Assembly (NCBI GenBank): GCA_964658305.1
Contig: OZ210884.1
Location: forward strand, 3,224,001 to 3,288,000
Reading direction: 5' to 3'
Origin: Leptogorgia sarmentosa
Lineage: Eukaryota
DNA: 64,000 nucleotides
The position numbers and the translations under genes were made by a program. Below the pieces are notes generated by a model. It searched no databases and was not told the origin of the DNA. It saw only the letters and a list, made by a program, of their open reading frames with translations. Positions 1 to 64,000 of the stretch are shown one piece after another (position 1 is the first letter of the stretch; each line of letters begins with the position of its first letter).

Positions 1-3000
1 AATTTTTCTTTTATGTTTTCGTTGAAAAATAAAGTTTTTCCATTTTCATTTCAATGCCAAATCAAGTCTATTGTAGAGAATGACTTAGGTCAATTACTTA
101 AGATTGACACATTAATTATTATAGTTCACCAAACTAAACAATATTTTCAATTTTAGTTCTGCCAACAACACAGATTTCAACAACTGTGACAACATCCAAG
201 ACAGGTAATTTTTCTTTTATGTTTTCGTTGAAAAATAAAGTTTTTCCATTTTCATATCAATGCGAAATGGAGTCTTTTATAGAGAATGTCTTAGGTCAAT
301 TATTTAAGATTGTCAAATTAATTTTTATAGTTCGCAAAACTAAACAACATTTTCAATTTTAGTTCTGCCAACAACACAGATTTCAACAACTGTGACAACA
401 ACCAACACAGGTCATTTCCCTTTTCTGTTTTCATTGAAAAATAAAGATTTTCCATTTCCATATCAACGCGAAATCAAATCGTTTGTGGAGAATGACTTTC
501 GTCAATGATTTTCTATTGTGAAATTATTAATATTTCACGAAACTAAACAATGTTTTCAATTTCAGTTCTGCCAACAACACAGATTTCAACAACTGTTACA
601 ACATCCAAGACAGGTCATTTTTCTTTGATGTTTTCGTTGAAAAATAAAGTTTTTCCATTTCCATATCAATGCGAAATCGAGTCTTTTAAAGAGAATATCT
701 TAGATCAATTATTTAATATTGTCAAATTAAATATTATAGGTCGCAAAACTAAGCAACATTTTCAATTTTAGTTCTGCCAACAACACAGATTTCAACAACT
801 GTGTCAACAACCAAGACAGGTAATTTCTCGTTTATGTTTTCGTTAAAAAATAAAGATTTTCCTTTTCGATATCAATGCGGAATCAAGTCGTTTGTGGAGA
901 ATGACTTTGGTCAATGATTTTCTATTGTAAAATTATTAATATTTCGCGAAACTAAACAATATTTTCAATTTTAGTTCTGCCAACAACAAAGATTTCAACA
1001 ACTGCGACAACACCCGTCCTTGGTAGTTTTCTCATAACTTATTGTTCTAAAAACAACTTTCTCATGCCTTTCATTCCCATACATTTGAATGCCTCATTTT
1101 GTGGGGAGAATACTTGTTATAAACTAGCTATTATGCAAATTATTTATAGATGGCGAAACTAAACAATATTTTCAATTTTAGTTCTGCCAACAACACAGAT
1201 TTCAACAACTGCGACAACATCCAAGACAGGTAATTTTTCTTTTATGTTTTCGTTGAAAAATAAAGTCTTTCCATTTTCATATTAATGTGAAATCAAGTCT
1301 TTTATAGAGAATGTCTTAGGTCAATTATTTAAGATTGTCAAATTAATTATTATATTTCGCAAACCTGAACAACATTTTCAATTTTAGTTCTGCCAACAAC
1401 ACAGATTTCAACAACTGTTACAACATCCAAGACAGGTAATTTTTCTTTTATGTTTTCGTTGAAAAATACCATTTCCATATCAATGCAAAATCAAGTCTTT
1501 TGTAGAGAATGATTTAGGTCAGCGACTTCCTATTGTAAAACTATTAATATATAGCCAAACTAAATAATATTTTCAATTTTAGTTTTGCCAACAACCCAGA
1601 TTTCAACAACTGCGACAACATTCAAGACAGGTAATTTTTCTTTTATGTTTTCGTTGAAAAATAAAGTTTTTCCATTTCCATATCAATGCGAAATCGAGTC
1701 TTTTATATAGAATGTCCTTGGTCAATTATTTAAGATTAGCAAATTAATTATTATATTTCGCAAAACTAAACAACATTTTCAATTTTAGTTCTGCCAACAA
1801 CACGGATTTCAACAACTGCGACAACATCCAAGACAGGTAATTTTTCTTTTATGTTTTCGTTGAAAAATAAAGTTTTTCCATTTTCATATCAATGCGAAAT
1901 GGAGTCTTTTATAGAGAATGTCTTTGGTCAATTATTTAAGACTGTTAAACTAATTATTATAGTTCGCAAAACTAAACAACATTTTCAATTTTAGTTCTGC
2001 CAACAACGCAGATTTCAACAACTGTTACAACATCCAAGACAGGTAATTTTTCTTTTATGTTTTCGTTGAAAAATACCATTTCCATATCAATGCAAAATCA
2101 AGTCTTTTGTAGAGAATGATTTAGGTCAGCCTATTGTAAAACTATTAATATATAGCCAAACGAGATAATATTTTCAATTTTAGTCTTGCCAACAACCGAG
2201 ATTTCAACAACTGCGACAACATTCAAGACAGGTAATTTTTCTTTTATGTTTTCGTTGAAAAATAAAGTTTTTCCATTTCCATATCAATGCGAAATCGAGT
2301 CTTTTATATAGAATGTCTTTGGTCAATTATTTAAGATTAGCAAATTAATTATTATATTTCGCAAAACTAAACAATATTTTCAATTTTAGTTCTGCCAACA
2401 ACACAGATTTCAACAACTGCGACAACATCCAAGACAGGTAATTTTTGTTTTATTTTTTCGTTGAAAAATAAAGTTTTTCCATTTCCATATCAATGCGAAA
2501 TCAAGTCTATTGTAGGGAATGACTAAGGTCAATTACTTAAGATTGACACATTAATTATTATAGTTCGCCAAAGTAAACAATATTTTCAATTTTAGTTCTG
2601 CCAACCACACAGATTTCAACAACTGCGACAACATCCAAGACAGGTAATTTTTTTTTTTATGTTTTCGTTGAAAAATAAAGTTTTTCCATTTTAATATCAA
2701 TGCGAAATCAAGTCTTTTGTACAGAATGTCTTAGGTCAAATATTTAAGATTGTCAAATTAATTATTATAGTTCGCAAAACTGAACAACATTTTCAATTTT
2801 AGTTCTGCTAACAACCCAGATTTCAACAAGTGTTACAACATCCAATACAGGTCATTTTTCTTTTATGTTTTCGTTGAAAAATACCATTTCCACATCAATG
2901 CAAAATCAAGCCTTTTGTAGAGAATGATTTAGGTCAGCGATTTCCTATTGTAAAGCTATTAATATATCGCCAAACTAAACAATATTTTCAATTTTAGTTT

Positions 3001-6000
3001 TGCCAACAACCCAGATTTCAACAACTGCGACAACATCCAAGACAGGTAATTTTTCTTTTATGTTTTTGTTGAAAAATAAAGTTTTTCCATTTTCATATCA
3101 TTGAGAAATGGAGTCTTTTAAAGAGAATGTCTTAGGTCAATTATTTAAGATTGTCAAAATAATTATTATAGTTCGCATAACTAAACAATATTTTCAATTT
3201 TAGTTCTGCCAACAACACAGATTTCAACAACTGCGACAACATCCAAGACAGGTAATTTTTCTTTTATGTTTTCGTTGAAAAATAAAGTTTTTCCATTTCC
3301 ATTTCAATGCCAAATCAAGTCTATTGTAGAGAATGACTTAGGTCAATTACTTAAGATTGACACATTAATTATTATAGTTCGCCAAACTAAACAATATTTT
3401 CAATTTTAGTTCTGCCAACAACACAGACTTCAACAACTGTGACAACATCCAAGACAGGTAATTTTTATATTATGTTTTCGTTGAAAAATAAAGTTTTTCC
3501 ATTTTCATATCAATTCGAATTGGAGTCTTTTATAGAGAATGTCTTAGGTCAATTATTTAAGATTGTCAAATGAATTTTTATAGTTCGCAAAACTAAACAA
3601 CATTTTCAATTTTAGTTCTGCCAACAACACAGATTTCAACAACTGTGACAACAACCAACACAGGTCATTTCCCTTTTCTGTTTTCGTTGAAAAATAAAGA
3701 TTTTCCATTTACATATCAACGCGAAATCAAGTCGTTTGTGGAGAATGACTTTCGTCAATGATTTTCTATTGTGAAATTATTAATATTGCACGAAACTAAA
3801 CAATATTTTCAATTTTAGTTCTGCCAACAACACAGATTTCAACAACTGCGACAACAACCGTCCTTGGTAGTTTTCCTTTAACTTATTGTTCTAAAAACAA
3901 CTTTCTCATGCATTTCATTCCCATACATTTGAATGCTTCATTTTGCGGGGAGAATACTTGTTATAAACTAGCTATTGTGCAAATTATTTATAGATGACGA
4001 AACTAAACAATCTTTTCAATTTTAGGTATGGCAACAACACAAATTTCAACAACTGTAACAACATCCAAGACAGGTAATTTTTGTTTTATTTTTTCGTTGA
4101 AAAATAAAGTTTTTCCATTTCCATATCAATGCGAAATCAAGTCTATTGTAGGGAATGACTTAGGTCAATTACTTAAGACTGACACATTAATTATTATAGT
4201 TCGCCAAACTAAACAATATTTTCAATTTTAGTTCTGCCAACAACACAGACTTCAACAACTGTGACAACATCCAAGACAGGTAATTTTTATATTATGTTTT
4301 CGTTGAAAAATAAAGTTTTTCCATTTTCATATCAATTCGCATTGGAGTCTTTTATAGAGAATGTCTTAGGTCAATTATTTAAGATTTTCAAATTAATTTT
4401 TATAGTTCGCAAAACTAAACAACGTTTTCAATTTTAGTTCTGCCAACAACACAGATTTCAACAACTGTGACAACAACCAACACAGGTCATTTCCCTTTTC
4501 TGTTTTCGTTGAAAAATAAAGATTTTCCATTTACATATCAACGCGAAATCAAGTCGTTTGTGGAGAATGACTTTCGTCAATGATTTTCTATTGTGAAATT
4601 ATTAATATTGCACGAAACTAAACAATATTTTCAATTTTAGTTCTGCCAACAACACAGATTTCAACAACTGCGACAACAACCGTCCTTGGTAGTTTTCCTT
4701 TAACTTATTGTTCTAAAAACAACTTTCTCATGCATTTCATTCCCATACATTTGAATGCTTCATTTTGCGGGGAGAATACTTGTTATAAACTAGCTATTGT
4801 GCAAATTATTTATAGATGACGAAACTAAACAATATTTTCAATTTTAGGTATGGCAACAACACAAATTTCAACAACTGTAACAACATCCAAGACAGGTAAT
4901 TTTTGTTTTATTTTTTCGTTGAAAAATAAAGTTTTTCCATTTCCATATCAATGCGAAATCAAGTCTATTGTAGGGAATGACTTAGGTCAATTACTTAAGA
5001 CTGACACATTAATTATTATAGTTCGCCAAACTAAATAATATTTTCAATTTTAGTTCTGCCAACAACACAGATTTCAACAACTGCGACAACATCCAAGACA
5101 GGTAATTTTTCTTTTATGTTTTCGTTGAAAAATAAGGTTTTTCCATTTTCATATCAATGCGAAATCAAGTCTATTGTAGGGAATGACTTAGGTCAATTAC
5201 TTAAGATTGACACATTAATTATTATAGTTCGCCAAACTAAACAATATTTTCAATTTTAGTTCTGCCAACAACACAGATTTCAACAACTGCGACAACATCC
5301 AAGACAGGTAATTTTTTTTTTATGTTTTCGTTGAAAAATAAAGTTTTTCAATTTTAATATCAATGCGAAATCAAGTCTTTTGTACAGAATGACTTAGGTC
5401 AAATATTTAAGATTGTCAAATTAATTATTATAGTTCGCAAAACTGAACAACATTTTCAATTTTAGTTCTGCTAACAACCCAGATTTCAACAAGTGTTACA
5501 ACATCCAATACAGGTCATTTTTCTTTTATGTTTTCGTTGAAAAATACCATTTCCATATCAATGCAAAGTCAAGCCTTTTGTAGAGAATGATTTAGGTCAG
5601 CGATTTCCTATTGTAAAAGTATTAATATATCGCAAAACTAAAAAATATTTTCAAATTTAGTTTTGCCAACAACCCAGATTTCAACAACTGCGACAACATT
5701 CAAGTCAGGTAATTTTTCTTTTATGTTTTAGCTGAAAAATAAAGTTTTTCCATTTTCATATCAATGCGAAATGGATCTTTTATAGAGAATGTCTTAGATC
5801 AATTATTTAAGATTGTCAAATTAATTGTTATAGTTCGCAAAACTAAACAACATTTTCAATTTTAGTTCTGCCAACAACACGGATTTCAACAACTGCGACA
5901 ACATCCAAGACAGGTAATTTTTCTTTTATGTTTTCGTTGAAAAATAAAGATTTTCCATTTTCATATCAATGCGAAATGGAGTCTTTTATAGAGAATGACT

Positions 6001-9000
6001 TAGGTCAAATATTTAAGATTGTCAAATTAATTATTATAGTTCGCAAAACTAAACAACATTTTCAATTTTAGTTCTGCCAACAACACAGATTTCAACAACT
6101 GTTACAACATCCAAGACAGGTAATTTTTCTTTTATGTTTTGGTTGAAAAATACTATTTCCATATCAATGCAAAATCAAGTCTTTTGTACAGAATGACTTA
6201 GGTCAAATATTTAAGATTGTCAAATTAATTATTATAGTTCGCAAAACTGAACAACATTTTCAATTTTAGTTCTGCTAACAACCCAGATTTCAACAAGTGT
6301 TACAACATCCAATACAGGTCATTTTTCTTTTATGTTTTCGTTGAAAAATACCATTTCCATATCAATGCAAAATCAAGCCTTTTGTAGAGAATGATTTAGG
6401 TCAGCGATTTCCTATTGTAAAACTATTAATATATCGCCAAACTAAACAATATTTTCAATTTTAGTTTTGCCAACAACCCAGATTTCAACAACTGCGACAA
6501 CATTCAAGTCAGGTAATTTTTTTTTTATGTTTTCGCTGAAAAATAAAGTTTTTCCATGTTCATATCAATGCGAAATGGATCTTTTATAGAGAATGTCTTA
6601 GATCAATTATTTAAGATTGTCAAATTAATTGTTATAGTTCGCAAAACTAAACAACATTTTCAATTTTAGTTCTGCCAACAACGCAGATTTCAACAACTGC
6701 GACAACATCCAAGACAGGTAATTTTTCTTTTATGTTTTCGTTGAAAAATAAAGTTTTTCCATTTTCATATCATTGAGAAATGGAGTCTTTTATAGAGAAT
6801 GTCTTAGGTCAATTATTTAAGATTGTCAAAATAATTATTATAGTTCGCATAACTAAACAATATTTTCAATTTTAGTTCTGCCAACAACACAGATTTCAAC
6901 AACTGCGACAACATCCAAGACAGGTAATTTTTCTTTTATGTTTTCGTTGAAAAATAAAGATTTTCCATTTCCATATCAACGCGAAATCAAGTCGTTTGTG
7001 GAGAATGACTTTCGTCAATGATTTTCTATTGTGAAATTATTGATATTGCACGAAACTAAACAATATTTTCAATTTTAGTTCTGCCAACAACACAGATTTC
7101 AACAACTGCGACAACAACCGTCCTTGGTAGTTTTCCTTTAACTTATTGTTCTAAAAACAACTTTCTCATGCATTTCATTCCCATACATTTGAATGCTTCA
7201 TTTTGCGGGGAGAATACTTGTTATAAACTAGCTATTGTGCAAATTATTTATAGATGACGAAACTAAACAATATTTTCAATTGTAGGTATGGCAACAACAC
7301 AAATTTCAACAACTGTAACAACATCCAAGACAGGTAATTTTTGTTTTATTTTTTCGTTGAAAAATAAAGTTTTTCCATTTCCATATCAATGCGAAATCAA
7401 GTCTATTGTAGGGAATGACTTAGGTCAATTACTTAAGATTGACACATTAATTATTATAGTTCGCCAAACTAAACAATATTTTCAATTTTAGTTCTGCCAA
7501 CAACACAGATTTCAACAACTGCGACAACATCCAAGACAGGTAATTTTTTTTTTTATGTTTTCGTTGAAAAATAAAGTTTTTCCATTTTAATATCAATGCG
7601 AAATCAAGTCTTTTGTGCAGAATGACTTAGGTCAAATATTTAAGATTGTCAAATTAATTATTATAGTTCGCAAAACTGAACAACATTTTCAATTTTAGTT
7701 CTGCTAACAACCCAGATTTCAACAAGTGTTACAACATCCAATACAGGTCATTTTTTTTTTATGTTTTCGTTGAAAAATACCATATCCATATCAATGCAAA
7801 ATCAAGCCTTTTGTAGAGAATGATTTAGGTCAGCGATTTCCTATTGTAAAACTATTAATATATCGCCAAACTAAACAATATTTTCAATTTTAGTTTTGCC
7901 AACAACCCAGATTTCAACAACTGCGACAACATTTAAGTCAGGTAATTTTTCTTTTATGTTTTCGCTGAAAAATAAAGTTTTTCAATTTTCATATCAATGC
8001 GAAATGGATCTTTTATAGAGAATGTCTTAGATCAATTATTTAAGATTGTCAAATTAATTGTTATAGTTCACAAAACTAAACAACATTTTCAATTTTAGTT
8101 CTGCCAACAACACAGATTTCAACAACTGCGACAACATCCAAGACAGGTAATTTTTCTTTTATGTTTTCGTTGAAAAATAAAGTTTTTCCATTTTCATATC
8201 AATGCCAAATCAAGTCTATTGTAGAGAATGACTTAGGTCAATTACTTAAGATTGACACATTAATTATTATAGTTCGCCAAACTAAACAATATTTTCAATT
8301 TTAGTTATGCCAACAACACAGATTTCAACAACTGTGACAACATCCAAGACAGGTAATTTTTCTTTTATGTTTTCGTTGAAAAATAAAGTTTTTCCATTTT
8401 CATAGCAATTTGAAATGGAGTCTTTTATAGAGAATGTCTTAGGTCAATTATTTAAGATTGTCAAATTAATTTTTATAGTTCGCAAAACTAAACAACATTT
8501 TCAATTTTAGTTCTGCCAAAAACACAGATTTCAACAACTGTGACAACAACCAACACAGGTCATTTCCCTTTTCTGTTTTCGTTAAAAAATAAAGATTTTC
8601 CTTTTCGATATCAATGCGGAATCAAGTCGTTTGTGGAGAATGACTTTGGTCAATGATTTTCTATTGTAAAATTATTAATATTTCGCGAAACTAAACAATA
8701 TTTTCATTTTTAGTTCTGCCAACAACAAAGATTTCAACAACTGCGACAACACCCGTCCTTGGTAGTTTTCTCATAACTTATTTATCTAAAAACAACTTTC
8801 TCATGCCTTTCATTCCCATACATTTGAATGCCTCATTTTGTGGGGAGAATACTTGTTATCAACTAGCTATTGTGCAAATTATTTATAGATGGCGAAACTA
8901 AACAATATTTTCAATTTTAGTTCTGCCAACAACACAGATTTCAACAACTGCGACAACATCCAAGACAGGTAATTTTTCTTTTATGTTTTCGTTGAAACAT

Positions 9001-12000
9001 AAAGTCTTTCCATTTTCATATCAATGCGAAATCAAGTCTTTTATAGAGAATGTCTTAGGTCAATTATTTAAGATTGTCAAATTAATTATTATATTTCGCA
9101 AACCTGAACAACATTTTCAATTTTAGTTCTGCCAACAACACAGATTTCAACAACTGCTACAACATCCAAGACAGGTAATTTTTCTTTTATGTTTTCGTTG
9201 AAAAATAAGGTTTTTCCATTTCCATATCAATGCAAAATCAAGTCTTTTGTAGAGAATGATTTAGGTCAGCGACTTCCTATTGTAAAACTATTAATATATA
9301 GCCAAACTAAATAATATTTTCAATTTTAGTTTTGCCAACAACCCAGATTTCAACAACTGCGACAACATTCAAGACAGGTAAATTTTCTTTTATGTTTTCG
9401 TTGAAAAATAAAGTTTTTCCATTTCCATATCAATGCGAAATCGAGTCTTTTATATAGAATGTCCTTGGTCAATTATTTAAGATTAGCAAATTAATTATTA
9501 TAGTTCGCATAACTAAACAATATTTTCAATTTTAGTTCTGCCAACAACGCAGATTTCAACAACTGTTACAACATCCAAGACAGGTAATTTTTCTTTTATG
9601 TTTTGGTTGAAAAATACCATTTCCATATCAATGCAAAATCAAGTCTTTTGTAGAGAATGATTTAGGTCAGCGACTGCCTATTGTAAAACTATTAATATAT
9701 AGCAAAACGAAATAATATTTTCAATTTTAGTCTTGCCAACAACCCAGATTTCAACAACTGCGACAACATTCAAGACAGGTATTTTTTCTTTTATGTTTTC
9801 GTTGAAAAATAAAGTTTTTCTATGTTCATATCAATGCGAAATGGATCTTTTATAGAGAATGTCTTAGATCAATTATTTAAGATTGTCAAATTAATTGTTA
9901 TATTTCGCAAAACTAAACAACATTTTCAATTTTAGTTCTGCCAACAACGCAGATTTCAACAACTACGACAACATCCAAGACAGGTAATTTTTCTTTTATG
10001 TTTTCTTTGAAAAATAAAGTTTTTCCATTTTCATATCATTGAGAAATAGAGTCTTTTATAGAGAATGTCTTAGGTCAATTATTTAAGATTGTCAAATTAA
10101 TTATTATAGTTCGCATAACTAAACAATATTTTCAATTTTAGTTCTGCCAACAAGACAGATTTCAACAACTGCGACAACATCCAAGACAGGTAATTTTTCT
10201 TTTATGTTTTCGTTGAAAAATAAAGTTTTTCCATTTTCATATCATTGAGAAATGGAGTCTTTTAAAGAGAATGTCTTAGGTCAATTATTTAAGATTGTCA
10301 AATTAATTATTATATTTCGCGAAACTAAACAATATTTTCAATTTTAGTTCTGCCAACAACAAAGATTTCAACAACTGCGACAACACCCGTCCTTGGTAGT
10401 TTTCTCATAACTTATTGTTCAAAAACAACTTTCTAATGCCTTTCATTCCCATACATTTGAATGCCTCATTTTGTGGGGAGAATACTTGTTATAAACTAGC
10501 TATTGTGCAAATTATTTATAGATGGCGAAACTAAATAATATTTTCAATTTTAGTTCTGCCAACAACACAGATTTCAACAACTGCGACAACATCCAAGACA
10601 GGTAATTTTTCTTTTATGTTTTCGTTGAAAAATAAAGTTTTTCCATTTTCATATCAATGCCAAATCAAGTCTATTGTAGAGAATGACTTAGGTCAATTAC
10701 TTAAGATTGACACATTAATTATTATAGTTCGCCAAACTAAACAATATTTTCAATTTTAGTTCTGCCAACAACACAGATTTCAACAACTGCGACAACATCC
10801 AAGACAGGTAATTTTTCTTTTATGTTTTCGTTGAAAAATAATTAGTCTTTCCATTTAAATATCAATGCGAAATCAAGTCTTTTATAGAGAATGTCTTTGG
10901 TCAATTATTTAAGATTGTCAAATTAATTATTATATTTCGCAAACCTGAACAACATTTTCAATTTTAGTTCTGCCAACAACACAGATTTCAACAACTGTTA
11001 CAACATCCAAGACAGGTAATTTTTCTTTTATGTTTTCGTTGAAAAATACCATTTTCCTTATCAATGCAAAATCAAGTCTTTTGTAGAGAATGATTTAGGT
11101 CAGCGACTTCCTATTGTAAAACTATTAATATATAGCCAAACTAAATAATATTTTCAATTTTAGTTTTGCCAACAACCCAGATTTCAACAACTGCGACAAC
11201 ATTCAAGACAGGTAATTTTTCTTTTAGGTTTTCGTTGAAAAATAAAGTTTTTCCATTTCCATATCAATGCGAAATCGAGTCTTTTATATAGAAAGTCCTT
11301 GGTCAATTATTTAAGATTAGCAAATTAATTATTATAGTTCGCATAACTAAACAATATTTTCAATTTTAGTTCTGCCAACAACGCAGATTTCAACAACTGT
11401 TACAACATCCAAGACAGGTAATTTTTCTTTTATGTTTTGGTTGAAAAATACCATTTCCATATCAATGCAAAATCAAGTCTTTTGTAGAGAATGATTTAGG
11501 TCAGCGACTGCCTATTGTAAAACTATTAATATATAGCAAAACGAAATAATATTTTCAATTTTAGTCTTGCCAACAACCCAGATTTCAACAACTGCGACAA
11601 CATTCAAGACAGGTATTTTTCTTTTATGTTTTCGTTGAAAAATAAAGATTTTCCATTTTCATATCAATGCAAAATCGAGTTTTTTATAGAGAAAGTCTTA
11701 GGTCAATTATTTAAGATTGTCAAATTTATTATTATGGTTGGCAAAACTGAACAACATTTTCAATTTAGTTCTGCCAACAACCCAGATTTCAACAACTGTG
11801 ACAACACCCGACCTTGGTAGTTTTCTTATAATTTTTTGTTCTAAAAACAAGTTTCTCATGCATTTTATTCCCATACATTTGAGTTCTTCTTTTATTGGGG
11901 AGACTATCTTTTATAAACTAGCTATTGACAAATTATTTATAGATGGCGAAACTAAGCATGCAGTATTTTCAATCTTAGATCTGGCAACAGCACAGATTTC

Positions 12001-14270
12001 AACAACGGCTACAACAACCAAGCAAGGTAATTTTCCTTTGAGGTCTTGGATGGAAAATAAAGTTTTTCCATTTCCATATTTATATCAATGCGAAATCAAG
12101 TCTTTTGTACCGAATGGCTTAGGTCAATGATTTTCTATATTGCAAAAATATTAATATTTCGCCAAACTAAACAATATTTTCTATTTTAGTTCTGCCAACA
12201 ACACAGATTTCAACAACTGTGACAACACCCGACCTTGGTAGTTTTCTTCTAATTTTTTGTTCTAAATACAAGTTTCTCATGCCTTTTATTCCGATGCATT
12301 TGAGTGCTTCATTTTGTGGGGAGACTATCTTTTATAAACTAGCTATTGACAAATTATTTATAGATGGCGAAACTAAACAGTATTTTCAATTTTAGATCTG
12401 GCAACAGCACAGATTTCAACAACAGCTACTACAACCAAGCAAGGTAATTTTCCTTTTAGGTCTTCGATGAAAAATAAAGTTTTTCCATTTCCATATCAAT
12501 GCGAAATCAAGTCTTTTGTAGAGACTGACTTAGGTCAATGATTTTCTATTGTAAAATTATTAATATTTCGCCAAACTAAACAATATTTTCAATTTTAGTT
12601 CTGGCAACAACACAGATTTCAACAACTGTGACAACACCTGACCTAGGTAGTTTTCTTATATTTTTTGTTCTAAAAACAAGTTTCTCATGCATTTTATTCC
12701 CATACATTTGACTGCTTCATTTTGTGGGGAGACTATCTTTTGTAAACTAGCTATTGACAAATTATTTATAGATGGCGTAACTAAACAGTATTTTCAATTT
12801 TAGATCTGGCAACAGCACAGATTTCAACAACTGCGACAACTGCCAAGCAAGGTAATTTTTCTTTTAGGTCTTCGTTGAAAAATAAAGTTTTTCGATTGCA
12901 TATCAATGCGAAATGATATCTTTTATAGACAATGACTTAAGTAAAATATTTAATATTGTCAAATTATTTATATTTCACGAAACTAAACAATATTTTCAAT
13001 TTTAGTTCTGCCAACAACACAGATTTCAACAACTGTGACAACACCCGATCTTGGTAGTTTTCTTATAATTTCGTATTCTAAAAACAAGTTTCTGGTGCAT
13101 TTTATTTGCTTACTTTGAATGCTTCATTTTGCGGGGAGACTATCTTTTATAAACTAGCTATTGAGAAATTATTTATAGTTCGCGCGAAACTAAACAATAT
13201 TTTCAATCTTAGATCTGGCAACAAAACAGATTTCAACAACAGCTACAACAACCAAGCAAGGTATTTTTTCTTTTAGGTCTTCGTTGAAAAATAATGTTTT
13301 TCCATTTTAATATCAATGCGAAATCAAATCTTTTATAGAAAATGAATTAGGTCAATTTTTTGATATTCTCAAATTATTTATAGTTGGCGAAACTAAACAA
13401 TATTTTCAATTTTGGTTGTGCCAATAACTCCAATTTAAACTACTGTGACAAGTATACCGAACTATGTACTAAATTTTGTTATAATTTGTTGTACTAAAAA
13501 CCAGTTTTTTGCATTTTTTCCCGTTTTTTGTGCATGGCGACAATCTTTTATAATCTGGCTATTCTTTAATATTTCTTTGGGAGGAAATGGGTCGATAATG
13601 ACAGATCGCTGGAGAATAGCAGATCAGTCGCACATTAACACAAAAACAAGTCTTTAATATAGAGTCTTGTTTGATTTTATTATGTAATATGGTAATATAC
13701 TTTCAATTTTAGTGTTTCCAAGAACACCAACTTCAATAACTGTGAAAACAACCGAGCGAGGTAATTTTTTATTATTTCGTTGGAAATTGAAGTTTCCAGG
13801 TTCATATCAAAAAATTATTTGAAAGTTCGGGAAACTGAAGAGCATTTTAAATTTTTGTTTGTGCCAAAATCACCGATTTCTCCAACAGTGACAACAACCA
13901 AGCTTGGAAATTATTTCTTATAACTTGATGTTTTAAAAAACAAGTTTCTGGTACATTTTATTCGGTTACATTTGAATGTTTCATTTCTTGCGGAAACAAT
14001 GTTTCATAAATTAGCTATTCCAATATTATTTCTTTGGCTGTAAAATCATGTCCATAATGATTGATCGCTGGAAATTGGAAGATCAGTCGCCCATCAACAC
14101 AACAAGTCTTTAATAGCATCTATTTGATTTGATTTAGAATATAGCTAGTGAAATTATCTATAGGTCGGAGGACTAAACCATATTATTTGCAATCTTAGTT
14201 CTGGCAACAACACCAAATTCAACAGCAGTCACAACAACCAAGCAAGGTAATTTTTTTCAATTTCGCTGTA
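1..14270 (+). repeat. Tandem array of ~195-210-bp exon+intron units (about 69 units counted by eye; continues upstream of the window)
   Basis: The motif ttttcaattttag-TTCTGCCAACAACACAGATTTCAACAACTGYGACAACATCCAAGACAG-gtaatttttc recurs every ~205 bp (exon starts 157, 363, 566, 772, 975 ... 13213, 13713, 14199). Units become more diverged after ~11.7 kb. Confidence 0.97.
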
Positions 14271-15202
14271 AAATGAACTTGCTTTCATGATGACATAGGG
14301 GCAACAGCCGATGTATTATCTCCGAAATTGAGGTTTGATTACATACATGGTTTATTTTGAAGCATCAAATAATGCTGGGCAGACCGAATGATGATTTTAC
14401 AATTTCGCTGCAAATAGAAAAGAATCGTAGGGACGAAATTTTCCATATTATCACCGCATTGCGCATGCGTTGTTCTAAGAATGTCAAAAAGCATTCGGGT
14501 TTCTTGAAGCAGTCCTGATTGTTGATGTATCATGTATGAATGTCAATTGTGAAAATTAATTGGTCGAAAGACATTTCAATGAAACGCGATTACAGCTGTG
14601 GAAAATGGTTGTGAATTCTTCGAATAATCGACAACAATTTTAGAGAAATGTATGCGTTGCAGGCAAGAAATATGCCGATTAAGGAGAGGTTCGGAGTTTT
14701 TATCGCTGCACGATCATGAATATTGCAAACTAATACAAAGGCATAGTTTCAAACGCATACGCAGCTACGATTTCCACTACATTGCATTGCATTGCATTAT
14801 ATTGCATGGCCTTGTATTACAATACCAACACTACGGCGGAGCGAATTCACTCACTGTAGTCCTAAAGTGATGTCAAAAACAGACTACTAATAAGCCACTT
14901 ATGTCCCCTATTACCGCTAAGACGATGAGACTGCTTTAAGTATTTTAATACAAGATATACTACGTGCAGGCCAAACGTAGTTTATTAATTTCTCTCATGG
15001 AAAAACAAAGAATCGAAAGGCTTTCACTCTCTCGAGTTAATCAATCATAATCTATAAGCGTATTGATTAACATATTAAACAATGTTCTTTTCTTTTAAAG
15101 GCAAGAAAGACGGTTATAGGACTCTGCTCATAGCAGCCATTGTTTCAATGCTATTGCTTTTATTGCACTGATCGTTGTCGTGATTATGATTATTTGTGTA
15201 AA
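157..15202 (+). CDS. Mucin-like Thr/Ser-rich stalk protein, 5'-partial: ~67 micro-exons of 48 nt (first 157-204, last 14199-14246) plus a membrane-anchor exon 15101-15202
   Basis: Each 48-nt block has a polypyrimidine/TAG acceptor and a GT donor, is phase 1-1, and reads e.g. VLPTTQISTTVTTSKT, VLPTTKISTTATTPVL or DLATAQISTTATTTKQ. I saw no stop or indel in these blocks, while the spacers have many indels. The last block splices in frame into a hydrophobic exon. Confidence 0.85.
15101..15202 (+). CDS. Transmembrane/hydrophobic anchor exon with an apparent 1-nt deletion near 15148-15150
   Basis: Acceptor ttcttttcttttaaag at 15100 and donor gtaagt at 15203. The phase-1 frame reads GKKDGYRTLLIAAIVSMLLLLLH* (TGA 15169-15171). 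The shifted frame continues AIAFIALIVVVIMIICVK to the donor. Confidence 0.75.
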
Positions 15203-15342
15203 GTAAGTAATATTGGGTATCAACAAGAAAACTTTTTCTTTCTGCCTTATTGGGAAACGTCCTTGACGTTATCAAATGAAGCATAAAGACATGTCAACTT
15301 GTCTACTTTTTTCTCAACTACACTTGAATTTCTGTGTTTCAG

Positions 15343-15389
15343 GATTAAAGACAAGAAATAGGAGGAGGAGGAGGTGTATGAAACTCAAG
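15343..15389 (+). pseudogene. Putative cytoplasmic-tail exon with an in-frame stop (KIKDKK*EEEEVYETQ)
   Basis: Acceptor tctgtgtttcag at 15342. Its phase matches the repaired TM exon. Basic stop-transfer residues are followed by TAG (15359-15361) and an acidic tyrosine motif. The donor would be a non-canonical GC. Confidence 0.45.
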
Positions 15390-16116
15390 GCAAAAGTCCA
15401 GTCATGGAATTCTATTATAGAGATGATATAATAAAGGACTTGCTCGGATTTCTTAATGTAGATTCATACTTTAGTTTACTATTGCAATCAATTTAAGAAT
15501 AGTTCACGAAAAGTAATTGATGTGCAACGAATAACCATGCATATATAGTAGGGACACAGTAGGGAGTCATCCACAATTTAACCCTATATCCGTAATCAAT
15601 TGTGGTATTTTGATTAAGCATAAGAAAAAGTTACACGTAAAATTATAGACAACAATCTCCAACATGAAAATAGCCGTTTTCGACTTGTATACATCATATA
15701 TTCCACATATTGATTTACAATAACGTCATATAATACATAAGATAATATCACTGGAATGTCAATGATTGGAGAATGATGCAAATTGGTTTACGCTCATTCC
15801 AAATGACGTTATAATTTGTAATGTAGTCCGCCTGCGCATTTTTACTACAGTTTTCTCAGTGTAACGTTGAATTAAATAGTGACGAGTTGCACTAATTAAA
15901 TTGTTAATGAGGACTTACGGTCGCTTTGTGTTTTCCTACTGTTATTTTTTATTTCTTCTAACTTTCAATAACTTTGATGATTTTTTTTGTCCTTGCACGT
16001 CACACGTGTTTTTTTGTCGTAGAAATTGTCGACGAATGTCTTTACGTTGGAGATTCATGCATCGCTGACACTTTTTCCTCGTAACATTGGTTTATCAAAT
16101 TTTAAATGTAGATTTA

Positions 16117-17115
16117 GGCCCCTATTACACTATACCGGATTACTTTTCGTTCCGGATCAATTTAGACACGGATGAAAAAAATGGCAGCGATTACACTACG
16201 CCGCTCCGCTGTCGAAGACGTCTTCGTATCGTATAATGTTGGATATTTAGGGCATACAAACACGACATTATTTGCAGCACGCTTGCAGCGGTCAATACAA
16301 ACATAAAAATATTTTGTATAAGGCAACCATTTTGGAAGTGAAATTGACAAAATTAATTGTAATGAATTCAAAACCTTCGCACCAAGAAGATGCACCGAAG
16401 CGTACCGGATTAGTGTTTACACTTGGCTTTTCCCGGTACGGCACATACCGGATTACTTTTCGTATCACGAACGAAGCGGAGTGATTTTTGCACCGAAGCT
16501 AGAATCGGGAATATATGGGGGTTTTTTATCGAGTATACTTTATAATTTATAGAGTATAGTCAATAAACAATCTGCGACTTCACGGGAAATGAATAGAAAA
16601 TTAGAAATATATTTTGCATATAGAATATATTTGCAAAGAAAAAGTTGATTATTATACTAGTATAACGCGTGTTAGGCCTACCAATGTAGGTATCTTCGGA
16701 TATCATGTTGGACTTTATTGTAAGGTAGATCGCTATGCTCTAGTTTTATGCTGCGGTTTTATAAGGAAAAGTTTAAATATTTTTAAATCAGTTTTGACCG
16801 TTCAGTAAATTATTTGAACTACAAATGCACAATGTAAATGACTTTGAAGCAGTACGTGGAGAATATTTGTAGTAAAATCACTTAAAAAATCTCTTTCAAA
16901 GTAAACGTGTTGTTGTAGCTTCAGCAGTTGCGAAATTCATGACCACGTGGGTGACGCACATCATTTGCGCATGTGCAGAACTGCGATAATCATGTATTTA
17001 GCAAGTCAGGAATTTCGCGTCACACCGGATTACAGTGGCGTAGTGTAAACAACAGCCCAATCCGGTATAAAAATCGCTCCGCTCCGATGCAATCCGGTAT
17101 AGTGTAATAGGGGCC
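16117..17115. mobile_element. Non-autonomous TIR element (PIF/Harbinger-like MITE)
   Basis: 25-bp TIR GGCCCCTATTACACTATACCGGATT ... AATCCGGTATAGTGTAATAGGGGCC, flanked by TTA on both sides (16114-16116, 17116-17118), with internal TACCGGATTA repeats. Confidence 0.88.
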
Positions 17116-17262
17116 TTAAAGAATGTCAATATATTTAGCTTTGTTGCATTTACGTACTGCCGTTCTTGTTGAAGATATGTAAATTCATATTCTGGAAATA
17201 CATTTAATGTAATGTTATAGAGTTCCAATATATCATTTTACCGCTGTTTCTGCTCAATTCAG

Positions 17263-17478
17263 TTGATTGCCAAGGATATAACTTATATGACAACGGAACA
17301 CGTTGAAAAACAAAGAGCACTTGAACTACTCAAACGTTTTGATAAGAGCTACTTGAAACACTTCAATCACTCAAAAACAACCACTTTAACCCCTCAATGG
17401 CATGACAACAACCACTTGAACCACTCGATCGAAGACAAATCACTCGACAAAGCTGATAGCAACAACTCGATATTATAA
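17263..17478 (+). other. Possible terminal exon of the + strand gene (LIAKDITY...ADSNNSIL*)
   Basis: Preceded by the acceptor-like tttctgctcaattcag and open for 71 codons. The copies in units 2-4 differ by a 2-nt indel (LIAKDITYENGTR*). No independent support. Confidence 0.3.
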
Positions 17479-17585
17479 CTTCAGCCGAGGAAATTCGATA
17501 CTTCGCCAAATCTTTCAAGTACTGTAAACACAGTAACACATCGAAACTTTTATAGAATTGAAAAGATATCTTTTTGCTGAACTTA

Positions 17586-17727
17586 GGCCTGTTTCATACG
17601 TCGAACTTTAGTCGCGTCGAATGCAATTAAAACAATAGATAATGAGATAACTTGCCTCATTATCAGCTCATTATCCTTTGTCTGAATTGCATTCGACGCG
17701 ACTAAAGTTCGACGTTTGAAACAGGCC
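17586..17727. mobile_element. Palindromic MITE (PIF/Harbinger-like), present only in unit 1
   Basis: TIR GGCCTGTTTCA.ACGTCGAACTTTAGTCGCGTCGAATGCAATT with a TTA duplication. Empty site (aatttaggaacaataag) at ~26108, ~38648 and ~47170. Confidence 0.9.
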
Positions 17728-19696
17728 TTAGGAGCAATAAGATTTGCCCATTTATTAATACGTGAGCTAGCGTATAGTTTTGTATATTTTTATACTAATC
17801 ACTTTCTGTATTGGAAAGATGAGAAACGCAGAATTTTCCGTCGATTATAGCGACCGCTGTATATATCCATCTATAACATTAATATGCGTGTTCATTGCAT
17901 TTTCAAAATGAATTATTTACACATCGAACAGACTTCTTTAATTAATAACCCTCAAGAGTAGAATTGCGTCGCAAATTGGAGCAAAAATTGGAGTAGGTAA
18001 CAGGGATAGATGGCCCTATTTTTTGCAAGTAGTTATTTATTTCGACTAATGGGTGATTGTAAACAGCGCTAGAAAATGCGGACATGGGAACGAATGTATA
18101 CGTTCTCGCCCCAGTGTCCTGGTTCACTCGGATATTAATATTTTACAAGAAATATATTTTGGTGCTCACCACTGATCTATACTATTACTGCATCGCACAT
18201 CGTATTGTGTTCAGTGACTCAATTTAATGAGATTCGGTTTATAAACGTGTCAAATTTCGAACTAAGCTAAAGCGATTGCTTTTCAAGTTAAGTTGGCTAT
18301 AATCAACACATTTTCCGATGTAACTTGTGAAATAAAGCTCCAAACATTTCGTAACGTATAGAAACTTTTTAGATATCTCACAACACCAGAATAAATTTGA
18401 GTGTGGCCATATGCATCCAATATGGCCACCAGCGGCTTCATTTATTTATAGCAGATGCACTATATAAAATTATCATGGTCATCCATTTACGACATAAAAT
18501 ATCTTTTAGCAGATATAAAAAACTAAAAATGTACGTCTGAAGGAAGAGCTATGTATAGTCATATGTATATTTGGGAAAAATGTACGACATCAATTTTAAA
18601 AGCCTTTTATTTATATTATCATGTAATATCTTTTAAATGATAGCTACATGTATATCGATGCTTAATTGAGCTTACATTACAATGATCATAGGGCAAGTTA
18701 AACGTTCATTAATTATTACATTTAATTTAATTCGACATTATATATTTGATATAAAGTATACAAATATATTATATAATGGTTCTTACCAGGAAACGGTTGT
18801 ACTAATGCTGCCTCTTTTTACCGTGGGTAAAAGGCCTGGAACTAGCTACCGAATAGAAAATGCATTTGATGTTTTAAATCAGTTATATATTTTGTGTTTC
18901 TTCTTGAAACTTTTTAATGATGCTAGGTGAAAAGTCTAGCATAAATTTGAATACAAAGTGAATTATATTTCACGAGATATTAAATTGATTGTGTAGAATG
19001 CGAGAGAGGCTCCGAATAATTGACAAAATAAAAATGTTCAAACACGCGCATATTGTAAGTTCCAAATTTTTTTTTGTGATAAAAGCCCAGGACCGTTTAA
19101 AATCCATTTGCTGGTCTAAGTCACTTACATCTATAACATTTGATGTATAAACTTTGTAATCATGCTGAGTAGTGAAGAATGCAAGTCATTTACAAATTTG
19201 AAAACAATATAAATTACATTTAACAAGATATTACTTTTGTTGGGTAAAAAAATGGTGTTCTATTGTAGGTGTTTGTGTCTTAGATAAAAACTAATCGTGG
19301 CGAAATCCTCTGGATCTGAATGTTGAAACTCACGGCGTATGTAAGGTGAACCTTATTTTGTTTCGTTTAAAAGCCTTGTTAATAGCATTCGATTAAAAGT
19401 CATTATCCGTTTAATATCTCGCAAATATTTCGTAATCAATTGTGGGTAAGGACAACTGTAGTTGGTCGCAAATTTCATGAGATATTAGATTGATCGTAGT
19501 GAAAAGTGCTGTTCTATTGGATAACCAATCCCAGTTCTTTTCCGTGCCATCATATCACCTGGTCATTATATATAATATCATATAATTTATACTGTATTTA
19601 TATGTGGTATGAATATTCTTATATTTATGAACTTGCATTTATATTTTTTATAGTAAGTCTTAGTGTTAAGGCATATGGTTTTTGGCTATTGGTATA

Positions 19697-21646
19697 TCAA
19701 TTCTTCGGAACACAAAATACAACTTCTTTTTGCTTCTTGTATAGCTGGTTTCCATCTTTAGACAACTCAGCAATTGGAACAGTATCATTCCTGAGCACAA
19801 AACCAGTCGGACAAACAGTAAGTTTTTTGGTTTTAGAATTCTGCTGTGCGTGCACTATTCCTTTAGCACATCCGACAACGGCCGTCTCCTCCTTTATTAC
19901 CGCATATTTGACTTTAATTTTAACTTCATGGCATCCTCGGCTTTTGTTACATTTCACTCCGTAGGGAAACTTCGCGGGGAAAATTTTGTCTGATAGCCTA
20001 CCATACATATTGCATGTACCAGCGCTCCCATTTTGAATTGAACGAATCTGTCGTCCAGCTGATGGGGAACTTCCCATTATGCTAATCATAATTAGTAAGA
20101 TCAACGCCTGTATAAAGGAACAAAAGAATTAGGCATATATTTGACAAAAACATTATTATAAACAACTAAAAATAATAATTAAATAATAATTTAAATTATT
20201 CTAATACGCATCGAGCCTGAAAAACGGCAAAATTCCGTCGTTTTTTCTTCGGGTTAATAATGTTAACTTATTGACTGAGAGTGAGGGCTGTACGGGAAAA
20301 TATCAAACTGAAATCTTGTTCAACTTATTATACTGTACTTCATTAATCTGTAAAAAACAGTTTGCTATCCTTCATTTTAAACGTCGTCGCTTATTTTAAC
20401 ACTTTTCTACTTTAACAAATAAAATTTTATCGAATTTTAAAGTTTTTGTGATAGTTTTCCAGGCAGGGCAATAAAAATTGCGCAGTGCCCGTGGGCTATA
20501 CGCGAAAATCCTGCCCGTCAGCACTCAATCAAATTGCGCCATTCGCCAAAACAAATGCTTGCCATATAATAATAACCGTTCTTGTTTGAGTACTTGTAAT
20601 TACATTGTCGTGGAACTAATTGTCTGCATTACATGGCTTTATACCGAAATATCACTCGTACTCTCGTAAGCGTTTCGTTGACCGAGTAACTCGCTTATCC
20701 TGCATGGTAACTCGCTTTGAATAGAAAGTTAGAGGTTTCCCCGTGAATTGTTTACATGAGCCATACGGGTAACTCGCTCCAGCAAGTTTTCGATGGGAAC
20801 AGATAGAATCTCGCTCAGGCCAGATAAATGCTTTGTCGTGTAAACGCTTTGCCCGGGAAACTCGTCCAGCCGGGAATAATTTTTGCCAACAGCGCATGGG
20901 TATATTATACAAATAATGAATGTTTAAGTGTGCAATGGTAAGAATATTTTCATGAGGTGAAAGATGGAATGTTCTATTGAACAAGGCGAAGCCGAGTTGA
21001 ATGGAACATTCCATCTTTCACCGAATGGGGAAATGGAACTTTCTATTCAATATCACGTCTTCGTCTATTTCCTCGTTTAAAGCAAGACTGGAATCACTAT
21101 TCAGTCCTTCAAGATTTACCGACTCCCACACGGCAATCAGATAGAACAGAACGTATTATTTAAATTGCGTAATCTTAAATTTCACTACGTAACTTAAAAT
21201 TTTCTTAATATTTATTGTGTATATTATTTCTGATTTTTGTTGCTACTTGTGTACAGATGGTCGTCCGTGTTTAAATAAAGTTTATGTATCTATGTATGTG
21301 TACGTGACCGTAATTAACCAATCAATCGACCTGAACGTAATAATACATACTACTATACAACAGGCACGAGGGACCCCATCTAACTTCTCGCTGTATTGAA
21401 CAATATGCCAAGTAAGTCGGGTCCATATAAACAGACAGCTTGTTTGTCACGGCGAAGCAAGTACTAACTCGTTCAATCTGGCGCCATATAGACAGGCTCT
21501 TAGTGACTTAAAATAATTAATTCGCCGCTCGAGAACGTACGGGCTTGACACTGTCACAAAATTAAACGTCATGATATTTACAATGAAGAAACAACACTTA
21601 CATGCGTCATTGAGGGCAAGTTGGATGTAGTCTTGGAATATATCAT
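19697..21646 (-). CDS. Small secreted 6-Cys protein, copy 1 (exon 1 21646-21602, exon 2 20107-19697; 151 aa), tentatively cystine-knot/IL-17-like
   Basis: Exon 1 is ATG...MIYSKTTSNLPSMTH with a phase-0 gtaagt donor. The acceptor ttcttttgttcctttatacag precedes ALILLIMISIMGSSPSAG (signal-peptide-like), an RQIR convertase-type site, then TC..FP..KC....GC..VVGC..VCP..FCV. TATA box upstream; ORF intact in all four copies. Confidence 0.85.
20255..20573. mobile_element. Degenerate Crypton-type non-autonomous remnant in the intron (present in all units); ends in GCCATATAATAA
   Basis: ttattgactgagagtgagggctgtacgggaaaatat ... caatcaaattgcgccattc ... ccatataataa resembles anthozoan Crypton-derived repeats (recognition from memory, not searched). 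Confidence 0.45.
20902..21345. mobile_element. Older non-autonomous derivative of the Crypton at 28932-32576 (copies at ~33397-33830, ~41867-42310, ~50340-50780)
   Basis: Shares the left end (tacaaataatgaatgttt...GGCGAAGCC palindrome) and the right end (gaaatggaactttctattcaatatcacgtgacc...aaccaatcaa..gacctgaa) with the autonomous element. Confidence 0.85.
21059..21301 (+). mobile_element. 5'-truncated LINE 3' end inserted in the old Crypton derivative (all four units)
   Basis: Interrupts atatcacgt|gacc with an ACGT duplication. It begins with an ORF2-C-terminus-like SISSFKARLESLF and ends in AATAAA plus a (TATG)n-like tail. Confidence 0.6.
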
Positions 21647-21740
21647 TTTCGTTTATTTCTCTTGGTATGATGAAGAACGATGAAGAACGATCACTTTAAG
21701 TTTTAACTTTAACTTTCACCCGTTTCTGTTATTCTGGTGG

Positions 21741-21768
21741 TCTGAGGGGATTGCATCGCTTATTTATA
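21741..21768 (-). promoter_or_regulatory. Candidate TATA box (TATAAATA, 21768-21761) and initiator-like TCAGA for copy 1; equivalents at 34254-34261, 42731-42740 and 51205-51212
   Basis: The minus strand reads gggTATAAATAagcgatgcaatcccctcagacc about 120 nt upstream of the ATG and is conserved in all four units. Confidence 0.55.
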
Positions 21769-24700
21769 CCCGTCCAAAAGTTCTATTTGAATGCATTACC
21801 TAAATCTCTTTGCGTGCTACAAGATACCTCACTGAAACGCCCACGAACTGCGTGCCCGTATTAAATGGGATCAGATATTTCGTTACAGAACTTGAACTGG
21901 AAAGCGAAATACGACATGTATACTTGCCAAATTATTGTTAAATTGAAACTTTCTGACGCAATTAGGCTAGAGAAATTGGACTGTATTTTCCCTATGCTTA
22001 TTTTCTCGGCCATGTCAAGTTAATGTTTCCGCTTTGATTTAAAGTGTCTATGAACTCAAAAATTCATATTCAATTTTTTGGGTTTATATGATAGCTGTGG
22101 TAATGAAACATACGTGAAAAGTTGTTTGACGAAAATCTGTTAAATAGTTCCCGAGAAATGTAAGCTCAAAATTTGAATATTTTGGTCATTTTTTTTTGTG
22201 AGAACTGGCAACGAGTTTAGTGTGGTCATGTCGTAGGCAAATGGACACGAACGCGCATGAACCTATACAATCAATAACAAAACTTAGTCTGCAAGTTTAT
22301 CTGCACAAGCCAGCTTCGGCGAAAACGAAATTTATGAACTGTTTTTCGTGTTCCAAACATATCCTAACGATCCGCTTGCTTATAGCGGCGATGAAGTAGT
22401 GAAGGAAAATGAAACGGACGACGAGGCTGCTATTTCATCTCAAACACTTGCGCAACCAATATGAGTATAGGAATTCAATTCAAAACATTGCCAGAAATCG
22501 TCACCACGCGAATTAATTATACTCGCCCCACGCTACTTCAGTGCGCGCGATAGATAACAAAAATATTAGGAAAACATATACAAGCCAATATTTATTCTTA
22601 AAATACAGATTTTAGTACATTAGGGGTTTAGATCACATATCGTAGCCACTACACCAGTAATTTTGACATTTTTTCTTATCTTGTCATGTTGGTAACTTTG
22701 GAAAGAAAGCTGCCGAGCAATCTTTGATATAAATGTACGTCGTGTTGGCAGAATGTCTGTTAGGCTACTCGTTTTGCACAAATTGTGAAAAAATTGAATC
22801 TGTACGGGTAGTATTTCTATGATGGTTAATTAATAATATTATGTAGTTATTAGGCAATGACAATCGTGATTAGCCGATTTGCGGCCACATGTACCCAATT
22901 AAATGTAACGTTCCCATGCGGAATAAGTGAAAAGCTGTTGTCTTCTCCTAAATCAAAATATTTAGCTATAAACATGCAAGTTGAAAACGTTTTTTTAGTT
23001 TTTTCGAATCTAGAGAATCTATAAATGACAAAAATATGCCGCAGGCAAATCCATTGTTGACACGCTTTTCAATTCTAAATCGCTTACTTTGTATTGTCTT
23101 CGTCACAAAAATGCGAAGTTTATTTTTATGAATATTTTCTCGGATTTCATATCGTTGCTATACCAACTAGACTTCGTCCGACGAAATATTGAGTCACTCG
23201 GGAACTCACTACGTACTCGCCTGCAGGCATTCATTAAATGCATAATATTGGCTTAATGTCGCATCGCTTTTGTTATTGTATTCGTTCCAGCCTCACAAAT
23301 TATTCCTTCTACTTCCAAGAACTTGTCACTCTCAACGGGTAATTTATCAGAGTGTTTTATAAATGACGACAATATATGAAATTTTGTATTATAAGCGTGA
23401 ATAATAAGTATTCAAAAATAGGAATTTTTCGCATAATTTTTATTAACTTATAAAAGATTGATATGATTGTGTCTAAATTTCTGAAATTACTAAAAAGTGA
23501 AAAAATGCGAGAAAACTAGCTAAAGCGAACAGGAATCGGAAATGCAAGCACGCAAACTTTGTCGGTATTGTAGCACTTCTAGTGTTTCATATATTTATTG
23601 ATTGTAATATTTAGTGTTACAGTAAAATGCATAAATAAACATGGGACACTTATATTTTAGGTGAGACGTTTATATAAACAAGAAAGTTAATGCCTCAGAA
23701 TTATGTTGCATAGAATATCAGCACCCCGCGAAGATTTCTTTCACCAGATTATTTGTGATGCATTGATGAATTTGGTTCCAGCACTGTTTCCAGTTCCCTG
23801 TTCCTGTCACACTATATTGTTGAATCTCTGAAACGTTGAATCTTTGTATCGCTGTATCGTTTTTGTGGTTGCCGTAAGTTCTGCCTTTATTTGGACGTCC
23901 CACTTTTGTTTACATCATATAGCCTGAAGATAAATTTTGCTGGCGAAAAAGCAACTGTTTATAGAATATAAAAAAAATAGGAATTGCAAACTTTCAAACG
24001 TTCCTAGTGAGGTTCATTTCATTTTTCTGCCTCAACGTGGGAGAATGGCGTATACGACCGGCCATTTCATTCAGGATCGCGCAATATTAAATTAACTCAA
24101 AGAAAGAAGGACAAAACGCCATAGCAACTAGGTAGTACAACTGTGAAGTCGTGGAAATGATCACTATTTGTTTTAGTTCAAAAACAAGACGGCGAAGTCC
24201 TAATGACAACTGTGCATGAGCAAATTATCATTCGTAGGTGAGCGACAGTTTTGCATGAACGATAAGCGCATGCTTGGTAAACTGCTTCCACCAATTAGTT
24301 GCAGTTAAAGTGGTTTTTAGGCAGCCATTTTCAGTCAAATTGCCTAATCACATTTTCGAATTTAATTCTTTGACATCAAATACATTAATAAGTAAATTGC
24401 GATATCACGAATAATTTGAATTGCATCCAATTGGACGAAACTTTCAAGTCTGAAAGGGGCATTTGTAAAGCAATATCAGAGCAAACACACTATCAGTTAA
24501 ATTTTGCTTTAAATGTACTTTCAAAAACTTCACTATTGCTGAAACTGACAAGTGACAATTATTATGAATATTGTGTCAAAAAAATTATCTGCAAATATTT
24601 ACGTATAAGTACATGGACACCATTTAAAGACCTGAATAACCATTCAGGAAGCACAAAATGTCTATCCTTTCGACGTCATAGGACGATGTATTTCAATGCT

Positions 24701-27700
24701 TCTGGCTAGCTTTTACGGCATTTTGTTAAGAGAAAAAAACAGAAATGCCACTGCTTTTAGCGTGCTGTATCCCGATTGTCGAATTAAGGTGCACAATTTC
24801 AACCAAGCAGAACTATATTTCGATACATCACAAATTTCAAACACGTTTTTGTTTCGTTGAAATTGAGTACATATTATGTAATATTAGAATGCTTTATACG
24901 CCCCACCAGGAACCGTGGTCATGCTTTAAACAATATCGTTCCTTGTGATTTTATTAGAAATTGCTTGTTTTCAATGTCTTTGAGAAGGCAGAAATACTTG
25001 AAAAGCAAATTTTATTTCGGGTTACCAAATACCAAAGGAAAGGCACCAGTAGTCCAGCGATAACCTCCACTTCATGTAATATATAATATAGATCTTCATG
25101 TCGAATCAGAAAACAAAGTAATATCAAATTCATATTTTAATTCAGTAAAGTAGTACAAAAATTCGCCTGTATACGCCCACACTACGGAAGCCTAGTGAAA
25201 TGGACGTCTTCCGCCTTAGACAAATTCCTTGTTACGAATAAAGCAGGGAGTTTCACATCAATATTAGTACAAAATTGCAAAATTTTCTTATGACATGTTG
25301 TAAAACAGGCAAAGTAATTATTGCCCTCTGATGGAAGAATTGTCAATTCTTTCTTCGAGAAGAAAGTATGGAGGTTTCACTTTATTCACTTGGCAAATAC
25401 AACACTTTTATATGCAAATTATTAAGTCAAGTTGTAGTTGTACTCTACTTAATCTGGCGTATAGTACTTTCTTTTAAAGATTTGTATTTCCGCATTCGCA
25501 TTGACTAGTATTTCATCTTCATATTGAGATCATCTTAAATAATTCATTAAGGCCCTTGAATAAGAAATTGGTAATTAGTAAATGAACACGTCACTTGTTG
25601 CAATCTGGTATAGTGTAATAGGGGACTTAAAGAATGTCAATATATTTAGCTTTGTTGCATTTACATACTGCCGTTCTTGTTGAAGATATGTAAATTCATA
25701 TTCCAAAAATACATTTAATGTAATGTTATAGAGTTCCAAAATATCATTTTACCGCTGTTTCTGCTCAATTCCGTTGATTGCCAAGGATATAACTTATGAG
25801 AACGGAACACGTTGAAAAACAAAGAGCACTTGAACTACTTAAACGTTTTGATAAGAGCTACTTGAAACACTTCAATCACACAAAAACAACCACTTTAACC
25901 CCTCAATGGCATGACAACAACCACTTCAACCACTCGATCAAAACAGTTGAAGACAAATCACTCGAAAGCTGATAGCAACAACTCGATATTATAACTTCAG
26001 GCGAGGATATTTCGACAGTTTTTATTACTGTAAACACAGTACACACATTTACTGTAAAAACAGTAACACAGCGAAACTTTTAATAGAAAAGATAACTTTA
26101 TGCTAAATTTAGGAACAATAAGATTTGCCCATTTATTAATATGTGAGCGTGCGTAGTTTTGTATATTTTTTATACTAATCACTTTCTGTATTGGAAAGAT
26201 GAGAAATGCAGAATTTTCCGTCGATTATAGCGACCGCTGTATATCCATCTATATTAATATGCGTGTTCATTACATTTTCAAAATGAATTATTTACACATC
26301 GAACAGACTTCTTTAATTAATAACCCTCAAGAGTAGAATTGCGTAGCAAATTGGAGCAAAAATTGGAGTAGGTAACAGGGATAGATGGCCCTATTTTTTG
26401 CAAGTAGTTATTTATTTCGACTAATGGGTGATTGTAAACAGCGCTAGAAAATGCGGACATGGGAACGAAATCAATGTATACGTTCTAGCCCCAGTGTCCT
26501 GGTTCACTCGGATATTAATATTTTACAAGAAATATATTTTGGTGCTCACCACTGATCTATACTATTACTGGATCGCACATCGTATTGTGATCAGTGACTC
26601 AATTTAATGAGATTCGGTTTATAAATGTGTCAAATTTCGAACTAAGCTAAAGCGATTGCTTTTTAAGTTAAGTTGGCTATAATCAACACATTTTCCGATG
26701 TAACTTGTGAAATAAAGCTCCAAACATTTCGTAACGTATAGAAACTTTTTAGATATCTCACAACACCAGAATAAATTTGAGTGTGGCCATATGCATCCAA
26801 TATGGCCACCAGCGGCTTCATTTATTTATAGCAGATCCACTATATAAAATTATCATGGTCATCCATTTACGACATAAAATATCTTTTAGCAGATATAAAA
26901 AACTAAAAATGTACGTCTGAAGGAAGAGCTATATATAGTTATATGTATTTTTTGGAAAAATGTACGACATCAATTTTAAATGCCTTTTATTTATATTATC
27001 ATGTAATATCTTTTAAATGATAGCTACATGTATATCGATGCTTAATTGAGCTTACATTACAATGATCATAGGGCAAGTTAAACGTTCATTAATTATTACA
27101 TTTAATTTAATTCGACATTATATATTTGATATAAAGTATACAAATATATTATATAATGGTTCTTACCAGGAAACGGTTGTACTAATGCTGCCTCTTTCTA
27201 CCGTGGGTAAAAGGCCTGGAACTAGCCACCGAATAGAAAATGCATTTGATGTTTTAAATCAGTTATATATTTTGTGTTTCTTCTTGAAACTTTTTAATGA
27301 TGCTAGGTGAAAAGTCTAGCATAAATTTGAATACAAAGTGAATTATATTTCACGAGATATTAAATTGATTGTGTAGAATGCGAGAGAGGCTCCGAATAAT
27401 TGACAAAATAAAAATGTTCAAACACGCGCATATTGTAAGTTCCAAATTTTTTTTTGTGATAAATGCCCAGGACCGTTTAAAATCCATTTGCTGGTCTAAG
27501 TCACTTACATCTATAACATTTGATGTATAAACTTTGTAATCATGCTGAGTAGTCAAGAATGCAAGTCATTTACAAATTTGAAAACAATATAAATTACATT
27601 TAACAAGATATTACTTTTGTTGGGTAAAAAAATGGTGTTCTATTGTAGGTGTTTGTGTCTTAGATAAAAACTAATCGTGGCGAAATCCTTTGGATCTGAA

Positions 27701-28079
27701 TGTTGAAACTCACGGCGTATGTAAGGTGAACCTTATTTTGTTTCGTTTACAAGCCTTGTTAATAGCATTCGATTAAAAGTCATTATCCGTTTAATATCTC
27801 GCAAATATTTCGTAATCAATTGTGGGTAAGGACAACTGTAGTTGGTCGCAAATTTCATGAGATATTAGATTGATCGTAGTGAAAAGTGCTGTTCTATTGA
27901 ATAACCAATCCCAGTTCTTTTCCGTGCCATAATATCACCTGGTCATTATATATAATATCATATAATTTATACTGTATTTATATGTGGTATGAATATTCTT
28001 ATATTTATGAACTTGCATTTATATTTTTTATAGTAAGTCTTACTAGTGTTAAGGCATATGGTTTTTGGCTATTGGTATA

Positions 28080-31000
28080 TCAATTCTTCGGAACACAAAA
28101 TACAACTTCTTTTTGCTTCTTGTATAGCTGGTTTCCATCTTTAGACAACTCAGCAATTGGAACAGTATCATTCCTGAGCACAAAACCAGTCGGACAAACA
28201 GTAAGTTTTTTGGTTTTAGAATTCTGCTGTGCGTGCACTATTCCTTTAGCACATCCGACAACGGCCGTCTCCTCCTTTATTACCGCATATCTGACTTCAA
28301 TTTTAACTTCATGGCATCCTCGGCTTTTGTTACATTTCACTCCGTAGGGAAACTTCGCGGGGAAAATTTTGTCTGATAGCCTACCATACATATTGCATGT
28401 ACCAGCGCTCCCATTTTGAATTGAACGAATCTGTCGTCCAGCTGAGGTGGAACTTCCCATTATGCTAATCATAATTAGTAAGATCAACGCCTGTATAAAG
28501 GAACAAAAGAATTAGGCATATATTTAACAAAAACTATTAAACAACAAAAAATAATAATTAAATTAAAATATATCGAGCCTGAAAAACGCAAAATTGCAGT
28601 CGTTTTTTTCGGGTTAATAATAATGACTCACTGACTGCGAGGGTGAGGGCATGTACGGAAAATATAAAACTGAGCTCTTGCTCAAATTATTATACTGCAT
28701 GTATTTCATTAAGTACATTCTATTTCTAGTACATTTTAAATATCGTCGCTTATTTTAACACTTTTCTACTTTAACAAATAAAATTTTATCGAATTTTAAA
28801 GTTTTAATTTGTGATTGTTTTCCAGGCAGGGCAATAAAAATTGCGTATTGCCCCTGGGCTATACGAGAAAATCCTGCCCGTCAGCGGTCAATCAAATTAC
28901 GCCATTCACCAAAACAAATGCTTGCCATATAATAATATACAAATAACTAGAAATACATACATGCAGCAACCCCTCGCCTTACTAACCAATTAATGCAACT
29001 ATATTTTTGGAACATGAAGTACTACAAAGGCTGCCTGAGGTTGTTGTCATGGCAACACGATCGGAAATTCATATTTCTGTAATTTTTTGAAGCTGTCAAA
29101 TATTTAAGAAATAGATAACGAGTCGCGTGCCATTATGCTGTTTTGTTATATAGTTGGTGTCAAAGTTCAATTTTCCTGTTTGCTGATTGGACAAAACCGT
29201 ATCACGTGCCGGTCCACAAAACGTCATGTTCGCCAACCGGTCAAAAATCAAAAAATTATTGACCGGGCAACAATTAAATGGGCACAATGCGCATGCGCGT
29301 CAACCGTGAAGTCCAAAGTTCATTCAATCGTACGATGTTTTGAAATTTTTACGATGTTTTGATGGAGTAAGGCGTCCCATTCAATGTCTGTTTTTTGGTT
29401 TCAAAGTCCACTCCAGTATTAAACCGGTGAATTCATTCATATTTTGACACTAAACTATATAACAAAACACTTATTTACTGAAACCTCGGGAAACATTGTG
29501 TTTTGTGGCCCCTCGACCGCCATTGTTGCCCTCGGCTTCGCCTCGGGCAACAACGGCAGTCTCGGGGCCACAAAACACAATGTTTCCCTCGGTCTCAGTA
29601 AATAAGTGATAAATAATGCACGAGGGAAATGTTGTGAGAATACGAGAGAATCGCGTAAAACACGAGGCGTAGCCGAGTGTTTTACGCGATTCTCGAGTAT
29701 TCTCACAACATTGCCCGAGTGCAATTATAACAGCATAATGGCACGCGACGAGTTTTTCTATTTCTTTTATAATATAAGAGAATATTAGCGCAACAAAAAA
29801 CTTCGTTAGGAAGATCAAAATTACAATTCTCTTTACATGTAATCAAGCGTGTTCTCAAATGTTGCCAAGCAGCAACACAGCTTTATTCCTTTAGCTGAGC
29901 GAAAGCAAACAATTCAAGCGTTTTTTATGGATGTATTTTTAGTATATATGTATTTTTATTGTCTTTTTGTCAAACCAAAGAGTCGCGGAAGAAATTTAGT
30001 AACTAGATGCGTGCATTACGCTGTTATAATGCACGCTCATTAGCCAATCACGTTGCAGATTTTACCCTGCTTATATTATAACAGCTTTTATCTTTGTTTT
30101 ATTGGCATTTTTTTAAAATTTCGAGAACCATTTGTTATCCGTACGCTATTAGGACTAATATAAACTTGAATTTGGTGCGAAATACTACATTTATTTGCAT
30201 AAAACGGTTTAATTAAGTCAGTCTTTGATATGAAAAAAATTCCTGGCAGTGTTCGCTCGCGTTGTTTTGGAGTAAAGTTTGTAAATATTTTGTGAAGTCT
30301 TGCCTTTAAAATGATAAACTTATACTCTGGAATTGAGCCGTGAATAGATTAAATGCGGCTACGGCGACCTTTCGTACAAATAGTAGACTGTAGATAGTAA
30401 ATACGCAAAACAAAGTTCACTGCCGGCAACCTATTGACGAACTTATCTTGTGTTTCAATCCGTAGTCGTTTGTTCCCTTTCTCAGCGTTTTATATCTTCT
30501 GAGAAGGCTTTCTAAGTCTTACAGCGTAGGTCTTGTCTTTGTTTTCGCCTTTCCAAAGGCCCAAAAGCTTTAAAAAGCTTTGGCTCTTCATGATAGTCCA
30601 GTAGTCACCATAATTTTGAGATCAGTGGTGACCACCCTTCGACGATGACCCAAAATGGCCGCCAAATCGAGCAACTTTGAACTCGCTATGCGGAATTATT
30701 ACCCTCGCCCCGGGCTAACGCCCGGACGGCGCTTCGCGCCGTGGCTCGGGGATGAATGTTTATGAGTGCAATGGTAAGAATATTTTCATGAGGTGAAAGA
30801 TGGAATGTTCTATTCAACGAGGCGAAGCCGAGTTGAATGGAACATTCCATCTTTCACCGAATGAAAATATTCTTACCATTGCACGAATAAAAACATTCAT
30901 TATTTGTTTTATATAATACCAAAATAACTAAATTAGCCAATTGCTTTTCAAGAACAGTTTATTAAAACACTATAATTTTCAAACACAATCATATTCTGTA

Positions 31001-34000
31001 ACCGATTCTTCAAATAATTTAAGTATTTAACACATAAGTACAGCTACAGTATCATGGTTTCATTAAGTCAACTTGTTAGAAATAAAAGTCACTTGTTATT
31101 GAAAACAACTGGTCCATGAAAATGGAAGTTTTGTGTAGTTGACGACGAAGAACTTTGAATGTTCAAATTAGATTCGCTTAATAAAAATTTTTCTTGTGAA
31201 TCTGTCAACAATAGATCCTCCAAAATATTTCCATCAGTTTCTTCTCTAGGCACTGCCACTGGAATATTTTCTTGCATTTGGGATGAAATAATCATACTCA
31301 TGTCCTGCTTCTTCGAATTGCTTGTACGAACATAGTGTTTAAGTGATGATTCAGACTTGTGTCCTGTGACTGCCATGATATCACGACTGGCAAACCCTGC
31401 TTCATCAAGAACAGTTACAGTTGTGGCCCTTAAACTGTGATTTGTATAAGACAGGGAGCAGCCAGCTCGCTGAGAGATGGTTTTCATTTTGTTACCGAGA
31501 GTGTTGACTCCTAGAGGTGCATTTGTGTACCATGGTCCTTCTGATGGTGCTCGAGATTTCGGCCTTTGCCACATGCACTCTTGTGCAGGATTCAAGACAG
31601 CTTTCAAGGTTAGGAACGAAGCAACAGGACACTTTGATGAACTTGGAATTTCGTACATGTGTCCACTGTGCCTCTCGTTGTTATTTTCTCTCCTGGTTTT
31701 CGTAAGTGAATCGCGATGGATTATATACTGCTGACCACGTTCATTTTTCTCTATTACAAAGTCTGTTATTTTCATATTTCGCAAATTTTCTCTCCCCCTG
31801 TTTGCGAAATACAGCATAATATCAATAAAGACTTTGTCCTGCAAGCCTTGTGGTGTGTTTAAATCCAAACAAGATAGGATTTTTGTCATGTCCAGTTTGC
31901 TAATCGGATCTTTATGTTTCACAACGCCTTTGCCTTCCTTTTTTAACTTCACCAACATAGCTTTAAAGACTTTGTTGCTTTGCACAAATTGATCACTATT
32001 AGTAATATCAATACCTTTGATCGATTGGAAATGTTTATGTATGCCGTAGCGAAGCGCGTGCATGGATTTTGTTGAGTACAAATGGCCATCGTCCTTTCGT
32101 AGACCCGCGTAAAATCTTGAAAGGAAATTATCCAGTTCTAAATCCGTCATATTTTCCAAAGAGGTATCACCAGCGCACGCAGCAAAGGAATTCATACGGG
32201 AAACCGCGTATCTTATTTGTTTTTTAGTATTCTCGGCGTCTGAATCTTCAATAAGTTCAGAAATATCGTCTTCGCTTACCATAACAAAAGGTTTATTTGA
32301 AGATGCCGCCATTTTGGTGTATTTCGACAACATAAATCGCATTTACCTGACGTCGAGAATTGGGGGTAAATAAACTGCGATCACTGTCCGAAGAGCGTTT
32401 TGAAGGATGGGAGTTACTGAAAAAACAGAGTGCAATAGTACGAATACTATTGCACTCTCGAGAGTGCAATAGTATTCGTACTATTGCACTCTTGTGAAAT
32501 GGAACTTTCTATTCAATATCACGTGACCATAATTAACCAATCAAACGACCTGAATGTAACGAAGTATTATATAATAACCGTTCTTGGTTGAGAACTTAAT
32601 TGTAATTATATAGTCGTGGAACTAATTAATTGTTTACATTACATGGCTTTTTACCAAAATATCACTCGTACTCTCGTAAGCGTTTCGTTCAAGTATGAGC
32701 GGTTGACCGAGTAACTCGCTTTGCCGGCCGGGTAACCCGTTTTGAATAGAAAATTAGAGGTTTCCCCGTGAAATGTTTACATGAGGCATACGGGTAACTC
32801 GCTCCAGCGAGTTTTCGGTGGGAACAGGTAGGATCTCGCTCAGGCCAGACAAATGCTTTGCCATGTAAAGGCTTTGCCCGGGAAATTCGGCTAGGCGGGA
32901 ACGATTTTTGTCAACAGCGCATGGGTATATTATACAAATAATGAATGTTTATGAGTGCAATGGTAAGAATATTTTCATGAGGTGAAAGATGGAATGTTCT
33001 ATTCAACGAGGCGATAGCCGAGTTGAATGGAACATTCCATCTTTCACCGAATGAAAATATTCTTAACATTGCACGAATAAAAACATTCATTATTTGTTTT
33101 ATATAATACTTGTTTGTTTATATAATATTTGTTATACATAATTTGTTTTATATAAATCGCATTTACCTCACGTTGAGAATCGGGGCTAAATAAACTGCGA
33201 TCACTGTCCGAAGAGCGTTTTGAAGGATGGGAGTTACTGAAAACACAGAGTGCAATAGTACGAATACTATTGCACTCTCCAGAGTGCAATAGTATTCGTA
33301 CTATTGCACTCTTGGGAAATGGAACTTTCTATTCAATATCACGTGACCATAATTAACCAATCAAACGACCTGAATGTAATGAGGTATTATATAATATACA
33401 AATAATGAATGTTTATAAGCGCAATGGCAAGAATATTTTCATGAGGGGAAAGATGGAATGTTCTATTCAAAAAGGCGAAGCCGAGTTGAATGGAACATTC
33501 CATCTTTCACCGAATGGGGAAATGGAACTTTCTATTCAATATCACGTCTTCGTCTATTTCCTCGTTTAAAGCAAGACTGGAATCACTATTCAGTCCTTCC
33601 AGATTTACCGACTCCCACACGGCAATCAGATAGAACAGAACGTATTATTTAATTGCGTAATCTTAAATTTCACTACGTAACTTAAAATTTTCTTAATATT
33701 TATTGTGTATATTATTTCTGATTTTTGTTGCTACTTGTGTACAGATGGTCGTCCGTGTTTAAATAAAGTTTATGTATCTATGTGTGTGTACGTGACCGTA
33801 ATTAACTAATCAATCGACCTGAACGTAATAATACATACTACTATACAACAGGCACGAGGGACTTCATCTAACTTCTCGCTGTGTTGAACAATATGCCGAG
33901 TAAGTCGGATCCATATAAACAGACAGCTTGTTTGTCACGGCGAAGCAAGTACTAACTCGTTCAACCGGCTAATCTGGCGCCATATAGACAGGCTCTTAGT

Positions 34001-34139
34001 GACTTAAAATAGTTAATTAGCCGCTCGAGAACGTACGGGCTTGACACTGTCACAGATAACGTCATGATATTTACAATGAAGAAACAACACTTACATTCGT
34101 CATTGAGGGCAAGTTGGATGTAGTCTTGGAATATATCAT
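28080..34139 (-). CDS. Small secreted 6-Cys protein, copy 2 (exon 1 34139-34095, exon 2 28490-28080); intron expanded by transposons
   Basis: Same splice sites and intact ORF; variants MTN, SSTS, KIEVRY. Confidence 0.8.
29139..29612. mobile_element. Palindromic Crypton-type MITE nested in the rolling-circle element
   Basis: Inverted repeat 29139-29164/29443-29469 and a ~140-bp palindrome 29468-29608 centred on CTCGGCTTCGCCTCG. Absent from the 61713 copy. Boundaries approximate. Confidence 0.6.
29612..30081. mobile_element. Second palindromic Crypton-type MITE, tandem to the previous one
   Basis: Palindrome ~29612-29728 centred on GAGGCGTAGCCGAG; ends ccaatca...tatattataa. Boundaries approximate. 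Confidence 0.55.
31089..32342 (-). CDS. Tyrosine recombinase (DUF3504/Crypton-type), 417 aa, intronless
   Basis: Catalytic motifs in order: FANRGRENLR (R), TKT (K), YTNHSLRAT (HxxR), TGHKS..SLKHY (H, Y). N-terminal ENTKKQ and LRKDDG.LY..SM motifs. AATAAA on the minus strand at 30958-30963. The real start may be MAASS (~32312). Confidence 0.93.
   Translation of the reverse strand: MRFMLSKYTKMAASSNKPFVMVSEDDISELIEDSDAENTKKQIRYAVSRMNSFAACAGDTSLENMTDLELDNFLSRFYAGLRKDDGHLYSTKSMHALRYGIHKHFQSIKGIDITNSDQFVQSNKVFKAMLVKLKKEGKGVVKHKDPISKLDMTKILSCLDLNTPQGLQDKVFIDIMLYFANRGRENLRNMKITDFVIEKNERGQQYIIHRDSLTKTRRENNNERHSGHMYEIPSSSKCPVASFLTLKAVLNPAQECMWQRPKSRAPSEGPWYTNAPLGVNTLGNKMKTISQRAGCSLSYTNHSLRATTVTVLDEAGFASRDIMAVTGHKSESSLKHYVRTSNSKKQDMSMIISSQMQENIPVAVPREETDGNILEDLLLTDSQEKFLLSESNLNIQSSSSSTTQNFHFHGPVVFNNK
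32927..33396. mobile_element. Young non-autonomous internal-deletion derivative of the Crypton (unit 2 only)
   Basis: 32942-33107 matches 30753-30918 and ~33153-33396 matches 32335-32576 almost exactly. Flanked by ATATTA (left) and ATAATA (right); absent in the other units. Confidence 0.9.
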
Positions 34140-37100
34140 TTTCGTTTATTTCTCTTGGTATGATGAAGAACGATGAAGAACGATCACTTTAAGTTTTAAC
34201 TTTAACTTTCACCCGTTTCTGTTATTCTGGTGGTCTGAGGGAATTGCATCGCTTATTTATACCCGTCCAAAAGTTATATTTGAATGCATTACCTAAATCT
34301 CTTTGCGTGCTACAAGATACCTCACTGAAACGCCCACGAACTGCGTGCGCGTGTTACATGGGATCAGATATTTCGTTACAGTACTTGAACTGGAAAGCGA
34401 AATACGACATGTATACTTGCCAAATTATTGTTAAATTGAAACTTTCTGACGCAATTAGGCTAGAGAAATTGGACTGTATTTTCCCTATGCTTATTTTCTC
34501 GGCCATGTCAAGTTAATGTTTCCGCTTTGATTTAAAGTGTCTATGAACTCAAAAATTCGTATTCAATTTTTTGGGTTTATATGATAGCTGTGGGAATGAA
34601 ACATACGTGGAAAGTTGTTTGACGAAAATCTGTTGAATAGTTCCCGAGAAATGTAAGCTCAAAATTTGAATATGTTGGTCATTTTTTTTTGTGAGAACTG
34701 GCAACGAGTTTAGTGTGGTCATGTCGTTGGCAAATGGACACGAACGCGCATGAACCTATACAATCAATAACAAAACTTAGTCTGCAAGTTTATCTGCACA
34801 AGCCAGCTTCGGCGAAAACGAAATTTATGAACTGTTTTTCGTGTTCCAAACATATCCTAACGATCCGCTTGCTAATAGCGGCGATTAAGTAGTGAAGGAA
34901 AATGAAACGGACGACGAGGCTGCTATTTCATCTCAAACACTTGCGCACCAATATGAGTATGGGAATTAAATTCAAAACATTGCCAGAAATCGTCACCACG
35001 CGAATTAATTATACTCACCGCACGCTACTTCAGTGCGCGATAGATAACAAAAATAATAGGAAAACATATACAAGCCAATATTTATTCTTAAAATACAGAT
35101 TTTAGTACATTAGGGGTTTAGATCACATATCGTAGCAACTATACCAGTAATTTTGACATTTTTTCTTATCTTGTCATGTTGGTAACTTTGGAAAGAAAGC
35201 TGCCGAGCAATCTTTGATATAAATGTACGTCGTGTTGGCAGAATGTCTGTTAGGCTACTCGTTTTCCACAAATTGTGAAAAAATTGAATCTGTACGGGTA
35301 GTATTTCTATGATGGTTAATTAATAATATTATGTAGTTATTAGGCAATGACAATCGTGATTAGCCGATCTGCGGCCACATGGACCCAATTAAATGTAACG
35401 TTCCCATGCGGAATAAGTGAAAAGCTGTTGTCTTCTCCTAAATCAAAACATTTAGCTATAAACATGCAAGTTTAAAACGTTTTTTTAGTTTTTTCGAATC
35501 TAGAGAATCTATAAATGACAAAAATATGCCGCAGGCAAATCCATTATTGACACGCTTTTCAATTCTAAATCGCTTACTTTGTATTGTCTTCGTCACAAAA
35601 ATGCGAAGTTTATTTTTATGAATATTTTCTCGGATTTCATATCGTTGCTATACCAACTAGACTTCGTCCGACGAAATATTGAGTCACTCGGGAACTCACT
35701 ACGTACTCGCCTGCAGGCATTCATTAAGTGCATAATATTGGCTTAATATCGCATCGCTTTTGTTATTGTATTCGTTCCAGCCTCACAAATCATTCCTTCT
35801 ACTTCCAAGAACTTGTCACTCTCAACGGGTAATTTATCAGAGTGTTTTATAAATGACGACAATATATGAAATTTTGTATTATAAGCGTGAATAATAAGTA
35901 TTCAAAAATAGGAATTTTTCGGATAATTTTTATTAACTTATAAAAGATTGATATGATTGTGTCTAAATTTCTGAAATTACTAAAAAGTGAAAAAATGCGA
36001 GAAAACTAGCTAAAGCGAACAGGAATCGGAAATGCAAGCACGCAAACGTTGTCGGTATTGTAGCACTTCTAGTGTTTCATATATTTATTGATTGTAATAT
36101 TTTGTGTTACAGTAAAATGCATAAATAAACATGGGACACTTATATTTTAGGTGAGACGGCTATATAAACAAGAAAGTTAATGCCTCAGAATTATGTTGCA
36201 TAGATTATCACCACCCCGCGAAGATTTCTTTCACCAAATTATTTGTGATGCATTGATGAATTTGGTTCCAGCACTGTTTCCAGTTCCCTGTTCCTGTCAC
36301 ACTATATTGTTGAATCTCTGAAACGTTGAATCTTTGTATCGCTGTATCGTTTTTGTGGTTGCCGTAAGTTCTGCCTTTTTTTGGACGTCTCACTTTTGTT
36401 TACATCATAGCCTGAAGATATTAAATTTTGCTGGCGAAAAAGCAACTGTTTATAGAATATCAAAAATTTAGGAATTGCAAACTTCCAAAGGTTCCAAGTG
36501 AGGTTCATTTCATTGTTCTGCCTCAACGTGGGAGAATGGCGTATACGACCGGCCATTAATTGCACTCACGATCGCCCAATATGACTTAACTGAAAGAAAC
36601 AACGACAATACGTCATAGCAACTAGGTAGTAGCTACAACTGCCTTTCTGAGTTGCTGCATCTTTTTTCAATAAGTAAACACAATAAAACGGTCGTGAAGT
36701 CGTGGAAAATTATCACTATTTGTTTTAGTTCAATAAGCAGAAGGCGAAGTCCTAATGACAACTGTGCATGAGCAAATTATCATTCGTAGGTGAGCGAGAG
36801 TTTTGAACGATAAGCGCATGCTTGGTAAACTGGTTCCACCAATTAGTTGCAGTTAAAGTGGTTTTTAGGCAGCCATTTTCAGTCAAATTGCCTAATCACA
36901 TTTTCGAATTTAATTCGGTGACATCGAATACATTAATAAGTAAATTGCGATATCACGAATAATTTGAATTGCATCCAATTGGACGAAACTTTCAAGTCTG
37001 AAAGGGGCATTTGTAAAGCAATATCAGAGCAAACACACTATCAGTTAAATTTTGCTTTAAATGTACTTTCAAAAACTTCACTATTGCTGAAACTGACAAG

Positions 37101-38136
37101 TGACAATTATCATGAATATTGTGTCAAGAAAATTATATTTACGTATAAGTACATGGACACCATTTAAAGACCTGAATAACCATTCAGGAAACACTAAATG
37201 TCTATCATTTCGACGTCATAGGACGATGTATTTCAAAGCTTCTAGCCAGATTTTACGGCATTTTGTAAAGAGAAAAAACAGAAATACCACTGCTTTCAGC
37301 GTGCTGTATCCCGATTTTCGAATTAAGGTGCACAATTTCAACCAAGCAGAACTATATTTCGATACATCACAAATTTCAAACCCGTTTTTGTTTCGTTGAA
37401 ATTGAGTACATATTATGTAATATTAGAATGCTTTAAACGCCCCACCAGGAACCGTGGTCATGCTAAACAATATCGTTCCTTGTGATTTTATTAGAAATTG
37501 CTTGTTTTCAATGTCTTTGAGAAGGCAGAAATACTTGAAAAACCAAATTTTATTTCGGGTTACCAAATACCAAAGGAAAGGCACCAGTAGTCCTGCGATA
37601 ACCTCCACTTCATGTAATATATAATATAGATCTTCATGTCGAATCAGAAAACAAAGTAATATCAAATTCATATTTTAATTCAGTAAAGTAGTACAATATA
37701 TCGCCTGTATACGCCCACACTAGGGAAGCCTAGTTGAATGGACGTCTTCCGCCTTAGACAAATTCCTTGTTACGAATAAAGCAGGGAGTTTCACATCAAT
37801 ATTAGTATAAAATTGCAAAATTTTGTTATGACATGTTGTAAAACAGGCAAAGTAATTATTGCCCTCTGATGGAAGAATTGTCAATTCTTTCTTCGAGAAG
37901 AAAGTATGGAGGTTTCACTTTATTCACTTGGTAATTACAACACTTTTATATGCAAATTATTAAGTCAAGTTGTAGTTGTACTCTACTTAATCTGGCGTAT
38001 AGTACTTTCTTTTAAAGATTTGTATTTCCTCATTCGCATTGACTAGTATTTCATCTTCATATTGAGATCATCTTAAATAATTCATTAAGGCCCTTGAATA
38101 AGAAATTGGTAATTAGTAAATGAACACGTCACTTGT

Positions 38137-41100
38137 TGCAATCCGGTATAGTGTAATAGGGGCCTTAAAGAATGTCAATATATTTAGCTTTGTTGCATTT
38201 ACATACTGCCGTTCTTGTTGAAGATATGTAAATTCATATTCCAAAAATACATTTAATGTAATGTTATAGAGTTCCAAAATATCATTTTACCGCTGTTTCT
38301 GCTCAATTCAGTTGATTGCCAAGGATATAACTTATGAGAACGGAACACGTTGAAAAACAAAGAGCACTTGAACTACTCAAACGTTTTGATAAGAGCTACT
38401 TGAAACACTTCAATCACACAAAAACAACCACTTTAACCCCTCAATGGCATGACAACAACCACTTCAACCACTCGATCAAAACAGTTGAAGACAAATCACT
38501 CGAAAGCTGATAGCAACAACTCGATATTATAACTTCAGGCGAGGATATTTCGACAGTTTTTTTTTACTGTAAACACAGTACACACATTTACTGTAAACAC
38601 AATAACACAGCGAAACTTTTAATAGAAAAGATAACTTTATGCTAAATTTAGGAACAATAAGATTTGCCCATTTATTAATATGTGAGCGTGCGTAGTTTTG
38701 TATATTTTTTATACTAATCACTTTCTGTATTGGAAAGATGAGAAATGCAGAATTTTCCGTCGATTATAGCGACCGCTGTATATCCATCTATATTAATATG
38801 CGTGTTCATTGTATTTTCAAAATGAATTATTTACACATCGAACAGACTTCTTTAATTAATAACCCTCAAGAGTAGAATTGCGTCGCAAATTGGAGCAAAA
38901 ATTGGAGTAGGTAACAGGGCCTTAGATGACCCTATTTTTTGCAAGTAGTTATTTATTTCGACTAATGGAAGAAAAGAATATTAAATTTTTAAATTGGGTG
39001 ATTGTAAACAGCGCTAGAAAATGCGGACATGGGAACGAATGTATACGTTCTCGCCCCAGTGTCCTGGTTCATTCGGATATTAAAATTTTATAAGAAATAT
39101 ATATTGGTGCTCACCACTGATCTATACTATTACTGCATCGCGCATCGTATTGTGTTCAGTGACTGAATTTAATGAGATTCTGTTTATAAAATTAATGTGT
39201 CAAAATTCGAACTAAGCTAAAGCGATTGCTTTTTAAGTTAGGTTGGCAATAAACAACACATTTTCCGATGTAACTTGTGATTAAATAAAGCTCCAAACAT
39301 TTCGTAACGTATAGAAACGTATAGAAACTTTTTAGATATCTCACAACACCAGAATAGATTTCAGTGTGGCCATATGCATCCAATATGGCCACCAGCGACT
39401 TCATTTATTTATAGCAGATGCACTATATAAAATTATCATGGTCATCCATTTACGACATAAAATATCTTTTAGCAGATATAAAAAACTAAAAATGTACGTC
39501 TGAAGGAAGAGCTATGTATAGTTATATGTATTTTTTGGAAAAATGTACGACATCAATTTTAAAAGCCTTTTATTTATATTATCATGTAATATCTTTTAAA
39601 TGATAGCTACATGTATATCGATGCTTAATTGAGCTTACATTACAATGATCATAGGGCAAGTTAAACGTTCATTAATTATTACATTTAATTTAATTCGACA
39701 TTATATATTTGATATAAAGTATACAAATATATTATATAATGGTTCTTACCAGGAAACGGTTGTACTAATGCTGCCTCTTTTTACCGTGGGTAAAAGGCCT
39801 GGAACTAGCTACCGAATAGAAATGCATTTGATTTTTTAAATCAATTTATATATTTTGTTTTTCTTCTTGAAACTTTTTAATGATGCTAGGTGAAAAGTCT
39901 AGCATAAATTTGAATACAAAGTGAATTATATTTCACGAGATATTAAATTGATTGTGTAGAATGCGAGAGAGGCTCCGAATAATTGACAAAATAAAAATGT
40001 TCAACCACGCGCATATTGTAAGTTCCAAATTTTTTTTTGTGATAAAAGCCCAGGACCAAAGATCGTTTAAATTCCATTTGCTGGTCTAAGTCACTTACAT
40101 CTATAACATTTGATGTATAAACTTTGTAATCATGCTGAGTAGTCAAGAATGCAAGTCATTTACAAATTTGAAAACAATGTAAATTACATTTAACAAGATA
40201 TTACTTTTGTTGGGTAAAAAAATGGTGTTCTATTGTAGGTGTTTGTGTCTTAGATAAAAACTAATCGTGGCGAAATCCTCTGGATCTGAATGTTGAAACT
40301 AACGGCGTATGTAAGGTGAACCTTATTTTGTTTCGTTTACAAGCCTTGTTAATAGCATTCGATTAAAAGTCATTATCCGTTTAATATCTCGCAAATATTT
40401 CGTAATCAATTGTGGGTAAGGACAACTGTAGTTGGTCGCAAATTTCATGAGATATTAGATTGATCGTAGTGAAAAGTGCTGTTCTATTGGATAACCAATC
40501 CCAGTTCTTTTCCGTGCCATCATATCACCTGGTCATTATATATAATATCATATAATTTATACTGTATTTATATGTGGTATGAATATTCTTATATTTATGA
40601 ACTTGCATTTATATTTTTTATAGTAAGTCTTAGTGTTAAGGCATATGGTTTTTGGCTATTGGTATATCAATTCTTCGGAACACAAAACATAACTTTTTTT
40701 TGCTTCTTGTATAGCTGGTTTCCATCTTTAGACAACTCAGCAATTGGAACAGTATCATTCCTGAGCACAAAACCAGTCGGACAAACAGTAAGTTTTTTGG
40801 TTTTAGAATTCTGCTGTGCGTGCACTATTCCTTTAGCACATCCGACAACGGCCGTCTCCTCCTTTATTACCGCATATTTGACTTTAATTTTAACTTCATG
40901 GCATCCTCGGCTTTTGTTACATTTCACTCCGTAGGGAAACTTCGCGGGGAAAATTTTGTCTGATAGCCTACCATACATATTGCATGTACCAGCGCTCCCA
41001 TTTTGAATTGAACGAATCTGTCGTCCAGCTGAGGTGGAACTTCCCATTATGCTGATAATAACTAGTAAGATCAACGCCTGTATAAAGGAACAAAAGAATT

Positions 41101-44100
41101 AGGCATATATTTGACAAAAACTATTAAACAACAAAAAATAATAATTAAATTAAAATATATCGAGCCTGAAAAACGCAAAACTGCAGTCGTTTTTTTTCGG
41201 GTTAATAATAATGACTCACTGACTGCGAGGGTGAGGGCTGTACGGAAAATGTAAAACTGATCTCTTGCTCAAATTATTATACTGTATTTCATTAAGTACA
41301 TTCTATTTCTAGTACATTTTAAATATCGTCACTTATTTTAACACTTTTCTACTTTAACAAATAAAATTTTATCGAATTTTAAAGTTTTAATTTGTGATTG
41401 TTTTCCAGGCAGGGCAATAAAAATTGCGTATTGCCACTGGGCTATACGCGAAAATCCTGCCCGTCAGCGGTCAATCAAAATGCGCCATTCACCAAAACAA
41501 ATGCTTGCCATATAATAATAACCGTTCTTGGTTGAGAACTTGTAATTATATAGTCGTGGAACTAATTAATTGTTTACATTACATGGCTTTTTACCGAAAT
41601 ATCACTCGTACTCTCGTAAGCGTTTCGTTCAAGTATGAGCAGTTGACCGAGTAACTCGCTTTGCCGGCCGGGTAACCCGTTTTGAATGGAAAATTAGAGG
41701 TTTCCCCGTGAAATTTTAACATGAGGCACACGGGTAACTCGCTCCAGCGAGTTTTCGGTGGGAACAGGTAGGATCTCGCTCAGGCCAGACAAATGCTTTG
41801 CCATGTAAAGGCTTTGCCCGGGAAATTCGGCTAGGCGGGAACGATTTTTGTCAACAGCGCATGGGTATATTATACAAATAATGAATGTTTATATGCGCAA
41901 TGGCAAGAATATTTTCATGAGGGGAAAGATGGAATGTTCTATTCAACAAGGCGAAGCCGAGTTGAATGGAACATTCCATCTTTCACCGAATGGGGAAATG
42001 GAACTTTCTATTCAATATCACGTCTTTGTCTATTTCCTCGTTTAAAGCAAGACTGGAATCACTATTCAGTCCTTCCAGATTTACCGACTCCCACACGGCA
42101 ATCAGATAGAACAGAACGTATTATTTAAATTGCGTAATCTTAAATTTCACTACGTAACTTAAAATTTTCTTAATATTTATTGTGTATATTATTTCTGATT
42201 TTTGTTGCTACTTGTGTACAGATGGTCGTCCGTGTTTAAATATAGTTTATGTATCTATGTATGTGTACGTGACCGTAATTAACCAATCAATCGACCTGAA
42301 CGTAATAATACATACTACTATACAACAGGCACGAGGGACCTCATCTAACTTCTCGCTGTGTTGAACAATATGCCAAGTAAGTCGAGTCCATATAAACAGA
42401 CAGCTTGTTTGTCACGGCGAAGCAAGTACTAACTCGTTTAACCGGCTAATCTGGCGCCATATAGACAGGCTCTTAGTGACTTAAAATAGTTAATTAGCCG
42501 CTCGAGAACGTACGGGCTTGACACTGTCACAGATAACGTCATGATATTTACAATGAAGAAACAACACTTACATTCGTCATTGAGGGCAAGTTGGATGTAG
42601 TCTTGGAATATATCATTTTCGTTTATTTCTCTTGGTATGATGAAGAACGATGAAGAACGATCACTTTAAGTTTTAACTTTAACTTTCACCCGTTTCTGTT
42701 ATTCTGGTGGTCTGAGGGGATTGCATCGCTTATTTATATACCCGTCCAAAAGTTATATTTGAATGCATTACCTAAATCTCTGTGCGTGCTACAAGATACC
42801 TCACTGAAACGCCCACGAACTGCGTGCCCGTATTACATGGGATCAGATATTTCGTTACAGTACTTCAACTGGAAAGCGAAATACGACATGTATACTTGCC
42901 AAATTATTGTTAAATTGAAACTTTCTGACGCTATTAGGCTAGAGAAATTGGACTGTATTTTCCCTATGCTTATTTTCTCGGCCATGTCAAGTTAATGTTT
43001 CCGCTTTGATTTAAAGTGTCTATGAACTCAAAAATTCATATTCAATTTTTTGGGTTTATATGATAGCTGTGGGAATGAAACATACGTGAAAAGTTGTTTG
43101 ACGAAAATCTGTTGAATAGTTCCCGAGAAATGTAAGCTCAAAATTTGAATATGTTGGTCATTTTTTTTGTGAGAACTGGCAACGAGTTTAGTGTGGTCAT
43201 GTCGTAGGCAAATGGACACGAACGCGCATGAACCTATACAATCAATAACAAAACTTAGTCTGCAAGTTTATCTGCACAAGCCAGCTTCGGCGAAAACGAA
43301 ATTTATGAACTGTTTTTCGTGTTCCAAACATATCCTGACGATCCGCTTGCTAATAGCGGCGATTAAGTAGTGAAGGAAAATGAAACGGACGACGAGGCTG
43401 CTATTTCATCTCAAACACTTGCGCACCAATATGAGTATAGGAATTAAATTCAAAACATTGCCAGAAATCGTCACCACGCGAATTAATTATACTCGCCCCA
43501 CGCTACTTCAGTGCGCGCGATAGATAACAAAAATAATAGGAAAACATATACAAGCCAATATTTATTCTTAAAATACAGATTTTAGTACATTAGGGGTTTA
43601 GATCACATATCGTAGCCACTACACCAGTAATTTTGACATTTTTTCTTATCTTGTCATGTTGGTAACTTTGGAAAGAAAGCTGCCGAGCAATCTTTGATAT
43701 AAATGTACGTCGTGTTGGCAGAATGTCTGTTAGGCTACTCGTTTTGCACAAATTGTGAAAAAATTGAATCTGTACGGGTAGTATTTCTATGATGGTTAAT
43801 TAATAATATTATGTAGTTATTAGGCAATGACAATCGTGATTAGCCGATTTGCGGCCACATGTACCCAATTAAATGTAACGTTCCCATGCGGAATAAGTGA
43901 AAAGCTGTTGTCTTCTCCTAAATCAAAATATTTAGCTATAAACATGCAAGTTTAAAACGTTTTTTAGTTTTTTCGAATCTAGAGAATCTATAAATGACAA
44001 AAATATGCCGCAGGCAAATCCATTATTGACACGCTTTTCAATTCTAAATCGCTTACTTTGTATTGTCTTCGTCACAAAAATGCGAAGTTTATTTTTATGA

Positions 44101-46660
44101 ATATTTTCTCGGATTTTATATCGTTGCTATACCAACTAGACTTCGTCCGACGAAATATTGAGTCACTCGGGAACTCACTACGTACTCGCCTGCAGGCATA
44201 CATTAAGTGCATAATATTGGCTTAATATCGCATCGCTTTTGTTATTGTATTCGTTCCAGCCTCACAAATTATTCCTTCTACTTCCAAGAACTTGTCACTG
44301 TCAACGGGTAATTTATCAGAGTGTTTTATAAATGACGACAATATATGAAATTTTGTATTATAAGCGTGAATAATAAGTATTCAAAAATAGGAATTTTTCG
44401 CATAATTTTTATTAACTTATAAAAGATTGATATGATTGTGTCTAAATTTCTGAAATTACTAAAAAGTGAAAAAATGCGAGAAAACTAGCTAAAGCAAACA
44501 GGAATCGGAAATGCAAGCACGCAAACTTTGTCGGTATTGTAGCACTTCTAGTGTTTCATATATTTATTGATTGTAATATTTAGTGTTACAGTAAAATGCA
44601 TAAATAAACATGGGACACTTATATTTTAGGTGAGACGTTTATATAAACAAGAAAGTTAATGCCTCAGAATTATGTTGCATATAGAATATCACCACCCCGC
44701 GAAGATTTCTTTCACCAAATTATTTGTGATGCATTGATGAATTTGGTTCCAGCACTGTTTCCAGTTCCCTGTTCCTGTCACGCTATATTGTTGAATCTCT
44801 GAAACGTTGAATCTTTGTATCGCTGTATCGTTTTTGTGCTTGCCGTAAGTTCTGCCTTTATTTGGACGTCCCACTTTTGTTTACATCATAGCCTGAAGAT
44901 AAATTTTGCTGGCCAAAAAGCAACTGTTTGTAGAATATAAAAAATTTAGGAATTGCAAACTTTCAAAAGTTCCAAGTGAGGTTCTTTTCATTTTTTTGCC
45001 TCAACGTGGGAGAATGGCGTATACGACCGGCCATTAATTGCACTCACGATCGCCCAATATGACTTAACTGAAAGAAACAACGACAATACGTCATAGCAAC
45101 TAGGTAGTAGCTACAACTGCCTTTCTGAGCTGCTGCATCTTTTTTCAATAAGTAAACACAATAAAACGGTCGTGAAGTCATAGAAAATTATCACTATTTG
45201 TTTTGGTTCAATAAGCAGAAGGCGAAGTCCTAATGACAACTGTGCATGAGCAAATTATCATTCGTAGGTGAGCGAGAGTTTTGAACGATAAGCGCATGCT
45301 TGGTAAACTGCTTCCACCAATTAGTTGCAGTTAAAGTGGTTTTTAGGCAGCCATTTTCAGTCAAATTGCCTAATCACATTTTCGAATTTAATTCGGTGAC
45401 ATCGAATACATTAATAAGTAAATTGCGATATCACGAATAATTTGAATGGCATCCAATTGGACGAAACTTTCAAGTCTGAAAGGGGCATTTGTAAAGCAAT
45501 ATCAGAGCAAACACACTATCAGTTAAATTTTTCACAAAGGGTATTCTTGGGAAATGTACTTTCAAAAACTTCACTATTGCTGAAACTGACAAGTGACAAT
45601 TATCATGAATATTGTGTCAAATAAATTATATGCAAATATTTACGTATAAGTACATGGACACCATTTAAAGACCTGAATAACCATTCAGGAAACACTAAAT
45701 GTCTATCCTTTTGACGTCATAGGACGATGTATTTCAAAGCTTCTAGCCAGATTTTACGGCATTTTGTAAAGAGAAAAAACAGAAATATACCACTGCTTTT
45801 AGCGTGCTGTATCCCGATTTTCGAATTAAGGTGCACAATTTTAACCAAGCAGAACTGTATTTCAAGTTTCTGACGTATCATAAGAGAGGAAATAAATATT
45901 TGCGATATTTCGTAAAATACGATACATCATAAATTTCAAACACGTTTTTGTTTCGTTGAAATTGAGTACATATTATGTAATATTAGAATGCTTTAAACGC
46001 CCCACCAGGAACCGTGGTCATGCTAAACAATATCGTTCCTTGTGATTTTATTAGAAATTGCTTGTTTTCAATGTCTTTGAGAAGGCAGAAATACTTGAAA
46101 AGCCAAATTTTATTTCGTGTTACCAAATACCAAAGGAAAGGCACCATTAGTCCAGCGATAACCTCCACTTCATGTAATATATAATATAGATCTTCATGTC
46201 GAATCAGAAAACAAAGTAATATCAAATTCATATATTTTAATTCAGTAAAGTAGTACATTCAGTAAAGTACTTCCGCCTTAGACAAATTCCTTGTTACGAA
46301 TAAAGCAGGGAGTTTCACATCAATATTAGTATAAAATTGCAAAATTTTGTTATGACATGTTGTAAAACAGGCAAAGTAATTATTGCCCTCTGATGGAAGA
46401 ATTGTCAATTCTTTCTTCGAGAAGAAAGTATGGAGGTTTCACTTTATTCACTTGGTAATTACAACACTTTTATATGCAAATTATTAAGTCAAGTTGTAGT
46501 TGTACTCTACTTAATCTGGCGTATAGTACTTTCTTTTAAAGATTTGTATTTCCTCATTCGCATTGACTAGTATTTCATCTTCATATTGAGATCATCTTAA
46601 ATAATTCATTAAGGCCCTTGAATAAGAAATTGGTAATTAGTAAATGAACACGTCACTTGT
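38137..46660. repeat. Tandem duplication unit 3 (~8.5 kb)
   Basis: Starts with tgcaatccggtatagtgtaataggggcc and is colinear with the other units. Confidence 0.95.
40667..42616 (-). CDS. Small secreted 6-Cys protein, copy 3 (exon 1 42616-42572, exon 2 41077-40667)
   Basis: Same structure; variants LLVII, KKVMFC. Confidence 0.85.
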
Positions 46661-49600
46661 TGCAATCCGGTATAGTGTAATAGGGGCCTTAAAGAATGTC
46701 AATATATTTAGCTTTGTTGCATTTACATACTGCCGTTCTTGTTGAAGATATGTAAATTCATATTCCAAAAATACATTTAATGTAATGTTATAGAGTTCCA
46801 AAATATCATTTTACCGCTGTTTCTGCTCAATTCAGTTGATTGCCAAGGATATAACTTATGAGAACGGAACACGTTGAAAAACAAAGAGCACTTGAACTAC
46901 TCAAACGTTTTGATAAGAGCTACTTGAAACACTTCAATCACACAAAAACAACCACTTTAACCCCTCAATGGCATGACAACAACCACTTCAACCACTCGAT
47001 CAAAACAGTTGAAGACAAATCACTCGAAAGCTGATAGCAACAACTCGATATTATAACTTCAGGCGAGGATATTTCGACAGTTTTTTTTACTGTAAACACA
47101 GTACACACATTTACTGTAAACACAGTAACACAGCGAAACTTTTAATAGAAAAGATAACTTTATGCTAAATTTAGGAACAATAAGATTTGCCCATTTATTA
47201 ATATGTGAGCGTGCGTAGTTTTGTATATTTTTTATACTAATCACTTTCTGTATTGGAAAGATGAGAAACGCAGAATTTTCCGTCGATTATAGCGACCGCT
47301 GTATATATCCATCTATAACATTAATATGCGTGTTCATTGCATTTTCAAAATGAATTATTTACACATCGAACAGACTTCTTTAATTAATAACCCTCAAGAG
47401 TAGAATTGCGTAGCAAATTGGAGCAAAAATTGGAGTAGGTAACAGGGATAGATGGCCCTATTTTTTGCAAGTAGTTATTTATTTCGACTAATGGGTGATT
47501 GTAAACAGCGCTAGAAAATGCGGACATGGGAACGAATGTATACGTTCTCGCCCCAGTGTCCTGGTTCACTCGGATATTACTATTTTACAAGAAATATATT
47601 TTGGTGCTGACCACTGATCTATACTATTACTGCATCGCACATCGTATTGTGTTCAGTGACTCAATTTAATGAGATTCGGTTTATAAATGTGTCAAATTTC
47701 GAACTAAGCTAAAGCGATTGCTTTTCAAGTTAAGTTGGCTATAATCAACACATTTTCCGATGTAACTTGTGAAATAAAGCTCCAAACATTTCGTAACGTA
47801 TAGAAACTTTTTAGATATCTCACAACACCAGAATAAATTTGAGTGTGGCCATATGCATCCAATATGGCCACCAGCGGCTTCATTTATTTATAGCAGATGC
47901 ACTATATAAAATTATCATGGTCATCCATTTACGACATAAAATATCTTTTAGCAGATATAAAAAACTAAAAATGTACGTCTGAAGGAAGAGCTATGTATAG
48001 TTATATGTATTTTTTGGAAAAATGTACGACATCAATTTTAAAAGCCTTTTATTTATATTATCATGTAATATCTTTTAAATGATAGCTACATGTATATCGA
48101 TGCTTAATTGAGCTTACATTACAATGATCATAGGGCAAGTTAAACGTTCATTAATTATTACATTTAATTTAATTCGACATTATATATTTGATATAAAGTA
48201 TACAAATATATTATATAATGGTTCTTACCAGGAAACGGTTGTACTAATGCTGCCTCTTTTTACCGTGGGTAAAAGGCCTGGAACTAGCTACCGAATAGAA
48301 AATGCATTTGATGTTTTAAATCAGTTATATATTTTGTGTTTCTTCTTGAAACTTTTTAATGATGCTAGGTGAAAAGTCTAGCATAAATTTGAATACAAAG
48401 TGAATTATATTTCACGAGATATTAAATTGATTGTGTAGAATGCGAGAGAGGCTCCGAATAATTGACAAAATAAAAATGTTCAAACACGCGCATATTGTAA
48501 GTTCCAAATTTTTTTTGTGATAAAAGCCCAGGACCAAAGATCGTTTAAATTCCATTTGCTGGTCTAAGTCACTTACATCTATAACATTTGATGTATAAAC
48601 TTTGTAATCATGCTGAGTAGTGAAGAAGGCAAGTCATTCACAAATTTGAAAACAATGTAAATTACATTTAACAAGATATTACTTTTGTTGGGTAAAAAAA
48701 TGGTGTTCTATTATAGGTGTTTGTGTCTTAGATAAAAACTAATCGTGGCGAAATCCTCTGGATCTGAATGTTAAAACTCACGGCGTATGTAAGGTGAACC
48801 TTATTTTGTTTCGTTTACAAGCCTTGTTAATAGCATTCGATTAAAAGTCATTATCCGTTTAATATCTCGCAAATATTTCGTAATCAATTGTGGGTAAGGA
48901 CAACTGTAGTTGGTCGCAAATTTCATGAGATATTAGATTGATCGTAGTGAAAAGTGCTGTTCTATTGAATAACCAATCCCAGTTTTTTTCCGTGCCATCA
49001 TATCACCTGGTCATTATATATAATATCATATAATTTATACTGTATTTATATGTGGTATGAATATTCTTATATTTATGAACTTGCATTTATATTTTTTATA
49101 GTAAGTCTTAGTGTTAAGGCATATGGTTTTTGGCTATTGGTATATCAATTCTTCGGAACACAAAACATAACTTTTTTTTGCTTCTTGTATAGCTGGTTTC
49201 CATCTTTAGACAACTCAGCAATTGGAACAGTATCATTCCTGAGCACAAAACCAGTCGGACAAACAGTAAGTTTTTTGGTTTTAGAATTCTGCTGTGCGTG
49301 CACTATTCCTTTAGCACATCCGACAACGGCCGTCTCCTCCTTTATTACCGCATATCTGACTTTAATTTTAACTTCATGGCATCCTCGGCTTTTGTTACAT
49401 TTCACTCCGTAGGGAAACTTCGCGGGGAAAATTTTGTCTGATAGCCTACCATACATATTGCATGTACCAGCGCTCCCATTTTGAATTGAACGAATCTGTC
49501 GTCCAGCTGAGGTGGAACTTCCCATTATGCTGATAATAACTAGTAAGATCAACGCCTGTATAAAGGAACAAAAGAATTAGGCATATATTTGACAAAAACA

Positions 49601-52600
49601 TTATTATAAACAACTAAAAATAATAATTAAATAATAATATAAATTATTCTAATACGCATCGAGCCTGAAAAACGGCAAAATTGCAGTCGTTTTTTTTCGG
49701 GTTAATAATGTTAACTTATTGCCTGAGAGTGAGGGCTGTACGGGAAAATATCAAACTGAAATCTTGTTCAAATTATTATACTGTACTTCATTAATCTGTA
49801 AAAAACAGTTTGCTATCCTTCATTTTAAACGTCGTCGCTTATTATAACACTTTTCTACTTTAAAGTTTTTGTGATTGTTTTCCAGACAGGGCAATAAAGA
49901 TTGCGTATTGCCCGTGGGCTATACGCGAAAATCCTGCCCGTCAGCGCTCAATCAAATTGCGCCATTCGCCAAAACAAATTCTTGCCATATAATAATAACC
50001 GTTCTTGGTTAAGAACTTGTAATTATACAGTCGTGGAACTAATTGTTTACATTGCATCGCTTTTTACCGAAATATCACTCGTACTCTCGTAAGCGTTTCG
50101 TTCAAGTATGAGCGGTTGACCGAGTAACTCGCTTTGCCGGCCGGGTAACCCGTTTTGAATAGAAAATTACAGGTTTCCACGTGAAATGTTTACATGAGGC
50201 ACACGGGTAACTCGCTCCAGCGAGTTTTCGGTGGGAACAGGTAGGATCTCGCTCAGGTCAGACAAATGCTTTGCCATGTAAAGGCTTTGCCCGGGAAATT
50301 CGGCTAGGCGGGAACGATTTTTGTCAACAGCGCATGGGTATATTATACAAATAATGAATGTTTAAGTGTGCAATGGTAAGAATATTTTCATGAGGGGAAA
50401 GATGGAATGTTCTATTCAACAAGGCGAAGCCGAGTTGAATGGAACATTCCATCTTTCACCGAATGGGGAAATGGAACTTTCTATTCAATATCACGTCTTC
50501 GTCTATTTCCTCGTTTAAAGCAAGACTGGAATCACTATTCAGTCCTTCCAGATTTACCGACTCCCACACGGCAATCAGATAGAACAGCACGTATTATTTA
50601 ATTACGTAATCTTAAATTTCACTACGTAACTTAAAATTTTCTGAATATTTATTGTGTATTATTTCCGATTTTTGTTGCTACTTGTGTACAGACGGTCGAT
50701 CGTCCGTGTTTAAATAAAGTTTATGTATCTATGTATGTGTACGTGACCGTAATTAACCAATCAATCGACCTGAACGTAATAATGCATACTACTATACAAC
50801 AGGCACGAGGGACCTCATCTAACTTCTCGCTGTGTTGAACAATATGCCAAGTAAGTCGGGTCCATATAAACAGACAGCTTGTTTGTCACGGCGAAGCAAG
50901 TACTAACTCGTTCAACCGGCTAATCTGGCGCCATATAGACAGGCTCTTAGTGACTTAAAATAGTTAATTAGCCGCTCGAGAACGTACGGGCTTGACACTG
51001 TCACAGATAACGTCATGATATTTACAATGAAGAAACAACACTTACATTCGTCATTGAGGGCAAGTTGGATGTAGTCTTGGAATATATCATTTTCGTTTAT
51101 TTCTCTTGGTATGATGAAGAACGATGAAGAACGATCACTTTAAGTTTTAACTTTAACTTTCACCCGTTTCTGTTATTCTGGTGGTCTGAGGGGATTGCAT
51201 CGCTTATTTATACCCGTCCAAAAGTTATATTTGAATGCATTACCTAAATCTCTTTGCGTGCTACAAGATACCTCACTGAAACGCCCACGAACTGCGTGCC
51301 CGTATTACATGGGATCAGATATTTCGTTACAGTACTTCAACTGGAAAGCGAAATACGACATGTATACTTGCCAAATTATTGTTAAATTGAAACTTTCTGA
51401 CCCAATTAGGCTAGAGAAATTGGACTGTATTTTCCCTATGCTTATTTTCTCGGCCATGTCAAGTTAATGTTTCCGCTTTGATTTAAAGTGTCTATGAACT
51501 CAAAAATTCATATTCAATTTTTTGGGTTTATATGATAGCTGTGGGAATGAAACATAAGTGAAAAGTTGTTTGACGAAAATCTGTTGAATAGTTCCCGAGA
51601 AATGTAAGCTCAAAATTTGAATATTTTGGTCATTTTTTTTTGTGAGAACTGGCAACGAGTTTAGTGTGGTCATGACGTAGGCAAATGGACACGAACGCGC
51701 ATGAGCCTATACAATCAATAACAAAACTTAGTCTGCAAGTTTATCTGCACAAGCCAGCTTCGGCGAAAACGAAATTTATGAACTGTTTTTCGTGTTCCAA
51801 ACATATCCTGACGATCCGCTTGCTAATAGCGGCGATGAAGTACTGAAGGAAAATGAAACGGACGACGAGGCTGCTATTTCATCTCAAACACTTGCGCACC
51901 AATATGAGTATAGGAATTAAATTCAAAACATTGCCAGAAATCGTCACCAGGCGAATTAATTATACTCGCCCCACTCTACTTCAGTGCGCGCGATAGATAA
52001 TTAGGAAAACATATACAAAAATATTTGGAAAACATATACAAGCCAATATTTATTCTTAAGACACAGATTTTAGTACATTAGGGGTTTAGATCACATATCG
52101 TAGCCTCTACACCAGTAATTTTGACATGTTTTCTTATCTTGTCATGTTGGTAACTTTGGAAAGAAAGCTGCCGAGCAATCTTTGATATAAATGTACGTCG
52201 TGTTGGCAGAGTGTCTGTTAGGCTACTCGTTTTGCACAAATTGTGAAAAAATTGATTTGTACGGATAGTATTTCTATGATGGTTAATTAATAATATTATG
52301 TAGTTATTAGGCAATGACAATCGTGATTAGCCGATTTGCGGCCACATGTACCCAATTAAATGTAACGTTCCCATGCGGAATAAGTGAAAAGCTGTTGTCT
52401 TCTCCTAAATCAAAATATTTAGCTATAAACATGCAAGTTTAAAACGTTTTTTTAGTTTTTTTCGAATCTAGAGAATCTATACAAATGACAAAAATATGCC
52501 GCAGGCAAATCCATTATTGACACGCTTTTCAATTCTAAATCGCTTACTTTGTATTGTCTTCGTCACAAAAATGCGAAGTTTATTTTTATGAATATTTTCT

Positions 52601-55013
52601 CGGATTTCATATCGTTGCTATACCAACTAGACTTCGTCCGACGAAATATTGAGTCACTCGGGAACTCACTACGTATTCGCCTGCAGGCATTCATTAAGTG
52701 CATAATATTGGCTTAATATCGCATCGCTTTTGTTATTGTATTCGTTCCAGCCTCACAAATTATTCCTTCTACTTCCAAGAACTTGTCACTGTCAACGGGT
52801 AATTTATCAGAGTGTTTTATAAATGACGACAATATATGAAATTTTGTATTATAAGCGTGAATAATAAGTATTCAAAAATAGGAATTTTTCGCATAATTTT
52901 TATTAACTTATAAAAGATTGATATGATTGTGTCTAAATTTCTGAAATTACTAAAAAGTGAAAAAATGCGAGAAAACTAGCTAAAGCGAACAGGAATCGGA
53001 AATGCAAGCACGCAAACTTTGTCGGTATTGTAGCACTTCTAGTGTTTCATATATTTATTGATTATAATATTTAGTGTTACAGTAAAATGCATAAATAAAC
53101 ATGGGACACTTATATTTTAGGTGAGACGTTTATATAAACAAGAAAGTTAATGCCTCAGAATTATGTTGCATATAGAATATCACCACCCCGCGAAGATTTC
53201 TTTCACCAAATTATTTGTGATGCATTGATAAATTTGGTTCCAGCACTGTTTCCAGTTCCCTGTTCCTGTCACACTATATTGTTGAATCTCTGAAACGTTG
53301 AATCTTTGTATCGCTGTATCGTTTTTGTGGTTGCCGTAAGTTCTGCCTTTATTTGGAAGTCCCACTTTTGTTTACTTTTCCCTGAAGATAAATTTTGCTG
53401 GCGAAAAAGCAACTGTTTATAGAATATCAAAAATTTAGGAATTGCAAACTTCCAAAGGTTCCAAGTGAGGTTCATTTCATTGTTCTGCCGCAACGTGGGA
53501 GAATGGCGTATACGACCGGCCATTAATTGCACTCACGATCGCCCAATATGACTTAACTGAAAGAAACAACGACAATACGTCATAGCAACTAGGTAGTAGC
53601 TACAACTGCCTTTCTGAGTTGCTGCATCTTTTTTCAATAAGTAAACACAATAAAACGGTCGTGAAGTCGTGGAAAATTATCACTATTTGTTTTAGTTCAA
53701 TAAGCAGAAGGCGAAGTCCTAATGACAACTGTGCATGAGCAAATTATCATTCGTAGGTGAGCGAGAGTTTTGAACGATAAGCGCATGCTTGGTAAACTGC
53801 TTCCACCAATTAGTTGCAGTTAAAGTGGTTTTTAGGCATCCATTTTCAGTCAAATTGCCTAATCACATTTTCGAATTTAATTCGGTGACATCGAATACAT
53901 TAATAAGTAAATTGCGATATCACGAATAATTTGAATTGCATCCAATTGGACGAAACTTTCAAGTCCGAAAGGGGCATTTGTAAAGCAATATCAGAGCAAA
54001 CACACTATCAGTTAAATTTTGCTTTAAATGTACTTTCAAAAACTTCACTATTGCTGAAACTGACAAGTGACAATTATCATGAATATTGTGTCAAGAAAAT
54101 TATATTTACGTATAAGTACATGGACACCATTTAAAGACCTGAATAACCATTCAGGAAACACTAAATGTCTATCATTTCGACGTCATAGGACGATGTATTT
54201 CAAAGCTTCTAGCCAGATTTTACGGCATTTTGTAAAGAGAAAAAACAGAAATACCACTGCTTTCAGCGTGCTGTATCCCGATTTTCGAATTAAGGTGCAC
54301 AATTTCAACCAAGCAGAACTATATTTCGATACATCACAAATTTCAAACACGTTTTTGTTTCGTTGAAATTGAGTACATATTATGTAATATTAGAATGCTT
54401 TAAACGCCCCACCAGGAACCGTGGTCATGCTAAACAATATCGTTCCTTGTGATTTTATTAGAAATTGCTTGTTTTCAATGTCTTTGAGAAGGCAGAAATA
54501 CTTGAAAAACCAAATTTTATTTCGGGTTACCAAATACCAAAGGAAAGGCACCAGTAGTCCAGCGATAACCTCCACTTCATGTAATATATAATATAGATCT
54601 TCATGTCGAATCAGAAAACAAAGTAATATCAAATTCATATTTTAATTCAGTAAAGTAGTACAATATATCGCCTGTATACGCCCACACTAGGGAAGCCTAG
54701 TTGAATGGACGTCTTCCGCCTTAGACAAATTCCTTGTTACGAATAAAGCAGGGAGTTTCACATCAATATTAGTATAAAATTGCAAAATTTTGTTATGACA
54801 TGTTGTAAAACAGGCAAAGTAATTATTGCCCTCTGATGGAAGAATTGTCAATTCTTTCTTCGAGGTTTCACTTTATTCACTTGGTAAATACAACACTTTT
54901 ATATGCAAATTATTAAGTCAAGTTGTAGTTGTACTCTACTTAATCTTGCGTATAGTACTTTCTTTTAAAGATTTGTATTTCCGCATTCGTATTGACTAGT
55001 ATTTCATCTTCAT
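46661..55013. repeat. Tandem duplication unit 4 (~8.35 kb)
   Basis: Same start motif. Homology ends after atttcatcttcat at ~55013. Confidence 0.93.
49145..51090 (-). CDS. Small secreted 6-Cys protein, copy 4 (exon 1 51090-51046, exon 2 49555-49145)
   Basis: Same structure; variants LLVII, KVRY, KKVMFC. Confidence 0.85.
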
Positions 55014-55707
55014 GTTATATAAGTGAACAAGAAATCATAAAATAAAATGCGTAAATTCTCAGTACTTTTATATGTTCATGCTTATTTTAGTAAATGAAAA
55101 AGTCAACATTTGCGATACGTAATGAAAGTGTTCGTCACATATACTTGTGGCTTTGTTGAAAGAAATAAAAACGATCCCGTCAATCATACTCTTTTTGTCA
55201 CGGTTAATCATTTTTGTCCGCCAGTTTTGGCCTTATCAAAACAAGGATATACCAATTCGAGTTTCGTGTCAACTCTTTTATCGAAGAAGATCAAAGTAAA
55301 GACATAAATTAGAAAGCAGAAGACAGAAATTTAATTCCAACTATTTGGCAACTATTAAAAGATGCACATGTCATTAAAAGGAAGGCCTTGAGAAGAATAG
55401 AACAGACTGGATTAGTCTGCCGTATTGAAGTATGTAATAATAAGGTTAACTTAGTTAAAACGAACCAATATCAGTTATGCCAATGTTTGATTGTCTAGTA
55501 GACTAGTAGGTTACATTTTCCCGCGTATCTATAAAGGGTTTAAGCGAGTAACTGTCAGTTTTCTACGAGTCATAGTAGCTTATGATAGTATTCTCCAGAA
55601 CTGGCCTAAATTGAGTTTCATACATACGTAGCTATAGTTTCAAGATTGGCGGATATCATTTACATAGCAGCATTTTTATGTTATTCGACCCCTTATTGCA
55701 GGTATAT

Positions 55708-55942
55708 TCCTTACGAAAAATACACATGTGAAACACATGTGGTTCACATGTGGTTCACATGTGGTTCACATGTGGAATTGGAACAATCACATGTGATTCA
55801 CATATGATTCACATGTGTTTCACATGTGGGTTTTTACATGTGTTTCAGTTCACATGCATGTGGTTCACATGTGAATCATATGTGAATCACATGTGATTGT
55901 TCCAATTCCACATGTGAACCACATGTGTATTTTTCATAAGGG
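55708..55942. mobile_element. MITE with CCC-type termini and 2-bp TSD (EnSpm/CACTA-like), filled with CACATGTG repeats
   Basis: TIR (t)CCTTACGAAAAATACACATGTG / CACATGTGTATTTTTCATAAGGG with AT on both flanks. Confidence 0.75.
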
Positions 55943-56484
55943 ATAGCTTATAATAAAATTATCTCTCATTCGATAAAACTTACATCCTCTTGCCACTCAT
56001 GTTATGATATAGCCTATAGTCATCGTGTAGTGCGCTATATTTTCGAATTTTACACGATCTCATTCAGCGACGCGAACTTCAACAAAGAAGACTTAAAATT
56101 GCAAATGTCATGTCCTAGTCGTGGATTGAGGCCATCTTAAGCTCCTTATATATGATATATCTTAAAACGTTCAACTTTGCTGACGGAAACCACGGCAAGT
56201 ACCCAGCCGAAAACTTTAAGAAACACAATATAAAACAAATTTAAAAAATAGACATCGTGCATTCTCGATATTAAAGAAAAACAAGAAAAGATTGACAAAC
56301 CAAAAGATTAAATTAGCTACAAACGAGCTGTTATATTTGTCGATATCCTGCATGCAAAATTCAATCTTGGCAAAATTAATGATGATGAGGTTAAGTTTAC
56401 GAAATAAAGAGTATACTATTGAAGACTTCAGTTCTTTTTTGTCGTAAAATTGTTTACTGTGCCATTCCTTGTCTCCTGCATTGC

Positions 56485-59400
56485 TCAACCCGTCCATGGA
56501 CGTGATCGCACAAACATTTGAAAAGATTGATAGGCGTGTCTAAGGTCCTCACCCACCACTACGCCATGCACACTGTTATAATGTTTCCCAGCAACACGTA
56601 TACCGATTCCAATAGCTTGAACTTCTGACAAATTGCAGTCTATAAAATAATCAACCCTACTTAAATTACAAAGATAGTCATCGATCAAGTACTGACGGTC
56701 AAAAGTGACCGTGTTTTCAACAAAGAATATAGGCAATTATGTTTTTTCCATTCGTACGCGTGCGTTTTGCCTCATCGTTAAAATAGACACATTTACATCA
56801 AAATATAATGCCGTTTTGTTGGATCTTTATCAAATAAAGCATTCAGTTTGGAGGTTTGTAGCTGCTTTAGAATATATTTTGGGCTTCAAGTAGATGTGTG
56901 TTTACAACTTTTGAAAATAAATCTTCAATCTTTTGTTTTTTTTGTTGCCAGTAACCTGCAGAGTTCCGGATAAACAGTTCATTTTGTGGAATATACCGAA
57001 CCACGAAAAGGAATATGGGAATTCAAAAGACAAAAGATCGTAAGGATCTTGTTATTAATTAATCATGAAAACACTGACCTGTATTGTTTCTTGTCACAAC
57101 TCCAATACGTGCTTGTATCTCATTCTCTTCTCCTACATTGAACCCTATTTCGAAGCAACCTTGCTGAAAATTATTGATCGAAACGTCACCATCTGTTATA
57201 CCATTTATCCAGTCTTGGGGATTTAGGCCGAGAATTTTTTTTCCAAAGAATAGACTGTGAAAGTTCGGTGCGTTGACAGGAAAAGAGATTCCAAAATCAT
57301 CTGAAGACAAACAAACTTCCGAAACATTGGCATCAAAATGGGTGGAGACCAACTGGTAAGGATTACTGGACGTCCATCTGTCAGCGTTATAACCTGTGAT
57401 ATCCTATAAAAGTGAATTTAAACTTTAAAATGACATTCAATTCGGTGATGTCATTTATTAAATTGCATCTTCGTTTTTCCTATGTTGCCATATGACTGAT
57501 TTTTTTCATTTTGTAGAAGTTGGTTGAATGAGAACTAGTGAAAATTGGTACAATTCCTGATTCTCATTTAATTAATTCTTATCAGTTATATACTATACAT
57601 GCCGCGAGGGGTAGTCGAGAAAATATTATACCTCACATGGTATAATCGCCAGGTCATGGTATTATCATTTGAAATACACAGAACACGATATTCGACATGA
57701 GTTGTAGTAGCACAAGTCAAGGAACTGGCACGAAACCAATTCAGATGGACAATACCAGCAAAATGTTATTTAAAGAAAGAATTGCATTGAGTTGAGTTGA
57801 GAAAATGCACGTAAGTATTCATATTAAATCTTAACGTAGATTTTAAACTTCGTATTAGAAAGTAGTACTTCGTATCTACTTTAGTTTAACATATCGCAAA
57901 GGACAATTTTCGGGGACTGATTATTGATCCATGCTTGACAAAAATCCTGACAAAAATATGTAATTCCCAAAAAGAACCTCTAAATGGGGGAAAATTACAA
58001 AATTTGGTTACAAATGTAGTAATGATCCAAACAAAAGGCCCTTCAGATTGCACGAAATTTCTCCCTATTAGCCTATGTTGTGTGTGAGAATTGCCACCAT
58101 ATTCGCTGCCACCCAGGAAATTTTCAAAGATGTTCCAATTGGAAACTTCGTTTATTTTTCAAATTGCAATATTTTACCGTTGATGGATTTCCATTTGCGT
58201 AACCAACAAAGGTCCATCCATTTCCTTGACAAGAATTTGTATTTTCTTCATCAGCGCACAAGGTAGCCGCGTGGCCCTCAGCATTTCGTGCTTTTATTCT
58301 GTAATAACTATAGAGAGAATCCCCGGATCTGGCATTGCTGTAAAAATTTAACCGTATAATCAATTAGAGTAGAAATATCAGATGCTGTACATTACACCTG
58401 TTCCTCCCGATGTGGACGAAAAAGTACGACAAGCACGAAATAATGTAATTTGGAGCGAATACGAATACAATGCAATTGCGAAATTGATACGAAATTTGAT
58501 GAGATCATGATAGTTTGACTGTATGGTGATCAGTTGCAGTCAAACTATAAAAAATAGTATTTAATTAAGCGCACAAAATATCGTATTCCACAATTTTCCA
58601 ACCAAGGAAAAGTCACGAAATAAATTTAGCTAGCCAATCACAACGTTGATGATAAAAACAAAAACTTTCAGCAGCCATTTCACAATTTGTTTTGTGGCTT
58701 TGCACAAAAAAACCATGTAGTTTTCTCTATTTAGCTAATCATTTTTCGTCTTCTTTTCTAGCATAGCTCTCACAATATTGACCCCCGTCGAAGTTGCACT
58801 TACCAAGACGTCCTGTGGGCTTCAACGCAGTCATCGTATATCGCTAGACCAGAAATGACTGGAACTGAAATGAGAAAACAATTAGATGTTTTAAAAATCT
58901 CAATGAAAATTACTTGGGATATTTTAATACGCTTTAAAAAGCGCAAACGTTTGTCTAAAAATGTGAGGACTAAAAATTCTATTTTTATAATGGATGGAGT
59001 TTAAGTCGTTCAATCTGTAGTTTTTCCTCAAGGGACTGGTTGCTCTAAGCTAGGTTAGGCTAATTCTAGGTTAAAATTTAACCCAGCGTTTTAGTTTGTG
59101 TTTCTGCACATGTGTTTACAGGGAAACGTCAAGAAAGAAACGTCTTAATGATGTATATAAGATTTCTGAAGAAACATTTCTAAATTCATGAAAGCGTACC
59201 TGCCTAATTGGATGATTGTTACGAGAATTTGCTTTGACCTTTAAGTTAACCCAGGGTTAAACTAACCGGTTTTTAAACTACTGGCTCCAGCAGGCTATCA
59301 CAAAGATACTAGTACTGACAATAGCTCACCCAATTAAAATTCTCGATTTGTAAAGGTCATTAGTTTTTATGACAGGAAACTAAATACTGATTTTCAATGC

Positions 59401-62400
59401 CTGACAGTTTAATTTGTGATGTACTGTATTTCTAGATCAATGACGGACTATTGGGTTTTCTTGTTGGTGTCGACCCCAGAATAACATCGGTAAAAATGAC
59501 AAGTTAACACCACATCTCCAGGCTTTTTGTAAACGTGGTCTTTCCTAATAGCATTGATACGTGAATCTTTGAAATATTTATAAAAAGGACAAAATTTTAA
59601 GTAATAACTCATTCCACCAACCTGTACAGTTTACACCATCTCCAGCAAAGCCATTTTTACATGCACATGTAAATGACCCATTCGTGTTTGTACATGTAGC
59701 ATTAACATGACAGTTGTGTGTATTTTGGGCGCATTCATTCTTATCTGCAACGGCAAAAACACTCAGACTTCGTTTGCTGTCCGATGCATTTTATTTGAAA
59801 TGGAATTTCTTTGGTAGAAGCAATATCTCGTTTTATTTGTTTTATATAATGCCAAAATAGGCTATTGCTTTTCAAGAACAGTTTTAATTGATCAAAAAAA
59901 TTATAATAATAAACGGTGTAAATAAACTGCGATCACTGTGTGAAAATGGTATTGAGAACACAGAGAGCAATAGTACGAATACCATTGCTCTTTACTGACT
60001 ACAATAGTAATCGTACTTTTGCGCTCTTTGAGAGTGGAACTTTCTATTCAATACCACATGAACATGATTAACCAATTAAACAGCATGAATGTAACGAAGT
60101 ATTATATAAAGTGTCCTGTTTAATGCACTCTCTTTCTAGTTGCGAAAATTTAATTGTAAACGACCTTGGAAAAACTGATTGCGTTTGCTTAGAAGATGAC
60201 CATTCAATAACCATCACATGGATAATATTTATTTGTAACATTTTGATTTCCTATTGTTAGTAACAGGGACGGCGCGACCGGCGATGGTAGGGGGCAGGGG
60301 CGTAGGAAGCATCTGAAGTTTGGGGGGGCACCGCCTTCTAGGGGCACGTTGTGGTTGAAAGGTAATCATAAAAAATGTTTAGCTGAATTGTCGGCGAGCG
60401 GGGGGGGGGGGGGGAGGAGAGGGTTTGCCAAGTCTTTTGCGCGATTCTATCATTTTTGGGCACAAAAAATTTTTTCGGTCATTACCTGAATTCTTCGAAA
60501 CAACCCGAAATCGATGTATTCGACAAATTTTCTTTAAAAAAGTTTAATTTTGCAAACAAAAAGAGAACCTATTGTTTTAATTTAGTATTTGCAGCAACAT
60601 TACCTTGTACAAAAGGGGCACTTTTCGTCACAAAAAAGGGCACTTTTCATCACAAAAAAAGGGCACTTTTAGTCACTTGAAAAAACTTGGGGGGGCACGT
60701 GCCCCCTTTGCCCCCCCCCCTTCCTACGCCACTGGTAGGGGGTATTTACTCCCCACACCAATAATTTTGGGCTAAAGTGCTCAGGAGTTTGTGAATGGCC
60801 GTGATGGCAGAATGTCTTGGTTTGGCCCTTTTTTGCTCGCCATCACACTAATTAAGCCAACTGTTAAACGTTTTTTTATTTTTATTTTTCCTTATATATA
60901 CGCAATGTGATATGCGGACTCAAGGTAGTGAATTTGTTCATTTTTCCTCCAGCCTTAATGATTGGCACATGTGTCCTCATGAGGCTGTTAACCCCCCTCT
61001 CCCCCCCCCCCCCCTCCCCTTACCCGTTAGAACGGCACGCCGTCCTTGGTTACTAATACTTATGTATCAAAATTTAACTGAGAGAGTTTGCGCATTTTTT
61101 ATGCTTACCTGTGCAGTTTTCTCCGTCTCCAGTCCAACCAGGGTTGCAGGCACATGTGTACGAACCATTGGTGTTTGTGCATGAAGCCTTTCCGAATACA
61201 TCACAAGTATGATTCCCTATGTTACATTCGTCGATATCTGAAATAAAAATGGGCCGGTGTTTAGCTGTCTGCGTATACAGCAATAAAATTTAAAAAAAAA
61301 ACTCGAAAGAATATAATATTGAACAATAGGAACGTACAATAGCATATATCTTTTTTAACAAAGAAAGTTTACGCAACCAGTATTACACGGCGTATAACCT
61401 TATTGAACCATGAAGGATGAAATGAAGAACAACAAATATATGGAAACATTATCGCACAGAAAACAATGTAGCTATTCCGAAATTTTCAAATATATTTTCG
61501 CTTTTTGCCAGCGGGTAATGTTAATTCACTATTTCAATAACAATAGTTTGTCACAACAGAATATTTGACTTTAATTTCAAAACGGTTCTAAACATTTTGA
61601 ACATTTTATATGTAAATGTTAAATCACTGCACTTTCCAGAAAAATAGCTACGCCGCGACGAATTTGAGAACGATAGCATAAAACTTTCTCTAACGGAATA
61701 TTTTGCACAATACTAGAAATACATATATACAGCAACCCCTCGCACTTATGAACTTATACTCTGGAATTGAACCGTGTACAGATTGAATGCGGCTACGGCG
61801 AATTTTCATACGAATAGTAAATACACGAAAAAAAACGGTTACGGCCGTCAATATATTGACGAACACATCATGTGTATCAATCTTTACTCGTTTCTTGTCC
61901 TTTCTTGGCGTCTTTCTAACATTTATGCCTTCTCAGAAGGCTTTTCAGGTGTTGCAACGTAGATCTTGCCTTTGTTTTTGCCTCTTCAAACGGCCTCGTA
62001 CCCAGGCTTTTCTTAGCTTAGAGAGATTAGCAAGAATCCAGATAAATATATAGAGATCGGGCGCGTGCGCGCAAGGGTTCATGGGCAGGCGCGACGGAGG
62101 AAGCGCCTGGCAAAATATTATGCAAAAAACATGGAGGACGACTTGTCCATATTCATAAATGGAAATCGAGGAGATTGCTGTTCTTCATGAAATTGAGAGG
62201 CCAGTCCATCGAGGAGTACATTATTCCGAACGGTGTAATTTCTTCTTCCGAACTCGACGATGCTGAAGCGAAATTTTTAAACAAATCGAAACAATGTAGT
62301 GTGTATGCGAAGCGAGATTTGTCAGAATCATCATAAATCAAGAAGATAGTGTAAAACTAGCTTCGAAAGATAATTCCTGAAGCGATCTTTCCAAACTCAT

Positions 62401-63962
62401 CCATATTTAAATGCAACCGGTGCGAGATTTTTGTCACATTTTGAAGCTTTTCATACGCAGATAATTTTTTGCAAAAGTGGTACACGGCAATTTGCATATT
62501 CTGCCAGGCGCCTCACAAGTCCGTCGCGCCTGCCCATGAACCCTTGCGCGCTCGCGCTTGATCTCTATATATTTATCTGGATTCTTACTAATCTCTCTAA
62601 GCTAAGAAGCGCCTGGGTACGAGGCTGCTTTTCAAAAGGATTTCAAGCTTCTGCTCTTCATGACGGTCCGCCATAATTTTGAGATCACTTATAACCACCC
62701 CTAGACCACAGTATACCTATACAGTAGTCCAACTCATTGTTTTTTTGTAAGCTGTATACGTCATGATTCGTCACTCAGCAAGTGCACTAAACAGAAGCAT
62801 TCACCCCCCTGAGTATTATTCATTTTGAGTATTGCCAGGGGGGTGACTGCTTCTGTTTAGGGCACTTGCTGAGTGACGAATCATGACGAATACAGCTTAC
62901 AAAAAAACAATGAGTTGGACTACTGTATAGGTATACTGTGCCTAGACGGTAACCAGACATGGCGGCCAAAATGAGGAACTTCAAACTCCGCAAGGCTTCC
63001 CTTTACCCGGGGGTAATTAGCCGTGAGGTAGTATCGTTGCCCACGGTGTTTCGCACGGGGGCTCCATTTTGCCTCGGGGATGAATATTTATATAGATTTT
63101 CGGTTAAATTTTACCTTAAATCTGTTATTGATCGATCATTTACGCTGTATTTCCGGGAAAATTAAATAATTGAAAAGGTTGAGTAAAACTGAAATTTTTG
63201 ACCTACGTACCTGTACAGTTCACACCATTTCCTGAGAAGCCATTTTTACAAGCACATGTAAATGATCCAATTGTGTTTGTACATGTAGCATTGTCGTGGC
63301 AATTGTGTGTGGTATCGGCACATTCATTGACATCTGCAACAGTAAAGATATAGGCTTGATAATTTACTACTTTACTGAGGAATTAAAAATTAACAGCAGA
63401 ACCCGGCTAAAAGAGGTTTTCGTGATTAACGACTAAAGATTCAAGCTTCACAAGGTGGAGATGAGAAGGAAACGAATACGCCGAGTCAAGGGTTCATTGC
63501 ATGCAAGACTTGCATGATCATATATATATATATATATAATTATATATATTCAATGTAATTTAACATCCTTAATCCCAATATAACATCCTTAATATATAGC
63601 TACATATTCATATATATTGCCCTGATCGGCTAATTTAACATTTGACTAACCTGGACTGACGAGTGTAATATTGGCAACCCTTGTACGGCATTCACCATTA
63701 CTATTTTGAGCTGTGCAAGAAATGTCCCGAGGTAGAAAAGGAAAGAAAGTTGGAAGTGTATAAACGCATCGGTAAACCGGATCGGCGCCATCTTCGCATT
63801 CCATTACTGTGTATATACCTAGACGGATCACGATCTCCAGAGGTGGGAATGCGGGAGATCCAGCTGGAGGGACATCTGCATCACATATGACAGTCATATT
63901 TGCATATTCGGGTATAATTGTAGATGGCAGAACAGTCATGTTTACATCTGGCCCAATTTGGC
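56485..63962 (-). CDS. Extracellular multidomain protein, 5'-partial: Ig-like (63962-63651), Ca-binding EGF x3 (63333-63211, 61237-61109, 59744-59622), USOMP5/fibrinogen-like C-terminal domain (58864-58804, 58337-58178, 57403-57079, 56639-56485)
   Basis: All eight exons have AG/GT sites and compatible phases. EGF consensus D.NEC....HNC..NATCTNT.GSFTCAC..GF.G.G.NC. C-terminal motifs [32 protein letters not shown] and FVR* resemble coral uncharacterized skeletal organic matrix protein 5-like domains (recognised from memory). Confidence 0.85.
59032..59287. mobile_element. Degenerate MITE with TAACCCAGGGTTA-type subterminal repeats
   Basis: Imperfect TIR gggactggttg / aactactggctc plus internal ttaacccagggttaa palindromes. 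Confidence 0.45.
59833..60108. mobile_element. Diverged deletion derivative of the same Crypton family
   Basis: Matches 30901-30960 (ttatttgtttatataat.ccaaaata...ttgcttttcaagaacagttt) and the right end (taaataaactgcgatcactgt...gaatgtaacgaagtattatataa). Confidence 0.75.
60264..61048. mobile_element. hAT-like MITE (outer)
   Basis: TIR CAGGGACGGCG / CGCCGTCCTTG; 8-bp TSD gttagtaa/gttactaa. Confidence 0.7.
60295..60734. mobile_element. hAT-like MITE nested in the previous element
   Basis: TIR CAGGGGCGTAGGAAG / CTTCCTACGCCACTG; perfect 8-bp TSD GTAGGGGG; internal aaaagggcacttt repeats. Confidence 0.85.
61991..62627. mobile_element. MITE with ~110-bp TIRs and 9-bp TSD (AcademH-like), nested
   Basis: C(G/A)GCCTCGTACCCAGGC... 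TIRs; flanks ctcttcaaa/cttttcaaa; a single site in the 30.5-kb homologue. Confidence 0.75.
62707..62940. mobile_element. Near-perfect fold-back MITE with 7-bp TSD (superfamily uncertain, P-like), nested
   Basis: ~105-bp arms CACAGTATACCTATACAGTAG...; CCTAGAC on both sides (62700-62706, 62941-62947). Confidence 0.85.
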
Positions 63963-64000
63963 CTAAAAGTATATGAACAACAATTAAATTAATAATGAAA

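What the first reader, a model, noticed from the sequence alone, without database searches (positions are those of the whole stretch)
1..15202. A 'satellite' that is a gene: about 67 tandem 48-nt symmetric micro-exons encoding a >1000-aa mucin stalk
Seen: every ~205-bp unit contains acceptor, 48 nt and donor. The 48-nt blocks keep their length and have no stops, while the ~150-nt spacers carry indels (e.g. the aaaaataccattt deletion class, variable T runs). The blocks splice in frame into a hydrophobic exon. Known: PTS mucin repeats usually lie within one large exon, and phase 1-1 exons can be skipped or duplicated without frameshift. Inference: exon and intron are amplified together as the repeat unit, so stalk length could be tuned in 16-aa steps by unequal crossover or exon skipping. 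Repeat maskers and gene finders would likely miss this gene.
Basis: partly seen in the sequence, partly recalled or inferred. Interest (0 to 1): 0.85.

Follow-up and report, generated by a model that had tools for sequence, protein, structure and literature searches.

The report
Mucin stalk written exon-per-repeat
What looks like a 205-base satellite keeps perfect splice signals around a 48-base block in at least 67 copies and is likely the repeated part of a cell-surface mucin gene, a design already known from chicken and blood-fluke mucins, but its predicted membrane-anchor exon is frameshifted here and splicing is untested.

Summary
The array is real. All 65 core units (157-13260) hold an exactly 48-nt block between AG and GT, and two diverged 3' units do too. 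The only invariant GT and AG columns of the unit alignment are those two sites, and all 26 inferred indel events are in spacers. Spliced in silico: 1071 aa, 42% Thr, no stop.

Two first-reader claims weaken. 'No stops' alone is not significant (P about 0.29), and amino-acid changes look neutral. The blocks do not read through the hydrophobic exon: the array frame stops at 15169-15171, and the stronger half of the membrane segment, ending on the donor at 15203, is in another frame. That means an assembly error, a null allele, a recent pseudogene or a new short hydrophobic tail.

No reads were examined, no spliced product was found in protein collections, and the 5' end lies outside the window. 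The design is published (chicken Muc13, Schistosoma SmPoMuc), and this scan noted similar arrays in other genomes. New member of a known kind, large in scale.

The parts
1..13451 (+). Tandem array of ~205-nt exon+intron cassettes; runs off the 5' edge of the window
   Evidence: TRF period 206, 65.9 copies; units listed
157..13260 (+). 65 core 48-nt phase 1-1 blocks (first 157-204, last 13213-13260), 16 codons each, Thr-rich, separated by 141-163-nt GT-AG spacers with a branch-point-like CT(A/G)A motif about 23 nt before the AG in most units
13416..13463 (+). Dead-looking unit: acceptor GG, donor AT, in-frame TAA
13713..13760 (+). Diverged unit with AG/GT, 48 nt, open frame (12 mismatches to the nearest core block)
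13859..13906 (+). Dead-looking unit: acceptor GT, donor GA
14199..14246 (+). Last unit with AG/GT, 48 nt, open frame (8 mismatches to the nearest core block); followed by an 854-nt unique spacer
15101..15202 (+). Predicted membrane-anchor exon, 102 nt, pyrimidine-rich acceptor and GTAAGT donor. The hydrophobic segment is split over two frames: array frame 15121-15168 then TGA 15169-15171; other frame 15144-15200
15343..15435 (+). Candidate next exon (end not defined). Entered from the second frame it reads a short basic tail, a TAG at 15359-15361, then an acidic Tyr-containing stretch; polyadenylation-like hexamer at 15430
   Evidence: inference from sequence only

Best explanation
The array is a run of at least 67 exon-like 48-nt blocks with intact splice signals that likely encodes the threonine-rich, predicted O-glycosylated stalk of a single-pass cell-surface mucin, whose membrane exon carries a one-base frame break that is likely an assembly error or a null allele. 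Shown: cassette anatomy, splice-site conservation, absence of indels in the blocks, block duplications, a more diverged 3' edge, and the frame break. Inferred: each block is spliced as a symmetric phase 1-1 exon adding 16 residues; whole cassettes are gained and lost by unequal crossing-over without shifting the frame; selection acts on splicing and length, not on exact residues; and the ~1070-aa or longer stalk holds an unseen N-terminal domain away from the membrane or forms a glycocalyx. Odds for the cassette-gene part alone: about 0.9. The figure given covers the whole statement, including the type I anchor.
For: In a 232-column alignment of 64 units the only invariant GT and the only invariant AG are the predicted donor and acceptor. 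These 4 columns show 0 changes on a spanning tree where 30 of 135 core spacer columns show 0 (P about 0.002). All 26 tree-inferred indel events are in spacers, and the longest gap-free run (53 columns; next longest 30) is AG + block + GTA. Substitutions per site are 1.94 in blocks against 2.62 in spacers (p 0.004). The two most diverged live units keep AG/GT, 48 nt and an open frame although their flanking spacers are only 66-70% like the core. Retaining an intron gives a stop in 63 of 64 cases, a reason to keep the sites. Block copies: units 17-20 vs 21-24 differ by 0-4, 44-47 vs 53-56 by 0-5, 4-8 vs 42-46 by 2-8; block and downstream-spacer distances correlate at r 0.67. Product: T 42%, S 10%, P 6%, no Cys. 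The out-of-frame half of the anchor exon is the most hydrophobic 15-mer and 19-mer in six frames of the 50.7 kb downstream of the core array, it ends on a consensus donor, and a T4 run (15158-15161) lies in the zone where the frames could cross.
Against: No RNA or DNA reads were examined, so splicing, expression and the reality of the frame break are untested. Two protein searches with a profile of the block peptides found no spliced product (0 hits; 2 unrelated hits); both tests were weak. No coding-level selection: 14 synonymous and 29 non-synonymous alleles against 44 and 93 possible (p 0.85), and equal diversity at the three codon positions. Private alleles are as dense in blocks as in spacers (11/48 vs 35/135), and only about 1 splice-site hit is expected among them, so recent loss of function cannot be excluded (P0 0.35). 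A TAG in the tail exon, just before an acidic Tyr stretch, could be a second lesion. No signal peptide or ectodomain is in the window.
Confidence: 0.58

Rival explanations
1. The gene is active as assembled. A fixed frameshift ended the protein after about 16 hydrophobic residues, turning a type I membrane mucin into a GPI-type, loosely anchored or shed mucin, and the old cytoplasmic tail exon then decayed.
For: The array frame reads a polar spacer, then a hydrophobic 15-mer (mean Kyte-Doolittle 2.92), and stops. The stop is 31 nt before the next donor, inside the ~50-nt zone that escapes nonsense-mediated decay if the next exon is the last (rule recalled). The tail exon has a TAG before an acidic Tyr stretch. 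All 65 core units keep their splice sites.
Against: No clear small-residue omega site precedes the hydrophobic stretch (judged by eye; no GPI predictor was run). The out-of-frame half is still a strongly hydrophobic, stop-free run with a consensus donor, so any change is recent. The basic tail plus TAG is equally a natural short stop-transfer tail.
Confidence: 0.2
2. A recently dead mucin gene. The frame break (and perhaps the tail TAG) inactivated it, and the cassettes now turn over as a satellite that still shows old selection on splice sites.
For: Frame break and possible second stop; neutral synonymous/non-synonymous pattern; private alleles equally dense in blocks and spacers, with no power to detect recent relaxation; two dead units at the 3' edge.
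Against: 0 of 65 core units have lost AG or GT and 0 have a block indel, so death would have to be very recent. Neutral-looking residue change is usual in PTS repeats (own knowledge).
Confidence: 0.17
3. An ordinary non-genic satellite whose founding unit happened to have AG and GT 48 nt apart, kept alike by homogenisation.
For: Units are not independent and many are recent copies (nearest neighbours often differ by 0-9 sites); 'no stops' is not significant; one antisense frame is also stop-free.
Against: Splice columns, the pyrimidine tract and the branch-point-like motif are the conserved part, indels avoid only the block, old edge units keep the signals, and a unique hydrophobic exon with proper sites follows on the same strand.
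Confidence: 0.05

Closest known systems
Chicken Muc13 (Lang et al. 2006, PMC1552070; abstract, section 8 in full and passages seen)
   Same: Transmembrane mucin whose PTS domain is encoded one repeat per exon, with near-identical exons; the authors propose length control by recombination and by splicing.
   Different: At least 12 repeats of 20 aa there, at least 67 of 16 aa here. Muc13 has a SEA domain between PTS and membrane; here no exon able to hold one was found. EST support there, none here. No homology shown.
Schistosoma mansoni SmPoMuc (Roger et al. 2008, PMC2576457; passages seen)
   Same: Short exon plus flanking introns form a homogenised genomic tandem repeat; each exon gives one mucin repeat; repeat number differs between individuals; unequal crossing-over is invoked.
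   Different: 27-nt exon, ~1-kb unit, at most 20 genomic copies, multigene family, repeats directly after the signal peptide, no edge gradient. Here: 48-nt exon, ~205-nt unit, at least 67 copies, a clear 3' edge gradient and a downstream hydrophobic exon.
Coccidioides SOWgp (known only from a passage in PMC2576457)
   Same: Repeated exons with their introns evolve in concert by unequal crossing-over, with better conservation in the centre of the array, as seen here.
   Different: Fungal adhesin; the passage reports repeat-number polymorphism, which was not tested here. No homology tested.
Xenopus integumentary mucins FIM-B.1 and FIM-C.1
   Same: FIM-C.1 is called highly polymorphic through alternative splicing (PMC7177656, passage seen). 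That the repeats lie on separate small exons is recalled, not seen in a call.
   Different: Secreted gel-forming mucins; FIM-C.1 has trefoil domains.

Membership tests
Mucin-type (PTS-domain) glycoprotein | Long tandem repeat rich in Thr, Ser and Pro | tested here: met
   In-silico product 1071 aa: T 42%, S 10%, P 6%; S+T 40-58 and P 4-8 per 100 aa in every window. Depends on predicted splicing.
Mucin-type (PTS-domain) glycoprotein | Dense O-glycosylation | not testable with these tools
   Inferred from composition only.
Mucin-type (PTS-domain) glycoprotein | Spliced, translated transcript | tested here: inconclusive
   No reads examined; protein searches found no product but were weak.
Type I transmembrane mucin | In-frame transmembrane helix followed by a basic cytoplasmic tail | tested here: inconclusive
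   Both halves are present but in different frames; as assembled the array frame stops at 15169-15171.
Type I transmembrane mucin | N-terminal signal peptide | not testable with these tools
   The array runs off the window's 5' edge and no genome is held.
MUC13 family | SEA domain between the PTS domain and the membrane | tested here: not met
   Open phase-1 candidate exons in 14250-15100 are at most 69 nt, far below a SEA domain (about 110 aa, recalled). It works like Muc13 in gene design; it is not filed as MUC13.
SmPoMuc family | 27-nt exon giving a 9-aa repeat in a ~1-kb unit separated by purine microsatellites | tested here: not met
   48-nt block in a ~205-nt unit with plain 141-163-nt spacers.
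GPI-anchored mucin | Omega site, polar spacer and C-terminal hydrophobic tail | tested here: inconclusive
   A terminal hydrophobic 15-mer is present in the array frame; the omega site is unclear; no predictor was run.

The most novel reading that the evidence does not exclude
A living cell-surface mucin gene of 67 or more homogenised exon cassettes whose stalk length is set per transcript by skipping (the nine weak GTC-donor units first), and whose membrane anchor was recently converted by a single-base frameshift into a GPI-type or shed form, with the old signalling tail left decaying behind it.
Probability: 0.12. Interest if true: 0.62.

Novelty: new member of a known kind. Interest (0 to 1): 0.36.

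Why it matters
It is a clean, large example of a protein-coding region hidden inside what repeat finders call a satellite, so such genes are probably under-annotated. With 65 near-identical cassettes it shows in one array that selection can hold splice sites and exon length while leaving residues nearly free. It would also let the Muc13-era idea, that stalk length is tuned by exon skipping, be tested by long-read cDNA. The design itself is published, so the gain is scale and a test case, not a new principle.

Tried and rejected
No whole genome is held, so the N-terminal exons and paralogues could not be sought. Profile searches with 23 block peptides (alignment A1): 0 of 7984 scored candidates; 2 hits among 1.84 billion representatives, both unrelated on inspection. 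In one search the profile kept all 40 columns, including intron-derived residues, so these tests are weak. Earlier scan notes: none for this genome or for look-alike DNA. 'No stops' and dN/dS were rejected as evidence. A phase-changing exon or alternative acceptor that would rescue the membrane frame: none among the candidates listed for 14250-15140 (simple AG/GT filter, so very weak sites could be missed). A minus-strand gene was rejected: one antisense frame is open, but the alignment has no invariant CT column to serve as a minus-strand acceptor. Placing the organism through neighbouring ORFs gave only unnamed or 'hypothetical' ENA/JGI/NCBI records, no Atlas hit and an unusable fold (pLDDT 38). 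Six of 9 literature searches returned nothing; they used narrow phrases and do not show that the design is rare. PMC4948705 gave no relevant passage. No supplementary files were read.

Full report
OBSERVATION. The window begins inside a tandem array (1-13451, period 206, 65.9 copies, 79% matches) of about 29% GC. A motif scan found 66 units. The first 65 (157-13260) each hold an exactly 48-nt block with AG before and GT after. Acceptors are 64 TAG and 1 CAG; donors are 42 GTAATT, 10 GTAGTT, 9 GTCATT, 3 GTATTT and 1 GTAAAT. Spacers are 141-163 nt. Beyond the core, four degenerate units follow: 13713 and 14199 keep AG/GT and an open frame; 13416 and 13859 have lost both sites, and 13416 has a TAA. 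So 67 units look live, and the count is a minimum. Read as phase 1-1 exons, the 65 core blocks give 0 stops against 20 and 5 in the other frames, while the unspliced DNA has 225-238 stops per frame. The 67-block product is 1071 aa with 42% Thr, 10% Ser, 6% Pro and no Cys.

IS IT MORE THAN A SATELLITE? Units are copies of one another, so I counted events on a minimum spanning tree of 64 units instead of counting units. All 26 indel events are in spacers. They fall in 21 distinct gap segments; if these were placed at random, missing the block has P about 0.004 (my arithmetic, (157/205)^21). Several sit in homopolymer runs that the block lacks, so the true figure is weaker. The longest gap-free run is 53 columns, exactly AG + block + GTA; the next is 30. 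The four splice nucleotides show no change where 30 of 135 core spacer columns show none (P about 0.002), and they are the only invariant GT and AG in the alignment. A branch-point-like CT(A/G)A motif lies 22-26 nt before the acceptor in 62 of 71 sites examined. Blocks take 1.94 substitutions per site, spacers 2.62 (p 0.004).

Against this: the absence of stops is expected by chance (P about 0.29), synonymous and non-synonymous alleles are in neutral proportion (14:29 against 44:93, p 0.85), the three codon positions are equally diverse, and private alleles are as dense in blocks as in spacers. My reading is that selection has acted on splicing and length, not on exact residues, and that the most recent history is uninformative.

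HOW THE ARRAY GROWS. Runs of consecutive units recur at lags of 4, 9, 12, 24, 38 and others with 0-8 differences. Block and downstream-spacer distances correlate (r 0.67; upstream spacer 0.36). Sampled central units have 94-100% matches elsewhere in the core, units 58-65 only 82-94%, and the last four 61-79%. Multi-unit duplication with frayed ends is the pattern attributed to unequal crossing-over in the SOWgp passage of PMC2576457. Because the exon is symmetric, gain or loss of whole cassettes keeps the frame (inference). Intron retention gives a stop in 63 of 64 introns, which explains why splice sites would be kept even if single units are dispensable.

THE 3' END. After an 854-nt unique spacer comes a strong acceptor (13 of 17 pyrimidines) at 15099-15100 and a GTAAGT donor at 15203. 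This exon is 102 nt. In the array's frame it reads 22 residues, about the last 16 hydrophobic, and stops at 15169-15171. In another frame, 15144-15200 is the most hydrophobic 19-mer in six frames of the 50.7 kb downstream of the core array, and it runs to the donor. The two halves overlap and look like one membrane helix broken by a one-base shift between about 15139 and 15169; a T4 run at 15158-15161 lies in that zone. From the second frame the next candidate exon (15343) reads a short basic tail, a TAG, then an acidic Tyr-containing stretch. No listed candidate exon or acceptor rescues the frame. It leaves four states: assembly error, null allele, new short hydrophobic tail, or recent pseudogene. 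The sequence alone cannot separate them.

WHAT COULD NOT BE SHOWN. No genome is held and no sequencing reads were examined, so splicing, expression, skipping, length polymorphism and the N-terminus are all open. Two protein searches with the block peptides found no spliced product, which is weak evidence. The organism is probably an AT-rich animal (inference from the GT-AG introns and a DUF3504-like tyrosine recombinase at 31089-32342). Neighbouring ORFs matched only unnamed or hypothetical records.

COMPARISON. Chicken Muc13 is a transmembrane mucin with one 20-aa PTS repeat per exon, at least 12 repeats, EST support and the same proposal of length control by splicing (PMC1552070, section 8 read in full). 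SmPoMuc genes repeat a 27-nt exon with its introns as a ~1-kb unit up to 20 times, with repeat number varying between individuals (PMC2576457, passages). The locus works like these but belongs to neither family: no room for a SEA domain was found, and the unit differs from SmPoMuc's. Earlier notes of this scan describe similar arrays in a shark and another cartilaginous fish (28 and about 70-190 exons). These are unchecked notes, not support, but they suggest the design recurs. I found no paper on this locus; 6 of 9 searches returned nothing, which does not show absence from print.

VERDICT. A real exon-intron cassette array (about 0.9), most likely the stalk of a membrane mucin, with an unresolved frame break in its anchor. 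New member of a known kind. Interest 0.36, for scale, very short homogenised introns and a testable anchor question.

Noticed in passing
window ~17090-55016: Tandem segmental duplication of a ~8.4-kb unit, four to four and a half copies at 94-97% identity.
   Followed up: partly
window 19697-20128, 28080-28511, 40667-41098, 49145-49576 (minus strand): Each 8.4-kb copy keeps an open 143-aa frame with a hydrophobic start and several Cys, possibly the last exon of a small secreted protein. No Pfam hit, one 98% relative in ENA, no Atlas hit, fold unusable at pLDDT 38.
   Followed up: partly
window 31089-32342 (minus), inside ~28940-33390: Intact 417-aa tyrosine recombinase ORF (Phage_integrase E 2.6e-8; DUF3504 E 1.5e-5, below its cut-off) in a ~4.4-kb insertion found in only one copy of the 8.4-kb unit; Crypton-like (name recalled). 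34-nt repeats at 32427-32492 and 33246-33312.
   Followed up: partly
window 57059-57403 (minus): 114-aa open frame with 11 hits at 69-100% identity (one the window's own) in unnamed ENA/JGI records; no Pfam or Atlas assignment; probably one exon of an unannotated gene family.
   Followed up: partly
window ~16115-17120: About 1-kb element whose ends share a ~25-nt inverted repeat; MITE-like.
   Followed up: no
window 11702-12127: The 162-nt spacer between units 58 and 59 is the only one of 64 that is both a multiple of three and stop-free, giving a 142-aa genomic frame through two blocks. 14 of 64 spacers are stop-free in the exon frame up to the acceptor.
   Followed up: no
window units 58-65 (11769-13260): The 3' edge alternates two unit types (a period-2 pattern); one of them recurs singly in the core at units 5, 19, 23, 35, 43 and 51, suggesting two old cassette lineages.
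   Followed up: partly
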